Of a stretch of 64,000 bases of DNA, positions 1-64,000 are shown in pieces. Within the stretch, counting starts at the first letter, position 1. Each line of letters opens with the position of its first letter. Position numbers and translations under genes: made by a program. Source of the stretch: an uncultured Prevotella sp. (GTDB lineage Bacteria > Bacteroidota > Bacteroidia > Bacteroidales > Bacteroidaceae); contig ONGP01000010.1 in assembly GCA_900317405.1 (NCBI GenBank), positions 33,273-97,272 on the forward strand, written 5' to 3'. Under the pieces are notes generated by a model. That model was not told the DNA's origin. It worked only from the letters and a program-made list of their open reading frames with translations, and did not search any database.

Positions 1-966
1 AAGACGGCCGAGCGCGATCTGAGAGCCTTTATGGCCGACAAACCTCAGAGTGGAAAGATATACGAGATGGAACAGCCCGATGTGCCCCTGTGGGCAGTTT
101 GGGCTATGCAACAATATGCCAAGGAAGTAGGTCGCGACAAGTGCTTCGAGATGTATGGCAAGCTGTTGCAGGATATCATAAGATTTATCCTGGACGGCAA
201 GCATCCTAATTTGCGTCTCGACGACAATGGACTGCTTTACAGCAATGGTCGCGACAAGGCTGTGACCTGGATGAACTCTACAGCCAATGGCAAACCAGTA
301 GTACCACGTTCGGGCTACATTGTAGAGTTTAACGCCCTGTGGTACAACGCCCTGAAGTTCTGCGCCCTGATGGCCAGCGAGAATGGCGACGTGAAGGGTG
401 CTGCCACTGTCGAGACCCTGGCCACACAGGTTAAGGAGTCGTTCATAGAGACATTCGTTAACGAGTACGGCTATCTGCTGGATTACGTAGACGGAACGAT
501 GATGGACTGGAGTGTTCGCCCCAACATGATATTCGCTGTAGCATTCGACTACTCGCCGCTGAACCAGCAGCAGATGAAGAGTGTGGTAGATATCTGCACA
601 CGCGAGCTACTTACGCCTAAGGGCCTGCGCTCGCTGTCGCCAAAGAGTGGTGGTTACAACCCCATCTATGTTGGTCCACAGACACAGCGCGATTACGCCT
701 ACCACCAGGGTACAGCATGGCCTTGGCTGGGTGGATTCTATATGGAAGCCTGCCTGAAACTTTACAAGCGCAGTCGACTGAGTTTCGTAGAGCGACAGAT
801 GGTAGGCTATGAGGACGAGATGGACTATCACGCCATCGGAACAATCTCTGAACTCTTCGACGGCAACCCACCATTCCATGGTCGTGGAGCCATGTCGTTT
901 GCTATGAACGTGGCCGAGATTCTCCGCACGCTCAAGTTGATGGAAAAGTATTCATATCAAAAGTAA
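1..966 (+). CDS. Glycogen debranching enzyme (amylo-alpha-1,6-glucosidase, GH133-like), C-terminal part; 5' end outside the window
   Basis: Frame is open from base 1; motifs TWM, VEFNALWYNAL, RPN, GLRSLSP, AYHQGTAWPWL, ISELFDG; first gene of the glycogen operon. Confidence 0.9.
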   Translation, partial: KTAERDLRAFMADKPQSGKIYEMEQPDVPLWAVWAMQQYAKEVGRDKCFEMYGKLLQDIIRFILDGKHPNLRLDDNGLLYSNGRDKAVTWMNSTANGKPVVPRSGYIVEFNALWYNALKFCALMASENGDVKGAATVETLATQVKESFIETFVNEYGYLLDYVDGTMMDWSVRPNMIFAVAFDYSPLNQQQMKSVVDICTRELLTPKGLRSLSPKSGGYNPIYVGPQTQRDYAYHQGTAWPWLGGFYMEACLKLYKRSRLSFVERQMVGYEDEMDYHAIGTISELFDGNPPFHGRGAMSFAMNVAEILRTLKLMEKYSYQK

Positions 967-978
967 GGAGGAACGACT

Positions 979-2250
979 ATGAAGGTATTAATGTTTGGAT
1001 GGGAGTATCCTCCTCATGTATTCGGTGGACTTGCCACCGCTAACTACGGAATCTCTGAGGGACTGAAGGCTCAGGGCGATATCGAGACGGTGCTGTGCCT
1101 GCCTCACCCGTTTGGTGATGAGAGTCAGCACGCTTGCCGTATTGTAGCCATGAACGCAGTGCCCATTGCCTATCGCGACGTAGATTACGACTACGTAAAG
1201 CAGCGTGTGGGCAACATTATGGATCCCGATTATTATTTCAAGCTTCGCGAGCATATTTACGCCGACTTTAACTATATGAACGTGAACGACCTTGGTGCAA
1301 TGGAGTTTGCTGGTGGTTATCCTGGCAACCTGCACGAAGAAATCAACAACTACTCGATCATCGCAGGTCAGGTGGCCCGTGCCGAGGAGTTCGACATCAT
1401 TCACGCTCACGACTGGCTGACATTCCCTGCAGGAATACACGCCAAGCAAGTAAGCGGCAAACCTCTCTGTATCCATGTTCACGCTACAGACTTTGACCGT
1501 TCTCGTGGTAAGGTTAATCCTACTGTTTACAGTATCGAGAAGAACGGTATGGACTGGGCTGACTGTATCATGTGTGTATCCGAATTGACACGACAGACGG
1601 TTATCAACCAGTATCATCAGGACCCACGCAAGTGCTTCACCGTTCACAATGCAGTATACCCCCTGCCACAGGAGTATCAGGACATTCCACGTCCTGACCA
1701 CACAGGCAAGGAGAAGGTGGTAACCTTCCTGGGACGTATCACCATGCAGAAGGGACCTGAGTACTTCGTAGAGGCTGCCACGATGGTGCTGCATCGTACA
1801 CGCAACGTGCGCTTCTGTATGGCAGGTTCGGGCGATATGATGGACGCAATGATCCATCTGGCTGCCGAACGTGGTATCGCCGACAGATTCCACTTCCCCG
1901 GATTTATGCGCGGTAAGCAGGTGTATGAGTGCCTTAAGGCTTCAGACGTTTATGTGATGCCATCGGTAAGTGAGCCGTTTGGTATCTCGCCTCTGGAGGC
2001 TATGCAGTGTGGTACCCCAAGTATCATCTCTAAGCAGTCTGGTTGTGCCGAGATTCTCGACAACTGTATCAAGGTAGACTACTGGGACATCCACGCACTG
2101 GCCGATGCCATCTACTCTATCTGTCACAACGAATCGCTCTTCAACTATCTTAAGGACGAAGGCAAGCGCGAAGTTGACCAGATAACATGGGAGAAGGTTG
2201 GCGCCTGGATCCGCACCCTCTATCGCCGCACATTAGGCTGGGAAGATTAA
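979..2250 (+). CDS. GT4 glycosyltransferase (glycogen synthase-like)
   Basis: FGWEYPP-GGL N-terminus, HAHDWLT, PSVSEPFGISPLEAM; lies between debranching enzyme and GH57. Confidence 0.9.
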   Translation: MKVLMFGWEYPPHVFGGLATANYGISEGLKAQGDIETVLCLPHPFGDESQHACRIVAMNAVPIAYRDVDYDYVKQRVGNIMDPDYYFKLREHIYADFNYMNVNDLGAMEFAGGYPGNLHEEINNYSIIAGQVARAEEFDIIHAHDWLTFPAGIHAKQVSGKPLCIHVHATDFDRSRGKVNPTVYSIEKNGMDWADCIMCVSELTRQTVINQYHQDPRKCFTVHNAVYPLPQEYQDIPRPDHTGKEKVVTFLGRITMQKGPEYFVEAATMVLHRTRNVRFCMAGSGDMMDAMIHLAAERGIADRFHFPGFMRGKQVYECLKASDVYVMPSVSEPFGISPLEAMQCGTPSIISKQSGCAEILDNCIKVDYWDIHALADAIYSICHNESLFNYLKDEGKREVDQITWEKVGAWIRTLYRRTLGWED

Positions 2251-2284
2251 CATTAAACATTAAAAACTTAAGATTAAACATGTT

Positions 2285-3688
2285 ATGAAAACAATTTGTT
2301 TATATTTCGAGATACATCAGATCGTCCATCTGAAGCGTTACCGTTTCTTTGATATCGGTACCGATCATTATTACTACGATGACTACGAGAACGAGCGTAG
2401 CATCACCGACATCGCTGAGCGCTCGTACATGCCAGCACTCAATGCTCTGCATGATATGATAAATGAGCACGGCAAGTTCTTCAAGGTTGCATTCTCACTC
2501 TCGGGTACAGGTATAGAGCAGTTGGAGATGCACGCTCCACAGGTGCTGGAGAAGCTCCAGGCTCTGAACGAGACGGGTTGTGTAGAGTTCCTGGCCGAGC
2601 CATATAGCCACGGTCTTTCATCGCTGGCCAACCCCGATAGCTTTGCAGTAGATGTGAAGAAACAGTGTGCTAAGATCGAAGAGTTGTTTGGCAAGAAGCC
2701 AACTGTGCTTCGCAACTCATCACTCATCTATAGCGACGACATCGGTGCTCAGGTAGCCTCTATGGGATTTAAGGGTATGCTGACTGAGGGTGCAAAGCAC
2801 GTACTTGGTTGGAAGTCGCCACACTATCTGTATCACTGCAACCTGGCTCCAAACCTCAAGCTGTTGCTTCGTGATATCGAACTGAGCGACGACATCTCTC
2901 TGCGATTCAACAATAGCGAGTGGGATGGTTATCCACTCTTCGCCGATGCTTATATCGATCGTATTGCCCGTCTGCCAGAAGAGGAGCAGATTATCAATAT
3001 CTTCATGGAACTTTCGGCTCTGGGTATCGCTCAGCCACTTAGTTCAAACATCCTCGACTTCCTGAAGGCTCTGCCTGCTCAGGCTAAGGAGAAAGGTATA
3101 ACATTCTCTACACCAACTGAGATTTGCAAGGCATGTAAGAGCGTTAGTCAGATCGACGTGCCCGATACATTGTCGTGGGTTGACGAGGAGCGCGATGTAA
3201 GCAGTTGGTTGGGTAATGCTATGCAGCGTGAGGCTTTCAATAAACTCTATTCAGTAGCCGACCGTGTGCGTATCGCCAATGATCCACGTATCAATCAGGA
3301 CTGGGATTATCTGCAGGCCTCAAACAACTTCCGCTTTATGACCACCAAGCCATCTAATGTAGGACTGGATCGTGGTATCTATAGCGGACCATTTGATGCC
3401 TTCACCAACTATATGAATATTCTGGGTGACTTCATCAACAGAGTTAATGCCCTTTATCCACTCGACATCGATAATGATGAGCTCGAAGGACTGCTCACCA
3501 CCATCAAGAATCAGGGTGACGAGATAGAGATGAAGGATAAGGAGATTACCCGCTTGAAGGCTAAACTCGAGAAGTTGGAGACTAGCAAGCCAAAGGCTGC
3601 AGCTAAACCAAAGGCAGCACCAAAGGCTAAGGCTGCCAAGAAACCTGCAGCTAAAAAAGCTGATCCAAAGGCTGAGGAAACCAAGTAA
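2285..3688 (+). CDS. GH57 alpha-amylase family protein with a Lys/Ala/Pro-rich C-terminal tail
   Basis: FEIHQ, ERSY, VEFLAEPYSH, LRNSSLIY, LSDDI, LQASNNF motifs. Confidence 0.88.
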   Translation: MKTICLYFEIHQIVHLKRYRFFDIGTDHYYYDDYENERSITDIAERSYMPALNALHDMINEHGKFFKVAFSLSGTGIEQLEMHAPQVLEKLQALNETGCVEFLAEPYSHGLSSLANPDSFAVDVKKQCAKIEELFGKKPTVLRNSSLIYSDDIGAQVASMGFKGMLTEGAKHVLGWKSPHYLYHCNLAPNLKLLLRDIELSDDISLRFNNSEWDGYPLFADAYIDRIARLPEEEQIINIFMELSALGIAQPLSSNILDFLKALPAQAKEKGITFSTPTEICKACKSVSQIDVPDTLSWVDEERDVSSWLGNAMQREAFNKLYSVADRVRIANDPRINQDWDYLQASNNFRFMTTKPSNVGLDRGIYSGPFDAFTNYMNILGDFINRVNALYPLDIDNDELEGLLTTIKNQGDEIEMKDKEITRLKAKLEKLETSKPKAAAKPKAAPKAKAAKKPAAKKADPKAEETK

Positions 3689-3709
3689 TAATTTCCCCAA
3701 GGAATATAA

Positions 3710-3850
3710 AGAAAAGGGAGGCGAGCATATCACTGCTAGCCTCCCTTTATTAACTAAAACTTAAAAACTATTTTTTGCTTTTGAATCGACACGCCCTTAC
3801 GCAATCGCTGCGTCTCTGTAGAGCGCATAACAACAAATTATATTTGTCGA
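3710..3850 (-). ncRNA. Candidate intergenic small RNA (~140 nt)
   Basis: TAATTTTG -7 box on the minus strand (3854-3861) points to the terminator at 3713-3748 with no substantial ORF between; internal stems present. Confidence 0.5.
3713..3748. terminator. Bidirectional intrinsic terminator
   Basis: AAAGGGAGGC...GCCTCCCTTT stem with A/T tracts on both sides. Confidence 0.8.
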
Positions 3851-4008
3851 GTGCAAAATTACGCAAATATTCTCATTTACGCAAAAGTATTGTAGCAAAT
3901 GTTGCGTGATTTAATGTATTTTTATGAGTTTTAATAAAAAAACGCCTTGTTTTCTGTGTATTCTCGAATAATTGCCCTATTTTTGTAGCCAATAAAAAAC
4001 ATAAAGGT

Positions 4009-4758
4009 ATGAAATTTGTAAGTTGGAACGTAAATGGCCTCAGGGCTTGTGAGGGTAAGGGATTTAGTGATATATTCCGCGAGTTGGATGCAGACTTTTT
4101 CTGTCTGCAGGAGACTAAGATGCAGGAAGGACAGCTCGACCTGCAGTTTGATGGCTACGAGAGCTATTGGAACTATGCCGAGAAAAAAGGCTATAGCGGT
4201 ACAGCCATTTTTACTAAACACAAGCCTCTGAACGTAACCTATGGAATAGGTATAGATGAGCACGACCACGAGGGCCGTGTGATAACACTCGAGATGGACG
4301 ACTTCTATCTGGTGACATGTTACACTCCAAACTCGCAGGATGGCCTGAAGCGACTGGACTATCGAATGACGTGGGAAGACGACTTCCGTAAATATCTGAT
4401 GGCACTGGACCAGAAGAAGCCTGTGATACTATGTGGCGACCTGAACGTGGCCCACGAGGAGATTGACCTGAAGAATCCTAAGACCAATCGAATGAATGCT
4501 GGATTTACAGACCAGGAGCGCGAGAAGTTTACCACTTTACTTGAATCAGGTTTCACCGACTCGTTCCGTTACAAGTACCCCGAGCAAGTAACATACTCAT
4601 GGTGGAGCTATCGTTTTCAGGCCCGCCAAAAGAATGCAGGATGGCGTATAGACTATTTCGTGATAAGCAATCGCTTGCGTGAACGTATGGATGATGCCAA
4701 GATACATACAGAGATACTTGGAAGCGACCATTGTCCTGTGGAACTAACGATTGTTTAA
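4009..4758 (+). CDS. xth: Exodeoxyribonuclease III / AP endonuclease
   Basis: SWNVNGLRA, CLQETK, GYSG, GDLNVAH, GWRIDY, SDHCP. Confidence 0.95.
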   Translation: MKFVSWNVNGLRACEGKGFSDIFRELDADFFCLQETKMQEGQLDLQFDGYESYWNYAEKKGYSGTAIFTKHKPLNVTYGIGIDEHDHEGRVITLEMDDFYLVTCYTPNSQDGLKRLDYRMTWEDDFRKYLMALDQKKPVILCGDLNVAHEEIDLKNPKTNRMNAGFTDQEREKFTTLLESGFTDSFRYKYPEQVTYSWWSYRFQARQKNAGWRIDYFVISNRLRERMDDAKIHTEILGSDHCPVELTIV

Positions 4759-4760
4759 TT

Positions 4761-4840
4761 AAAAAGTAGCTTTTCGCACTTCGAAAGGTTACTTATAACA
4801 AACCAAAAAGCTACTTCTCGGAATGCGAAAAGTAGCTTTT
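4761..4840. repeat. Four quasi-palindromic 14-bp boxes (AAAAGTAGCTTTT-like) at a 22-bp period
   Basis: Boxes start at 4761, 4783, 4805 and 4827; lies between convergent genes. Confidence 0.75.
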
Positions 4841-4861
4841 TAAAGTATTATCGATTTGAGT

Positions 4862-5491
4862 TTAGAGACCCAGACCCTTCTTCAGCTTGTTGGCACCATC
4901 GTCGATGGCATCGTTAGCCTTCTTCTTGGCATCCTCCTTTGCAGCATTAGCTGCATCCTCAGCTGCCTTCTTGGTGTTTTCTACTGCATCCTGACCAGCC
5001 TTTTTGGCACCCTCAACAGCTGCATTAGCTGCATCAACGGTCTGATCTACAGCTGCCTGACCAGCCTCCTGAACGCCACCTACGGCTGAAGCAAGACCAT
5101 TAACGAATGTCTCAGCAGGAGTAGTGGTGAGAGCTGTTACAGCTGAAGCTACAGCAGCATTGTCGCCAGCGAATGCCTTAATCTGATCGGCGTTAGTCTT
5201 CAGGAACTCCTGAACCTTGGTTACATACTCCTTAGCGAGCTCTGGGTTGGTGGTGATGAACTCCTTAACCTTCACCTGAACTGTGGCAAGAACCTCCTGG
5301 AACTTTGTGGCGTCCTTAGCCTCGATCTGCTCTGACAGAGCGGCTGTGATAGCGCCTACAGCCTCATCAACGTTTGGCTCTTCAGCAACTACAGTACTGT
5401 CGGCTGCCTCGGCAGGAGCCTGAGTTTTGTTACCACAAGATGTGAAACCAATGGCCAAGCAGGCCACTACTGCGAAAAGAACTTTTTTCAT
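4862..5491 (-). CDS. Ala-rich hypothetical lipoprotein
   Basis: Signal peptide II (GFTSC); low-complexity helical C-terminus. Confidence 0.8.
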   Translation of the reverse strand: MKKVLFAVVACLAIGFTSCGNKTQAPAEAADSTVVAEEPNVDEAVGAITAALSEQIEAKDATKFQEVLATVQVKVKEFITTNPELAKEYVTKVQEFLKTNADQIKAFAGDNAAVASAVTALTTTPAETFVNGLASAVGGVQEAGQAAVDQTVDAANAAVEGAKKAGQDAVENTKKAAEDAANAAKEDAKKKANDAIDDGANKLKKGLGL

Positions 5492-5652
5492 AATACTTTC
5501 AATTTAATTTTTTAGTAAAACAATAGAATGACTTGATTTTTGGCAACAAAAATAAGGTTTTTTAGAATACGTTGGCGCAAAAGTTGCCGAAAATTTGTTT
5601 TTTTTATACTTTTGCACGCGTTTTTTCAAGATAACATGTTATTAATAGAAAG

Positions 5653-7353
5653 ATGATGACAACATTTGCATTCAAGCCGAAACTGTTGCAGACACTTCTG
5701 CACTACAACAAACAACAGTTTACCACCGACCTGCTGGCCGGTATCATCGTTGGTATCGTAGCATTGCCATTGGCTATTGCCTTCGGTATCGCATCGGGTG
5801 TAACCCCTGAGAAGGGTATTATCACTGCCATCGTAGCCGGACTTATTATTTCGGTATTTGGTGGATCTAAAGTTCAGATAGGCGGACCTACTGGCGCGTT
5901 TATCATTATTATCTACGGAATAATTCAGCAGTACGGATTTGAGGGACTGACCATCGCAACACTGATGGCAGGTGTGTTCCTGATATTGTTTGGCGTGCTG
6001 CATCTTGGAACCATCATCAAGTATATCCCATATCCTATCGTAGTAGGCTTTACCAGTGGTATCGCACTGACCATCTTTACCACACAGATTAAGGATCTTT
6101 TCGGACTAACGATGGAGAGTGTGCCAAGCGACTTCATAGAGAAGTGGATAGCTTATATTGGCGACTTTGGCACCATCGACTGGTGGAGCACAGCTGTAGG
6201 TGTAGGTTCAGTAGCTGTGATTGCTACATGGCCTATGGTAGCTAAATATAATAATGTATTGAAGAAATTGCCCGGATCGCTCATCGCAATCATTGTGATG
6301 ACCGTAGCCGTGCTGCTGCTTAAGCAATATGCTGGAGTGGAGAGTGTTGAGACTATCGGCGACAGATTCTCGATTTCGAACAAGCTGCCCGGAGCTGAGA
6401 TGCCTGCACTCTCGTGGGATGTAATTAAGGGTCTGGTGTCGCCAGCTATCACTATAGCCATTCTTGGTGCAATTGAATCTTTGCTTTCAGCCACTGTGGC
6501 CGACGGTGTGATTGGCGATCGCCACGACTCTAACACCGAACTTATCGCTCAGGGTGTAGCCAACCTGGCCAGCCCGATCTTCGGTGGTATCCCTGCAACA
6601 GGTGCCATCGCACGTACAATGACCAACATCAACAATGGTGGACGTACCCCAGTAGCTGGTATCGTGCATGCAGCAGTGTTGTTGATGATATTCCTGTTCC
6701 TGATGCCTCTGGCCCAGTATATCCCAATGGCATGTCTGGCTGGTGTGCTGGTAATCGTAAGTTACAACATGAGTGGATGGCGTTCGTTCGCTTCGATAAT
6801 GAAGAACCCCAAGAGCGATGTTATCGTACTGGTAGTAACATTCCTGCTTACTGTAATCTTCGACCTTACCATCGCTATCGAGGTGGGACTGATCTGCGCT
6901 TGTCTGCTGTTCATGCGTCGTATGGCTGAGACTACCGACGTGAAGGTTATCAGCGACGAGATTGACCCAGAGGAGGAACAGAGCGACTTCCAGATGGGTA
7001 ACCTTGAGCACCTGACAATACCTGATGGTGTAGAGGTTTATGAGATTAACGGTCCTTACTTCTTTGGAGCTGGTAATAAGTTTGAGGATCTGATGAGTAC
7101 CCTGGGACATCAGCGTCCTAAGGTGCGTATCATCCGTATGCGTAAGGTGCCATTTGTTGACTCAACAGGTATCCACAACCTTACCAACCTGTGCTTGATG
7201 AGTCAGGCTGAGGGTATACAGGTAGTGTTGTCGGGTGTTAACGAGAATGTTCAGGCCGTACTGCACAAGGCTGGATTCGACCAGATGCTGGGCGAGGAGA
7301 ATATCTGCTCGCACATCAATATAGCCCTGGAGCGCGCTAAGAGTTTGATTTAA
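5653..7353 (+). CDS. SulP/SLC26 family anion transporter with STAS domain
   Basis: DLLAGIIVGIVALPLAIAF, GPTGA, ESLLSA, PATGAIART, C-terminal STAS (GPYFFG, DSTG); TACTTTTG promoter box at 5607-5614. Confidence 0.93.
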   Translation: MMTTFAFKPKLLQTLLHYNKQQFTTDLLAGIIVGIVALPLAIAFGIASGVTPEKGIITAIVAGLIISVFGGSKVQIGGPTGAFIIIIYGIIQQYGFEGLTIATLMAGVFLILFGVLHLGTIIKYIPYPIVVGFTSGIALTIFTTQIKDLFGLTMESVPSDFIEKWIAYIGDFGTIDWWSTAVGVGSVAVIATWPMVAKYNNVLKKLPGSLIAIIVMTVAVLLLKQYAGVESVETIGDRFSISNKLPGAEMPALSWDVIKGLVSPAITIAILGAIESLLSATVADGVIGDRHDSNTELIAQGVANLASPIFGGIPATGAIARTMTNINNGGRTPVAGIVHAAVLLMIFLFLMPLAQYIPMACLAGVLVIVSYNMSGWRSFASIMKNPKSDVIVLVVTFLLTVIFDLTIAIEVGLICACLLFMRRMAETTDVKVISDEIDPEEEQSDFQMGNLEHLTIPDGVEVYEINGPYFFGAGNKFEDLMSTLGHQRPKVRIIRMRKVPFVDSTGIHNLTNLCLMSQAEGIQVVLSGVNENVQAVLHKAGFDQMLGEENICSHINIALERAKSLI

Positions 7354-7997
7354 GAATTAAGATACGGATTATAGTTCAATTCTTCGCCTACGGTGGTCTG
7401 TGGACCATGACCACAATACACTTTGGTATCGGCGGGGAGTTGAGCTATAACGTTTTTCAGACTGTCAAGTATATCAGCGTAGCTGCCCCGTTCGAAATCG
7501 GTACGACCTATGCTCATACGAAACAGAGTGTCGCCTGTAAAGGCGATACCTTCTTCGGCACAATAAAAGGTTACACCACCAGGTGTATGACCAGGTGTAC
7601 GAAGAATCTGCAACTGATGATTGCCAAAACGAATAACTTCGTTATTTTCAAAGAAGTGTCCTGGTTCAGGATACGTCCATTTAAGTTTCACTCCCGCCAT
7701 AGCCAAGAACTGCCCGGGTATGTCGCTGATGAGCCAATCGTCGTCAGAGGCTATCTCGGGCTTTAATCCCCAAGTGTCATACACCGTGTTTATGCCAAAG
7801 TTGTGGTCGAAATGGCCATGAGTGCATAACAGGTGTGTGGGCTTGAGATGGTTGTCGTTGATATAGTTAACCAACGCATCGCGCTCCTCCTGATAGTATG
7901 CACCACAATCGATGATGACACACTCCTGAGTGTCATCGCTCAACACGTAGGTATTCTCCTGAAGGAGATTGAAACAGAACGTCTTGACAGTAATCAT
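7350..7997 (-). CDS. MBL-fold metallo-hydrolase (glyoxalase II/YcbL-like)
   Basis: THGHFDH, TPGHTPG, GDTLF, GHG; start set at MITVKTF, overlapping the rsmG stop. Confidence 0.9.
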   Translation of the reverse strand: MITVKTFCFNLLQENTYVLSDDTQECVIIDCGAYYQEERDALVNYINDNHLKPTHLLCTHGHFDHNFGINTVYDTWGLKPEIASDDDWLISDIPGQFLAMAGVKLKWTYPEPGHFFENNEVIRFGNHQLQILRTPGHTPGGVTFYCAEEGIAFTGDTLFRMSIGRTDFERGSYADILDSLKNVIAQLPADTKVYCGHGPQTTVGEELNYNPYLNS

Positions 7998-8620
7998 AGT
8001 GGCAGGTAGATTACATACTTTTCTTTGAACCACTCTTCGCTGAAGAACTGCGAAATGTCAGTAGTCTCAACTATCTTGTGGAAAGGTTGCAGTTCGTTCT
8101 GAAGATTGCCGCCCTTAAGACATATTACACCATTAGGCAGTGAATTCTGCTGTGTCTTTGAGATGTTCTTACGCATCAGTTTTACTAGATCGGGTAGGGG
8201 CATAACGGCACGAGATACGATGAAGTCGTACTTATCCTTTTCGTCCTCGCCACGAAGATGTGTGGGCGAGCAATTCTTTAGTCCGATGGCATCGCACACC
8301 TCCTGTGCTACACGTATCTTCTTTCCAGTTCCGTCGATGAGCTTAAACTTACACTCAGGAAACAGAATAGAAAGTGGAACACCAGGGAATCCTCCACCTG
8401 TGCCAAAATCAAGAATGTTGGTGCCAGGACGGAAGTTTATTATCTTAGCGATGGCCAATGAATGGAGCACATGATGCTCGTACACGTGGTCGATATCCTT
8501 ACGCGATATAACATTGATCTTGGCATTCCAATCGCGATACAACTCGCCAAGTGCAGCAAACTGTGTGAGTTGTTCATCGCTAAGATGTGGAAAGTATTTG
8601 TAGATAATCTCTGCGTTCAT
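7994..8620 (-). CDS. rsmG: 16S rRNA m7G527 methyltransferase
   Basis: WNAKINVISR, HVLHSL, DFGTGGGFPG, VSRAV, LKG. Confidence 0.95.
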   Translation of the reverse strand: MNAEIIYKYFPHLSDEQLTQFAALGELYRDWNAKINVISRKDIDHVYEHHVLHSLAIAKIINFRPGTNILDFGTGGGFPGVPLSILFPECKFKLIDGTGKKIRVAQEVCDAIGLKNCSPTHLRGEDEKDKYDFIVSRAVMPLPDLVKLMRKNISKTQQNSLPNGVICLKGGNLQNELQPFHKIVETTDISQFFSEEWFKEKYVIYLPL

Positions 8621-9426
8621 TGTAATGACTTTAAGAATTTGGGTTTGATAAACTTCTCCATCTGAGCATAAGTAAGCACAAGCTGGATGGTGCCAAGCTC
8701 GAGCGATGCAATCTCGGATGGATTGTAAATAAATGTGATAGTGTTGTCGCCCACGATGAAGTTCTCAGAAGGATAGATGTCGACAGTCTGCAGGTATCCC
8801 TTCTCCTTGAGTCCTTCAATGCTCTCGACCTCAACTCTCTCCATCAGTGCTTTTAATAATATGGGAGTGAGTTGGGTTTCGTAGCCATCCACAAAGATAT
8901 CCTTGCGTGTAATCTCATCGCCTGTATCGCTGTAGAAATTAAGCGGAATGGTCTGGTGGATACTGTTGGTATGTCCTTCGCTATAATCGACTGTAGCCAG
9001 ATAAGCAAGCGTACGACGCGATGTCTGTTCGGTGGTAGAGTTGATGATATAGTGGAACTCGTACCACTGACGTTTAGTGGTGTCGGCACGATCCTCATTG
9101 TATAGCGGAAGCATATTGCTTTTATATGTCTTTACGTAGTTGTCGGCAAACTGCTCGATACAGCCCTTGAGACCTACGCTCTCCTGATTAAACAGACGGT
9201 AAGCCACACTAGCATTGATTTTCTCGCCAACCTTGCCACTCTCCTTTGTAGCTGCTGCTATCTTTAGGCTAACACTACACAGAGGCGAGCGCTCTTCGTT
9301 AGAAAGGCGCGTTGACTGTTCGGCTTCGAGAATCTCGAAAGTCAGTCGTGGTTCGTCATTATTTCTACAACTTGATGATAACACCAGAACAAGCAGAAAT
9401 AGGGCTGTTTTTAGTAGGTTCACCAT
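8617..9426 (-). CDS. RsiV/DUF3298-family lipoprotein
   Basis: Lipobox LSSSC; C-terminal ENF...ITFIYNPSEIA motif. Confidence 0.7.
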   Translation of the reverse strand: MVNLLKTALFLLVLVLSSSCRNNDEPRLTFEILEAEQSTRLSNEERSPLCSVSLKIAAATKESGKVGEKINASVAYRLFNQESVGLKGCIEQFADNYVKTYKSNMLPLYNEDRADTTKRQWYEFHYIINSTTEQTSRRTLAYLATVDYSEGHTNSIHQTIPLNFYSDTGDEITRKDIFVDGYETQLTPILLKALMERVEVESIEGLKEKGYLQTVDIYPSENFIVGDNTITFIYNPSEIASLELGTIQLVLTYAQMEKFIKPKFLKSLQ

Positions 9427-9538
9427 ATTATTAGCACTAATTTTTGCGCAAAATTACACTAAAAAAGCGAAAAAAGCAAATTTCTCATAAAAAATCATTA
9501 ATTTTGCACCCGAATTAATATCAAATCATATAAATTCG

Positions 9539-10714
9539 ATGAATTCACAGAGTACGCCCGTACATATAAGATTGTGGCATAAGGACTTCTGGCTGATGGC
9601 AATAGCCAACTTCCTGCTGGCCATGACGGTATATATGCTGGTACCCACGATGCCTAAATGGTTGCTGGAAACCCAGCAATTCAGTATGACTGATGCCGGC
9701 ATCGCTATGGGAGCATTCGGAGTAGGGCTGTTTTTGCTTGGAGCATTCATTTCATATCTGGTTCAGCACTATCGCCGTAATCTGGTATGCATATATGCCG
9801 TAATAGCTGAGGCATTGCTGATAGGAGCGATTTACTATATCGACGGATTGCATATGCGTGTGGCCGATCCTATGATAGTCATCGTACAGCGATTGGCCCA
9901 GGGTGCTGCATTCGGACTGGCTCAGATGGTACTTACCAGTACGCTGATTATAGACACAAGTGAATCGTTCCAACGTACCGAAGCTAACCACTCTGCAGCA
10001 TGGTTTTCGAGATTTGCTTTGAGTATGGGACCTATGGCAGGACTGCTTATAGGTCGTCTGGCAGGTTTTCACTATGTGCTATTGAGCACGATAGCTTGTG
10101 CCCTAGCAGTAGTAGTACTGGTGTTGGTGGTAAACTTCCCATTCCGCGCTCCGCAAGACGACATCCCCACGGTAAGTCTTGACCGATTCTTCTTGCCTCA
10201 CGGATTCCCACTGTTTGTAAATCTGCAGCTCATTACGATTGCTGTAGGTATAATATTGAGTGTGGTATTGAGCGAGCATTTCTACTCGATGATGATGGTG
10301 GGATTTGCTGCTGCCATACTTAGTCAGAGGTTTGTGTTTAAAGATGCCGAGTTGAAGAGCGAAGTTGTGACAGGACTGATACTTATCGGTGCCGCACTGC
10401 TGATGATGATTACCCGTAATCTGCCTATAGTAATGATGGCTGCTCCATTGTTTATCGGTATGGGTACAGGTTTGATCGGATCGCGATTCTTGCTGTTCTT
10501 TATCAAACTGAGTCGCCACTGCCAGCGTGGTACATCGCAAAGTACATTCCTACTAGGATGGGAGAGTGGTATCGCTTGGGGAGTAGGTATAGGCTTGGCT
10601 GTATTTCAGGGCGATACATCGCAGGCTTTAACGGCTGCATTGGTATTGGTGGTTGTAGCACTTGCTATGTATCACTTTACACATAACTGGTTTACTAATA
10701 ACAAAAACAGATAA
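9539..10714 (+). CDS. MFS transporter
   Basis: About 12 hydrophobic segments; LWHKDF N-terminus typical of Bacteroidetes MFS. Confidence 0.8.
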   Translation: MNSQSTPVHIRLWHKDFWLMAIANFLLAMTVYMLVPTMPKWLLETQQFSMTDAGIAMGAFGVGLFLLGAFISYLVQHYRRNLVCIYAVIAEALLIGAIYYIDGLHMRVADPMIVIVQRLAQGAAFGLAQMVLTSTLIIDTSESFQRTEANHSAAWFSRFALSMGPMAGLLIGRLAGFHYVLLSTIACALAVVVLVLVVNFPFRAPQDDIPTVSLDRFFLPHGFPLFVNLQLITIAVGIILSVVLSEHFYSMMMVGFAAAILSQRFVFKDAELKSEVVTGLILIGAALLMMITRNLPIVMMAAPLFIGMGTGLIGSRFLLFFIKLSRHCQRGTSQSTFLLGWESGIAWGVGIGLAVFQGDTSQALTAALVLVVVALAMYHFTHNWFTNNKNR

Positions 10715-11502
10715 TGAATATGGAGGCTAATTGGCGTAAGTTTATCCACGATATCGTGAAGACGCCTAAGGTGAGTACGGGATCGCGTATTTATGGCGCA
10801 GTGATGCTGATGGCCATTGTTATTGGTGTGTTCCCGCTGATGTTCCGTCATTATAATGAGTTATTCTGGTGGATGGATCTGATATCGAGTCTGCTGTTTA
10901 TCATCGACTATTTCTTCAGATGGTGTACTGCAGATTTTGAATCTAAATACAAGGATTGGCGTGCCTACGTGGTGTATCCGTTTACACCAATGGCCATTAT
11001 CGACTTACTATCAATCCTGCCTGTATTCAATATGGTATCGCCAACGTTCAAGGTGGTCCGTGTATCGCGCCTTCTAAAACTATTGCGTATATTTAAGGTG
11101 GTAAGATACTTTGAACCTCTGATGGTTATCGTGGCCGTTATCCGTAAGCAGGGCAAGATACTCTGGACTGTAGCATCGCTTGCACTATTCTATATATTCA
11201 TAACGGCGCTAATCATGTTTAATGCTGAGGAAGAGATAAATCCTGTCAATGGTCAGCCCTTGTTCCGTGACTTTTTCGATGCATTCTATTGGGCTGCATG
11301 TACGCTTACAACGGTAGGATATGGTGACCTTTATCCTATATCTAATACAGGACGTGTTATCAGTATTCTCTCGTCGATAGTAGGTATTGCTATCATTGCC
11401 CTGCCCTCAGGTATTATCACTGCGGGATATATGGACGAATTGAAACTGCGTAAGGATTTAAAGGAACGCGAAGAGAATGCTCCTTTAGCTTCGGCAGAGT
11501 GA
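10714..11502 (+). CDS. Voltage-gated-type potassium channel (ion transporter)
   Basis: TTVGYGD selectivity filter; S4-like RVSRLLKLLRIFK. Confidence 0.92.
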   Translation: MNMEANWRKFIHDIVKTPKVSTGSRIYGAVMLMAIVIGVFPLMFRHYNELFWWMDLISSLLFIIDYFFRWCTADFESKYKDWRAYVVYPFTPMAIIDLLSILPVFNMVSPTFKVVRVSRLLKLLRIFKVVRYFEPLMVIVAVIRKQGKILWTVASLALFYIFITALIMFNAEEEINPVNGQPLFRDFFDAFYWAACTLTTVGYGDLYPISNTGRVISILSSIVGIAIIALPSGIITAGYMDELKLRKDLKEREENAPLASAE

Positions 11503-14118
11503 TGCGAAGGGACACGTCTCGCATCGCCTACGATCATCAGTAGGCGTGAACTGCAACTCGGAATTGAGTATCTCGGCAAGCAGACTATCCAATCGATTAA
11601 TATATTCGTCTGAGTACGTAGCTATATCAGATACGGGTTCTTTTCCAATTTTAAGCGTCGGATCGTAATCTTCGCCTCCAGCATGCTGTATAAACATTAG
11701 ACAAGGAGATACTGCTTGTTTTATATTGGTACGAACTATATGAGCATAGAGGAACGTCTGCAGATAATAGTCGCTATGTTCGGCTACAGCCTCGGATGTG
11801 AAGATAGCCTCGATATTGGGCATAGGCTTAAGAACCTTTGAACCTGTCTTATAATCGATTACGCGAATATACTCTTTTCCTGATTCGCTGTCTATGATAG
11901 CATCCAGACGATCGATGATTCCGCCGACCTTAAGCGGTCCAACTGTACTATCAACCCACTTCTCAAGTCCAAGTATACGGAATGGTGTACGTTTGCGGTC
12001 GAACTCAAGGAGTTGGCGTATATACTTGATGATGACCTCGCGATTGATAAGTTGTAAACCATCAAGTGGCGGCAATGGGCGTGAAGGATCTTCTATTTTG
12101 AAGAGCTCCTGCTTAATAGCCTCGTCTACGCATCGTTCGATGGTGACCTCCTCTTTAAGCATATCATCAATCATCATCGAAGTGATGGTGTTCTGGGAGA
12201 ATCGCTCATAAAGCAGTTGTGCGGCCTTGTGGAATATGTTTCCAAACAGGCGATTGTCAATCATATCATCCTCTGTGCTATCCGGTTCGGAAATCTCGCA
12301 GACATAGCGGTAGAAGAATCGCAACTGACAACGTATGTAGGTGTTTATTGCCGTGGGACTGATACCTCCTTTGTTATTGGTAAAGCGCTGTTCCATTTGC
12401 CGTATAACCTCCGGTGTCTTCTTAATTGCTTTTGGAGAGTGTAGCTGTGGTGTCTGACCTGCCTTGAGGGTGTAGAACGAGATGGGTATCTTGTTCTCGA
12501 CCATAAGCTGTAACATAAAACGCGACATCTCTGCAGTCTTGCCATCGTTGGTAGCATTGTTGTAGAGTATGGTTACGTCCTTGGCACGTTGCAGTAGTCG
12601 GTGGAAATAGTGCTGATAGATGGCTACCTTGTAATCGACGGTAGTTAGTCCATAAGCTTTGCGCAGAGCATATGGAATGAACGACGTATCGTTGACGCCA
12701 CGCGGCATATTGCCCTCGTTGCACGAGAGAAGTAACACGTGGTCGAAATCAAGGTTACGTGTCTCGAGCACTCCCATCACTTGTATACCTTCTGCTGGTT
12801 CGCCGTGGAAGGGGATAGATGTGGAACCGATTAATTGAGTGATTAGTCGTTGCATAGTAATCACATCTACAGTAAGCGTACCGCTATCAACAAGTCCGCT
12901 TAACCTATTTAATAAGGTGTACATACGGAACAGGCTCTCAGTATCCAAAGGCGAATCGATGATATTGCTCTTAGATGTGGCGATAGTCTGGGTGATATTC
13001 AGTAGCCAATGTAGAAGTGGCTGAATCTCCATATATCGTTGATTGTAGAGATCATCGGGCATAAGTGATGCGTATGGATGGCGTTTAACAGTATCAATCC
13101 ATCTACGGGCAAACTGCTGCTTGCGTAGCGAGTAGCCATGCACCTGCATATTGATAAGTGTGGTGATAAGTGATGCTATCGAGGTCTGTGAAAGTGGATA
13201 TCCCGTCGTGATGTTTACTTTGTCCACACTTTCGGGCAGACAATGTATGACAGTTTGTAGCAGGCCTTCGTTGCAAAGTACTATTGCAGTCTTACGACCA
13301 TCGTTGATGCGATTACTATCAAGCCACTGACTTATGTATCGTGCCTGGATATTCTCGGTAGGAGCCGAGATGAAATTGATATGGGCAGGCGGAATGTCAT
13401 CGGAGTCTTGATAGAATAATGCCTTGCCCTGTGATTCTAATCTGCGGAAGAGTGTTTGCTCTACCTGCTGCATCAAGTTGAAACCTATAAACACATAAGT
13501 GTCGTACTCAAACTGGATGCTCTCATCGGTAGCAACTTTACGATACAATGCTCCCTCGTAGGCCATCTGTTTATCGGCCAGTTGTGCGTTATATTTTTGA
13601 TATATGTCGCCTATCTTACTCCATAGTCGCAGAAATCGCTCCTTGAGTTCGGAATTATGTTCTTCAGTGAAATTGCTGAAGAATCTTTTTATCATCTCAG
13701 TCTGTTCGGGAGTGAGATACGATGTGTCATCAAGTTCATGGATGTCGCTAAGGTTGGCCAGTACTTTATCTGCTGGAGCCATGTTCTTATCAAGATCATC
13801 AAAATCAGATAAAAGAAGTTGGCCCCAACCATAGAAGTGGTCCAATGTCTCATCGATACCCGTACATGCGGTAAATACGCGATGTAGTTCGCATACCAAC
13901 AGGATAGGATCGGCCACCTGGAGTGATGAGTGCGATCTAAACAAATCGCTGATAGTGATATATGCAGGACTCCAGATGGGTTTGCCTGCCAATCGGGCTA
14001 AATGCTCATTCAGAAAGAGCGATGCACGTTTGTTGGGGAACACCACAGCTACACGTGATAGATTGGTGCCGTATCTCGAAATCAAATCTTCGGCTACATG
14101 TTCTAGGAAACTCTTCAT
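11485..14118 (-). CDS. AddB/RexB-like PD-(D/E)XK nuclease
   Basis: VFPNKRA, ETRNLDF, ISPTAINTY, IDRLD, IDYKTG, terminal Cys cluster; coupled to the UvrD-type gene. Confidence 0.85.
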   Translation of the reverse strand: MKSFLEHVAEDLISRYGTNLSRVAVVFPNKRASLFLNEHLARLAGKPIWSPAYITISDLFRSHSSLQVADPILLVCELHRVFTACTGIDETLDHFYGWGQLLLSDFDDLDKNMAPADKVLANLSDIHELDDTSYLTPEQTEMIKRFFSNFTEEHNSELKERFLRLWSKIGDIYQKYNAQLADKQMAYEGALYRKVATDESIQFEYDTYVFIGFNLMQQVEQTLFRRLESQGKALFYQDSDDIPPAHINFISAPTENIQARYISQWLDSNRINDGRKTAIVLCNEGLLQTVIHCLPESVDKVNITTGYPLSQTSIASLITTLINMQVHGYSLRKQQFARRWIDTVKRHPYASLMPDDLYNQRYMEIQPLLHWLLNITQTIATSKSNIIDSPLDTESLFRMYTLLNRLSGLVDSGTLTVDVITMQRLITQLIGSTSIPFHGEPAEGIQVMGVLETRNLDFDHVLLLSCNEGNMPRGVNDTSFIPYALRKAYGLTTVDYKVAIYQHYFHRLLQRAKDVTILYNNATNDGKTAEMSRFMLQLMVENKIPISFYTLKAGQTPQLHSPKAIKKTPEVIRQMEQRFTNNKGGISPTAINTYIRCQLRFFYRYVCEISEPDSTEDDMIDNRLFGNIFHKAAQLLYERFSQNTITSMMIDDMLKEEVTIERCVDEAIKQELFKIEDPSRPLPPLDGLQLINREVIIKYIRQLLEFDRKRTPFRILGLEKWVDSTVGPLKVGGIIDRLDAIIDSESGKEYIRVIDYKTGSKVLKPMPNIEAIFTSEAVAEHSDYYLQTFLYAHIVRTNIKQAVSPCLMFIQHAGGEDYDPTLKIGKEPVSDIATYSDEYINRLDSLLAEILNSELQFTPTDDRRRCETCPFASLCRS

Positions 14119-17100
14119 ACTTCTTCAATCTTATTACTATACACATACCACAAGTAACCCTTGATGTTCTGATGTCCCATCGATGCAAGTAGGTCCATAT
14201 AGCCACGAACTTGCTTATGGTATTCTGGGTCAGGGTGTCCAAACTTGAAGTCGACTACTATCCACTCTTTGCCATCAGTCATCACACGGTCGGGTCGATG
14301 TTCTTTCACCTCTCCATTCTCAACCGACAGAATGGTGCACTCATTGAATAGAGTCCATCTAGACGAAAACCAAGAAGCAACACGTGGGTCAGACAGACGT
14401 TTGCGAAGCATCGTGGTAATGCGTTCGGCAGTCATCTCCTCATCGTAGAGTATACCCTCGAACTGCAATCGTTGCAAGGCTTCAGGTATGTCTTTCTCCG
14501 TTTGGATTGTAGAGAATATCTCATGGAGCACGCTACCTGCCTGGATGTATCGGTGTTGCTGATCGATATCATCGCCCATAATGAAATCGCGGCTTCGATT
14601 ACTCTGACGGAAGTTAACCATGCTGTCGTAGTTGCGGATAGAAACGGTGACAGGTTCTGATTCTTGCAAGAAGGGGTTCTTGCTAGGGCTTGTTATACTA
14701 GCTCCACAAGATTGGTTTGCACCATAAACCATTTCGCCAAATGTGAAAACAATCGATGCTTTGTCATCCTCCACACCATCAAGTAGGGCATCAGGAATAT
14801 CCTCTACTACTAGTGGTAGACACATCTCAATAAGTGCCGATCTGGAATTCTTTGCGCCACGTTTGCCGATGACGTTAAGGCTCTTTGCTGCACGAGTAAA
14901 TGCTACGTAAAGCAGGTTTAGATTGTCGACAGTATTCTGCAGATGTTCGTGCAGATAATCCTGTTCGTAGATAGTACCTATTAGTTTGTTCTGAGAATAG
15001 TCGATGGGCACAATAGGTAGATCGCTGAATGGCGCCTCCTGAGGCTGGCACCAGATAATGTTGTCTGTCTGCTTCTCTAGCGTCCAATCGCAGAATGGAA
15101 TGATGACATGGTCGAACTCAAGTCCTTTGGATTTGTGAATAGAGATAAGGCGTATACCATTGGCTTCATCACTCTGGATGGTCTTCTTGTAGAGCGACTC
15201 ATTCCATTCGTTAAGGAAACTCTGTATATCGGTAGTGTTCTGATTCACAAAGTCGGCTAGCTGATCGTAGAAAGCGCAGAGATATGCCCCCTGTCCCTCT
15301 ATGCGATGAAGTTCGAAGATAGAGTATATCTTCTCGGCCAACTCATATAGAGGTAGTGTTGATAGTTCATCGAAGTGTGCGATATATGCCTCGGGCAAAT
15401 AGTCATCGAGATTGTTGCCTGCAATCATGTACTCATTGTCGTTCAACTGTCGTCCCTGAATAGTACAGAGCCAAGTCTTTACTATCGATGCCTTTGTAAG
15501 TATATCGTCAGGATGTATCAATAACTGTAGGGCTTGAATCATCAGACAAACAGCACTTGAAGCGTCCAGACGGAATGCCTCATCGCTAACCACGTTAACC
15601 TTAGGTAGATGCTCAAGGAAATATTGGGCGATTAGTGGTATCTGATTGTTTATTCGTACCAATATAGCTATGTCCTTTTGCTCTACACCTTTGTCAATTA
15701 GTTCTTGTACGCTGTCAACAACGTTTTGCAGAACAGCCTGTTGGTAGTCTTCGTTGGGCAGCAGGGTTATAGTGATTCTGCCTTTATCTGGTCTGTTGTC
15801 AGGCACCTTCTGCTCTACGTCAGCATATGCTTTTTGTAGCTGTTCGCGTTCCGCGCAGTTAAGTTCGCCAAGTGCCTGATACTCTATTTTTGCGGCATGA
15901 CGAAAGAAGATATTGTTGAACGTGATGACGCGACGTGTAGAACGATAGTTGGTAGAAAGTGACTTTATCTCCATCAACATCTGATTGAACTGCTGTTCTA
16001 TGCCATTAAGCAGTCGCCAGTCACCTGAGCGCCAACGATATATGCTCTGCTTCACATCGCCTACTATCAGATTACTACCATTCTCATGACTCATGGTCTC
16101 CGTAAGTAGTACCTTGAAGTTCTGCCATTGTATGGTGGATGTATCCTGAAACTCATCAATCATAACGTGTTCCAGTTGTGTGCCAATCTTCTCGAAGATG
16201 AATGGTGAATCGCTACCATCTATAAGTGAGTGCAATAATTGCTGAGTGTCGCTAAGTAGGAAACGATTGTCAGTTTCGTTAAGTTCGCGCACCTTTCGCT
16301 CGATGCTGCTAAGCAATCGTAGCTGATTGAGATGGCGTAATGTAAGATTGGCTGATTGGAAAATCTTCCATTGTTGTTCGCGTGCATCAACTGCGTATCG
16401 CAGTATATCGCCAAGAGTGGTGTCGGCCAGTTGGACAATCTGCTCACGTTTAGGATGATTCTTGGCGCACCATTTCTCTGCATTATCAAGATGATTAGCT
16501 ACGGTTGTATTAACGATGCTAGGATCGAAATCGCCCTTCCTTATTTTGTTGAAGAAACTAGCTATACCACGCTGCTTGTTGCTCAGGTCGTCTATGGTGA
16601 GACCTTCGCTCTCTAGTGTGTCGAAGAAGGATTCGCCTATTTCCTTCATATGCTCCTCGGCAGCCTTGCGGAGTTCACGCAGATGTGTGGTGTAGTTCTC
16701 AAAGAATCCCTCTTCGCTCATTTTCTGATTGAGCGTATCACTTACCTCCTTATAATAGTCCTTGAAGATGTTTTGTCCAAACTTTTTTATCTGCGATATT
16801 ACATTCCATGTCTTGTCATCAGAGATGTTCTCCATGATGTATTTTAGAATCCACTGCAGCATCACATCTGTAGTGGTAAGGTCTTCGATAAGTTGGTCTA
16901 CGGCCAACTCCTCAACTTGATAGTCGTTCAGCCCGATGCGAAGATTAGTAGTCAGGTCAAGTTCACGTGCCATATTGCACAGTACACTCTGGAAGAACGT
17001 GTCAATAGTTTCTACACGGAAATAGTTGTAGTTATGTGTGAGATTGCTGAGTGCGATGCCTGCACGCTCTCTGATTACTCTAGTTTCGAGCCCTGTCTTC

Positions 17101-17345
17101 TCCAGGATGTTGGCCAGGTAGTTGTCCGACTCGGGTAGCTCCTTCCAGATGCCATACAGCTGACTGAGAATACGCATCTTCATCTCTTCAGTAGCCTTGT
17201 TGGTAAAGGTTACTGCCAGGATGCTACGATAGCTTTGTGGATTCTCCACAAGCAATCTGATATACTCGGTAGCTAGCGTAAAAGTCTTTCCGCTTCCTGC
17301 GCTAGCTTTGTATACGGTAAGTGGTCTTCTTGATTCGTTTACCAT
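14115..17345 (-). CDS. AddA/RecB-like UvrD helicase-nuclease
   Basis: ASAGSGKT, TFTNKA, IDEFQD, VGDVKQSIYRWR, HKSKGLEF, YVAFTRA, C-terminal DFKFG. Confidence 0.9.
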   Translation of the reverse strand: MVNESRRPLTVYKASAGSGKTFTLATEYIRLLVENPQSYRSILAVTFTNKATEEMKMRILSQLYGIWKELPESDNYLANILEKTGLETRVIRERAGIALSNLTHNYNYFRVETIDTFFQSVLCNMARELDLTTNLRIGLNDYQVEELAVDQLIEDLTTTDVMLQWILKYIMENISDDKTWNVISQIKKFGQNIFKDYYKEVSDTLNQKMSEEGFFENYTTHLRELRKAAEEHMKEIGESFFDTLESEGLTIDDLSNKQRGIASFFNKIRKGDFDPSIVNTTVANHLDNAEKWCAKNHPKREQIVQLADTTLGDILRYAVDAREQQWKIFQSANLTLRHLNQLRLLSSIERKVRELNETDNRFLLSDTQQLLHSLIDGSDSPFIFEKIGTQLEHVMIDEFQDTSTIQWQNFKVLLTETMSHENGSNLIVGDVKQSIYRWRSGDWRLLNGIEQQFNQMLMEIKSLSTNYRSTRRVITFNNIFFRHAAKIEYQALGELNCAEREQLQKAYADVEQKVPDNRPDKGRITITLLPNEDYQQAVLQNVVDSVQELIDKGVEQKDIAILVRINNQIPLIAQYFLEHLPKVNVVSDEAFRLDASSAVCLMIQALQLLIHPDDILTKASIVKTWLCTIQGRQLNDNEYMIAGNNLDDYLPEAYIAHFDELSTLPLYELAEKIYSIFELHRIEGQGAYLCAFYDQLADFVNQNTTDIQSFLNEWNESLYKKTIQSDEANGIRLISIHKSKGLEFDHVIIPFCDWTLEKQTDNIIWCQPQEAPFSDLPIVPIDYSQNKLIGTIYEQDYLHEHLQNTVDNLNLLYVAFTRAAKSLNVIGKRGAKNSRSALIEMCLPLVVEDIPDALLDGVEDDKASIVFTFGEMVYGANQSCGASITSPSKNPFLQESEPVTVSIRNYDSMVNFRQSNRSRDFIMGDDIDQQHRYIQAGSVLHEIFSTIQTEKDIPEALQRLQFEGILYDEEMTAERITTMLRKRLSDPRVASWFSSRWTLFNECTILSVENGEVKEHRPDRVMTDGKEWIVVDFKFGHPDPEYHKQVRGYMDLLASMGHQNIKGYLWYVYSNKIEEV

Positions 17346-19363
17346 CTTCTGAATAATTCAAATTCGATTTCTACGCCTATGCGGTCGAAATGGGTGTTGC
17401 GGAAACTGGCAAAGGCTCCGACAGAGATATATCGGTTTGTGAAGCCATAACCCAGTTCGTAGTATGGACGAGACTTTTCCAAAAGCACTGTGCTGAGATA
17501 AAAACGCTCTTTCTCAATATATTTGCCCACGTATGGCAACCATGTAGCCACCAACATGGGAGACTCATAGGATATGTTACCTCGCAGATAATAGTCTGAG
17601 CGGTTATACTCATGACTACTTAACAACTGGAAATTTCCGCTCCAGTCGTCGTCCCAGCCTTCTGGCAGATTTCTATCGCGGAAGTTGGTGTAGTCTACAA
17701 ACAGGTTGTCTTTCTTATTGGTATACATTCCAGCTCCAACTCTCAGGTTCAGTAGCCGCAGTCCAGGAATTTTCTTCTTCCATTGTGCATCAAACTCCCA
17801 TCGCTCGTACTCCAGATCAGATTTGTTTACCCCCTTAATACCTCGTTCGTAGTTGATAGATAATAGTGGTCCACGATTCAACCAAGGTAGGAATTTAAAT
17901 CCGATCAGAGGTGCAAAGCTGCGATACTCCGTAGGCATGTCATATTGGATCATGACATCCTTGTTTACTGCCGATCGCCTGTGATATATAAAACCTGCTT
18001 CAATGTCCACCCAGTCAAACAGCATGATGTTGTTCTTGAGACTTAGATGCTGATCATTAAAGCGATCAATGTTGGTGTTGTTGAAGTTGATAGTGTCCTC
18101 GTGCGCTTTGCTGATGACCTCTTGTACGCTTGAGTTGCTGATGCGATTGCCATTACCAAACTCCAGTTCTACATATCCGTTGCGTTTAGGGTTGTATGTC
18201 ATTCGTAGAGGCGCAGTAAAATAGAACTGGCGTTCCTTGAATGCGTATCCGAAAGTTGGGTTTAAAGTTAGGTATCGGTATCGTGAGAATGAGTATCGTG
18301 TACGGAATTTCATCTTATATCTCACTCCTCTGCTATGAGTATAGCTAAGATATAGTGGGTTGATGATTGGCGACATACTGAACGAGGCTTCTTCCGATTC
18401 TGCACTGATAGGTGTAACCAGGTTGTCACCGATAGTGTCCCAGAATATTTTTTTCCATAGTCTCTGTTTTTTTTCTTTTGGAGCTTGCTCGGTAGTGTCC
18501 TTCTGATGTGCAATGTCGTAGGCTTCATATATTTGCTTGTCAGTCTCTGACAAAGTAGACGGACGAACCTCGTCCATCAGTTCTCTACTCGAAACATTCT
18601 TGATTGAATCCGGAAGAGTCTTTTCGCAATTGTAGTTCGCGTCAAATAGTGCAGCAATCCTATTCCCCATGAATCTGAATGTTGCCGCTGTAGTACATTT
18701 TGCGGGCATCACAGAACGTACTCCTTCCTTGCCCAGAGTAATCTCAGTGCGTAAGGTTAGCATATCAAACTCTCCATTTAGCAGGGTACGTATTATGCGT
18801 CCCGTCTTGGTGTCCACTATCGCATAACCATTCAGTAGTTGGGTGTTATAGTTCTTTGGACGAAACTCCAGTCTTGTAGTACCGTCGCTCTGTAACTTTT
18901 GTGTGTAGCGATAGAATCGACGATTCACTTTGTTAAAGGGTGATAGCATATGTCCATCATACAGGTCGATATCATAGATATTGGGCGTCATATAATCAAG
19001 TAGCGTGGGCATAGTGCTGCGACTGATTGTACCGGCTTGTACCTGACTTGTGATATCGTATTCGTGAGCATTATTGAACTTAACCTTACTGTACGATTCT
19101 CGTATGTATTCCCTCTCATCCTTTGCCATTACATACATCGACGGTATTAGCCATAGTATAGGGTTACGTTTTTCTACATTGTAGCGGAACTTAGCATACA
19201 CTTGATCCTCTATACTGTCGATTGCTGCGTTGTTGGTCTGCTGATAATCATAGATACGATTCAGTATCAGCGAGTCACGTTTGTTCGCCGCTGATACACT
19301 GATGGTGATACTTATCAGTATCAAGGTCAGTAGGTTTTTAGTGAATAGTTGATCGTATCTCAA
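17339..19363 (-). CDS. Putative outer-membrane protein (DUF5686-like)
   Basis: Signal peptide; beta-rich C-terminus ending FELFRRW. Confidence 0.6.
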   Translation of the reverse strand: MRYDQLFTKNLLTLILISITISVSAANKRDSLILNRIYDYQQTNNAAIDSIEDQVYAKFRYNVEKRNPILWLIPSMYVMAKDEREYIRESYSKVKFNNAHEYDITSQVQAGTISRSTMPTLLDYMTPNIYDIDLYDGHMLSPFNKVNRRFYRYTQKLQSDGTTRLEFRPKNYNTQLLNGYAIVDTKTGRIIRTLLNGEFDMLTLRTEITLGKEGVRSVMPAKCTTAATFRFMGNRIAALFDANYNCEKTLPDSIKNVSSRELMDEVRPSTLSETDKQIYEAYDIAHQKDTTEQAPKEKKQRLWKKIFWDTIGDNLVTPISAESEEASFSMSPIINPLYLSYTHSRGVRYKMKFRTRYSFSRYRYLTLNPTFGYAFKERQFYFTAPLRMTYNPKRNGYVELEFGNGNRISNSSVQEVISKAHEDTINFNNTNIDRFNDQHLSLKNNIMLFDWVDIEAGFIYHRRSAVNKDVMIQYDMPTEYRSFAPLIGFKFLPWLNRGPLLSINYERGIKGVNKSDLEYERWEFDAQWKKKIPGLRLLNLRVGAGMYTNKKDNLFVDYTNFRDRNLPEGWDDDWSGNFQLLSSHEYNRSDYYLRGNISYESPMLVATWLPYVGKYIEKERFYLSTVLLEKSRPYYELGYGFTNRYISVGAFASFRNTHFDRIGVEIEFELFRRW

Positions 19364-19379
19364 AGTTGCTGTTCTTTTG

Positions 19380-22172
19380 TTAAAGTTTCTCTTTCAGGTA
19401 TTTTCCCGTCAGACTATCCTTGCATGCTGTTACTTCTTCGGGCGTGCCCGCCACTACCAGGTTTCCGCCTTTGTCGCCTCCGTCGGGTCCTAGGTCTATC
19501 ACATGGTCGGCACATTTTATCACCTCCATATTATGCTCGATAATCAGTATGGTGTGTCCTCGGGCTATAAGAGCATCGAATGCTTTCAAGAGTCTCTGTA
19601 TATCGTGGAAATGCAAGCCTGTCGTAGGCTCGTCGAATATAAATAACGATGGCTCCTGCTTCTCTTGTCCGATGAAATATGCTAGCTTTACACGCTGGTT
19701 CTCACCACCTGATAGTGATGACGAGTTCTGACCCAGTTTGATATAACCCAAGCCAACGTCCTCTAGCGATTTCAGGCGCTTAACAATGGTCTTCTCGCCA
19801 TGTTCGTTAAAGAAATCGATAGCTTCGCTGATAGTCATGTTAAGCACGTCATCCACATTCTTTCCGTGGAAGTTTACGTCTAGAATCTCTTTCTTGAATC
19901 TATGTCCATGGCACGCTTCGCACTCTAGCACCAAATCGGCCATAAACTGCATCTCGACTGTTATCGTACCTGCACCCTTGCACTCCTCACATCTACCGCC
20001 ATCAGCGTTGAACGAAAAGTACTGCGGTGTGAATCCCATCTGTTTTGATAGCGGTTGCTCAGCGTATAGCTCACGTATAGCATCGTAGGCCTTAACGTAT
20101 GTAGCTGGGTTTGAGCGTGTGCTCTTGCCAATAGGGTTCTGGTCTACAAACTCTATGTGACGTATAGCGTCTATGTCGCCATCCAGACCCATATATTCTC
20201 CTGGCGCATCGCACGCATCGCCTAAACGTCGGCGCATAGCAGGGTAGAGTATGCCCTTTATCAGACTCGATTTTCCTGATCCTGATACACCGGTTACCAC
20301 AGTCATCACGTTTAGAGGTATTTTTACGTTGATGCCCTTAAGGTTATTCATTCGTGCCCCCTTGATTTCGATGAATCTGTTCCAAGGTCGGCGTGATGTC
20401 GGTACAGGTATTTCCTCCAGGTGTAACAGGTATTTCACAGTATAGCTCTTTGGCCACTTTTTAAGTGAAGCCTTGTTCACTTCCTTGGCATCACCATCGA
20501 ACACTACCTCACCGCCCAGTCGTCCTGCATCGGGACCGATGTCTATCAGATGGTCGGCTGCGCGCATTATGTCTTCGTCGTGCTCTACTACCACCACTGT
20601 GTTGCCAAGCGACTGCAGTTCCTTAAGTACATGTATCAGTCGGTCGGTATCTCTAGAGTGTAGTCCGATACTAGGCTCGTCTAGGATGTACAGCGAGCCT
20701 ACTAGCGAACTACCGAGCGATGTACACAGGTTGATGCGCTGGCTCTCTCCACCCGACAGCGAGTTTGACAGACGGTTTAGTGTAAGGTATCCCAGACCAA
20801 CATCCAGTAAGAACTGTAGTCTGTTCTTTATTTCTGTCAACAGACGCTTTCCTATTTCAGCATCATGCTGGTCAAGTTCTAGATGCTCAAACCAGTCTTT
20901 CACCTTTACCACAGGCATCTGTACAAGGTCGGTAATGCTTCGCCCGCCTATCTTTACGTAGTCGGCTTCGGGTTTCAGACGCGTACCATGACACTTCGGA
21001 CAGTTTGTCTTGCCGCGATATCTAGCCAGCATCACTCTGTATTGTATCTTATACTGGTTCTCCTGTACCATCTCGAAGAAAGTGTCTATACAAGGTCGCT
21101 CCTTCTTACCCTTGTCAGATGGTAGTCCGTGCCACAGCCAGTCCTTGTGTTTCTGACTCAGGTTCATGTATGGCTCAAAGATTGGGAAGTCGTCTTTTGC
21201 GGCATTGCGGCAGAACCACTCCAACCATTCCTTCATTCTTTCGCCGTGCCAGCATACCACGCATCCGTCGTAAACAGATAACGTAGTGTTGGGAATTACC
21301 AGTTTCTCATCGATGCCGATTATTCGTCCGAATCCCTGACACTCTGGACATGCTCCTGCAGGCGAGTTAAACGAGAACATCTGGTCTGTAGGCTCTTCGA
21401 ATGTCATTCCATCAGCTTCGAACTTCATAGAGAAGTCGTAGAAGATGGTTGGTGGGAACAGTAGTCTCAACTCACCATGTCCCTCGTAGAACGCCGTCTC
21501 GGCCGAATCTACTAGTCGGGCTATAACATCCTTTGTGTCATCTACCGACATACGGTCGATGACTAGATAGATTTCTTCTTCGTTAAACTTACCTGCTGCC
21601 AGATAGTCATCTATCCTCTGAAAATCGTTGTTTACGTAGATACGTGCGTAACCTTCCAGCTGATAGGTCTTCAGCTGCTGTTCCATAGTGCGCCCCTCGT
21701 GCAGATGGATAGGAGCCATCACCACAAATCGCGTACCCTTTGAGAACTCCAGCATTTTCTGCACAACGTCCTCAGTAGAATGCTTCTTTACCTCGCATCC
21801 ACTTATAGGCGAGTATGTATGACCTATGCGGGCAAACAACAGTCGCAGATACTCGTATATCTCAGTGCTTGTGCCCACAGTGCTTCGTGGATTTCTTGAT
21901 ATCACCTTCTGTTCGATGGCGATAGCTGGCGGTATACCGCGTATGAAGTCGCACTCAGGTTTGTTCATTCTTCCAAGAAACTGTCGGGCATAGCTCGACA
22001 GACTCTCTACATAACGGCGTTGGCCTTCGGCATACAATGTGTCGAAGGCCAAAGAAGATTTGCCGGAGCCACTGACTCCGGCAATTACTACGAATTGGTT
22101 TCTGGGAATCTTTACATCAATGTTCTTTAGATTATTGACTTTTGCCCCTTTTATCTCTATTGAATCATTCAT
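19380..22172 (-). CDS. uvrA: Excinuclease ABC subunit A
   Basis: Two GVSGSGKSS Walker A motifs, LSGGE signatures, Zn fingers, AEGQRRYVESLS. Confidence 0.95.
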   Translation of the reverse strand: MNDSIEIKGAKVNNLKNIDVKIPRNQFVVIAGVSGSGKSSLAFDTLYAEGQRRYVESLSSYARQFLGRMNKPECDFIRGIPPAIAIEQKVISRNPRSTVGTSTEIYEYLRLLFARIGHTYSPISGCEVKKHSTEDVVQKMLEFSKGTRFVVMAPIHLHEGRTMEQQLKTYQLEGYARIYVNNDFQRIDDYLAAGKFNEEEIYLVIDRMSVDDTKDVIARLVDSAETAFYEGHGELRLLFPPTIFYDFSMKFEADGMTFEEPTDQMFSFNSPAGACPECQGFGRIIGIDEKLVIPNTTLSVYDGCVVCWHGERMKEWLEWFCRNAAKDDFPIFEPYMNLSQKHKDWLWHGLPSDKGKKERPCIDTFFEMVQENQYKIQYRVMLARYRGKTNCPKCHGTRLKPEADYVKIGGRSITDLVQMPVVKVKDWFEHLELDQHDAEIGKRLLTEIKNRLQFLLDVGLGYLTLNRLSNSLSGGESQRINLCTSLGSSLVGSLYILDEPSIGLHSRDTDRLIHVLKELQSLGNTVVVVEHDEDIMRAADHLIDIGPDAGRLGGEVVFDGDAKEVNKASLKKWPKSYTVKYLLHLEEIPVPTSRRPWNRFIEIKGARMNNLKGINVKIPLNVMTVVTGVSGSGKSSLIKGILYPAMRRRLGDACDAPGEYMGLDGDIDAIRHIEFVDQNPIGKSTRSNPATYVKAYDAIRELYAEQPLSKQMGFTPQYFSFNADGGRCEECKGAGTITVEMQFMADLVLECEACHGHRFKKEILDVNFHGKNVDDVLNMTISEAIDFFNEHGEKTIVKRLKSLEDVGLGYIKLGQNSSSLSGGENQRVKLAYFIGQEKQEPSLFIFDEPTTGLHFHDIQRLLKAFDALIARGHTILIIEHNMEVIKCADHVIDLGPDGGDKGGNLVVAGTPEEVTACKDSLTGKYLKEKL

Positions 22173-22175
22173 TCA

Positions 22176-23615
22176 TTACAAAATACTCTTAACGGCCTCG
22201 AGCATGCCTACGCTCTTGATGAGGTCGAGATCCTGCTTCACCATGGCGTTCAGTCCAGGAATCTTGTTCAGATCCTCCTGCCAAATGAAGTCGGCGCCTA
22301 ACACACCATCAGCAACCTTCTGCGTGTCGCCTGTAGCCCAGAGTTCCTTCAGCAGGTCCATTATCTTCTGGTCGTCGTTTGGTACAATCTCAACACCGTC
22401 CTCACGTTTGCCACCCTTGTAGTAGGTAATGATAGCTGCCAGACCGAATACCAGTCCCTTAGGCAGCTCACCCTTGCGCTCCAGATATGTTTTCACTCCT
22501 GGCAGGTCGCGAGCCTGGAACTTGGGGAATGAGTTCAGCATGATGCTAGTTACCTGGTGGTCAACGTATGGGTTGTCGAAACGTTCCAGCACGTCGCCAG
22601 CAAACTTCTCAAGCTCCTCCATTGGCAGGTCAAGTGTCTGCATCAGCTCTTCGAACTGTACCTTGTGGATATACTTACCGATAACCTCGTGGTTGCATGC
22701 ATCACGAACGATGTTTACGCCACTCAGGAATGCCACAGGGCTCAGTACGGTGTGAGGACCATTCAGCAGTGTAACCTTACGCTTGTGGTATGGCTCCTCT
22801 GATGGTACGAACAGTACGTGCAGTCCAGCCTTGTCAGCAGGGAACTCCTGTGCCACCTCTTTTGGAGCTTCGATTACCCACAGGTGGAAGTTCTCAGCCT
22901 GTACTACCAGGTTGTCGCGATAGCAGATCTTCTCCTGGATTTCCTTTATCTCATTACGTGGGAATCCTGGAACGATACGGTCTACGAGTGTAGCGTATAC
23001 GCCGCAAGCCTCTTCGAACCATTTCTTGAAGTCGTCACCAAGGTTCCACAGTTCTATATACTTATAAATGCAATCCTTCAGCACATGGCCGTTCAGGAAT
23101 ATCAACTCGCATGGGAAGATGATGAGTCCCTTAGTCTTGTCGCCGTTGAATGTCTGATAACGACGATACAACAACTGAACCAGTTTGCCTGGATAGCTGC
23201 TTGCTGGAGCATCCTCCAGTTTGCATGATGGGTCGAACGCAATACCAGCCTCGGTAGTATTTGATATAACGAAACGGATCTCTGGCTGATCAGCCAAAGC
23301 CATAAATGCTGCGTTCTGTGTATAAGGATTCAGTGCACGGCTGATTACGTCGATACGCTCCAGTGTGTTAACGGGCTTGCCGTTCTCACGTCCCTGCAGG
23401 TTTACATGATACAGACAGTCTTGAGCGTTCAACCAGTCTACCATACCTTTCTCGATAGGCTGTACTACTACTACCGAACCATTGAAGTCGGTTTTCTGGT
23501 CCATGTTCCAGATAATCCAATCAACAAATGCGCGGAGGAAATTACCTTCGCCAAACTGAATCACCTTCTCAGGCATTACGCTCTTAGGAGCAAACTGTTT
23601 GTTTAGTGGTTTCAT
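22176..23615 (-). CDS. uxaB: Tagaturonate (altronate) reductase
   Basis: IQFGEGNFLRAF, SNTTEAGI, LVDRIVPG, LLNGPH, RFDNP. Confidence 0.93.
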   Translation of the reverse strand: MKPLNKQFAPKSVMPEKVIQFGEGNFLRAFVDWIIWNMDQKTDFNGSVVVVQPIEKGMVDWLNAQDCLYHVNLQGRENGKPVNTLERIDVISRALNPYTQNAAFMALADQPEIRFVISNTTEAGIAFDPSCKLEDAPASSYPGKLVQLLYRRYQTFNGDKTKGLIIFPCELIFLNGHVLKDCIYKYIELWNLGDDFKKWFEEACGVYATLVDRIVPGFPRNEIKEIQEKICYRDNLVVQAENFHLWVIEAPKEVAQEFPADKAGLHVLFVPSEEPYHKRKVTLLNGPHTVLSPVAFLSGVNIVRDACNHEVIGKYIHKVQFEELMQTLDLPMEELEKFAGDVLERFDNPYVDHQVTSIMLNSFPKFQARDLPGVKTYLERKGELPKGLVFGLAAIITYYKGGKREDGVEIVPNDDQKIMDLLKELWATGDTQKVADGVLGADFIWQEDLNKIPGLNAMVKQDLDLIKSVGMLEAVKSIL

Positions 23616-23728
23616 TTTTCTAATATTGTTTTAATTGTTATTACTTGCGAGTGCAAAGATAGACTTATTTTACGAAACCTCCAAATTTATATTCACTAAA
23701 TCCTTAAAAAAACACGAAAACCTTTGCG

Positions 23729-24322
23729 CTAGATTTTGTTGATATCTACGTACCCATGCATCACGGCATAGATGGTAAGTGCCGATACACTCTTCATGCC
23801 GAGCTTGTCCATAATGTTCTTGCGATGGGTGATGACTGTAGCTAGACCGATGTTCAGTTTGTCGGCTATCTCCTTGTTGATGTATCCCTGTACTATCAGC
23901 GACATCACCTCTATCTCTCTGTCGGATAGAATCTTCTTGCTCAGTGCTGCTGGCATAGCTGGCAGATTCTTGCCTTTGCCGTGTGCGTGTTGTTCCAGCA
24001 TCAGCAGCGATCGTACAAGTTCCGACTCTGGTACGTTTGTACACAGGCAGTGGAAGTCTGACAGCTGCGACATGGTGTCGAGCGATAGTGTTAACACGAT
24101 AGTTTTTCGCTTGCGTTCGTTGAAGAACTGCATGTTCTCCAGTACCACAGCCATTGCCGAGAAATAGTGGAAATAGCTGTCGGCATCGTTGGCCTGCAAC
24201 TCTGATACCGATCCGAATGTGTCAACCGTCATTATCGGCATCACATTCTGTAGGATAGCTTTCAACCCCAATGCCGATAGGGTATTGGGGTCGATTATTG
24301 CTATCTTGGGTCTATTCGTCAT
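23729..24322 (-). CDS. LuxR C-terminal HTH regulator
   Basis: LSDREIEV...NKEIADKL...TVITHRKNI. Confidence 0.88.
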   Translation of the reverse strand: MTNRPKIAIIDPNTLSALGLKAILQNVMPIMTVDTFGSVSELQANDADSYFHYFSAMAVVLENMQFFNERKRKTIVLTLSLDTMSQLSDFHCLCTNVPESELVRSLLMLEQHAHGKGKNLPAMPAALSKKILSDREIEVMSLIVQGYINKEIADKLNIGLATVITHRKNIMDKLGMKSVSALTIYAVMHGYVDINKI

Positions 24323-25485
24323 GATAAGAATCCTAATAATGCGCCTGCTGCTACAGCCGATCCGATGACACCAGCCACGTTAGGACCCATAGCGTGCATC
24401 AGCAGGAAGTTATGACGGTCGTATTCCAGACCGAGGTTGTTACTAATACGTGCTGCCATTGGCACGGCGCTCACACCTGCGTTGCCGATAAGCGGATTTA
24501 GTTTCTTGCTTTCAGGTAGGAACAGGTTCATCAACTTAACAAAACATACACCCGATGCTGTGGCAATCATAAATGCCATGGCTCCCAGGGCAAATATCTT
24601 GATGGTGTTGAATGTCAGGAACTCGCTAGCCTGTGTAGAACATCCCACGGTAAGTCCCAGCAGCATCACTACTATATCGTTTAGAGCTGCACCGGCAGTT
24701 TTAGCCAGACGTGTTGTCTTGCCGCTTTCTTTCAGCAGATTACCAAAGAACAACATACCCAGCAGGGGCAGACCTGAAGGCACGATGAATGTGGTGAGTA
24801 GCAGTCCGATGATTGGGAACAGGATGCGCTCTGTCTGCGATACCTCACGTCCAGGCTTCATCTTTATTACACGTTCCTTCTTAGTGGTAAGCAGTCGCAT
24901 GATGAATGGCTGTATCACAGGTACCAGTGCCATATAGCTATATGCACACACAGCGATAGCACCCATCAGGTTAGGCGAAAGCTTAGAGCTTAAGAAGATG
25001 GCAGTAGGACCATCGGCACCACCAATGATAGCGATACCTGCAGCCTGTGATGGCTCGAATCCCATGGCTAGTGCCACCATATAGGCTCCAAAGATACCAA
25101 ACTGTGCAGCAGCGCCTATCAGCATTAACTTTGGATTAGCCAGCAGTGCAGTAAAGTCGGTCATAGCACCGATGCCAAGGAATATTAGTGGTGGATACCA
25201 GCCTTGGCGCACACCTTGATAGAAGATGTTAAGTACCGAGTTGTCCTCGTACAGTCCTATTTCAAGTCCAGCATCTGCACGGAAGGGGATGTTGCCTAGT
25301 ATGATGCCCAGTCCGATGGGGACGAGCAACAGAGGCTCAAAGTCTTTCTTGATGGCGAGCCAGATAAAGAAGGCTCCCACCGCAATCATGATAATATTTC
25401 CTACCGTAGCATTAGCAAAAGCTGTATAGGTAAGAAACTCATGAAAGTTCTGTATGATAAACTGTCCTAAATCCATAATTGTCAA
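24319..25485 (-). CDS. Na+-translocating decarboxylase beta subunit (OadB/MmdB family)
   Basis: FEPLLL, IIGGADGPT, AYSYMALVP, NAGVSAVP, MGPNVAGVIGSA. Confidence 0.93.
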   Translation of the reverse strand: MTIMDLGQFIIQNFHEFLTYTAFANATVGNIIMIAVGAFFIWLAIKKDFEPLLLVPIGLGIILGNIPFRADAGLEIGLYEDNSVLNIFYQGVRQGWYPPLIFLGIGAMTDFTALLANPKLMLIGAAAQFGIFGAYMVALAMGFEPSQAAGIAIIGGADGPTAIFLSSKLSPNLMGAIAVCAYSYMALVPVIQPFIMRLLTTKKERVIKMKPGREVSQTERILFPIIGLLLTTFIVPSGLPLLGMLFFGNLLKESGKTTRLAKTAGAALNDIVVMLLGLTVGCSTQASEFLTFNTIKIFALGAMAFMIATASGVCFVKLMNLFLPESKKLNPLIGNAGVSAVPMAARISNNLGLEYDRHNFLLMHAMGPNVAGVIGSAVAAGALLGFLS

Positions 25486-25506
25486 CTATCAATTATAAAC
25501 TATCAA

Positions 25507-25968
25507 CTATCCGATTGTCATTAGGACAGATCCTTCCATCACGCTCTCTCCAGGCTTTACAGTGATAGAGGTTACGGTGCCAGCATACTCGCTTTCGATG
25601 TTGTTCTGCATCTTCATCGCCTCGAGCACCAGCACCACGTCGCCCTGCTTCACAGTGTCGCCTACGTTCACCTTAACCTCGGTGATAGTTCCTGGCAGCG
25701 GAGCCTTGATTGCAGAACCAGTTCCTGCAGGTGCAGGCTTGTCGGCAGCTGGAGCTGCAGCAGGTGTCACTGCTGGGCGTGCCACTGTTTTCGGAGCCTC
25801 TACGTGTACCTTCTTCAGCGTGCTTGTTGGGTTGATGGGCTGCTTCAGTTCTACGTCGAAGCGAACACCATTAACAACAACTTTGGCTACGTTGCCCTCT
25901 ACTTCTTCTATCTCTACGTCGTAATCTATGCCTTGTACTTTATACTGATACTTATTCATAATGTTCAA
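25507..25968 (-). CDS. Biotin carboxyl carrier subunit of the decarboxylase
   Basis: EAMKM biotinylation motif; Ala/Pro linker. Confidence 0.92.
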   Translation of the reverse strand: MNIMNKYQYKVQGIDYDVEIEEVEGNVAKVVVNGVRFDVELKQPINPTSTLKKVHVEAPKTVARPAVTPAAAPAADKPAPAGTGSAIKAPLPGTITEVKVNVGDTVKQGDVVLVLEAMKMQNNIESEYAGTVTSITVKPGESVMEGSVLMTIG

Positions 25969-26990
25969 TGGATTTCTGGGGTTGTTGGGATTTTGGGTGC
26001 GTTATGCATTGTTGGGATAACCGGCTTCGAGAAGTGAGTCATCTGACTACCTTCGTCTGCCCATCCCGTCTCGCGTGCCTTGATGGTGATGATACCGCTT
26101 TCTACATCGTGTACATCGTCCTGATACTGTTTGAGTGCCATTGATATTACAGCGATGTAAACTTCCTTATCGATACCCTTGGTCTTCAGACCGTCTTGTA
26201 GTATGTTACCCGTGGCATGAGCCAGATCGTGAGTCACCTCTACTGTCTTAGTGATAGGCTTGATGGGCTGGGTGTTAACCACCTTCTTGGCTGTCTCGAT
26301 GTTGCGCATAATCAGACCAAATACCCAGAATGTAAGGAAGAGCACTGCCAGACAGAAGAATACGATACCCATGGCAAGCAGAGTGATACCGAATCCGTGT
26401 GGATCCTCGCGTTTCAGATAGGCATCCTTTGTCTCATCGGTTTTGATGAAGTTCTCTGTGCCAGGTGTCACGTTTGCTGCCGATTTTACACTCCATGTGT
26501 TGGCTGTCATACGTGCATAGCTCTGATCTGCAGCCAGTGCAGGAATGCTTACTGAATCGATAAGTTCAGTGGCATTACCATTGAAGAATCCCAGCCAGAG
26601 AGGCTCCGACATGGGAACGTTGAGAGACAGATGCAACTTACTCTGTGCAGGGTTTGAGTTGCAATAGAAGATTAAGTGCTGGCGTCCGCCAATCTGCGTA
26701 CGAGGATCACCGCTGGGAATCACACTCATACGCTTTATGCGCTCGGGAACACTCATCTGCGGGTCGAGTACAGACTTGTCAGTAGTAAAATACATACCAC
26801 GCACGTTGTAGGTTGTGAACGAGGTGTTCTCCAACTCTATCCATGCGTGGCACTGTCCGTAATCGTCCTGAATGCTGGCGGTATTGTTGGTCAGCACCTC
26901 GTTTATGCGAATGTTTTTGGCTCCCTGTGCCATCATCGCCGAAGTGCTTACCAGCAATAGTCCGCTTAGCAGGATTTTGGTTCTTTTCAT
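25965..26990 (-). CDS. OadG-family (gamma/delta) subunit with N-terminal lamin-tail-like domain
   Basis: Signal peptide, IRINEV...WIEL (LTD-like), TM segment GITLLAMGIVF, IAVISMAL; start set at MKRTK. Confidence 0.75.
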   Translation of the reverse strand: MKRTKILLSGLLLVSTSAMMAQGAKNIRINEVLTNNTASIQDDYGQCHAWIELENTSFTTYNVRGMYFTTDKSVLDPQMSVPERIKRMSVIPSGDPRTQIGGRQHLIFYCNSNPAQSKLHLSLNVPMSEPLWLGFFNGNATELIDSVSIPALAADQSYARMTANTWSVKSAANVTPGTENFIKTDETKDAYLKREDPHGFGITLLAMGIVFFCLAVLFLTFWVFGLIMRNIETAKKVVNTQPIKPITKTVEVTHDLAHATGNILQDGLKTKGIDKEVYIAVISMALKQYQDDVHDVESGIITIKARETGWADEGSQMTHFSKPVIPTMHNAPKIPTTPEIH

Positions 26991-27055
26991 TTTGTTTGTT
27001 GGTGTATTATTATTAGTTCTAGATTCTCTAGTTAGTCTAGTTCTTAGCTGCGGCA

Positions 27056-28747
27056 TCAGCCGCAGAAGAACAAGACTACTATCTGTGCAGTAAATATTCT
27101 CAGGAACATCGCCAGTGGATAAACCGTAGAGTATCCCAGTGCAGGTGCCTCCTTCGAACAGATACTGTTAGCGTAAGCCAGTGCAGGTGGATCAGTATAT
27201 GTACCAGCTATCATACCTGCCAGTGTAAAGTAGTTGAAACCAAACTTCCATCGTGCGATAGGACCTACAATCAGGATTGGGATGATTGTGATGAGGAAAC
27301 CTGTCAGTACATAGAGCAGTCCGTCGCCCTGAACTACGGTCTCAAAGAATCCTGCTCCAGCCTTGATACCTACCGATGCAAGGAATAGTACCAGGCCGAT
27401 CTCGCGCAGCATCATGTTTGCCGATGTAGTGGTATAGGTCACCAAATGAATCTTATAGCCATAACGACCGATAAGGATAGCGATAATCAGTGGGCCACCA
27501 GCCAGACCAAGCTTAACAGGTACAGGCATACCTGGGATAGCTACTGGGAACATACCGAAGATAAGTCCGATGAAGATACCCACGAAGATTGTTGCTATGT
27601 TAGGTGCATCCAGTCGGCGGATAGAGTTACCCATCTTGCTGGCTACATTGTCTACAGCGTCCTCTGGACCTACTACCATGATGCGGTCGCCCACCTGCAG
27701 TGGCAGTGTTGGCGATGCGAAGATGTCCATGCCATGACGTGTCACACGGGTTACGTTCACACCGTGTACGCTCGAGAAGTGGAGCGATGCTAGTGTCTTA
27801 CCGTTCACCTTAGGATTGGTGATGACGATACGCTTTGATACCATTGGCTGATCCTGCTGCTCAAAGTCGATGTCGAGCTTAGGACCGATAAAGGCTGTGA
27901 TAGCCTCCTGGTCGGCTTCGGCGCATACGATAAGCATCTGGTCGCCCAGGTGGAATATAGTGTCCTTGTTAGGGATAAACAACTCGCCCTCGTGCACCAG
28001 TCGTGATACCACAAAGTCGCGGTTCAGGAAGTCGTGCACCTGCAGCAGAGTCTTTCCCTCCAGATACTTGTTTGTTACCTCAAGGTGCATCTTGTAAGGC
28101 TTCTTGTTGGCGTTTGTCTCGTCCATAGCCTCCAGCTGGTGCTCCTCCTTATCCAGCTTAATCTTGCATATATACCTTATTAATATAATAGCTCCGATGA
28201 TACCGAGCACACCCAGAGGGTATGCACAGGCATAAGCCGATGCAATCTGTGGAGCGTTGCTTCCGAATACTGTAGAGAGTGCCTCGTTGGCAGCACCAAG
28301 TCCAGGAGTGTTAGTCACGGCACCATATAGAGTACCAACCATCATAGGCAGATTGGTCACGTTGCTAGTGTCGAAGAAGATGTAGTAGCAAGCAAACATC
28401 ACCAGGATGTTTAGCAGAATGGCACTCGCAGCCACTCCGTTGAGCTTGATACCCTGTGTTCCAAAACTCTCAAAGAATCCTGGACCCACCTGCAGACCGA
28501 TCATGAATACAAAGAGGATAAGTCCGAAGTCCTGTATGAATGTCAGGATTGGGGTAGGGGCTGTAAAGCCGATGTGTCCGGCCAGAATACCGGCGAAAAG
28601 TACAAAGGTTACACCAAGTGAAACACCAAATAACTTAATTTTTCCTAGGTAGACTCCGATTGCTATCACAATAGCATAGAGCAGCACGATATGTGCCACC
28701 GAGTCAGTTGTCGTAAAAAGGTCCTTTAACCACTGAAATGATTCCAT
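27056..28747 (-). CDS. AspT/YidE/YbjL-family transporter with two TrkA-C domains
   Basis: [32 protein letters not shown]. Confidence 0.88.
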
Positions 28748-28978
28748 AAATAAATCTAAATAATACCTATTCTTTATAAATTCTCAAATTTCGAGTGCAA
28801 AGTTACTCAAAAAATGCTCATCTTTTGCATTTTTGTGCATCAAATTTCGTATAAATGATGATTTTTTATTTCTTTCACACTTCAAAACGCCTTTTTGACC
28901 AAAAAAGTTGTAAATTTGTCCGCTGATAATGGTATAAACTTAAAACATAACTTATATAATATTAAACGTAACAAATCT

Positions 28979-30841
28979 ATGGCAAACAAAGAAAAACTCT
29001 TTACCGAGTTCGCTGCGCCTACCCGTCAGGAATGGCTCGACAAAATCGAGGTCGACCTGAAAGGTGCCGACTTCCAGAAGCGACTGGTATGGAGAACAAA
29101 CGAAGGTTTTAATGTACAGCCCTTCTATCGCCGTGAAGACCTGGCGAACCTGAAAACACCCGATGCTCTCCCAGGAGAGTTCCCATTCGTGCGTGGAAAC
29201 AAGAAGGACTCTAACGAGTGGTACGTACGCCAGAATATCGAGGCTGCCGATCCTAAGGCTGCTAATGCCAAGGCTCTCGATATCCTTAATAAGGGCGTCG
29301 ATTCGCTTGGATTCCACATTCCTGGCAAGTTGGTTTCGATGGATACTGTCGAGACTCTGCTCGATGGCATTTACTGCGAGTGCATTGAGGTTAACTTCTC
29401 TACCTGTCAGCGTCATTCGCTCGAACTGGCTGAGATACTGAAGGCTTATTGGCAGAAGAAGGGCTATGATAAGGAGAAGATAGTTGGTTCTATCGAGTGG
29501 GACCCAATGAAGAAGATGGTACTCAAAGGCAAAGATGTATCGCCTGTGCTCGCATTCGGGCCTAAGTTGGCCGAGTCGCTTAAGGACTATCCCAACTTCC
29601 GTAGTATCATCGTTCATAGCGATGCACTCAACAATGCCGGTGCTTATATCGTGCAGGAGTTGGGCTATGCACTTGCTTGGGGTAACGAGTACCTGCAGCA
29701 GCTCACCGATGCTGGTGTAGATGCCGACCTTGCAGCTAAGAGCATCAAGTTTAATATGGGCGTAAGCGAGAACTACTTCATGGAGATAGCCAAGTTCCGT
29801 GCTGCACGCCTGTTGTGGGCTCAGATTGTTAAGCAGTACGAGCCTAAGTGCGACTGCGCTTGCAAGATGATTATCAACGCTACCACCTCTACTTACAACC
29901 AGACTGTATTCGATAGCTACGTCAATCTGCTCCGTTCGCAGACCGAGGCTATGAGTGCTGCTCTGGGTAGTGTACACTCTATGGTTGTAACACCGTTCGA
30001 TGCTCCTTACGAGGAGGCTACCGACTTCTCTGAGCGTATCGCCCGCAACCAGCAGTTGCTGATTAAGGAGGAGAGCCACTTCGATCGTATCGTCGACCCA
30101 TCTGCAGGTTCTTACTACATCGAGCACCTCACCGATGCTCTTGCCACAGAGGCTTGGAAGATATTCCTGAAGGTAGAGGATGAGGGTGGATTCCTCGCTG
30201 CCATCAAGGCTGGAACCATCCAGGACGATATCAACGCTACCAACGTTAAGCGTCATGGCGATGCTGCCAAGCGTAAGGAGTTCCTGCTTGGTACCAACCA
30301 GTTCCCTAACTTCACCGAGAAGAGCGAGGGCAAGCGTGCCTACAAGCATCAGTGCGGTTGTGGTGGTGTGCACCATCAGGGTGAAGAGAGCGTTGCCTTC
30401 AAGGCAATCGAGACTACTCGTCTGGCTGCCGACTTCGAGGATCTGCGCATCCATACCGAAGAGACCAAGGTTCCTACAGCCTTTATGCTCACCATTGGTA
30501 ATCTGGCCATGCGTCAGGCCCGTGCACAGTTCTCGTGCAACTTCCTGGCTTGTGCAGGATACAAGGTGATTGATAACCTCGGATTCAAGACTGTCGAAGA
30601 GGGTGTTGATGCTGCTCTTGAGGCTAAGGCCGACATTGTAGTCATCTGCTCTAGCGATGACGAGTATGCAGAATACGCTATCCCTGCCTTCAAGTACTTG
30701 AATGGTCGTGCCATGTTTGTTGTAGCCGGTGCTCCTGCTTGTATGGAGGATCTTAAGGCTGCAGGCATCGAGAACTTTGTTCACGTAAAGTGTAACGTGC
30801 TCGAGACTTTGAAAGAATATAATCAGAAACTTGGTATCTAA
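28979..30841 (+). CDS. mutA: Methylmalonyl-CoA mutase small subunit
   Basis: Homologous to MCM but lacks the B12-ligating DxH; LLRSQTE, DPSAGSYYIE, ICSSDDEY; start set at MANKEK. Confidence 0.92.
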   Translation: MANKEKLFTEFAAPTRQEWLDKIEVDLKGADFQKRLVWRTNEGFNVQPFYRREDLANLKTPDALPGEFPFVRGNKKDSNEWYVRQNIEAADPKAANAKALDILNKGVDSLGFHIPGKLVSMDTVETLLDGIYCECIEVNFSTCQRHSLELAEILKAYWQKKGYDKEKIVGSIEWDPMKKMVLKGKDVSPVLAFGPKLAESLKDYPNFRSIIVHSDALNNAGAYIVQELGYALAWGNEYLQQLTDAGVDADLAAKSIKFNMGVSENYFMEIAKFRAARLLWAQIVKQYEPKCDCACKMIINATTSTYNQTVFDSYVNLLRSQTEAMSAALGSVHSMVVTPFDAPYEEATDFSERIARNQQLLIKEESHFDRIVDPSAGSYYIEHLTDALATEAWKIFLKVEDEGGFLAAIKAGTIQDDINATNVKRHGDAAKRKEFLLGTNQFPNFTEKSEGKRAYKHQCGCGGVHHQGEESVAFKAIETTRLAADFEDLRIHTEETKVPTAFMLTIGNLAMRQARAQFSCNFLACAGYKVIDNLGFKTVEEGVDAALEAKADIVVICSSDDEYAEYAIPAFKYLNGRAMFVVAGAPACMEDLKAAGIENFVHVKCNVLETLKEYNQKLGI

Positions 30842-30861
30842 AAATATAGGAGACTTGAATT

Positions 30862-32955
30862 ATGCGTAAACAGTTTAAAGATATTGATATCTATGCAGGC
30901 ATCAAGGCTCAAGATGGTGCCAAATGGATTAAAGATAATGGTATTGAGGCCAACTGGAAGACCCCAGAGCACATCGAGGTTCGCCCAGTTTATACTAAGG
31001 AAGACCTTGAGGGTATGGAGCACCTCGACTTTACAGCTGGTATCCCTCCCTATCTGCGTGGTCCTTATTCGATGATGTACCCCTTCAAACCTTGGACTAT
31101 CCGTCAGTATGCCGGATTCTCTACAGCTGAAGAGTCGAATGCCTTCTATCGCCGTAACCTGGCTTCTGGTCAGAAAGGACTTTCTGTAGCCTTCGACCTG
31201 CCTACACACCGTGGTTACGACCCCGACAACGCTCGTGTAGTAGGCGATGTAGGTAAGGCTGGTGTGTCTATCTGTAACGAAGAGAACATGAAGGTCCTCT
31301 TCTCAGGTATCCCCCTCAACAAGATGTCTGTGTCTATGACCATGAACGGTGCTGTGCTGCCTATTCTGGCATTCTACATCGTGGCAGGTCTTGAGCAGGG
31401 CGCTCAGCTTGAGGAGATGGCTGGAACCATTCAGAACGATATTCTTAAGGAGTTCATGGTGCGTAACACTTATATCTACCCACCTGCATTCTCAATGAAG
31501 ATCATTGCAGATATCTTCGAGTACACCTCGCAGAAGATGCCTAAGTTCAACTCTATCTCTATCTCAGGTTATCACATGCAGGAGGCTGGTGCTACCGCTG
31601 ATATCGAGTTGGCTTACACCTTGGCTGATGGTATGGACTACCTGCGTACTGGTGTAAATGCTGGTATCGATGTGGATGCTTTCGCACCTCGTCTGTCGTT
31701 CTTCTGGGCTATCGGTATGAACCACTTCATGGAGATTGCCAAGATGCGTGCAGGCCGTCTGCTGTGGGCTAAGATCGTTAAGAGCTTCGGTGCCAAGAAT
31801 CCTAAGTCTCTTGCTCTCCGTACTCACTCTCAGACTTCAGGTTGGTCGCTTACCGAGCAGGATCCATTCAACAACGTAGGCCGTACCTGTATCGAGGCTA
31901 TGGCAGCCGTATTGGGCCACACCCAGTCGCTGCATACCAACGCTCTCGATGAGGCTATTGCACTGCCTACCGACTTCTCTGCTCGTATCGCTCGTAACAC
32001 CCAGATCTACATCCAGAATGAGACTAAGGTGTGCAAGCAGATCGACCCATGGGCAGGTAGCTACTACGTAGAGACACTTACCAACGAACTAGTACATAAG
32101 GCTTGGGAGCATATCCAGGAGATTGAGAAGCTTGGTGGTATGGCTAAGGCCATCGAGACCGGTCTTCCTAAGATGCGTATCGAGGAGGCTGCTGCTCGCA
32201 CTCAGGCTCGTATCGATAGTGGTGTTCAGACCATTGTGGGTACCAACAAGTACCGTCTTGAGCACGAGGATCCTATCGATATCCTCGAGGTTGATAATAC
32301 CGCTGTGCGTAAGCAGCAGGAGGAGAGCCTTGCTCAGGTACGCTCTACCCGCGATGAGGCCGCTTGTCAGGCAGCCCTTAAGGCTATCACTGAGTGCGTA
32401 CGCGACTTCAAGGAAGGTCGCAAGTCCGAGAACAATCTGCTCGACCTTGCTGTTAAGGCCGCTCAGCTGCGTTGTACCCTTGGTGAGATTTCAGATGCCT
32501 GCGAAGAGATCGTAGGCCGTTATAAAGCAGTAATCAGAACAATTTCAGGCGTGTATAGTTCACGTCCACGTATCTTCGTTGCCAAGATGGGTCAGGACGG
32601 TCACGACCGTGGTGCTAAGGTAGTGGCAACAGGTTATGCCGACTGTGGCTTCGACGTGGATATGGGACCATTGTTCCAGACTCCTGAAGAGGCTGCCCGT
32701 CAGGCTGTCGAGAACGATGTTCACATTGTAGGTGCATCGTCGCTCGCTGCCGGTCATAAGACCCTTATTCCACAGCTCATCCAGGAGCTCAAGAAGCTGG
32801 GCCGTGAGGACATCATGGTAACTGCCGGAGGTGTTATCCCCGCACAGGACTACGACTTCCTCTATAAGGCTGGTGTAGCTTGTATCTTTGGTCCTGGTAC
32901 CCCGATACCGTATTCTGCTATTCAGATGATGAAGATTCTGATGGACAAGGACTAA
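30862..32955 (+). CDS. mutB: Methylmalonyl-CoA mutase large subunit, with an apparent in-frame deletion before the B12 domain
   Basis: [38 protein letters not shown]. Confidence 0.95.
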
Positions 32956-32979
32956 TTAATATTAAGGTATAAAGTAAAA

Positions 32980-35103
32980 ATGAAAAAGTTTCTTTTGTTG
33001 CTAGTCGCTCTGGTGTCGTGCTGCTCGCTGTGGGCCGATGATAAGGTCGACACCAGCATCCCCGTCACAACCGAGGTTAAGGACAAGACCTTTGTACTCG
33101 TAATCTCAAACGAGAACTACAAGCACGAGGAGTCAGTACCCTTTGCCAACAACGACGGAGAAGTGTTCGCTGTGTATTGTGAGAAGACACTCGGTGTGCC
33201 CGCCAAGAACATCCACCGTGTGCCCGATGCCACGCTCAATGATATGAATCATGAGCTCGAGTGGCTCACCCAGGTGGTGAAGGCTTTCGACGGACAAGCC
33301 CATGTTATCTTCTACTATAGTGGTCACGGTATGCCCGATGAGGCCAGCAAGGAGGCCTATCTGCTGCCTACCGATGCCTATAGCAGCGACCCTAAGAGCG
33401 GACTGAGCACAAAGAAACTCTACGACCGACTGAACAGCATGCAGGCCCAGCGCACACTGGTGTTCCTGGATGCCTGTTTCAGTGGATCCAAGCGTGATGG
33501 CGAGATGATGGCATCTAGCCGTGGTGTGGCCATCAAGGCCAAGACCGAACCTGTAAAGGGCAATATGGTTGTGTTCTCGGCTGCCCAGGGCAACGAGACC
33601 GCCTATCCTTACAAGGGCAACAATCACGGTATGTTCACCTACTTTGTGCTCAACAAGCTTAATGAGACTGGCGGTGCTGTATCGCTGGGCGAACTGAGCG
33701 ATTACGTCATCAAGGAGGTTAAGCAGAAGTCGATTGTCGACAACGGCAAGAGTCAGACCCCAAGCATCAACGGTCCTGTGGGCGATGACTCATGGCGCTC
33801 GTGGCGATTTGCCGACCGCGCTGCCAAGAGTCGCGAGACACGTGTGGCCAATGCCACCACCAAGGCCAGCAAGGATGGTCCTGCCATCCCGTCGAGTGCC
33901 GAGCCTTACACCATCCCCGATTACACCATCGAGGGTGCAGGCACAGGCGTTCAGGGCACCTATCTGGTAAAGGTTACTATGGATGCTAAGCGTGTTGAGG
34001 ATGCCACCGATCAGGAACTCACCAAGGCTGCCATTCATGGCGTGCTGTTCCGTGGATTCGAGAGTGGTGCCAACCGTCAGCACCAGCGTCCGTTGGCTGG
34101 TAGTCCGCTCGTAGAGACTCAGAACTCTGGTTTCTTCAGCCACTTCTTCCATCAGCCTTACCAGCAGTACGGTCAGGCCGAGACCACCTCTCGACAGGTT
34201 GTACGTATGGGCAAGAATCAGTTCAAGGTGTCGGCCACTGTCACCGTCAAGGAGGATCAGTTGCGCAAGGACCTCACCACACAAGGCATACTTAAGGGCG
34301 ACAAGCTTGGCGAGAGCAAGCGCCCCACACTGATGGTTATCCCAGCCGACTCGTGGTGCACGGCCAATGGATTCGTCAAGGACGATGAGAATGGCAAGAA
34401 GGTATCCGACTTCGAAGCTGCATGGAGCGGCAGTCAGGATCTGTTCAGCGTTGTGTCTAAGATAGGCGAGCTTATGTCCGACCGCGGATTCCCGCTCAAG
34501 GATCTCTCGCAGTCGCTCAAGAATGTTGGTGCCGCACGTACCGACATGTTCCTTGAGGTGGGATGGAAGATCAACAAGACTGGTCCTAAAAACTCTGTTA
34601 CCTACACCCTGCGTGGTCTCGATGCCTATACCATGAAGCAGGTGGCTAATACATCGGGTACCGGCAAGCCGTCGTTCTCTGCCGAAGTTCCTGTACTACT
34701 CGAAGAGGCAGTGCTTGAGCGTATGGACAACTTTGCCGACCAGCTGCAGCAGCACTTCGACGATCTGCTTAAGAATGGTCGTGAGGTAGCAGTAACCATC
34801 CGCTGTGAGGGTGCGCAGAGTCTTGAGTTCGAGTACGACGGTAAGGAGCTCTCTGAGGTTATCGACGACTGGATGGCGCTCAACACTCTGAATCACAGCT
34901 ATAGCATGGGCGACAGTAGCGATAAGTTTGTAGAGTTTGAGCAGGTTCGCATTCCGCTCTATGCTCAGAATGGTATGGCCCTCGACACCCGTCGCTGGCT
35001 CAACGGCCTGCGCAAGATGCTTAGCGCTGAGCCTTACAACATAGCCGTGCAGATAATCTCCGACGGCTTAGGACACGCCACGCTTGTGCTTGGAAGCAAA
35101 TAA
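32980..35103 (+). CDS. Secreted caspase-family (C14) peptidase fused to two further domains (C-terminal one DUF6175-like)
   Basis: Signal peptide; YSGHG and LDACFSG catalytic dyad; HGMFTY; KRPTLMVIPAD start of the C-terminal domain. Confidence 0.75.
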   Translation: MKKFLLLLVALVSCCSLWADDKVDTSIPVTTEVKDKTFVLVISNENYKHEESVPFANNDGEVFAVYCEKTLGVPAKNIHRVPDATLNDMNHELEWLTQVVKAFDGQAHVIFYYSGHGMPDEASKEAYLLPTDAYSSDPKSGLSTKKLYDRLNSMQAQRTLVFLDACFSGSKRDGEMMASSRGVAIKAKTEPVKGNMVVFSAAQGNETAYPYKGNNHGMFTYFVLNKLNETGGAVSLGELSDYVIKEVKQKSIVDNGKSQTPSINGPVGDDSWRSWRFADRAAKSRETRVANATTKASKDGPAIPSSAEPYTIPDYTIEGAGTGVQGTYLVKVTMDAKRVEDATDQELTKAAIHGVLFRGFESGANRQHQRPLAGSPLVETQNSGFFSHFFHQPYQQYGQAETTSRQVVRMGKNQFKVSATVTVKEDQLRKDLTTQGILKGDKLGESKRPTLMVIPADSWCTANGFVKDDENGKKVSDFEAAWSGSQDLFSVVSKIGELMSDRGFPLKDLSQSLKNVGAARTDMFLEVGWKINKTGPKNSVTYTLRGLDAYTMKQVANTSGTGKPSFSAEVPVLLEEAVLERMDNFADQLQQHFDDLLKNGREVAVTIRCEGAQSLEFEYDGKELSEVIDDWMALNTLNHSYSMGDSSDKFVEFEQVRIPLYAQNGMALDTRRWLNGLRKMLSAEPYNIAVQIISDGLGHATLVLGSK

Positions 35104-35107
35104 ATAG

Positions 35108-35139
35108 AAAAAAGCTCACTTCGAAATAGTGAGCTTTTT
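35108..35139. terminator. Bidirectional intrinsic terminator
   Basis: AAAAAGCTCACT...AGTGAGCTTTTT. Confidence 0.85.
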
Positions 35140-35150
35140 CTTTTCTGAGG

Positions 35151-35393
35151 TTACATAAATGAGTCGTGTTCGTCTATCCTGTACGCTTTGTTATCTTCCT
35201 TTATGTATATCTGCAAGTCTCTGAAGAAGCCCGTGTTCTGTATTTCTGACAGATCGTACTGGGCGTCTTCTTCCTGCTGATATTCCTTTGCGCTTACCAG
35301 AACGCTTGTGAACTCCAGTTCCTTCTTGTCTGTGTCCAGAACCGATATCCACTCGTTCTTTTCGCGGTTGCCGATAACAAATTTACTACTCAT
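35151..35393 (-). CDS. Small acidic hypothetical protein (80 aa)
   Basis: ATG after an AT-rich leader, downstream of a TATCTTTG promoter box. Confidence 0.6.
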   Translation of the reverse strand: MSSKFVIGNREKNEWISVLDTDKKELEFTSVLVSAKEYQQEEDAQYDLSEIQNTGFFRDLQIYIKEDNKAYRIDEHDSFM

Positions 35394-35540
35394 AACTGTT
35401 CTCTTTATTATTGTGATGTAGTTTGTTGTTTTGCATGTTTGCAGTTGCAAAGATAAGCACTTTTTGCTTACCATGTATCACTACACCATCAAAAATCTAT
35501 GTAAACGTTTGAGTAAACGTTTCGGCACGCTTCCGATTTT

Positions 35541-36521
35541 TTAGAAGTTCTTTCTCACGCCCTGCCACTCAGGGAACTTCATCTTCAGATACTCGTCGTC
35601 CAGGAACAGGGCCGATTGTTCCACCTTGTCCTTAAGCTGCCAGTCCAGCCACTTCACTACTGCCTTGGCATAGTTGCCACCATGCTTCTCGTAGTAAGTT
35701 CCGCTGTGTCCGTCCTTCGAGTTCAGCATCACCACTGGTATGTCGTTGCCTATGCGCTCGTAGTCCTTCTTGGCGTTTTCATGAGCTATGTCGGCAGGAC
35801 CGCCTATCATGTAGAACATAGGCTGATGCAGATTCTTCAGACACTCCTTGGTAGCGCCCATCATCTCCATGTCGCCGATACCTGTGTTCAGCATCACGCA
35901 GGTCTTGATACGTGGATCGTATGCGATAGCCAGCACCTGTGCACCTCCGCACGACTGTCCCATAGCTGCCACACGGTCCAGCGCCAGACAGTGATAGTAC
36001 TCCGAGCCCTGAGTAGCGTTCTGCTCCGTCAGCCAGTCCAGCACCTCAAGCAGCATCTTGGGGTATGTGTTGAACTGTGGAGCTGCTGGTTGCTGCTGCT
36101 TCTTTGTCTTCTTGGCTTTCTTTGCGGCCAGTGCTCTCTGCTTGGCCTGCTCCTCCTGCTGTGCCTTCTTCTCCTCGGCAGTCATAGGCAGAATCTTCTC
36201 GCCGTTAGCCATCACTACCTCGCCCTTAGTAGCAGGGTAGGCAGCCTTAAGCACACCGCGCCACTGTGCCATCACATCGGCCTCGTCATACGGACCGATA
36301 GCTGCAGCCACATATCCATACGATGCCACTTCGCTCAGCAGCAGTCGCATCTCCAGGTTCTGCGGACGATAAACCGTAAAACCAGTGCACGAGGCATCGC
36401 CCACCACTTCCGACTTGAAAGGGCCAGTGCCGCCTTCTTCTACTACTTGTCTCTGAACTGTCTGCGCACTTGCGCCCATACTCATGGCGACCATCATCGC
36501 CGCAATAAATACTTTCTTCAT
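35541..36521 (-). CDS. Secreted alpha/beta hydrolase, possibly internally deleted
   Basis: Signal peptide, GQSCGG nucleophile, D...GH.GTY; start set at MKKVF. Confidence 0.8.
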   Translation of the reverse strand: MKKVFIAAMMVAMSMGASAQTVQRQVVEEGGTGPFKSEVVGDASCTGFTVYRPQNLEMRLLLSEVASYGYVAAAIGPYDEADVMAQWRGVLKAAYPATKGEVVMANGEKILPMTAEEKKAQQEEQAKQRALAAKKAKKTKKQQQPAAPQFNTYPKMLLEVLDWLTEQNATQGSEYYHCLALDRVAAMGQSCGGAQVLAIAYDPRIKTCVMLNTGIGDMEMMGATKECLKNLHQPMFYMIGGPADIAHENAKKDYERIGNDIPVVMLNSKDGHSGTYYEKHGGNYAKAVVKWLDWQLKDKVEQSALFLDDEYLKMKFPEWQGVRKNF

Positions 36522-36603
36522 AGTTGATAATTTATTAATGATAACGTAATTGCCTGCAAAGATACGATGATTATCTGAAACTTGCAAGTGTTTTGCAAGA
36601 AAA

Positions 36604-36724
36604 ATGCCTCGCATCATTCTTCCGATGCGAGGCATTTGCGTTATAGTTGTTATGTGTGATATAATCAGGAGTGCTCGACTCTGTGATCGTCTTGATCGCA
36701 CTTTAATAAAGATCAATGACCTGT
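36604..36724 (-). repeat. Cassette 3' end, copy A: 61-bp structured element plus terminator
   Basis: Matches 37552-37667; core 36664-36724 differs from 37607-37667 at 3 positions. Confidence 0.9.
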
Positions 36725-36743
36725 CCCCGTGATTCAGCATCGC

Positions 36744-36905
36744 TTAGAAGAAGTTCTTTGCGGGGATGTGGCGTATCACGTTGTCATCGCCACAGACGAT
36801 GACGTCCTCATTGTTACGAGCCTTCTCCTCCAGCATCTCACGTTCGGCAATCTCCAAGCCACGCGTGATCTTCTCTACCATCTGGTTGTGTTCAGTGCTT
36901 GACAT
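36744..36905 (-). CDS. 53-aa partner of the zeta-like ATPase (not in the ORF track)
   Basis: MSSTEHNQMVEKITRGLEIAEREMLEEKARNNEDVIVCGDDNVIRHIPAKNFF; overlaps the stop of the upstream gene. Confidence 0.75.
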   Translation of the reverse strand: MSSTEHNQMVEKITRGLEIAEREMLEEKARNNEDVIVCGDDNVIRHIPAKNFF

Positions 36906-37473
36906 ACGCTTCTATCTTTTTAAATTCAACTTCATTGTTTATTATCATTTTCTGATTCATACCGCCTGTAGCAATGATACTACGTGGGGTGATACTGTTA
37001 TCAACTAATATCCAGGTGTCAACAATCGGCATATAAATGCGGAACAGGTTATCAATGCCTTCGTAGTAGCGACGGATGATAATATCGCGGGGTATGTTAT
37101 GACCACCTTTGCTTACTCTCTCGGCCACGCGCTCAATAGCTTGCTCGGGTGTTTTCAGCCAGAAGAAAAGTAGCGTAACTTCATATCCCTGCTGATGAGC
37201 TTTCTCAATTAGTTTAAAGTAGGAACGAGTGGCGAGTGTTGTCTCTATAGAGAAACTTTCGTTGCGGCGCAACAGCTCAGCGATGCGGCTAAGCATCAGG
37301 CGTCCTGCCTCAATCGCCACGCTCTCAGGATTGAACGGTGACAGTCCGCGGGCTATCTCATCTGCATTGACGAACTCACGACACTGGAGTATCTTAGGCA
37401 ACACACTATATGATGCTGTTGTCTTTCCCGCGCCGTTTGGCCCTGCGATGATGTATAGATGTTTATTCTCCAT
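36892..37473 (-). CDS. Zeta-toxin-family / AAA_33 P-loop protein
   Basis: IIAGPNGAGKTT, FVNADEIA, ETTL, RVAERVSKGGH; start set at MENKHL. Confidence 0.85.
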   Translation of the reverse strand: MENKHLYIIAGPNGAGKTTASYSVLPKILQCREFVNADEIARGLSPFNPESVAIEAGRLMLSRIAELLRRNESFSIETTLATRSYFKLIEKAHQQGYEVTLLFFWLKTPEQAIERVAERVSKGGHNIPRDIIIRRYYEGIDNLFRIYMPIVDTWILVDNSITPRSIIATGGMNQKMIINNEVEFKKIEAYVKH

Positions 37474-37477
37474 TTCT

Positions 37478-37583
37478 GGCTGCAAAGATACGAATAAGTG
37501 AGTAATAATCCAAATTTTTTTCAGTATTTTCGATTGTGAGCAATTAAAAGGATGCCTCGCGTCATCACGATGCGAGGCGTTTG
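37478..37583 (-). repeat. 106-bp terminator+promoter direct repeat, copy 1
   Basis: Identical to 38628-38733 except 2 nt; contains the GCCTCGC stem and TATCTTTG -7 box (37483-37490). Confidence 0.92.
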
Positions 37584-37667
37584 CGTTAGTTGTTATGTAT
37601 GATATGATCAGGAGCGCTTGACTCTGTGATCGTCTTGATCGCACTTTAATAAAGATCAAAGACCTGT
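37552..37667 (-). repeat. Cassette 3' end, copy B: 61-bp structured element plus terminator
   Basis: Matches 36604-36724. Confidence 0.9.
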
Positions 37668-37691
37668 GATCTTGTGGTTAGAGATAGTATG

Positions 37692-37913
37692 TTAAGAAAC
37701 CTTTGCTGTCTTAAGTTCGTTCTCTAAAAAGGAATACACGTAGCCTGAACTCTGATAATAAAGACCTGTAGCGTCGTCCTGCAGACGCTGGTAGGTTTCA
37801 CTATTGATGACGGTGGCTAACGCTTGCTCCATCGTAATCTGAGGGTCGTCATCCATCAGCCGCAGAGCCAGGTGCTTCACCATGTCAAGCTTCATCTGTT
37901 CTTTCTCGTTCAT
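37692..37913 (-). CDS. Small helical protein (DUF3791-like)
   Basis: SETYQRL...TGLYYQS motif; overlaps the DUF3990 stop. Confidence 0.7.
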   Translation of the reverse strand: MNEKEQMKLDMVKHLALRLMDDDPQITMEQALATVINSETYQRLQDDATGLYYQSSGYVYSFLENELKTAKVS

Positions 37914-38383
37914 AGTCGCTTTAAGATTTTGATGGCACGCTCTGTGCCAAAGTAATATTGGAAGGTGATACCATTCATGTTACGCAAATTGTGTACGAGT
38001 GTTGGTAGATCGATTGTGCCATTCTCGAACTTCCATAGCTGAACGCCAACACGGTCATTGGCAATGGGACCGATTACTATGTCATAATCGTGGGCAGGTT
38101 CTTGACTGGCATTGTTGCGGTTCAACAGGATGAAATTGGCCCACTCCTCAGTATAATCATCGAAGCGTAGTACTCTTAATTCAGCCATAGCTTCGTCATC
38201 AACCTCATAGGTTAGTACGGTGGGCACACCGCTTTCCAACTGCTCCACCTTGATCTTTGCCATGGCCATAGCCTGAGCGTACTCTCGGCTTAAGTAGAAA
38301 CCCTGACCGAAGTCCTTGTTGGGTTTCGACTTGCGAAGATCGATATCGCCAAAGTCGGCGTTTGTGCCGTGGTAGAGTATCAT
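37910..38383 (-). CDS. DUF3990-family protein (predicted ADP-ribosyltransferase-like fold)
   Basis: MILYHGT, KDFGQGFYLS, YDIVIGPIAND, QYYF. Confidence 0.82.
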   Translation of the reverse strand: MILYHGTNADFGDIDLRKSKPNKDFGQGFYLSREYAQAMAMAKIKVEQLESGVPTVLTYEVDDEAMAELRVLRFDDYTEEWANFILLNRNNASQEPAHDYDIVIGPIANDRVGVQLWKFENGTIDLPTLVHNLRNMNGITFQYYFGTERAIKILKRL

Positions 38384-38604
38384 ACTAGTGCGCCTCCTTT
38401 CCTGTGGCAATACTCGGCCATATCGCTTACCATCGACTGGAACGACTGCGTGTGGCAGTAGTCGTAGTGTTCGTCGACGAACTTGATGGCGCCGAAGCGG
38501 CTCAGATAGTTAAACGCCTGCTTAAGCGTCAGTCCGAAGTGCCGTCCGAACTCTGTGACAAAGATAATTGTCCATTCCATCTTATCTTTAAAGCTATATG
38601 CCAT
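38380..38604 (-). CDS. DUF3791-family protein
   Basis: EFGRHFGLTLKQAFNYL...HYDYCHTQS. Confidence 0.78.
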   Translation of the reverse strand: MAYSFKDKMEWTIIFVTEFGRHFGLTLKQAFNYLSRFGAIKFVDEHYDYCHTQSFQSMVSDMAEYCHRKGGALV

Positions 38605-38627
38605 AATCCTTATTTATTATTGTTTAC

Positions 38628-38733
38628 GGCTGCAAAGATACGAATAAGTGAGTAATATTCCAAATTTTTTTCAGTATTTTCGATTGTGAGCAATTAAAAG
38701 GATGCCTCGCGTCATCACGATGCGAGGCATTTG
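38628..38733 (-). repeat. 106-bp terminator+promoter direct repeat, copy 2
   Basis: Matches 37478-37583 at an offset of 1150 bp. Confidence 0.92.
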
Positions 38734-38737
38734 TTTG

Positions 38738-38953
38738 CTAGACTTTTAGCTTGTCTAGTGGATAACCGTCAAAGAGTGCAATCAGTGGAACATCGAGTGC
38801 CTCGGCAAAGCGATCCAAAACGTCTATGCTTGGATTTTTACGTCCACAGCTGATGGCGTTAACATACTGGCGGCTTACATTCAGTCTTACGGCTAAATCA
38901 TTGTCGGTCATCTTCTTCTTGTGAAGAATAGCCTTAATATTTGTTTGTCTCAT
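38738..38953 (-). CDS. XRE/Cro-C1 HTH regulator
   Basis: LAVRLNVSRQYVNAI..GRKNPSIDVLDRFAEALDV; divergent from the replication module; TAACTTTG box at 39001-39008. Confidence 0.88.
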   Translation of the reverse strand: MRQTNIKAILHKKKMTDNDLAVRLNVSRQYVNAISCGRKNPSIDVLDRFAEALDVPLIALFDGYPLDKLKV

Positions 38954-39135
38954 CTAATTATATTTCTGCTTTGTCGACTCCGTTGTCGGCAAATGGATGG
39001 CAAAGTTACAACAAAAAGCTCATTTTTGGATGCATATTTGGCATTTCTTTAAAACAAAGAAACCCCAGAGATTTCTTTCTCGTAAATCAACGTAAAATAT
39101 ACGAGAATATACTTGTTTTCGCTTGTTTAATGTTG

Positions 39136-39257
39136 TACCTTTGCAGTGGTTATCCGGAAGACCATAAACATAACAAAACATTAAGAATTATGAATAGTCA
39201 ACAAAACTCAAACAGATTATTAATGTCGGGCGTCACTCAACAAGTGGCGCCCTTCTT
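39136..39257 (+). promoter_or_regulatory. Promoter (-7 box TACCTTTG) followed by a leader hairpin, possible attenuator
   Basis: Box at 39136-39143; stem 39228-39237/39243-39252 followed by TTCTT. Confidence 0.55.
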
Positions 39258-39302
39258 AGGATTGCGTTCAACCCAAATAATAACTCTAACATATATAGTA
39301 TT

Positions 39303-39812
39303 ATGCAAAAGATAATAGTTGACATGAGCATGCGCCTCTCTGCGCATTTCACTCTCGGCGAGATGTGCTACTCTGGCACGGCTGCTAATCACAAGCCGAA
39401 ACCGATACCCAACATCCCCCTGAAGCAGAACATAGTGGCGCTGCAGAATCTGGTGGACCGCTGCCTGGAGCCTATGCGTATGGCCCTAAAGCTGCCAATA
39501 CAGGTTAACAGCGGCTACCGCTGTCCGCTGGTAAACACGCTGGTGCACGGCGTGTCCACATCGCAACACATGCGTGGCGAGGCCGCCGATGTGACCATCC
39601 CGGTGAAGCACCGCCCATTCAGCGTGACCACCGACGAGCAGGCCGCCCGACTGCTGCTGATGTACGCCAAACAGTATGCCGACTACGACCAGCTGATACT
39701 GGAGCACTACACTGCCAGCAACGGCCGCGAAGTATGGTGGCTGCACATCAGCTGCCGCATAGACTACCGCCGCAACCGCCACCAAGTTATTAACGATTTG
39801 ATAAAACGATGA
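39303..39812 (+). CDS. Peptidase M15A (endolysin-like Zn peptidase)
   Basis: HFTLGE, NSGYRC, SQHMRGEAAD, DQLILE, WLHIS; no signal peptide. Confidence 0.88.
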   Translation: MQKIIVDMSMRLSAHFTLGEMCYSGTAANHKPKPIPNIPLKQNIVALQNLVDRCLEPMRMALKLPIQVNSGYRCPLVNTLVHGVSTSQHMRGEAADVTIPVKHRPFSVTTDEQAARLLLMYAKQYADYDQLILEHYTASNGREVWWLHISCRIDYRRNRHQVINDLIKR

Positions 39813-40504
39813 ACAGCGGATTCTTGAAACTACAGCGCAACTTGTTATCGATGCCAGGCATCGCTGACATGTACTCGGTTGAGGGGGCTACAGGCTTGGG
39901 CCTGTACGTTTCTATCAACCTGTACCTCTCTCACTGCGAGGGCGGGTGGGGTGTCTATACCGGTACGCAAATGACGGTATTGGCCGTTGAGGGCCATCGC
40001 CGTCGTACGGAAGTGAAGCGTGTAATCAACGACTATGGCCTGTTTGTGGTCGACGATAAAGAGAAGCGTTTTACCAGTCACTGGATGCAGCAACAATTCA
40101 ACAAGGGTGCACGAAAGTTGCGCCAAAGTTGCGGCACTCCCGCGCGTACTTATAATCCCCGCGCGGAAGAAATAGAATTAGATATAGAAAAAGAAAATAA
40201 AGAAAAAGGCACGAAGGTTCCCGATATGATCGGACCTTCGGCCTACGAGACAGTAAGCCGCGCGGGCCTGCGATGCGGCAAGCATGGCGAACCTGTGCCC
40301 TGGTGGGCGCCGCCGCAGCAGGATGTGTACTCGGTGTGGAGTCTGGTGGCCGACGCCTGGGTGACACCATCGCAGATAGACAGCCAGGCCGAACGCGACA
40401 AACATCAGGCGATGCAGCCCCAGGACTTTATGATGAAGACCGCCTGGGAGCTACTGCCCGAAGACGAACATAACAGAATACAGGATTATGCAAAACGACA
40501 ATAG
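39809..40504 (+). CDS. Putative replication initiator/organiser-like protein (DUF4373-like N-terminus)
   Basis: GFLKL...EGATGLGLY N-terminus and charged linker EEIELDIEKENKEK, as in phage initiators; translationally coupled on both sides. Confidence 0.5.
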   Translation: MNSGFLKLQRNLLSMPGIADMYSVEGATGLGLYVSINLYLSHCEGGWGVYTGTQMTVLAVEGHRRRTEVKRVINDYGLFVVDDKEKRFTSHWMQQQFNKGARKLRQSCGTPARTYNPRAEEIELDIEKENKEKGTKVPDMIGPSAYETVSRAGLRCGKHGEPVPWWAPPQQDVYSVWSLVADAWVTPSQIDSQAERDKHQAMQPQDFMMKTAWELLPEDEHNRIQDYAKRQ

Positions 40505-42398
40505 TTTTATACCACAAAAGCAGTGGGAACAAACCGGCACGGGCTACTATATAGTGCCCATCGACAAGCTGGACGTGAAGGGGGCCCAGAAGGATAGTGA
40601 CAATAAGCCCAACCTGAAAGCGCTGGGCAAGACGATAGTGCGCTGCAAATGTCCCGACTGCTCCGACAGTCGTAAGCACAAGGACGAGCACTGCGTAAGG
40701 CTCGACCTGACCACGGGTATGGGCAAGTGCTACAACTGCGGCTTCCAGTTCATCATCGGCACTAAGGTGGCCGACTACAATAAGAAGCGCGGCTATCAGA
40801 AAAAGAACTTCAAGCTGCCCGATACCACCAAGCTGCGACCGCTCGACGGCATCGCCATCGACTATCTGCTGAAGCGGAAGATACAGCCTCGGACGGCCGC
40901 GAAGGCTGGTGTGCGTTCGGCCACCCGTACCATCGACGGCATCGACCGCTCGTGTCTGGCTTTCACCTATCGCGAGGGCACTAAGGTGGTCAACATCCAG
41001 TATAAGACTACCAGCAAGGACTTTGCCGTTGAGACCGACTGTGAACTGATACCCTGGAACATCGATGCCGCCATAGGGCAGGACACTCTGATCATCACCG
41101 AGGGCATGATGGATGCGCTGGCACTGATGGAGTGCGGTTTCGACAACGTGATATCGGTATCGAACGGTGCCAAGAGCGATGTGCGAACCTTCGACCGATT
41201 CCGTTATAGTCATCTCGACGGCATTCGTACCATCTATCTGGCGGGCGACATGGACGAGGAGGGTGTGGAGCTGCGCAACAGGCTGGCCATGTATTTCGGC
41301 GAAGCCCGTTGCCGTATAGTGGAGTGGCGAGTGGACGCCGACGAGCAGTCGATAACAGCCAAGGATGCCAACGAGATGCTGATAGAACACGGCCCCGACG
41401 CTGTACTGCAGTGCATCAACCATGCACAGCCGTGCCCCATCATCGGTGTAGAGACCATCAACGAATATCGCGAGCGTGCCAAGCAGATATGGGAGCACGG
41501 CATAGAGCCGGGCAAGACTGTGGGGTGGGGCGAGTTCGACGAACACATACAGTTTGAGCCAGGTCGCACAGTAATCATCGTGGGAGAGCCTAACACGGGT
41601 AAGAGCACCTTTGCCGACGACCTGATACTAAACCTGGCGCTGCAGCACGGATGGAAGGCGGCGCTCTATTCGCCTGAGATGTTTCCACCCGAGCGCCACA
41701 TAGAGCGACTGGCCACCACCATCGCCGGGCGCAAGTTTCGCAAGGAGTTAGTCGAGACCGAGCGTGGCATAGACTATCACAAGCCGCAGATACCTGAGCG
41801 AATGGCCGACCGCATACTCGACTGGATGAGTGAGAACATATTCTTCGTCACCGAGACGTCGGGGCGCACCATACACAAGCTGCTACATCGTGCCGAACAG
41901 CTGCAGCAGCGCTATGGTGTGCAGCAGTTGCTGCTGGATCCGTTCAACTACATCCAACTGCCTGAGGGTGCCAAGAGCGACACGATGAAGATAGGCGATG
42001 TGCTGGCCGAGATAGAGCTCTGCGCCCACCGCACGGGACTGCTCATCTTTGTGGTGGTGCATCCATCCAAGCCGCAGAAAGGCGAGCAGATAGATTCGCT
42101 GTACAATGCCAGTGGTTCGGCCGAGTTTCGCAACCGTGCCGACTACGGTCTGGTGCTGGTTAATGACGATAAGGCCTATGCGCATCGCAGTTATCATCTG
42201 CTGAAGGTGATAGTGGATAAGGTGCGCGATGATGCCATGGGACATAAGGGCGTGTGCCATCTGTCGTTCGATCCCAGCAACTATCGTCATGGCATGGTGC
42301 AGACCATCCACCTTACGGGCGACGTGAATCAATACAACATCCTGGACATCAGCCCCCACTGCTGGCTAGACCGAACCCAAGAACCAACATTGTTTTAA
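40488..42398 (+). CDS. Bifunctional primase-helicase, T7 gp4/Twinkle type (Zn finger + TOPRIM + SF4 helicase)
   Basis: CPDC/CYNC, IITEGMMDAL, LAGDMDEEG, KDANE, GEPNTGKST, LLLDPFN, VVHPSK, SGSAEF. Confidence 0.92.
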   Translation: MQNDNSFIPQKQWEQTGTGYYIVPIDKLDVKGAQKDSDNKPNLKALGKTIVRCKCPDCSDSRKHKDEHCVRLDLTTGMGKCYNCGFQFIIGTKVADYNKKRGYQKKNFKLPDTTKLRPLDGIAIDYLLKRKIQPRTAAKAGVRSATRTIDGIDRSCLAFTYREGTKVVNIQYKTTSKDFAVETDCELIPWNIDAAIGQDTLIITEGMMDALALMECGFDNVISVSNGAKSDVRTFDRFRYSHLDGIRTIYLAGDMDEEGVELRNRLAMYFGEARCRIVEWRVDADEQSITAKDANEMLIEHGPDAVLQCINHAQPCPIIGVETINEYRERAKQIWEHGIEPGKTVGWGEFDEHIQFEPGRTVIIVGEPNTGKSTFADDLILNLALQHGWKAALYSPEMFPPERHIERLATTIAGRKFRKELVETERGIDYHKPQIPERMADRILDWMSENIFFVTETSGRTIHKLLHRAEQLQQRYGVQQLLLDPFNYIQLPEGAKSDTMKIGDVLAEIELCAHRTGLLIFVVVHPSKPQKGEQIDSLYNASGSAEFRNRADYGLVLVNDDKAYAHRSYHLLKVIVDKVRDDAMGHKGVCHLSFDPSNYRHGMVQTIHLTGDVNQYNILDISPHCWLDRTQEPTLF

Positions 42399-42571
42399 TG
42401 GAATACATAACTTGTACGCGCTGCGGACAGACACTGCCGCGCAGTAAATTAGAACGCATGAAGACGGGCACCTACCGCCGGGTATGCAACCACTGCAAGT
42501 GGCTCTACTACGTAAAGCCCGCCCGCGACCGCCGCATCCTCCGCGAGCTAGCCGCCCGCAAAAACCTCTAG
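42398..42571 (+). CDS. 57-aa basic Zn-ribbon protein
   Basis: MEYITCTRC...VCNHC; ATG overlaps the helicase stop (TAATG). Confidence 0.7.
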   Translation: MEYITCTRCGQTLPRSKLERMKTGTYRRVCNHCKWLYYVKPARDRRILRELAARKNL

Positions 42572-42572
42572 C

Positions 42573-42652
42573 GAAAAGTAGCTTTTCACCACACGAAAAG
42601 CTACTTTTTGCATTCCAAAACCTTACTTATCGCAAGATGAATAGTTACTTTT
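42573..42652. repeat. Four quasi-palindromic 14-bp boxes at a 22-bp period (second array)
   Basis: Boxes start at 42573, 42595, 42617 and 42639; same consensus as 4761-4840. Confidence 0.75.
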
Positions 42653-42670
42653 TGTGAAGCAGCTACATGC

Positions 42671-42748
42671 TACTGCAAGGGGTGTAGCGTTGTACTGCTG
42701 TACTGCAAGGGGTGTAGCGCTGTACTGCTGTACTGCAAGGGGGGTAGC
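42671..42748 (+). repeat. 30-bp tandem repeat, about 2.6 copies
   Basis: TACTGCAAGGGGTGTAGCG(T/C)TGTACTGCTG at 42671 and 42701, partial copy at 42731. Confidence 0.92.
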
Positions 42749-42754
42749 CCTAAG

Positions 42755-43232
42755 AAAACGTCCTGAGCTCGGAGGCCGGATGTAATATTATCGTAATCAT
42801 TCGAAGAACTCGCTTCGCTCAAACAGCTTCTCATGTCGATTTGCTTGTCTCGCTTTCGCGACACAAGAATCGAAGAAGATTCCGATAATAGTACATCCTA
42901 TAAATACCTCCTCGTGCGGAATGTTTTCTTAAGGCTACACCCCTTGAAACATAGATAGTTTGTTTTACTACCGCACTTCGTGCTCCATGTTTTATCGTCG
43001 CGAAGCTCCTCAAAAACATTCCGCACGAAGAGGTCTTTAGAGGAATGCAAATTCTTTGAATCGATATTGAGTCTCTGATTGCGGAACGCAATCTGAGGAA
43101 CGAAATACGAAATGCTGTTTGAGCGTAGCGAGTTCATTGAGTGATTTGAAGAATTTGTGTTCCGGCCTCTGAGCTCAGGACGTTTTTGCACCTTTCTTTG
43201 CTTCGTTTCTTTCAGTGATGAAAGAAATGAAG
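42755..43232. other. Large nested-hairpin non-coding element (structured ssDNA or ncRNA)
   Basis: Stems 42755-42780/43161-43186, 42795-42827/43114-43146, 42831-42841/43059-43070, 42897-42927/43013-43043, plus a terminal hairpin at 43201-43232. Confidence 0.85.
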
Positions 43233-43361
43233 AACCATTTGCTAATATAATAATGCATGCTTAATTTTGGCTAACTGCATAATGCCGATTTGCTTGGAAT
43301 CGGCTGAAAAATGTTGTATCTTTGCAGTGCATTTAGGAAATGATGCTGCAGGGCAGGAAAC

Positions 43362-43871
43362 GCAGTATTCTACCGATTAAGTCAGGTGACTGCACCTAAA
43401 GCCAAGGGCTATGGCAAATGGTACCCACGTGCGGTAATGACCGAGACCGTGGAGACCAACGAACTCGCTACAATCATGCAGCGCAACTGCACACTGAAAC
43501 GAGCTGATATCCTGGCCGTAATCAGCGAACTGATTGAGACTATGCAGGATCAGCTGCAGAACTCAAAGCGAGTAAAGCTGAATGGCTTCGGATCATTCAA
43601 GATCGGCATCAAGGGCGAGGGCGCCGACAGCGCAGCCGAGTTCAGCATTGGCAAGAACGTGAAAGGTCTGCACGTGCTGTTTATGCCTGAGGTAAAGAAG
43701 GACAGCAACGGTCAGCTGCAGAAGACGTTCATCAGCGGATGCAGCGTGCAGGAGGCACCAAAGAACGGCGTTGACACCACTAAGCCACAGACTGGACAGA
43801 ACACCAGCAACGGCTCAAGCAGCAACGGCGGTGGCAACACAGGTGCCGACGATGGCATGGACCAGAATTAG
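43362..43871 (+). CDS. HU/IHF-like DNA-binding protein (Bacteroidetes type); native ATG appears missing
   Basis: GKWYPRAV, DILAVISEL, VKLNGFGSFKIGI, Gly/Asn-rich tail; homology-like residues AVFYRLSQ precede the GTG at 43386. Confidence 0.85.
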   Translation, partial: AVFYRLSQVTAPKAKGYGKWYPRAVMTETVETNELATIMQRNCTLKRADILAVISELIETMQDQLQNSKRVKLNGFGSFKIGIKGEGADSAAEFSIGKNVKGLHVLFMPEVKKDSNGQLQKTFISGCSVQEAPKNGVDTTKPQTGQNTSNGSSSNGGGNTGADDGMDQN

Positions 43872-43909
43872 TGTTTAACGATTAAAAGTAAAGAAAGGAG
43901 GAATTAATT

Positions 43910-44125
43910 ATGCTGAGAAACTGGCGAACGATCGCAAAGATCGTAGTGGCAGTACTAACTGCCTTGTTAGGAACAGTAGGCGCGACACTAGCAGATAGTG
44001 TCGCGCCCTTGTGTTATTTCTTGCGGAAGTACAGGATTGCTAGTACTATTGATAGTAGTAGCAGTGCTGCCGAGACGCAGGCTAGTATCCAGACTGTGTG
44101 CTGGGTGGCTATCTGTTGCTTGTAG
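43910..44125 (+). CDS. Smalltalk-like short membrane peptide (first ~30 aa); ORF runs on antisense into the next gene
   Basis: WRTIAKIVVAVLTALLGTVGA directly after HU, with an AAGGAGG-containing leader. Confidence 0.6.
   Translation: MLRNWRTIAKIVVAVLTALLGTVGATLADSVAPLCYFLRKYRIASTIDSSSSAAETQASIQTVCWVAICCL
43979..44007. terminator. Perfect 12-bp hairpin between convergent genes
   Basis: GGCGCGACACTA-GCAGA-TAGTGTCGCGCC. Confidence 0.6.
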
Positions 44126-45099
44126 CCGTTGGCTTTGTCCTGTAGCTTGTTCAGATTCTGCGTCATACGCACCACCTCATCGCTACCTAGCTGCAGCACC
44201 ATGGCATTGTCGTGGGTTACAAGAGCTGAGCTGAGCATGGTCTCCTTGGGGTACCTGTCGCCGTCGAGTATGGCGATGGCCAGTTTTATCAGTTCGTCGC
44301 CACGTGTGGGGTAGATATATGATGCATCAAGCTGGCCTTCGGCCACCTTATGGATACCGCCATCAGGTCCTGGCAGTGCATCGATACCACACAGCAGCGG
44401 CAGACGGGCATTAAGCTCCTTGAATGCCTTACGGGCTCCGAGTGCAGAACGGTCGTTATGACCGAACACGGCATCGACAGTGTTCAGGTCGCCTTGCCAT
44501 TTCTTTACACCATCATAAGCCGCTTCTTCAGTCCAGTCGCCTTCTATCTCGGCCACCACCTTGATGTCGGGATAATCTGCTATGGCTACGTGGAATCCGT
44601 TGTAGCGTTCCTCGGCAGGCTTAGAGCCTTTAGGTCCCGTAACCTCGATGATATTACCCTTGCCGCTTAGTTTCGAGGCTATGTATTCGCCCATCATGTG
44701 TCCCATCTCGTAGTTGTCGGCACTCACAAATGAGGTGTACTTACGCGATTCGGTTTTACGCTCGAACACGATGACGGGTATGCCCTTGTCATGTGCGCGA
44801 TCGATGGCTGGAGATGACGACGAAAGCTGGTTGGGGGTGACAATCAGCAGATTGATGCCGCTGGCCACCAGACTGTCTATCTGTTTGCTCTGAACCTCGG
44901 GATCGGAGTTGGCATCTGCAAATCGCAACTCTACACCCTCGTGGAAATTGGCCTCTGTCTTCATCTCGGCATTCTGCCAATCGTGCCAGATATCGACAGA
45001 ACACTGCGATACACCTATTATATATTTTGGTGAGTCCTGCTTGCAACTCATAAGCAGAATTGCAGCCAGCATTAGTAGGTAGATAGATTGTTTCTTCAT
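44014..45099 (-). CDS. RbsB-type sugar-binding sensor domain with C-terminal TM; stand-alone or truncated hybrid two-component sensor
   Basis: IGVSQCS, SADNYEMG, GHNDR, GIDAL, YPTRG; ends right after the TM helix. Confidence 0.78.
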   Translation of the reverse strand: MKKQSIYLLMLAAILLMSCKQDSPKYIIGVSQCSVDIWHDWQNAEMKTEANFHEGVELRFADANSDPEVQSKQIDSLVASGINLLIVTPNQLSSSSPAIDRAHDKGIPVIVFERKTESRKYTSFVSADNYEMGHMMGEYIASKLSGKGNIIEVTGPKGSKPAEERYNGFHVAIADYPDIKVVAEIEGDWTEEAAYDGVKKWQGDLNTVDAVFGHNDRSALGARKAFKELNARLPLLCGIDALPGPDGGIHKVAEGQLDASYIYPTRGDELIKLAIAILDGDRYPKETMLSSALVTHDNAMVLQLGSDEVVRMTQNLNKLQDKANGYKQQIATQHTVWILACVSAALLLLSIVLAILYFRKK

Positions 45100-45231
45100 T
45101 ATCGTTTTAAGTTTTTATGGGGGCAAATATATAAATAATTTTCTAAAGATACAACAGTTTTGATGTTTTTTTGTAAAAAGTTGTGAGTTTCGGAACTTTT
45201 GATTATATTTGCACGAAAAAATTCGTGCGAG

Positions 45232-45293
45232 AACGGGCTGCGCCTCAGCAATTCAAGTGAACTTGATTGCATTCGGCTTGCACCGTCCTTGCA
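45232..45293. repeat. Short palindromic intergenic element in the leader
   Basis: Hairpin GCAATTCAAG-TGAA-CTTGATTGC followed by ATTCGGCTTGCAC; single copy in this window. Confidence 0.35.
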
Positions 45294-45312
45294 GCAAAAA
45301 ACCTAAAGCATT

Positions 45313-46404
45313 ATGAAAAGAGTATTTATTATTGCGTGTATGATTGCAGTAGGCATGGCACTGCACGCACAGACTAAGGCAGAACAGATTAAGCACATAC
45401 GCCAGGTGTATGCACAGGCCAAACAGAAGGTGGACAAGATGGGGCAGGACGGTAAGGCTGCGCATACTGTGCACATACGTCAGATAGAGATGGGCGAGCC
45501 TGGTGGCGAATACACTCCGGAGATAGATACCGACACACAGTTCTACTTCGACCGTATCGGTGGCGATAGCGAACAGGGCATCACGGGTAAGGCCGTGTGC
45601 TACTTCGTATCGGTAAACTGGATGGCCGACGGACACACCAACTATCGTGAGTATCTGTACGACCCGGTGAAGGGACATCTGCTATTCGCCTTTATGGAGG
45701 CTGAGACGCACGCCGGATTCAAGGTGGAGACACGGTACTACTACGATGCACAGGGCAACTGCATAGAGCAGAAACACAAGGTGCAGGACAAGGAGGCAAC
45801 GGCTGACAGTCACTCGTGGAACGACTGGAAGAGCGAACTGGAGAGCGGCCGCAAGAATGCAAGACTGTTTGACCTGATGCTGAACACAGAGCGCCCATAT
45901 CCTGAACTGGCCAGCGCACACTATCCATCGAGCACGCCAAAGGCAAAGCTGCTGAAGGACATACGTGCCGCCTATGCAAAGGCCAAGCAGAGGATAGAGC
46001 AGAACGACAAGGACGGCGGTGTGAAGAACGACATCGAGATAACTATACACGACCAGCAGAGCGAGGACTTTCCACCAGTAACAACCCTATGGAAGTGCTA
46101 TTACGAGCAGATACAGCAGCCCAGCCCATATCAGCGCTACTACTTTATCAGCGAGAAGACTGAGTCGATGTATGGCGAGAGCTACGAGGAGTATCTGCTG
46201 GATCCCAAACCAGGTAGTGAAAACGTGATCTTTATCTATAATCAGGGCTATGCCGAGGGCGAGGAGATGGAGATGCGATACTATTACGACGAAAACGGAC
46301 ACTGCTTCGAGTCGAAGGTGTCCGAAATCGTAGAATCTGAACCTGTGCCTGCTCGCAACAAGGCCGGATATATATTCTCAATCTTTGATGAGTTGATGCA
46401 GTAG
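45313..46404 (+). CDS. Secreted hypothetical protein with an internally duplicated domain
   Basis: Signal peptide; IRQVYAQAK/IRAAYAKAK and ETRYYYDAQGNC/EMRYYYDENGHC. Confidence 0.75.
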   Translation: MKRVFIIACMIAVGMALHAQTKAEQIKHIRQVYAQAKQKVDKMGQDGKAAHTVHIRQIEMGEPGGEYTPEIDTDTQFYFDRIGGDSEQGITGKAVCYFVSVNWMADGHTNYREYLYDPVKGHLLFAFMEAETHAGFKVETRYYYDAQGNCIEQKHKVQDKEATADSHSWNDWKSELESGRKNARLFDLMLNTERPYPELASAHYPSSTPKAKLLKDIRAAYAKAKQRIEQNDKDGGVKNDIEITIHDQQSEDFPPVTTLWKCYYEQIQQPSPYQRYYFISEKTESMYGESYEEYLLDPKPGSENVIFIYNQGYAEGEEMEMRYYYDENGHCFESKVSEIVESEPVPARNKAGYIFSIFDELMQ

Positions 46405-46407
46405 TGC

Positions 46408-46902
46408 TTAAGCGTCGGCAAATATCTTGCCGTCGTCGAGAGTAATCTGCAACTTGGTGTACTCGCTGTGGAAATCGTTCTTTAGGCGATCCAGATAGCG
46501 AGCGCACTCCCATTTGCACATGGGCAGATCGTGCAGCAGATAGTTGCCACAAGCCTCAGGACGTGTGGCAGGCACTTCGTTCTGGGTGAGAATCCACTCC
46601 AGACACTCGATGGTGAGCTGACGCATGTCATCTACGGTGTAGTTGCCTGTCATGATGATATACATGCCAGTGAGGCAACCCATCGGACCTACGTATACTA
46701 CATCATCCTTAGCACGCGAGTTGCGGAACCATGTAGCCATCAGGTGCTCTATGCTGTGAATGGCAGCAGGAGCTACAGCAGGCTCCTTGTTGGGTTCGGT
46801 GATGCGCAGGTCGAATGTGGTAAAACCCTTATCTACACGCGATACGTAGATGCCTGGCTTAAGCTGTGTATGATCAATTGTAAAACTCTGTATTACTTCC
46901 AT
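46408..46902 (-). CDS. luxS: S-ribosylhomocysteine lyase
   Basis: SFTIDH, HSIEH, GPMGCLTG, CGNY. Confidence 0.95.
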   Translation of the reverse strand: MEVIQSFTIDHTQLKPGIYVSRVDKGFTTFDLRITEPNKEPAVAPAAIHSIEHLMATWFRNSRAKDDVVYVGPMGCLTGMYIIMTGNYTVDDMRQLTIECLEWILTQNEVPATRPEACGNYLLHDLPMCKWECARYLDRLKNDFHSEYTKLQITLDDGKIFADA

Positions 46903-46932
46903 AAGTGAAATTTAGAATTCAGATTTTAGAAT

Positions 46933-47562
46933 TTAGAGACTTTCGATGAAAGTCTTGGTGGTTTGGAATGATTTCTCGGCAACGGTGTCCCAGAAATTGT
47001 GGTACTGCGATGCGTCGGTGTCGCGCAGAGGGATGTCGCTGATAAGGCGGAACGAGATGAATGGTACCTTATAGATGTGGCACACCTGAGCGATGGCGCA
47101 GCTCTCCATGTCGACAGCCTTAGCCTCGGGGAAGTGGGTTACTATCTCGCGCATCTTTTCCTTTGAATCAACAAACCAGTCGCCAGTAACTATCAGTCCT
47201 GGTATGGCGCCAGTAAGCTTAGCCTTCTCAAGCAGATAAGGATCGGCCTGATAGCGGGCGGGCATGCCCTGCACCTGACCGTAGACGGTAGTGTCGTCGA
47301 TGGCCGAACCGCAATATACATCGTGGTAGGTAAGTTCGGAACTAACCACCACATCCTGCAGGTTTACATCGTCGCCATTACCACCTGCACATCCGCTCGA
47401 GATGATTACATCGGGCTTGTACTGACGGATCATTTCTACTGCCTGAATGGCAGCGTTAACTGTGGCGATACCGCTCTTCTGCAGTATCACTCTGTCTTCG
47501 GGGAATAATGGACGCAGCTGCTTCAGCTCCTTGTCCATTGCTACTATCATTCCGATCTTCAT
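46933..47562 (-). CDS. mtnN: 5'-methylthioadenosine/SAH nucleosidase
   Basis: IVAMDKE, GCAGG, TGDWF, VDMES, RLISD; adjacent to luxS. Confidence 0.9.
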   Translation of the reverse strand: MKIGMIVAMDKELKQLRPLFPEDRVILQKSGIATVNAAIQAVEMIRQYKPDVIISSGCAGGNGDDVNLQDVVVSSELTYHDVYCGSAIDDTTVYGQVQGMPARYQADPYLLEKAKLTGAIPGLIVTGDWFVDSKEKMREIVTHFPEAKAVDMESCAIAQVCHIYKVPFISFRLISDIPLRDTDASQYHNFWDTVAEKSFQTTKTFIESL

Positions 47563-47563
47563 A

Positions 47564-47612
47564 TATTAAACATTAAAGATTAAACATTAAACATTAAACA
47601 TTAAAGATTAAA
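47564..47612. repeat. Heptamer tandem repeat, (C/G)ATTAAA-like x7
   Basis: Direct reading; fills the trmH-mtnN junction. Confidence 0.9.
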
Positions 47613-48357
47613 CATTTTTGCTTTGGCGCTGGCGGACGGCTTCGTACATCAGGATGGCGGCGCTGACGCTGACGTTGAGTGAGTCGAGACGGCCAAGCAT
47701 GGGGATGCGGATGTGGGCATCGGCAGCCTCACGCCACTGATTGGTAAGACCTGTACTCTCGGTACCCATCACGATGGCTGTGCCCTGAGTCATGTCGTAG
47801 TCGTAATACTCGTAAGAGTCCTGCAACTGGGCAGTGAGTATCTTGATGCCGTGCTGCTTGAGGAAGGCTATGCACTCCTGCGATGTGCACACGGCTGTGG
47901 GCACGCAGAACACACCACCTATGCTGGCACGGATCACGTTGGGATTGTACATATCTGTAAGCGGGTCGCACACTATCAGTGCATCTATACCTGCAGCCTC
48001 GGCACTACGCAGTATTGCGCCCAGATTTCCAGGCTTCTCTACACTCTCGAGTACTACTATCAACGGATTCTCCTTAAGCTGCAGCTTGGCCAATGTATGC
48101 TCACGGCATCGCACTACGGCGATGTGGCCCTCGGTGCTGCCACGGTAGGCCATCTTTTCGTAGACCTGTGGTGTCACGTTTACGTCGCGGATGTACTCTT
48201 CCACCACCTCATAGCCGCAGGCCTTGCAGTGCTCTATCTCGCGCTGGCCCTCGACCACAAACAATCCCTCCTCGCGGCGGAGCGATGACTTCTGCTGGAG
48301 GGCTACAACATGCTTGATTCTGGCGTTTTGTACGCTTGTAATTATCGTTTCTTCCAT
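47608..48357 (-). CDS. TrmH/SpoU family RNA methyltransferase
   Basis: EKPGNLGAILR, MGTESTGL, IPMLGRLDSLNVS; start set at MEETII. Confidence 0.92.
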   Translation of the reverse strand: MEETIITSVQNARIKHVVALQQKSSLRREEGLFVVEGQREIEHCKACGYEVVEEYIRDVNVTPQVYEKMAYRGSTEGHIAVVRCREHTLAKLQLKENPLIVVLESVEKPGNLGAILRSAEAAGIDALIVCDPLTDMYNPNVIRASIGGVFCVPTAVCTSQECIAFLKQHGIKILTAQLQDSYEYYDYDMTQGTAIVMGTESTGLTNQWREAADAHIRIPMLGRLDSLNVSVSAAILMYEAVRQRQSKNV

Positions 48358-48451
48358 ATTTTGGTGCAAAGATACCATTTTTTTCCTACGGATTATACGG
48401 ATTATACAGATTTTTTTTAATTTTGCAGGCAAATTTATAAACTTGCAAGTT

Positions 48452-50938
48452 ATGACATTATTAAAAAAGTGGCTGCCTGATGTGTTGGCAGTGTTGTTGT
48501 TTGCCGTTCTGGCCTTCGCTTATTTCTTCCCTGCTGATATCGAGGGACGTATACTTTACCGTCACGATGCATCGGCAGGACGTGGCGCTGGACAGGAGTG
48601 CGCACAGTATATCGAAAAGACAGGCGAGCGTAGCCGTTGGACTAACTCGCTGTTTGGCGGAATGCCTACATATCAGTTGGCACCTGCCTATAAGTCGACC
48701 GACAAGCTTACAACGATGACCAAGATATACCATCTGTTCTTGCCCGAGAACGTGTGGTATGTGTTTGTATATCTGTTGGGATTCTATATTCTGCTGCGTG
48801 CATTCGACTTCCGTCAGCATCTGGCTGCACTGGGATCGATAATATGGGCGTTCAGCACCTACTTCCTAATCATCATCGCTGCGGGACACATCTGGAAGGT
48901 GTGGGCGCTGGCATATCTGCCGCCAATGATAGCCGGACTGGTGCTGGCCTACAGGGGTAAATACCTGTGGGGATTTGTGCTCACTGCCATCTTTACGGCA
49001 TTCGAGATAAATGCTAACCACGTACAGATGACCTACTACTATCTGTTTATCATCCTGGCGATGGTGATAGCATGGCTCATAGATGCTATCCGCAAGAAGG
49101 AGTTGGCACGATTTGGCAAGGCCACTGCTGTATGCATCGCAGGTGCTGCCATCGGCGTGTGCATCAACCTGAGTAACCTGTATCACACATGGCAGTACAG
49201 TCAGGAGTCGATGCGCGGCAAGAGCGAACTGGTGAAGAAGAACTCTGGCAATCAGACCAACAGCGGTCTGGAGCGCGACTATATCACACAGTGGAGCTAT
49301 GGCATCGACGAGACATGGACACTGCTGGTGCCTAACACCAAGGGTGGAGCATCGGTGCCTATGAGCGAGAGCAAGATTGCGATGGAGAAGGCCGATCCTA
49401 ACTACGAGTCGATATATCAGCAGATAGGACAGTACTGGGGCGAGCAGCCTGGCACAAGCGGACCAGTATACGTGGGTGCGTTTGTGATGATGCTCTTTAT
49501 ACTGGGACTGTTTATCGTGAAGGGGCCGATGAAGTGGGCACTGCTGGCAGCTACCATCCTTTCTGTTCTGCTGTCGTGGGGACGCAACTTCATGGGATTC
49601 ACCGACTTCTTCCTCGACTACGTGCCTATGTATGCTAAGTTCCGTACAGTGGCTTCGATACTGGTAATCGCCGAGTTTACCATCCCACTGCTGGCTATGC
49701 TGGCCCTGAAGAGAATATTCGACGAGCCAGAGATACTTAAGACTAAGGCTAAGTTCCTGTATATCTCGTTCGGACTTACTGCAGGTTTCTGTGCACTGTT
49801 TGCGCTCATGCCATCGATGTTCTTCGACAGTTTCATTTCGTCGAGCGAGATGCGTGCGCTGGCTCAACTGCCTCAGGAGCATGTGGGTCCGCTTACAAGC
49901 AACCTGACAGAGATGCGCAAGGCCGTATTCACAGCCGACTGCTGGCGCTCGTTCTGGATCATCGTGGTGGGCACAGCCATGCTGTTGGCCTATAAGTATC
50001 GCAAGCTTAAGGCCGAATACGCTATAGCTGGTATACTGGTGCTCTGCCTGATAGACCTGTGGCAGGTAAACAAGCGCTATCTTAACGATGAGATGTTTGT
50101 GCCACAGAGCGAGCGCGAGGCTCCACAGCAGATGAGTCAGACAGACGAACTGATACTGCGCGACAAGACACTCGACTATCGTGTGCTGAACCTGGCATCG
50201 AACACATTCAACGAGAACGAGACATCTTACTATCATAAGAGCATCGGTGGCTATCACGCTGCCAAACTGCGCCGTTATCAGGAGATGATAGAGCAGTATA
50301 TCAACCCCGAGATGCAGAAGTTGATGGGCGCTGTGGCTGAGGCTGGTGGCGACATGACGATGGTGAATGGCGACAGCATCTGTCCAGTACTGAACATGCT
50401 GAACACACGCTACTTTATCTTCCCACTGCAGGACGGACAGACTGTGCCACTGCAGAACCCATACGCTCTGGGTAATGCGTGGTTTGTGGATAAGGTGAGC
50501 TACGCCAAGAATGCCAACGAGGAGATACTGCAGGTGGGCAAGATAGACCTGCGACACGAGGCTGTGGCCGATGAGAAATTCAAGACTCAGCTTGGCGACG
50601 GTGTGGCACAGGACACTGCCAGTGTGGTGACGATAAAGAACTACGAGCCAAACCAGTTGACATACGAGGTTAACTCGGGCAAGGGTGGAGTAGTGGTATT
50701 CTCGGAGATATACTACCCAGGCTGGACTGCTACTATCGATGGCGAGCCAGCAGAACTGGGACGTGTAGACTACATACTGCGTGCACTCAACGTGAAGCCA
50801 GGCAAGCACGAGGTAGTGCTGAGCTTCTTCCCCAAATCGGTGGATACAACCGAGACTATCGCCTATACAGCGTACGCAATCCTGATATTGGTACTGGCAG
50901 GTGCCGCCTTCATGGCCTATCGCCGCAAGCAGAAATAA
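48452..50938 (+). CDS. YfhO-family membrane protein (GT-C-like)
   Basis: WTNSLFGGMP, NHVQMTYY, GGYHAAKL, FSEIYYPGW; start set at MTLLKKW. Confidence 0.85.
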   Translation: MTLLKKWLPDVLAVLLFAVLAFAYFFPADIEGRILYRHDASAGRGAGQECAQYIEKTGERSRWTNSLFGGMPTYQLAPAYKSTDKLTTMTKIYHLFLPENVWYVFVYLLGFYILLRAFDFRQHLAALGSIIWAFSTYFLIIIAAGHIWKVWALAYLPPMIAGLVLAYRGKYLWGFVLTAIFTAFEINANHVQMTYYYLFIILAMVIAWLIDAIRKKELARFGKATAVCIAGAAIGVCINLSNLYHTWQYSQESMRGKSELVKKNSGNQTNSGLERDYITQWSYGIDETWTLLVPNTKGGASVPMSESKIAMEKADPNYESIYQQIGQYWGEQPGTSGPVYVGAFVMMLFILGLFIVKGPMKWALLAATILSVLLSWGRNFMGFTDFFLDYVPMYAKFRTVASILVIAEFTIPLLAMLALKRIFDEPEILKTKAKFLYISFGLTAGFCALFALMPSMFFDSFISSSEMRALAQLPQEHVGPLTSNLTEMRKAVFTADCWRSFWIIVVGTAMLLAYKYRKLKAEYAIAGILVLCLIDLWQVNKRYLNDEMFVPQSEREAPQQMSQTDELILRDKTLDYRVLNLASNTFNENETSYYHKSIGGYHAAKLRRYQEMIEQYINPEMQKLMGAVAEAGGDMTMVNGDSICPVLNMLNTRYFIFPLQDGQTVPLQNPYALGNAWFVDKVSYAKNANEEILQVGKIDLRHEAVADEKFKTQLGDGVAQDTASVVTIKNYEPNQLTYEVNSGKGGVVVFSEIYYPGWTATIDGEPAELGRVDYILRALNVKPGKHEVVLSFFPKSVDTTETIAYTAYAILILVLAGAAFMAYRRKQK

Positions 50939-50968
50939 TGTTTAATGTTTAATGTTTAACGTTTAATG
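50936..50968. repeat. Heptamer tandem repeat TAATGTT
   Basis: Spans from the yfhO stop to the fkp start. Confidence 0.85.
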
Positions 50969-53620
50969 AAAAAACTTCTCTCATTGCCACCTAACTTGGT
51001 GGACAGTTTCCATGATGTGACAGGACTGAGCAGAGAGGAATACTTCTGCACCAACGATCCTGTGGGACACAAACTGGGTAGTGGCGGTGGTACCACATGG
51101 CTGCTTCAGGCCTGTATGACCACCGAGGATGGTGAATCGCTGGCCGAGTGGTTGCCACGCGAGAAGCGTATACTGCTGCACGCTGGCGGACAGAGCCGTC
51201 GACTGCCATCATACGCTCCATCGGGCAAGATACTTACACCAGTACCCGTGTTCCGTTGGGAGCGCGGACAGAAACTGTCGCAGGATCTGTTGAGTCTGCA
51301 ACTGCCACTGTACGAACAGATGATGCAGATGGCACCAGAGGGCATACACACCATGGTGGTGAGTGGCGACGTGCTGGTGCGCACATCGCAGCCACTACAG
51401 CCCATACCTGATGCTGACGTGGTGTGCTACGGACTTTGGCTCGACGCATCGGTAGCCAAGAATCACGGTGTGTTCGTAAGCAGTCGCAAGTCGCCATCTG
51501 TGCTCAAGCAGATGCTGCAGAAACCAAATATCGAGACACTGAACGAGATACAGAAGGATCACTACTACCTTACTGATATCGGCATCTGGATGCTGAGCGA
51601 CAAGGCTGTAGAGCTGCTTGCCAAGAAATCTAAGAATGGCGATGATATCATAGAGTACGACATGTACTCGGAGTTTGGTTGTGCGCTGGGCACAAACCCA
51701 TCAAAGCCTGATAATGATCTGCTAGACCTTAAGGTGGCCATCGTACCGCTGCAGGGTGGCGAGTTCTACCACTTCGGCACATCGCGCGAGATGATATCGT
51801 CAACAATGCGAATACAGAACTTGGTGAACGATCAGCGCGAGATAATGCATCACGACCGCAAGCCACATCCAAGCATTTTTGTTCAGAATGCAGAGTGCAA
51901 GTTTAAGTTTACTGAGGACAACGAGAATATCTGGATAGAGAACAGCTACGTGGGCGAGGGATGGACCCTGACCCGCGATAACATAGTAACAGGTGTGCCA
52001 GAGAACAAATGGAAGCTGCAGCTGGCTCCAGGCGAATGTGTCGATGTGGTACCTATCGGCGATGAGGAATACGCTATCCGTAGATACCATATCGATGATA
52101 AGTTTGCAGGCGCAGAGCAGCAGAAGCAGCAGTTCCCAGTAATTAGTAATCTGGCAGCAATGGCAGATCTGGTAGACCTGGATGGACTAAGCTTCCTGAC
52201 CACTCGACTTATTTCGGCTGAGGAGATTAGTACCGAGGCCAACCTGCATAGATTGTTTGATCAGCGTAAGGCACTACGCAAGCAGAACTGGAGCGCGCTG
52301 GCCAGTAACTGGACACACAGCGTGTTCTATCAGCTGGACCTGGCTGATGCCAAACGAGAGTTCGACGAGATGGATATCCCTATGCCTGCACCACTGGATG
52401 ATGATGCTCCACTGATGACACGCATACACGATGCGATGTTCCGTGGTGAGAGCGACAAGGCATTCGGACTGTTGCGCGAGGGACTGCTTGATATCGACGA
52501 GAAGCGTGTGATACCACAGCTGTCAGTGGCTGAGGACCAGATAGTCTGGGGACGTTCGCCTGTGCGTATCGACATCGCTGGTGGATGGACTGACACACCA
52601 CCATACTGCCTGATGGAGGGCGGAAACGTGATCAATCTGGCTATCGAACTGAACGGTCAGCCACCATTGCAGGCATATATACGTCCGTCGCGCGAACCAA
52701 GAATAGTGCTGCGCAGCATCGATCTGGGAGCGATGGAGGTGGTTGAAACCAGCAAACAACTGAAGGACTTTATGCACGTAGGTTCGCCATTCTCGATACC
52801 TAAGGCTGCACTTGTGCTGGCAGGCTTTGGTAATCGTATGCTGATGGACGAGCTGGAGGCATTCGGCTCTGGTATAGAGATAACACTGCTCAGCGCAATA
52901 CCTGCTGGTAGCGGACTGGGCACAAGCAGTATACTGGCCGCAACAGTGCTTGGTGCGCTGAACGACTTCTGCGGACTGGGCTGGGATAAGAACGAGATAG
53001 GACATCGCACACTGATGCTGGAACAGATGCTGACCACAGGTGGTGGCTGGCAGGACCAGTTTGGTGGTGTGCTGGGTGGCGTAAAGCTGCTACAGACGGG
53101 TAGGGGATTCTGTCAGAACCCACAGGTGCGCTGGTTGCCTACCGACCTGTGGACACAGCCCGAATATCGTCCTTGCCACCTATTATATTATACAGGCATA
53201 ACGCGTACGGCTAAAAGCATACTGGCCGAGATAGTTCGCAGAATGTTCTTGAATCATGGCGGCGAGTTGCGCTTGCTGCGACAGATGAAGGAGCATACAC
53301 TCGACATGTACGAGGCTATCCAGCAGAACGACTTTGTGCGTATGGGACAGCTGGTGCGTAAAACTTGGACACAGAATCAGCTGCTCGATTCGGGCACCAA
53401 TCCTGAGGATGTGGCTAAACTGACCAGTATGATTGACGACCTCTGTCTGGGATATAAACTGCCAGGAGCAGGCGGTGGTGGCTATCTGTATATGATAGCA
53501 AAGGATCCTGAGGCTGCAGCACGTATCAAGCAGATACTGACAGATAACAGCATACGTAAAAATGCAAGATTTGTGGAGATGGACCTCTCGACAAAGGGAC
53601 TGCAAATAAGTAGAAGCTGA
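50966..53620 (+). CDS. fkp: Bifunctional fucokinase / GDP-L-fucose pyrophosphorylase
   Basis: KLGSGGGT, HAGGQSRR, RIDIAGGWTDTPP, PAGSGLGTSS, GGGWQDQ, GAGGGG. Confidence 0.93.
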   Translation: MKKLLSLPPNLVDSFHDVTGLSREEYFCTNDPVGHKLGSGGGTTWLLQACMTTEDGESLAEWLPREKRILLHAGGQSRRLPSYAPSGKILTPVPVFRWERGQKLSQDLLSLQLPLYEQMMQMAPEGIHTMVVSGDVLVRTSQPLQPIPDADVVCYGLWLDASVAKNHGVFVSSRKSPSVLKQMLQKPNIETLNEIQKDHYYLTDIGIWMLSDKAVELLAKKSKNGDDIIEYDMYSEFGCALGTNPSKPDNDLLDLKVAIVPLQGGEFYHFGTSREMISSTMRIQNLVNDQREIMHHDRKPHPSIFVQNAECKFKFTEDNENIWIENSYVGEGWTLTRDNIVTGVPENKWKLQLAPGECVDVVPIGDEEYAIRRYHIDDKFAGAEQQKQQFPVISNLAAMADLVDLDGLSFLTTRLISAEEISTEANLHRLFDQRKALRKQNWSALASNWTHSVFYQLDLADAKREFDEMDIPMPAPLDDDAPLMTRIHDAMFRGESDKAFGLLREGLLDIDEKRVIPQLSVAEDQIVWGRSPVRIDIAGGWTDTPPYCLMEGGNVINLAIELNGQPPLQAYIRPSREPRIVLRSIDLGAMEVVETSKQLKDFMHVGSPFSIPKAALVLAGFGNRMLMDELEAFGSGIEITLLSAIPAGSGLGTSSILAATVLGALNDFCGLGWDKNEIGHRTLMLEQMLTTGGGWQDQFGGVLGGVKLLQTGRGFCQNPQVRWLPTDLWTQPEYRPCHLLYYTGITRTAKSILAEIVRRMFLNHGGELRLLRQMKEHTLDMYEAIQQNDFVRMGQLVRKTWTQNQLLDSGTNPEDVAKLTSMIDDLCLGYKLPGAGGGGYLYMIAKDPEAAARIKQILTDNSIRKNARFVEMDLSTKGLQISRS

Positions 53621-53625
53621 TGGTA

Positions 53626-53660
53626 CATTAAACATTAAACATTAAAGATTAAACATTTAA
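53626..53660. repeat. Heptamer tandem repeat, CATTAAA-like x5
   Basis: Direct reading at the fkp-GSCFA junction. Confidence 0.85.
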
Positions 53661-54457
53661 TGGATTTTCGAACGATTGTAGATATAGAGGATCCTGGGTT
53701 TAGGATTGGGGCTTGCGAGGAGATGCTCTTTGTGGGGTCGTGCTTTGCTGATAAGATAGGCGCGCGATTCACAGAGGAGAAGTTCCGCACCATAGTCAAT
53801 CCCTATGGTGTGATGTATAATCCAGCATCAATCCTGCACACCATACAACGTATCGATAAGCCCGTGTCGACAGCATTCCTGACATTGGGCACCAATCACG
53901 TGTATATCCTTAAGGAGACTAACGAGATAGTGGACAACTGCGAGAAGCGTCCACAATCGCTTTTTATCGAGAAGGAGCTATCAGTTGACGAGTGTGCCGA
54001 CTATCTGCAGCAGTCCATCGACATGCTGCGCCAGCTTAATCCTGATATCCGTATCGTAATCACCATTAGCCCTATCCGCTATCGCAAATACGGCTATCAC
54101 GGTTCGCAACTCTCAAAAGCCACACTGCTCCTAGCAGTCGATAGAGTAATCAAAATGTTTAATGTAAACTACTTCCCTGCCTACGAGATTGTCAACGACG
54201 AGTTGCGCGATTACCGGTTCTATGCCGAGGATATGCTGCACCCGTCAGCACAGGCGGTGGAATACATCTGGCAGAGATTCTCGGAGGTGTATCTCAGCGA
54301 TGCAGCAAAGGCCTTCATCAAGGAATGGCAACCCATCAAAGCTGCACTAAATCATAAGCCTTTTAACCCTGATTCGCAAGAATATCGCATATTCATGGAT
54401 AAAACTATGTTAAAAGTTGCCGAGTTGCAAAAAAAATACCCTAACTTTGCACTCTAA
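53660..54457 (+). CDS. GSCFA-domain protein
   Basis: GSCFA, TLGT, TISPIR, SKATL, YFPAYEI, DMLHP. Confidence 0.9.
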   Translation: MDFRTIVDIEDPGFRIGACEEMLFVGSCFADKIGARFTEEKFRTIVNPYGVMYNPASILHTIQRIDKPVSTAFLTLGTNHVYILKETNEIVDNCEKRPQSLFIEKELSVDECADYLQQSIDMLRQLNPDIRIVITISPIRYRKYGYHGSQLSKATLLLAVDRVIKMFNVNYFPAYEIVNDELRDYRFYAEDMLHPSAQAVEYIWQRFSEVYLSDAAKAFIKEWQPIKAALNHKPFNPDSQEYRIFMDKTMLKVAELQKKYPNFAL

Positions 54458-54468
54458 AAAAGGAAATT

Positions 54469-56940
54469 ATGAAATATAGCATTGAAAAAGTTACCACGCT
54501 TATAGGTGCGCGAAGATATGGAAACAGCGAGGGACAGGTTAGTTGGCTGCTTACCGATAGCCGTAGTCTCTGCTTCCCAGAAGAAACCCTATTTTTTGCC
54601 CTGAAAACTCAACGTAACGATGGACACCGCTACATTCAGGACTTGTACAATCGAGGTGTACGACAGTTTGTAGTAGAGCAGGTGCCCGAGCATTACGAGA
54701 AACTATATCCCGAGGCTAATTTCCTGCGAGTACCGCATACATTGGCCGCACTGCAGCGACTGGCTGAGCGCCATCGCGACGAGTTCGATCTGCCTATCGT
54801 AGGTATCACGGGCTCAAACGGTAAGACGATGGTGAAGGAGTGGCTGTATCAGCTCATGTTGCCATCACAGCGCATTGTTCGTTCGCCACGCAGTTATAAT
54901 TCGCAGATAGGTGTGCCCCTCTCGGTATGGTTGCTCAACGAGCAGACTGAGGTGGGAATCTTCGAGGCTGGTATATCGCAGCCTGGCGAGATGATGGCAC
55001 TGCGCGATATCATCCAACCTACCATCGGAGTGCTCACCACACTGGGTGCTGCACATCAGGAGAACTTCCGTTCGATGGAAGAGAAGTGCATGGAGAAACT
55101 CGAACTGATGCACGATACTGAGGCTATGGTGTATTGCTCGGATAACGACATCGTGAGTCGTTGCATCCGTCGTATGAGCTACAAGGGCGAGAAGATATCG
55201 TGGAGCACTTGCGACGAGCAGGCTTCGCTGTTTGTTAAGAGCACCAAACCATCAAAGACTCGTCTTGCTACCACCATTACTTATATATGGCAGCAGGAGG
55301 AGAACACCTTCGAGATTCCATTCATCGATGAGGCTTCGATCGAGAACTCTATCACTTGTGCTGCTGTAGCACTGAAGTTGGGACTAACCCCAGGCGAACT
55401 GGCCGACCGCATGCCAAAGCTGGAGCCTGTAGCTATGCGACTGGAGGTGAAGGAAGGTCAGCGTGGATGCATACTGATAAACGACTCGTATAATTCGGAT
55501 ATCAACTCGCTCGACATAGCGCTCGACTTTATGAGTCGTCGTGAGGGCAAGAACCGTACGCTCATTCTCAGCGATATATTCCAGACAGGCGTATCGGCCA
55601 GCGAACTCTACGCACAGGTGAGCGATCTGGCCACAAAGCGCGGCATTACCAAGTTTATTGGTATTGGTCCTGAACTTACAGCTCAGGCCGACAAGATACA
55701 GATAGCCGACAAACAGTTCTTTGCCGATGTGAACCACTTCCTGGGCAGCGAGGCCTTTGCTGCACTGCGCGACGAACTGATACTGCTCAAGGGTGCACGT
55801 CCATTCGGATTCGATCAGATAACAGAGCAACTGGAGCAGAAGGTGCACGAGACTATCCTTGAGGTTAACCTGAATGCTGTGGTAGAGAATCTGAACTACT
55901 ATCGATCATTCATGAAGCCCGAAACCAAGATGGTTTGTATGATCAAGGCCGATGCCTATGGTGCAGGAGCCGTAGAGATAGCAAAGACACTGCAGGATCA
56001 TCGCGTGGACTATCTGGCTGTGGCTGTGGCCGATGAGGGTGTAACACTGCGTAAGGCCGGCATCACTGCCAACATCATGATTATGAATCCTGAGATGACT
56101 GCGTTCAAGACCATGTTCGACTATGATCTTGAGCCCGAGGTTTACAGCTTCCGACTGCTCGATGCACTTATCAAGGCTGCACGCAAGGAGGGTATCACAG
56201 GTTGGCCTGTACACATCAAACTCGATACTGGTATGCACCGCTTGGGATTCGACCCAGAGCAGGATATGGACGAGCTCATCGATCGACTGACACATCAGCA
56301 GGCAGTCATCCCTCGTTCGGTATTCAGCCATTTCGTTGGTTCTGACAGCGACGACTTCGATAACTTCTCAACTCTGCAGTTCAAGCGTTTTGAGATGGGT
56401 AGCAAGAAGCTTCAAGACGCGTTCTCGCATAAGATTCTGCGCCACATGGACAACTCTGCTGGTATCGAGCACTTCCCCGATCGCCAGATGGATATGTGCC
56501 GACTGGGACTGGGCCTATATGGCGTAGATCCTCGCGATAACCGCATACTGCACACCGTTAGCACGCTTAAGACCACCATCCTGCAGATGCGTCAGGTGCC
56601 TAAGACTGATACCGTGGGCTACAGTCGAAAGGGCAAGCTCACACGCGATTCTGTCATCGCAGCCATACCTATCGGATATGCCGATGGACTGAACCGTCAT
56701 CTGGGCAATCGCAACTGCTACTGTCTGGTGAACGGACAGAAGGCTGAGTACGTGGGTAATATCTGTATGGACGTGGCGCTGATAGATGTTACTGACATAC
56801 CATGCGTAGAGGGTGACCAGGTAGAGATATTCGGCGAGAACCTGCCAGTGACGGTACTGAGCGATGTGCTGCAGACCATACCTTACGAGGTGCTGACGGG
56901 CATCAGCAATCGAGTGAAACGAGTCTACTTCCAAGACTAA
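54469..56940 (+). CDS. alr: Bifunctional MurF ligase / alanine racemase
   Basis: ITGSNGKT, INDSYN; MIKADAYG, KLDTGMHRLG, IGYADG, ICMD, TIPYE. Confidence 0.93.
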   Translation: MKYSIEKVTTLIGARRYGNSEGQVSWLLTDSRSLCFPEETLFFALKTQRNDGHRYIQDLYNRGVRQFVVEQVPEHYEKLYPEANFLRVPHTLAALQRLAERHRDEFDLPIVGITGSNGKTMVKEWLYQLMLPSQRIVRSPRSYNSQIGVPLSVWLLNEQTEVGIFEAGISQPGEMMALRDIIQPTIGVLTTLGAAHQENFRSMEEKCMEKLELMHDTEAMVYCSDNDIVSRCIRRMSYKGEKISWSTCDEQASLFVKSTKPSKTRLATTITYIWQQEENTFEIPFIDEASIENSITCAAVALKLGLTPGELADRMPKLEPVAMRLEVKEGQRGCILINDSYNSDINSLDIALDFMSRREGKNRTLILSDIFQTGVSASELYAQVSDLATKRGITKFIGIGPELTAQADKIQIADKQFFADVNHFLGSEAFAALRDELILLKGARPFGFDQITEQLEQKVHETILEVNLNAVVENLNYYRSFMKPETKMVCMIKADAYGAGAVEIAKTLQDHRVDYLAVAVADEGVTLRKAGITANIMIMNPEMTAFKTMFDYDLEPEVYSFRLLDALIKAARKEGITGWPVHIKLDTGMHRLGFDPEQDMDELIDRLTHQQAVIPRSVFSHFVGSDSDDFDNFSTLQFKRFEMGSKKLQDAFSHKILRHMDNSAGIEHFPDRQMDMCRLGLGLYGVDPRDNRILHTVSTLKTTILQMRQVPKTDTVGYSRKGKLTRDSVIAAIPIGYADGLNRHLGNRNCYCLVNGQKAEYVGNICMDVALIDVTDIPCVEGDQVEIFGENLPVTVLSDVLQTIPYEVLTGISNRVKRVYFQD

Positions 56941-56946
56941 ATAGAT

Positions 56947-56974
56947 AGGAGAATCGCACAGATTCTCCTTTTTT
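56947..56974 (+). terminator. Intrinsic terminator
   Basis: AGGAGAATC...GATTCTCCT followed by a T tract. Confidence 0.8.
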
Positions 56975-57077
56975 AATGCTAATTCGTAAGAAATATGCCG
57001 AAATTTTTGGCAAATCGAAAGAAAAGTAGTACTTTTGCCGACGCAAGGAACTAAATTATCATAAGTACAATGACAAA

Positions 57078-58166
57078 ATGAAACGTAAAACTTGCAAACA
57101 ACTGAAAATGCTGGCTGTAGCGATGGCTATGGGTGTGTGTTCTGTGGCCAATGCTCAGCAGAAGAGCAATGACATCGACTGGACCAAGGAATTTACCAGT
57201 CGTATTACTCTGAACGGCTATGCTCAGGGGGGATGGAGTTATCAGGATCCCAACGGCAAGCCGCAGAATGCTTACAATCTAAAACGTACCCTTTTGTGGG
57301 CTAAGGCCCGTATTACCGACAGATGGTCGTTTATGTTCATGCACGACTTCTCGAGTGTGGTTCAGGAGTTTTATACCGACTACCGCTTGAGCAAGGGCAA
57401 TGAGATGACCGTACGTCTGGGACAGTTCAAACACTCTTACTCGATGGAGAATCCTATGTCGCCTACTCAGTTGGAGTTGGTCGATGTATATTCGCAGGCT
57501 GTACTCTATCTGGCAGGCGAAGGTCCTGACCCGCTTAATGGCGTGAACTATGGTCGCGACATGGGTCTTGAGGTGTATGGCGACCTGGCTAAGGGCGTGT
57601 TGCACTACGAACTGGCACTGATGAGTGGTCAGGGTATCAACCGAAAGGACCTGAATAATCAGAAAGACTTTATCGCAAAGCTCGAACTTCGTCCTGTCGA
57701 CGGATTTCGTGTGGTTGCATCAGGCTATCTGGGCACAGGATGTGCTGTTGGTACAGCTGCTTGGAACCCTGAGATCGGCGTGGGCGACAACTATAAGCGC
57801 AATCGCTACAGCGTGGGTGCCGAGTATAAGACCAGCCCCTACACAGGTAGTAAGTATAAGGAGGCTCGTCCAGCATCGGTACGTGCAGAGTGGTTAGGCG
57901 GACAGGATGGTGAGGTAGGAAGCCGAGGCGGCTATGTTACCACATGTATCCCAGTGGTCGATGCACTCGACATCGTGGCTAGCGGCGAGACATTCGACCG
58001 CAATACCAAGGTTGACGGATGGGATCAGACCAACCTGACCGTAGGCCTGCAGTACTGGTTCTACAAGAAGTGCCGTATGCAGTTGCAGTACACACGTTGC
58101 ATGTGTGGCGATATGCTGGGCAAGGATTATAATTGGGTTCAGGCCCAGATGCAGGTGGCATTCTAA
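57078..58166 (+). CDS. Outer-membrane porin (OprO/OprP-like)
   Basis: Signal peptide, VRLGQFK, GRDMG, C-terminal QVAF. Confidence 0.78.
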   Translation: MKRKTCKQLKMLAVAMAMGVCSVANAQQKSNDIDWTKEFTSRITLNGYAQGGWSYQDPNGKPQNAYNLKRTLLWAKARITDRWSFMFMHDFSSVVQEFYTDYRLSKGNEMTVRLGQFKHSYSMENPMSPTQLELVDVYSQAVLYLAGEGPDPLNGVNYGRDMGLEVYGDLAKGVLHYELALMSGQGINRKDLNNQKDFIAKLELRPVDGFRVVASGYLGTGCAVGTAAWNPEIGVGDNYKRNRYSVGAEYKTSPYTGSKYKEARPASVRAEWLGGQDGEVGSRGGYVTTCIPVVDALDIVASGETFDRNTKVDGWDQTNLTVGLQYWFYKKCRMQLQYTRCMCGDMLGKDYNWVQAQMQVAF

Positions 58167-58188
58167 ACATTAAAGATTAAACATTAAA

Positions 58189-59715
58189 ATGATTATCAAG
58201 ATAGTATTTACGATAATATTCCTGGCTGTGATGATTGGGGTGGGACTATACACCCGCAAGCAGGCCAGTAGTGTTGAGGGTTTCGTGCTTGGTGGTCGTG
58301 CTGTTGGTCCTTGGCTCACAGCGTTCGCCTTCGGAACCAGTTATTTCTCAGCAGTAGTGTTTGTGGGCTACGCAGGTCAGTTCGGATGGAAGTACGGCCT
58401 GTCTTCAGCCTGGATTGGTATTGGCAATGCCATCATTGGCTCGCTCCTGGCGTGGATCATCCTTGGTCGTCGCACCAAGCTGATGACTCAGCACATCGAG
58501 AGTCGCACCATGCCCGATTTCTTTGGAACTAGATTTAACGACCAAGGTCTGCGTGTAGCAGCATCTATCATCGCATTTGTTTTCCTTATTCCATATACCG
58601 CTGGTGTTTATAGCGGAATTTCACGATTGTTTGAGATGGGATTCAACATCCCTTACGAGTATTGTGTCATCATCATGTCGATACTCACTGCTGTCTATGT
58701 TATCCTGGGTGGCTACAAGGCTACGGCCATGAACGACTTTATTCAGGGCATCATCATGCTGTTTGGTATCGTGGCTGTAATCGTGGCTGTGCTCAATCTG
58801 CAGGGCGGACTATCTGCTGCTGTCGACAAGCTGGCTGCTATCCCTTCAGATGCCAACCCGATGGAGAATGGTGGTTTCGCATCATGGTTCGGTCCCGATC
58901 CTTGGGGGCTGCTGGGTGTGGTAATCCTTACATCGCTGGGCACCATGGGACTGCCACAGATGGTGGGCAAGTTCTACTCGATTACCGATGAGAGTGCCAT
59001 CAAGCGTGGTACCGTCATCTCTACCGTGTTTGCGTTTATCGTAGCTGGTGGATGTTACTTCCTGGGTGGTTTCGGTCGCCTGTTCGGTACTCCTCCTATG
59101 CTGCCTAACGGCAAGTTGGCATTCGACTCTATCGTGCCATCTATGCTGGTAAATCTGCCCGATATCCTTATCGCGCTGGTAGTGCTGCTGGTGCTCTCGG
59201 CATCTATGTCGACACTCGCATCGCTGGTGCTCACATCTAGTTCTACTATGACTCTCGACCTTATCTATCGCGACAAGAAGTCGCTGCCAGGCGAGGTTGA
59301 GGATGGCGAGATCAATGATATCGTATCCGAGAAGGTAGAGCGTCGTAAGGTGGTTGTTATGCGTGTGCTCATCATGTTCTTCATCGCCATCTCGCTGCTC
59401 ATCGCACTCAATCCTCCTACGTTCATTGCCCAGCTTATGGGTATCTCGTGGGGAGCTCTGGCTGGTGCGTTCCTGGCTCCATTCATGCTGGGTCTGTATC
59501 AGCGCAACATCACCACCAAGAGTGTGTGGGCTTGCTTCACATGGGGCGTGGGACTAACTGTCATCAACATGGTGGCCGGCAATCCCATCAATCCTATCAA
59601 CTGTGGTGCTATCGCCATGGTGGGTGGATTCCCTGTGGTTTGGATCGTAAGTCTGTTTACCAAGAAGATGTCGGAGGCTCGCGTCGACGCCATCTTTGAG
59701 TGCTATAAGAAATAA
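58189..59715 (+). CDS. Sodium:solute symporter
   Basis: GGRAVGPW, YVILGGYKA..ND, SASMST. Confidence 0.9.
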   Translation: MIIKIVFTIIFLAVMIGVGLYTRKQASSVEGFVLGGRAVGPWLTAFAFGTSYFSAVVFVGYAGQFGWKYGLSSAWIGIGNAIIGSLLAWIILGRRTKLMTQHIESRTMPDFFGTRFNDQGLRVAASIIAFVFLIPYTAGVYSGISRLFEMGFNIPYEYCVIIMSILTAVYVILGGYKATAMNDFIQGIIMLFGIVAVIVAVLNLQGGLSAAVDKLAAIPSDANPMENGGFASWFGPDPWGLLGVVILTSLGTMGLPQMVGKFYSITDESAIKRGTVISTVFAFIVAGGCYFLGGFGRLFGTPPMLPNGKLAFDSIVPSMLVNLPDILIALVVLLVLSASMSTLASLVLTSSSTMTLDLIYRDKKSLPGEVEDGEINDIVSEKVERRKVVVMRVLIMFFIAISLLIALNPPTFIAQLMGISWGALAGAFLAPFMLGLYQRNITTKSVWACFTWGVGLTVINMVAGNPINPINCGAIAMVGGFPVVWIVSLFTKKMSEARVDAIFECYKK

Positions 59716-59741
59716 AATTAATTAAATAATTAGGTTCGTAT

Positions 59742-60290
59742 ATGAAAAAGTCAGTTTTAACCCTTACTTTACTTTTGCTAACAGTTACTTTGATGGCCGC
59801 ATGTGCGGGCAAAGCAAAGCCCGCTCAGGCCACCGAAGAAACACAAGCTGTCGAGACTGCTGCTGATGAGGCACAGGCTGATGGCTTGGCTCCCGATTTC
59901 GAGTTGCCCAACCTTCAGGGTTCAACCACCAAACTGTCTAGTCTGCGTGGTAAATTTGTAGTTCTGGATTTCTGGGGCTCATGGTGCGTATGGTGTATTC
60001 GTGGCATCCCCAGCATGAAGGAGGCCTACACCAAGTATAAAGACAAGATGGAGATACTGGGTGTGGACTGTCGCGACACTGAGGACAAGTGGAAGGCTGC
60101 AGTAGATGAGCATCAGCTGCCATGGTTGCAGGTTCGCTGTCCTGACGAGAAGCTGCAGACTATCGCCGATCAGTATGGCATCGAGGGATTCCCCACCAAG
60201 GTGGTAATCGATCCTCAGGGCAAGATCATCAACACCGTAGTAGGCGAGGATCCTGCGTTCTACACCTACCTCGACGGATTGTTTAAATAA
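59742..60290 (+). CDS. TlpA-family thiol-disulfide oxidoreductase lipoprotein
   Basis: LDFWGSWCVWC, GFPT; lipobox MAAC. Confidence 0.88.
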   Translation: MKKSVLTLTLLLLTVTLMAACAGKAKPAQATEETQAVETAADEAQADGLAPDFELPNLQGSTTKLSSLRGKFVVLDFWGSWCVWCIRGIPSMKEAYTKYKDKMEILGVDCRDTEDKWKAAVDEHQLPWLQVRCPDEKLQTIADQYGIEGFPTKVVIDPQGKIINTVVGEDPAFYTYLDGLFK

Positions 60291-60291
60291 T

Positions 60292-60322
60292 AAATATCCC
60301 CGCCAGCAAGGCGGGGATATTT
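60292..60322. terminator. Bidirectional terminator
   Basis: AAATATCCCCGCC...GGCGGGGATATTT. Confidence 0.85.
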
Positions 60323-60324
60323 GT

Positions 60325-61473
60325 TTAGTATGCGTGGTCATCACCTTGGAGCTCATCCTTGGTGATTTTCTTTTTGTCGATAGCTCTCCAGGCGTAGACA
60401 ATGTAGGCCAGTACAAATGGTACCAGTAGCGATACATAGAACATGGTGCGCAGGGTGAACTCGCTCGAGCATGAGTTGGCCATTGTGAGCGAACTCTGCA
60501 GGTCGGCAGTCGATGGGTAGTAGGCTGTGTTGTTCCAAGCGCAACTTAGCAGCAGTGCCAATACAGTGAGCACTGTGCCTATGCCTGCAGGCCAAATGCC
60601 ACAGATGTACTTCTTAGAGAAGATAGTCTTGCCGATACCAAACAGCACCAGTACCACACCTATCAGTAATACTACGAGCAAGTACCACATCTCAAGGAAG
60701 TTGTTAAGATACTTGTATGGTTCCATATAGATCACACCCTCTGCATTGTAGGCATATCCGTCCTTAAGCAGCACGTGCACCAGATAAGCCACAAACAGCA
60801 CCAGGAAAGGCACGGCAGCACCAATCAGTCGTACACTGCCACGCGAACGTATGTCCTCATCGTCCACATTGTTCATAACGTAGAGTATGCCTAATACACG
60901 AGCCAGGAACACTACCGCAAAGCCCAGTACCAGTACCCATGGGTTAAGCAGTGCATCTAGTCCGTGACTTGCGTTGGCCCATCGCGATATCACAGGTGTT
61001 ATCGCTCCTGCGTCTACCAGGTTGGCCTTGTCTACTATGAAGTTCGAACCCTCGAAGAATGTGGCTACAGCACCACCCAACAGCAGCGGACCTACGATAC
61101 CATTAAGTGTCAGGAAAAATTGGAAGGTCTTAGGGCCAAGGAAATTTCCAATCTTGTTCTGGAACTCGTAGCTCACAGCCTGTAGCACAAACGTAAACAG
61201 TATTATCATCCACAGCCAGTAGGCGCCGCCAAACGAAGTGGAGTAGAACAGCGGGTAAGATGCAAAGAATGCACCACCGAATGTTACCAGCGTGGTAAAT
61301 GTAAACTCCCACTTACGTCCTGTAGAGTTGTACACCAGTCGTCGTCCCTCCTCAGTCACACCTAGCGAACGTGCCACCGAGTTGGCTCCCTGAACAAACA
61401 GCAGGAATACCAGCAGTGCTCCTAATAGCGATACTATAAAGCACCAATAATGTTGCAAAAATGTGTATGTCAT
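60325..61473 (-). CDS. cydB: Cytochrome bd oxidase subunit II
   Basis: GRKWE, GGAFFASYP, VSYEF; overlaps the cydA stop. Confidence 0.9.
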   Translation of the reverse strand: MTYTFLQHYWCFIVSLLGALLVFLLFVQGANSVARSLGVTEEGRRLVYNSTGRKWEFTFTTLVTFGGAFFASYPLFYSTSFGGAYWLWMIILFTFVLQAVSYEFQNKIGNFLGPKTFQFFLTLNGIVGPLLLGGAVATFFEGSNFIVDKANLVDAGAITPVISRWANASHGLDALLNPWVLVLGFAVVFLARVLGILYVMNNVDDEDIRSRGSVRLIGAAVPFLVLFVAYLVHVLLKDGYAYNAEGVIYMEPYKYLNNFLEMWYLLVVLLIGVVLVLFGIGKTIFSKKYICGIWPAGIGTVLTVLALLLSCAWNNTAYYPSTADLQSSLTMANSCSSEFTLRTMFYVSLLVPFVLAYIVYAWRAIDKKKITKDELQGDDHAY

Positions 61474-62993
61474 ACTTCAGGTCCTTTCTTAATTTGTTTC
61501 AGTAAGATGTTAATCTCAACAGCCAGCATGGTGCTGAAGAGGATGAGGAAGAGGAAGAACGTGATGATAACGCTCGACGACTGCAGATCGCTCACCGAAG
61601 CCCATGTGGGCAGCATATCCTGGATGGTCCAGGGTTGGCGTCCAAACTCAGCTACCAGCCATCCACACTCCGATCCGATGTAGCCCAGAGGTATCAGTGC
61701 GATAGCCACCCAATAGTGCCAAGCGGGTAGGGCAGTGATGTCGCGCTTGCCAAACAGAGCCTTTGGCCATTTATATGTCACAGCTAGTATCACGGCAAAG
61801 AACAGTATGAACAGACAGCCCACACCTACCATCACGCGGAATGCCCAGAAGTTTACGGCTACTGGTGGTATCACGTCAGTCTTGTTCTTCAGATATCCAT
61901 AGCCAAAGTACTTCATATTATCGTTGAGCACTGCCAGATATTGGCTGGCGTCCTCGCCTTCAATCTTGGCCTTGCGATATGCTGCAAGGGCCTCGATGGC
62001 CTTCTTGCCTCGCTCCATCTTCTCCTCTACCGATGGTTCTGTCTTTCCATCAGGAGTAGTGTAGCCGTTCACCAGATCGTTGATGCCTGGCACGTATCCC
62101 TTAGGATCGTTGGTGGCCATAATGCTCAGTCCATAGGGCACCTCTATGCCTTCGATAAGCTTCAGTCCCTGTTCTGTTCCACCATCATACAGAGCCTCCA
62201 TCGCAGCCAGTTTCATGGGCTGAACCTCAGCCACATCCATGCCCGACTTATGTCCCGTACCACCTGCCAGCAGAGCAGCTACCAGTCCTACGCCAGCACC
62301 TATCTTCATGCTCTCGATGGCCAGCTTGGTGTGACGTTTCTTCATCAGATACCAGCAACAAACGCCCACGCAGAATATCGCTCCGATAATCCACGACGAA
62401 GTAACTGTGTGGCAGAACTTTGATACAGCAAATGGCGACAGAGCCACCTCGGCAAACGATACCATCTCATTGCGCATGGTGTCGGGGTTGAACTCGCATC
62501 CTACAGGGCATTGCATCCATGCATTGGCCACAAGTATCCACCATGCCGATATCGTTGCTCCCAATCCTGTGAGCCACGTCGAGGCTAGGTGGAATCCGGG
62601 CGATACCTTCTTCCATCCAAAGAACATCACTGCCACAAACGTGCTCTCCATAAAGAAGGCCACGATACCCTCAACTGCCAGTGGAGCACCGAATATGTCG
62701 CCCACAAACCACGAGTAGTTGCTCCAGTTGGTACCAAACTCAAACTCGAGTATGATACCCGTAGCCACACCCATGGCAAAGTTTACTCCGAAGAGCTTCT
62801 GCCAGAATTTGGCTGCACCCTTCCAGAACTCGTCTTTAGTACAATAGTACTTGGTCTCTGCTATGCCCATTATCACCGCTAGTCCTAGCGTCAGTGGCAC
62901 AAAGAGCCAGTGATAGATTGCCGTCAGAGCAAATTGCGCTCTCGACCAGTCGATCATTCCGGCATCGATGTTTAGAATTAGGTTTTGTAGCAT
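61470..62993 (-). CDS. cydA: Cytochrome bd oxidase subunit I
   Basis: SRAQFALTAIYH, EFEFGTNW, QPMKLAAME, EFGRQPW. Confidence 0.95.
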   Translation of the reverse strand: MLQNLILNIDAGMIDWSRAQFALTAIYHWLFVPLTLGLAVIMGIAETKYYCTKDEFWKGAAKFWQKLFGVNFAMGVATGIILEFEFGTNWSNYSWFVGDIFGAPLAVEGIVAFFMESTFVAVMFFGWKKVSPGFHLASTWLTGLGATISAWWILVANAWMQCPVGCEFNPDTMRNEMVSFAEVALSPFAVSKFCHTVTSSWIIGAIFCVGVCCWYLMKKRHTKLAIESMKIGAGVGLVAALLAGGTGHKSGMDVAEVQPMKLAAMEALYDGGTEQGLKLIEGIEVPYGLSIMATNDPKGYVPGINDLVNGYTTPDGKTEPSVEEKMERGKKAIEALAAYRKAKIEGEDASQYLAVLNDNMKYFGYGYLKNKTDVIPPVAVNFWAFRVMVGVGCLFILFFAVILAVTYKWPKALFGKRDITALPAWHYWVAIALIPLGYIGSECGWLVAEFGRQPWTIQDMLPTWASVSDLQSSSVIITFFLFLILFSTMLAVEINILLKQIKKGPEV

Positions 62994-63010
62994 AATATTA
63001 AGGATTAAAA

Positions 63011-63229
63011 CTATTTTGCACGATCCACAAGCTCTTTGGCCACATACGACGGCTCATCGCCCCCGGCATGCTGCTTCAGGAAGTTTGGGAAGAAGAACAA
63101 TTTCAGTACCACGAAGATTATGAACAATTTTATCAGTATGATGGCCCACAGCGTCTTGCCTAGCGTCATCGAGCGAAAACCATCGTAATACAGATGGAAT
63201 ACCTTAGATAGAAAGTTTTTCTTCGCCAT
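63011..63229 (-). CDS. DUF4492 small membrane protein of the cyd operon
   Basis: YYDGFRSMTLGKTLWAIILIKL. Confidence 0.85.
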   Translation of the reverse strand: MAKKNFLSKVFHLYYDGFRSMTLGKTLWAIILIKLFIIFVVLKLFFFPNFLKQHAGGDEPSYVAKELVDRAK

Positions 63230-63431
63230 ATAGATTGTTCTAATTTCTGTGGGCAAATATACATTTTTTATTTATAAGTTCCAAATATTTGTGTCATAAA
63301 CTGTAAAAATTGGTCGAAAAGTCGCTAAAATTCTTAATTTTAATGTTGCTTAAATGTTTGTGTCGCATTTTCTTTTGTTATTTCGTAGAAATAATCTATA
63401 TTTGCACCCGAAAAATTATATATTGCGAAAT

Positions 63432-64000
63432 ATGAACAAGAAGATTTTAATACCTCTTATAGTAGTTATCCTTGCCCTGGTGGGCGCAGCAGCGTGGCTG
63501 TTTGTAAATCTGCAGGAGCAGAAACAGGTGGTACAGGATATGGAGGAGCTTGCCGAACTTGACAAGCAGGAGATGGAAAACGAATACGAGCGCTTCACCA
63601 TGCAGTACAGCGAGATGAAGACTCAGATTAACAACGACTCTATCATCGCCCAACTTACAGCTGAGCAGATGAAGACACAGAAACTGCTCGAGGAACTCAA
63701 GCAGGTAAAAGCCAGCGACGCCCGCGAGATAGCACGCCTCAAGAAGGAGCTTGCTACTGTGCGCGAGGTGCTGCGCGACTATGTGTATCAGATTGATTCG
63801 CTTAATCGTCTGAATCAGAACCTGATGGCCGAGAACAGTCGTGTAAATGCCGAGCTCACTGAGCGTAATGCTGAGGTAGCCGGACTCAACAGTGAGAAGG
63901 CTTCGCTGTCGGAGAAGGTGGCTATCGCAGCCCAGCTCGATGCTACTGGCATCTCATTGCAGATGCTCGACAAGCGTGGCAAGGTGGCCAAGAAACTTAA
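63432..64000 (+). CDS. Membrane-anchored coiled-coil hypothetical protein, truncated by the window end
   Basis: ATG at 63432, N-terminal TM (ILIPLIVVILALVGAAAWL), open frame to the end. Confidence 0.75.
   Translation, partial: MNKKILIPLIVVILALVGAAAWLFVNLQEQKQVVQDMEELAELDKQEMENEYERFTMQYSEMKTQINNDSIIAQLTAEQMKTQKLLEELKQVKASDAREIARLKKELATVREVLRDYVYQIDSLNRLNQNLMAENSRVNAELTERNAEVAGLNSEKASLSEKVAIAAQLDATGISLQMLDKRGKVAKKL

Follow-up and report, generated by a model that had tools for sequence, protein, structure and literature searches.

In bacteriophage T7 the class II genes are ordered with the lysozyme gene 3.5 just upstream of gene 4, and P4-type satellites carry an alpha primase-helicase, an ori/crr and defence hotspots. 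The Bartonella GTA has a phage-derived run-off replication origin that fires inside the chromosome, and ERIC, Correia and MITE-type elements are dispersed palindromic intergenic repeats. The replication module of staphylococcal phage satellites is the pri-rep-ori of the SaPI/PICI elements (PMC9371898). Short 'phage' blocks led by a T7-lysozyme homologue have been described within or close to the capsule loci of Bacteroides (Xu et al. 2007, PMC1892571); these blocks are the HU-HIG, smalltalk, VirE-type primase-helicase and amidase cassettes of Bacteroidales.

Analysis of a 64,000-nucleotide stretch of DNA from an uncultured Prevotella sp. (the window) suggests that its region 39120-44016 is probably a member of a family of replication cassettes that are compact, phage-derived and integrase-less. 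The carriers of this family are chromosomes of rumen Prevotella-type Bacteroidales and related genera, from rumen and gut. We favor the reading of the family as a satellite-like replicon lacking an integrase, and a minimal satellite, listed as an alternative in an earlier note on this DNA, fits the data better than the domesticated lysis model which that note preferred.

Architecture of the cassette and its relatives

The cassette consists of two conserved blocks and a variable slot between them. Block A encodes an M15 peptidase, a winged-helix initiator-like protein, a gp4-type primase-helicase and a Zn-ribbon protein followed by short repeated boxes, and block B encodes an HU-HIG protein and a smalltalk micro-peptide and ends in its own terminator hairpin. 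The contents of the slot are unrelated from cassette to cassette. All the genes and repeats listed in the earlier note, namely the XRE gene, overlapping operon, boxes, 30-bp repeats, hairpin, HU-HIG and smalltalk, are present in the window:

38738-38953, minus strand: XRE-type HTH regulator (HTH_3, E 5e-10), divergent from the operon
39120-39302, plus strand: operon promoter and leader of about 155 nt; left end of block A
39303-39812, plus strand: Peptidase_M15_3 cell-wall hydrolase (Pfam E 1.4e-12)
39809-40504, plus strand: initiator-like protein of 231 aa (Lin1244_N/DUF4373 match, Pfam E 0.004, below cut-off)
40488-42398, plus strand: T7 gp4/Twinkle-type bifunctional primase-helicase (Toprim and DnaB_C matches)
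42398-42571, plus strand: 57-aa Zn-ribbon protein (CxxC...CxxC), conserved partner of the primase-helicase
42574-42654, plus strand: iteron-like boxes, three of 14 nt; right end of block A
42671-42760, plus strand: 30-bp tandem repeats, 2.6 copies, core CAAGGGGnGTAGC (TRF score 142 for 42671-42748)
42755-43232, no strand assigned: head-to-head dimer of a dispersed palindromic repeat unit, about 480 nt
43260-43362, plus strand: conserved HU promoter region, start of block B; aligns to relatives L080, L081 and L083
43386-43871, plus strand: HU-HIG DNA-binding protein, glycine-rich-tail subclade (HU-HIG E 2.4e-20)
43910-44125, plus strand: smalltalk/DUF6486 micro-protein ORF (NF033879, 26.2 bits against a cut-off of 24.7)

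The alignment to the 92%-identical relative L080 begins at about 39120 in the operon leader region, where an element at 39136-39143, TACCTTTG, is read as the -7 box of a putative promoter because of the known Bacteroidetes consensus TAnnTTTG. The leader carries a conserved GC-rich hairpin (39228-39252). A 124-aa ORF at 38941-39315 looks spurious, as the operon promoter and leader occupy that stretch. The four genes of the operon overlap successively by 4, 17 and 1 nt. The M15 peptidase matches PHROG 894 'endolysin' (E 2.6e-29), and by inspection it shows neither an evident hydrophobic segment at the N-terminus nor a signal peptide. In the second protein, which is kept in 11 relatives, a variable linker rich in Lys and Glu joins an N-terminal winged-helix domain to a conserved C-terminal domain that contains the motif VPWWAPPQ. 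The AlphaFold model of this protein (pLDDT 75.6) retrieved only weak winged-helix matches from the PDB (best E 0.07), and we term it initiator-like on the strength of the sub-threshold Pfam match and this generic predicted fold. The primase-helicase combines a Cys4 zinc domain, a Toprim domain and an SF4 helicase, and matches PHROG 239 (E 4e-82); in an alignment of 14 sequences its invariant residues include C55, C58, C81, C84, E205, D254 and D256, as well as G371-K372-S373, D484, H525 and R580. A complex predicted for the two proteins scored 0.49 against 0.00 for the best control, a value reached in the benchmark by 58 of 80 solved complexes and by two of 110 mismatched pairs; the range up to 0.60 holds only seven of those 80 solved complexes, and both mismatches. 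At least 36% of the contacts agree between prediction runs and the partner pLDDT is at least 73, which hints that the initiator-like protein may contact the primase-helicase. Copies of the Zn-ribbon protein, 54-89% identical, lie directly 3' of the primase-helicase in nine distinct related loci (11 tblastn rows, as L031 and L032 duplicate L062 and L061).

As in T7 gp4 and Twinkle, the primase-helicase is a three-domain enzyme with all motifs, and as in T7 a wall hydrolase gene lies just upstream among the replication genes. Unlike T7, the cassette has no polymerase, RNA polymerase or structural genes, is chromosomal and stable, and shows at most 31-32% identity to the phage and IMG/VR proteins found. 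The best relatives among phages and IMG/VR do not exceed this identity and are without synteny; the cassette thus does not appear to be a known phage, and a close viral relative was not found.

The gene order M15, initiator-like, primase-helicase, Zn-ribbon, slot, HU-HIG and smalltalk recurs on contigs from metagenomes with 92%, 78% and 73% nucleotide identity; the housekeeping genes on either side differ each time, and integrase is absent within about 10 kb. Two genomes of the same genus have this order in five loci, and it is kept down to about 30% identity in several genera. The segments common to the window and L080 are exactly 39120/39214-42655 and 43260-44016; outside and between them the two differ. 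For a copy whose primase-helicase is identical (97.5% at the nucleotide level over 4.7 kb), two different flanks begin directly at the HU stop codon. Most close loci, and 11 of 20 distant ones, have an HU-HIG gene no more than 8 kb from the primase-helicase, and in the genome from which the window derives HU-HIG genes number only about 12 over 2.5 Mb. These related loci bear out the suggestion of a recurrent cassette joining replication genes, a cell-wall hydrolase and a DNA-binding protein; the order within blocks A and B recurs, whereas the XRE gene and the hairpin are not conserved. In the position of the former, relatives have RteC-like or unrelated small ORFs of 86-111 aa, so that this regulator is specific to the window copy and its reading as the conserved switch is not supported. 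The XRE gene is also the first gene of a minus-strand array of toxin-antitoxin and defence cassettes on the left side.

The locus is free of integrase and capsid genes, as had been stated. No PF00589 integrase is encoded on the whole 117-kb contig, no tRNA lies within the window, and none of 37 flanking ORFs (1-11.5 kb covered in part) has a Pfam match to an integrase, transposase, terminase, capsid protein or relaxase. Among cassettes from differing chromosomal contexts, integrase was found beside almost none of the copies examined.

The candidate origin and the variable slot

Two of the boxes form an inverted pair (42574-42587 and 42595-42608) and the third is a direct copy about 44 nt downstream; homology to L080 stops just past them, at 42655. 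Box arrays directly follow the Zn-ribbon gene in most lineages compared, with lineage-specific sequence, in agreement with the earlier report of origin-like repeats beside the replication genes. An AGCTAY core with a phasing of about 22 nt is found in 7 of 10 loci compared (about six independent lineages), with 2-6 copies per array against 0.3-0.6 expected; in L083 such boxes are missing directly 3' of the Zn-ribbon gene. Relatives from other genera, at about 30% identity, have 10-nt-phased repeats in the 0.8-1.1 kb that separates the primase-helicase gene from HU. The boxes are the best candidate for an origin or operator. As the inverted pair doubles as a weak terminator-like hairpin, they could, instead of an origin, be a terminator or an operator.

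In the window the slot holds local 30-bp repeats and a dimer of a dispersed palindromic repeat, a structure read from one metagenome-assembled contig running through a high-copy repeat. The core CAAGGGGnGTAGC occurs four times against 0.19 expected, with an inverted copy at 42934-42946, and the last 30-bp copy lengthens the stem of the left hairpin unit. This repeat is unique to the window locus, being absent from 143 other loci compared and from the rest of the genome. The dimer comprises a left unit (42755-42928), a copy-specific apex (42929-43009), a right unit (43010-43186) and a small terminal hairpin (43200-43232). Its imperfect hairpin of about 430 nt (42755-43186) has an MFE of -203 kcal/mol against -118 +/- 5 for shuffles (z -15.9). 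The palindromic unit of about 180-230 nt is dispersed, and its rod structure shows covariation. A second dimer in the same genome lies between queF and an oxaloacetate-decarboxylase gene, a site that is empty in a relative, and the repeat is absent from L080. Summed metagenome contig depth over the hairpin region is 4-40 times that of the flanks. Like ERIC, Correia and MITE-type elements, the units are imperfect palindromes of 100-250 nt that are intergenic and scattered, vary in presence among relatives and are transcribed within neighbouring RNAs. Unlike them, the repeat has no Rfam match and forms a head-to-head dimer in the window; neither a clear target-site duplication nor a partner transposase was identified for it. 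The hairpin is a passenger repeat that landed in the variable slot of the cassette. As it is dispersed rather than module-specific, the idea of a module built around a large structured element fails.

The slots of some relatives contain a VirE-type primase-helicase with toxin-antitoxin or Abi-type genes, and those of others membrane proteins. Such cargo might indicate a defence-island scaffold that anchors, and perhaps controls, swappable anti-phage genes, or abortive infection through runaway replication and wall hydrolysis. In or beside related cassettes we observed an AbiC-like protein, an AbiEii-like ATPase, ORF6N, Fic/RhuM, a YafQ toxin pair and a type IIG restriction enzyme with an SNF2/PLD helicase, while directly to the left in the window there are a DUF3791/DUF3990 cassette (matching PADLOC candidate PDC-M13) and a zeta-toxin-like cassette. 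A role of HU-HIG in conflicts with invading DNA has moreover been proposed (PMC5499826). However, the proteins of the cassette itself have no meaningful PADLOC model match, some slots are without a defence gene (the window repeats, membrane or secreted proteins in L080, an inositol phosphatase in L149), and any mobile element commonly co-locates with defence genes; a primary role in defence is accordingly unlikely.

Block B, selection and decay

The HU promoter region, with a -7 box TATCTTTG at 43317-43324, ends at a deletion junction. The deletion of about 66-74 bp relative to L080 and L083 has removed the Shine-Dalgarno sequence and ATG, leaving GTG at 43386 as the first in-frame start of a 5'-truncated HU gene without the conserved N-terminus MxVxYRLSQ. 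The smalltalk protein of relatives has 33 aa; in the window its family-like part spans about 43910-44011, with a terminator-like hairpin inside the ORF (43979-44007), and the frame has no stop codon within the module. It passes the cassette end at 44016, where L080 homology ends in both contexts, and continues into the flank to 44125. The earlier view that the catalytic motifs are not decayed holds for the primase-helicase and M15, which are intact, and not for HU and smalltalk; given the damaged HU start and the lost smalltalk stop, the window copy may be partly inactive.

These lesions, with the inserted repeat, a TAG stop inside the primase-helicase of the closest isolate relative and a degraded M15 gene in L081, could be taken for an inert, decaying prophage or integrated-plasmid remnant, functionless at present. 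Against this, the cassette genes are under purifying selection: dN/dS over all five conserved genes is 0.12-0.36, even at dS of about 1, and not near 1, the value that the earlier note had associated with decay (M15 0.12 against L080 and 0.36 against L083, initiator-like 0.23-0.26, primase-helicase 0.13-0.25, Zn-ribbon 0.28, HU-HIG 0.20). The intact motifs and the gene order held across genera also speak against a remnant, as do RNA contigs over the operon: in two metatranscriptome studies, from cattle and from sheep, contigs cover the primase-helicase, and those of the sheep run also include parts of the M15, initiator-like and Zn-ribbon genes, with DNA carry-over possible in both. We regard a remnant as the least probable of the readings considered.

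The domesticated system proposed earlier was to be de-repressed in a subpopulation, replicate from an origin in the hairpin region, coat the DNA with HU and release it by lysis in the manner of a GTA, with smalltalk as holin and M15 as endolysin. The gene set is compatible with this (replication genes, HU, and a hydrolase matching phage endolysins without an evident signal peptide), and purifying selection and recurrence without integrase or capsid genes would also fit. However, the hairpin is found between housekeeping genes elsewhere and is missing in L080, the XRE gene is not conserved, smalltalk is a single hydrophobic helix of about 33 aa without a holin family match, and M15 is missing or degraded in some cassettes and smalltalk absent in others. 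No supporting evidence was found for DNA coating and lytic release, nor, unlike in the Bartonella GTA, any capsid or packaging gene cluster linked to the cassette; the latter shares with that GTA only the idea of a phage-derived origin firing in the chromosome. Such a system is very unlikely.

Comparison with satellites and a possible mode of replication

The satellite-like replicon we favor is reminiscent of SaPI/PICI elements in having a repressor-controlled operon with primase and helicase functions, a putative winged-helix origin binder, and iterons immediately 3' of a replication gene, some in opposite orientation; both are small, chromosomal, phage-derived and without their own polymerase. 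Unlike SaPI/PICI, the cassette lacks integrase, att sites and packaging or capsid-remodelling genes, uses an SF4 (gp4/DnaB-like) helicase with a Toprim primase rather than an SF3/MCM-like Rep, bears the winged-helix domain on a separate protein, and adds HU-HIG, micro-peptide and cell-wall hydrolase genes. With P4 it shares a compact replicon with a fused primase-helicase, a candidate short-repeat origin and a variable hotspot often containing defence genes, whereas P4 differs in its helicase class and in having an integrase and genes for capsid size and helper control. Like the Bacteroides capsule-locus blocks, it is a short phage-like gene block without virion genes, in several copies per genome, encoding a cell-wall hydrolase, HU-HIG, a peptide of about 33 aa and a primase-helicase. 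It differs from them in its gp4-type primase-helicase, DUF4373-like and Zn-ribbon genes in place of VirE_N/VapE/DUF3874 only (the VirE-type gene being slot content in some relatives), in an M15 peptidase instead of Amidase_2, and in having no adjacent capsule genes.

We propose that, once the operon is on, the winged-helix and/or Zn-ribbon protein would bind the boxes just downstream of its own operon, which would then act as an origin, and that the bound protein would load the primase-helicase, after which the DNA would be copied by a host polymerase. This box-binding and helicase-loading scheme is modelled on the SaPI pri-rep-ori and P4 alpha-ori modules. HU-HIG would be an architectural protein, and M15 and smalltalk may function in envelope remodelling, lysis or addiction. 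No DNA polymerase, recombinase, packaging or transfer gene that would account for the spread of the cassette was found, and its movement would have taken place without a recombinase of its own. The patchy distribution, several copies per genome, near-identical copies in differing contexts and a raised G+C content (55-57% against about 45-50% in the flanks) argue against domestication and point to an element of rumen and gut Bacteroidales that is mobile or was so until recently.

Gene content, selection and expression of the cassette

The element at 39120-44016 belongs to the integrase-less replication cassettes known from Bacteroidales and represents their gp4-type variant, in which two blocks surround a cargo slot. 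Block A runs from the promoter of the M15 peptidase operon to an array of short boxes, block B comprises the HU-HIG and smalltalk genes, and in the window the slot between them is occupied by 30-bp repeats and a large hairpin. The window corresponds to C28:33273-97272 of its genome (2.55 Mb, 70 contigs, 86% complete). Most runs that contain this stretch are metagenomes of cattle gut or rumen, and the nearest named homologues of the primase-helicase carry the label Prevotella sp.

Features of the cassette and the adjoining regulator
38738-38953, minus strand: HTH_3 (XRE) gene
39303-39812: M15_3 peptidase, first gene of the overlapping operon
39809-40504: 231-aa initiator-like protein, sub-threshold match to Lin1244_N/DUF4373
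40488-42398: Toprim plus DnaB_C primase-helicase, overlapping operon
42398-42571: 57-aa Zn-ribbon protein, overlapping operon
3' of the operon: three 14-nt boxes, then a 30-bp tandem repeat (2.6 copies), then a hairpin of ~430 nt
3' of the hairpin: HU-HIG gene, then the smalltalk/DUF6486 ORF

The genes, boxes, 30-bp repeats and hairpin described in an earlier note, together with HU-HIG and smalltalk, are all present as features; its observation is confirmed in part, and its interpretation is partly supported. In a 14-sequence alignment the primase-helicase retains an N-terminal Cys4 zinc-binding domain (C55, C58, C81 and C84 invariant), a Toprim core (Toprim_4 and Toprim_2 matches; E205, D254 and D256 invariant) and a DnaB-like helicase domain (DnaB_C, E 1.3e-8; PHROG 239, E 4e-82 over residues 37-599), whose Walker A/B region (G371-K372-S373, D484) is invariant along with H525 and R580, by analogy the probable sensor His and Arg finger. 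The first gene of the operon encodes an M15 peptidase (Peptidase_M15_3, 48.2 bits against a cut-off of 23.2; PHROG 894, endolysin, E 2.6e-29) with the zinc-ligand motif SxHxxGxAxD and a later His, seen as STSQHMRGEAAD and, further on, WWLH, and its lytic role is putative. HU-HIG (PF18291) scores 73.3 bits against a cut-off of 26.2 and has a glycine-rich C-terminal tail (G, N, S), and smalltalk (NF033879/DUF6486) scores 26.2 bits against 24.7, with its residues 4-26 aligned to the same positions of the 29-position model.

The initiator-like protein matches Lin1244_N (equivalent to DUF4373; DnaD or replisome-organizer-like) below threshold (E 0.004; 18.3 bits, cut-off 25), and its relatives match the same family at E 3e-4 or weakly. 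Its profile found no match in PDB. An N-terminal winged-helix domain is confidently modelled and the C-terminal domain is conserved; Foldseek with this model returned generic winged-helix matches only, none with E below 0.07, and a single DnaD model came 37th. A complex-prediction score of 0.49, against 0.00 for the best control, lends weak support to a predicted binding of this protein to the primase-helicase; contacts agree by at least 36% between runs and partner pLDDT is at least 73. Of 80 solved complexes 58 come up to the mark used, as do 2 of 110 mismatched pairs; with scores of 0.60 or lower only 7 of those complexes do so, together with both mismatches.

Relative to the cassette L080, which is 92% identical in nucleotide sequence, dN/dS (Nei-Gojobori) is 0.12 for the M15 gene, 0.23 for the initiator-like gene, 0.13 for the primase-helicase and 0.20 for HU, and relative to the 73%-identical L083 (dS ~0.8-1.2) all five genes fall at 0.20-0.36. 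These values (0.12-0.36 overall) indicate purifying selection rather than a dN/dS near 1. The earlier view that the motifs are undecayed holds for M15 and for the primase-helicase, whose catalytic residues are invariant in 14 homologues, and fails for HU, the start codon of which is deleted in the window copy. Here ~66-74 bp are deleted at 43330-43390, relative to L080 and L083, with the junction at 43362/43363, and the loss takes away the Shine-Dalgarno sequence along with the ATG and nine conserved N-terminal residues. Because metagenome contigs of other samples also lose their match to the window at 43363, this junction may be strain-specific or, less likely, an assembly joint.

The 3' border of the cassette has its own peculiarity. 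The smalltalk ORF (43910-44125) encodes 71 aa in the window, while its relatives end at 33 aa, and in the window and L080 (14916-15060) it has no stop codon within the cassette. A perfect terminator-like hairpin with a 10-bp stem (43979-44007) lies within its 3' end, and the homology between the two cassettes ends in both at 44016, just beyond this hairpin. As the cassette thus ends inside the ORF, the stop codon in this lineage is supplied by flanking DNA, and a transcript terminating at the hairpin would carry none. The cassette is abutted by a periplasmic-binding-protein gene (44014-45099), which has a 75-77% identical paralogue on contig C23. Metatranscriptome contigs fall on the primase-helicase in both of two runs (one cattle, one sheep, from separate studies), DNA carry-over being possible, and the sheep run also reaches parts of the M15, initiator-like and Zn-ribbon genes. 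No RNA contigs lie over the HU gene, which carries no weight regarding its expression.

At the 5' end, a 124-aa ORF at 38941-39315 is probably not a gene; this stretch holds instead the promoter and leader common to the window and the closest relative L080. The two share a Bacteroidetes-type promoter, TACCTTTG, at 39136-39143, and within the leader region 39190-39302 a GC-rich hairpin (39228-39252) that is followed by TTCTT. A short upstream ORF in the same leader encodes a peptide, ..RLLMSG.T.QVAPFL.., conserved with L080. The leader hairpin or upstream ORF could act as an attenuator or leader peptide. The XRE gene, which the earlier note described as diverging from the operon, belongs as much to an adjoining toxin-antitoxin/defence array as to the operon. 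This array (36557-38733, minus strand) consists of small cassettes, one of DUF3791, DUF3990 and a 73-aa protein and one of a zeta-toxin-like ATPase, with a terminator-plus-promoter element of ~106 bp recurring between them; DUF3791 and DUF3990 together match PDC-M13, a candidate system of PADLOC. In metagenome contigs the recurring element at 38568-38834 reaches ~10x the flank depth, with many differing loose ends, and it also adjoins the cassette in L080. One apparent joint from 38652 to 43305, with only 22 letters on one side, was discarded as a likely repeat artefact. PADLOC gave no meaningful match for any cassette protein.

Slot contents and genomic contexts of related cassettes

Homologues of the primase-helicase form 114 clusters at E <= 1e-30, ranging from 99% to 25% identity and nearly all from metagenome assemblies. 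L080 aligns with the window at 39214-42655, or from the promoter at ~39120 under looser alignment, and again at 43260-44016. Between these blocks, in place of the 30-bp repeats and hairpin, it carries ~2 kb of DNA that encodes DUF805 and two other proteins, all three genes being unrelated to the window's slot. The slot of L083 holds a 141-aa ORF, one unit of the dispersed repeat described below and a 37-bp tandem repeat (2.9 copies), and that of L149 an inositol-phosphatase gene. At five loci in G001 and G216, two genomes of the same genus, the slot opens with a VirE-type gene (BT4734_N/VapE/DUF3874), followed by ORF6N, AbiC-like, Fic/RhuM or HTH genes, with HU ~6 kb downstream. BT4734-like (VirE_N) primases have been linked to mobile elements and defence systems (PMC11724360). 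A tblastn search recovered no VirE remnant in the window's slot. In L081 and L150 the HU block is inverted and lies on the opposite side.

The flanks of the cassette differ each time, and include SusC/D, RmuC, FtsX with radical-SAM, LpxA-like, fimbrial and cadherin-like genes. The metagenome contigs L150 and L151 encode an identical primase-helicase and have 4.7 kb in common at 97.5% identity, splitting exactly at the HU stop codon into different flanks. The contigs of both end ~600 bp past the small gene after the helicase, as if at a repeat. A gp4-type homologue (E <= 1e-20) is found in 38 of 401 sampled genomes of the family and in 13 of 35 genera, with up to three copies per genome. At loci of other genera, with primase-helicases of ~30% identity, an HU-HIG-like gene lies within 8 kb of the primase-helicase in 11 of 20 cases, often 0.8-1.1 kb downstream. 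The closest relative in a complete genome (44% identity; G216:C1:531696-533360, L031/L062) has an in-frame TAG in its primase-helicase, and the remaining two copies of G216 are intact. The window's own genome has about a dozen HU-HIG genes (~12), most within a few hundred bases of contig ends (C70, C32, C16, C6, C12, C37, C45); sequence at these loci appears repeated and seems to break the assembly.

The earlier note took the cassette to be domesticated. It does not look so, because it is patchy in distribution, multi-copy in some genomes, variable in position, differently flanked in near-identical copies and raised in G+C (55-57% across 40-42 kb against ~45-50% nearby). In G447, G433 and G436 both flanks are conserved, the left as far as 35517 and the right from 46408 onwards, but on separate contigs, and in these three no plain vacant site spanning all of the accessory region (35.5-46.4 kb) could be demonstrated. 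The flanking genes tested are housekeeping in nature (among them methylmalonyl-CoA mutase, oxaloacetate decarboxylase, UvrA, AddAB-like, LuxS and cytochrome bd). A caspase-domain/DUF6175 gene at 32980-35103, with two paralogues elsewhere in the window's genome, is absent in G447 and G433 between methylmalonyl-CoA mutase and a 107-aa ORF.

The hairpin and the candidate origin

The hairpin of ~430 nt is strongly structured (z -15.9 against shuffles), and had been taken as the organising element of the module. It is, however, a passenger that fills the slot: a second copy lies outside any cassette, its site is empty in a relative, and three further units lie away from cassette genes. The second copy, 80-89% identical, is on another contig of the same genome (C31:9362-9952), between queF and an oxaloacetate-decarboxylase alpha-type (oadA-like) gene, with flanks unrelated to those in the window. 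Since this gap measures ~66 bp in G436 as against ~750 bp in the window's genome, the site is empty in the former and filled in the latter. Single units of ~180-230 nt occur three times in the genome G113, none close to cassette genes, twice in G423 and once in the slot of L083 (12748-12967). In the window hairpin at 42755-43232 two such units are joined head to head around an apex peculiar to this copy. Multiple dispersed copies, unrelated contexts and presence/absence polymorphism give the unit a MITE-like character. No transposase partner was identified for it and no target-site duplication is consistent across copies. A possible one, CT(T)AAG, surrounds the left unit of the window hairpin, and at queF the filled and empty sites have diverged too far for the junction to be located.

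The unit is palindromic end to end and folds as a rod with 93.8% of cells paired. Two-sided changes affect 17 of its 51 pairs, against 9.3 +/- 1.8 in shuffles (0 of 500 reach 17) and 1-4 pairs when partners are slid. Covariation supports the rod, while two G-U pairs that never vary hint that the structure is specific to one strand, as RNA or as single-stranded DNA, and RNA contigs cover parts of the unit. Rfam 15, applied to 38000-45000 with E up to 1, has no relevant match for the hairpin or the leader. Rumen Prevotella may thus harbour in this dispersed palindromic unit a structured repeat not described before; two short sub-segments of it (~30 nt and ~45 nt) are found many times over in the family's other genera. 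In two metagenomes the contig depth summed over 42.8-43.4 kb is 4-40x that of the flanks, and local amplification was considered as its cause. We attribute it instead to copies of the repeat in many organisms, for which such an excess is expected. The boxes at 42574-42654, and the architecture of two blocks and a slot, deserve the attention so far given to the large hairpin.

In most lineages compared, an array of short boxes lies directly 3' of the Zn-ribbon gene. In the window and L080 GAAAAGCTACTTTT occurs three times, as an inverted pair and a further direct copy; L081 and L149 have CATAGCTTT, partly 22 nt apart, and L060 and L061 have four to six copies of GAGCTATGCT with a phasing of ~22 nt. 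The boxes are AGCTACG in L062 and GAAACG in L063 and L064, and another lineage than the window's has boxes of the AGCTATGCT type. An AGCTAY core occurs at 2-6 per 300 nt, against 0.3-0.6 expected, in 7 of 10 loci compared, which amount to ~6 independent lineages as L060 and L061 are near-identical and from one genome. More distant relatives show 10-nt-phased repeats between the helicase gene and HU. SaPI origins have their iterons just 3' of the replication gene, with some of them inverted (PMC9371898). On this comparative pattern the boxes at 42574-42654 are the best candidate for an origin or operator. Replication from the array is the most likely activity that we infer for the cassette, a tentative reading that falls a little short of probable.

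The 30-bp repeats contain a GTAGC core and are unique to the window locus; their third copy and an inverted partner at 42934-42946 lengthen the stem of the left repeat unit. They could be added iterons, and are probably slot filling. In the same slot of L083 the 37-nt tandem repeat (13164-13272, 2.9 copies), beside a single repeat unit, has a G-rich core, AAGGGGT, as does the window's 30-bp repeat.

Mobility, known systems and significance

As stated in the earlier note, integrase and capsid genes are lacking: no PF00589 tyrosine integrase is present on the 117-kb contig C28, and neither capsid, portal or terminase genes (Pfam or PHROGs) were found among the scanned window ORFs, nor packaging or capsid-redirection genes (Pfam, PHROGs) in the cassette or these ORFs. 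There is no tRNA within the window. No integrase was called within ~10 kb in L080-L084 and L149-L153, and of 20 distant loci 2 have an integrase-like match, at ~8-9 kb from their primase-helicase gene. A gene transfer agent is rejected, as its defining structural genes (capsid, portal, terminase) are absent among the scanned ORFs. A canonical phage satellite is likewise ruled out: in the place corresponding to the iteron origin that follows the replication genes of SaPI/PICI satellites most cassette lineages have candidate origin boxes, but unlike those satellites the cassette has neither integrase nor packaging genes. Nor is it a recognisable part of a phage, the best relatives reaching at most 31% identity in INPHARED and 32% in IMG/VR, none with the same gene order; a single-protein IMG/VR scan found no close viral relatives and the profile scan only matches of <= 32% identity. 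Release of DNA by lysis is unsupported.

Alternatively, the cassette might be a chromosomal replicon that never excises and over-replicates locally in place upon induction of the operon, which taken as a whole we regard as unlikely. Under such a scheme the box array would fire in place once the operon is induced, with HU-HIG shaping the origin, and local over-replication would take in the cassette with its cargo slot as well as the defence or surface genes beside it, serving either as a gene-dosage switch or as a supply of DNA to a helper's particles or vesicles. If true, such elements, common among Bacteroidales of gut and rumen, would form a new class, integrase-less and either mobile or semi-domesticated.

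The sole description of such cassettes in the literature searched is a passing mention by Xu et al. in 2007, who termed them phage: blocks of two to five genes with a T7-lysozyme homologue first, up to ten per Bacteroides genome (PMC1892571). Burroughs et al. in 2017 defined HU-HIG and proposed that it acts in conflicts with invasive DNA (PMC5499826). The literature searches turned up neither a described role for cassettes with smalltalk, DUF4248, BT4734 or HU-HIG nor any account of phage satellites in Bacteroidales, and none of the papers found gives the cassette a function. The cassettes unite a complete primase-helicase set, origin-like repeats and HU-HIG, a clade otherwise with almost no conserved gene linkage (PMC5499826). 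Those of the gp4-helicase type alone are carried by about one tenth of the family's sampled genomes (38/401), in some in several copies, and their carriers are dominant bacteria of the rumen and human gut. They hold swappable cargo, often defence genes, yet no gene able to move them. Their putative replication, and their spread without a recombinase, would bear on gene flow and phage defence in rumen and gut communities.
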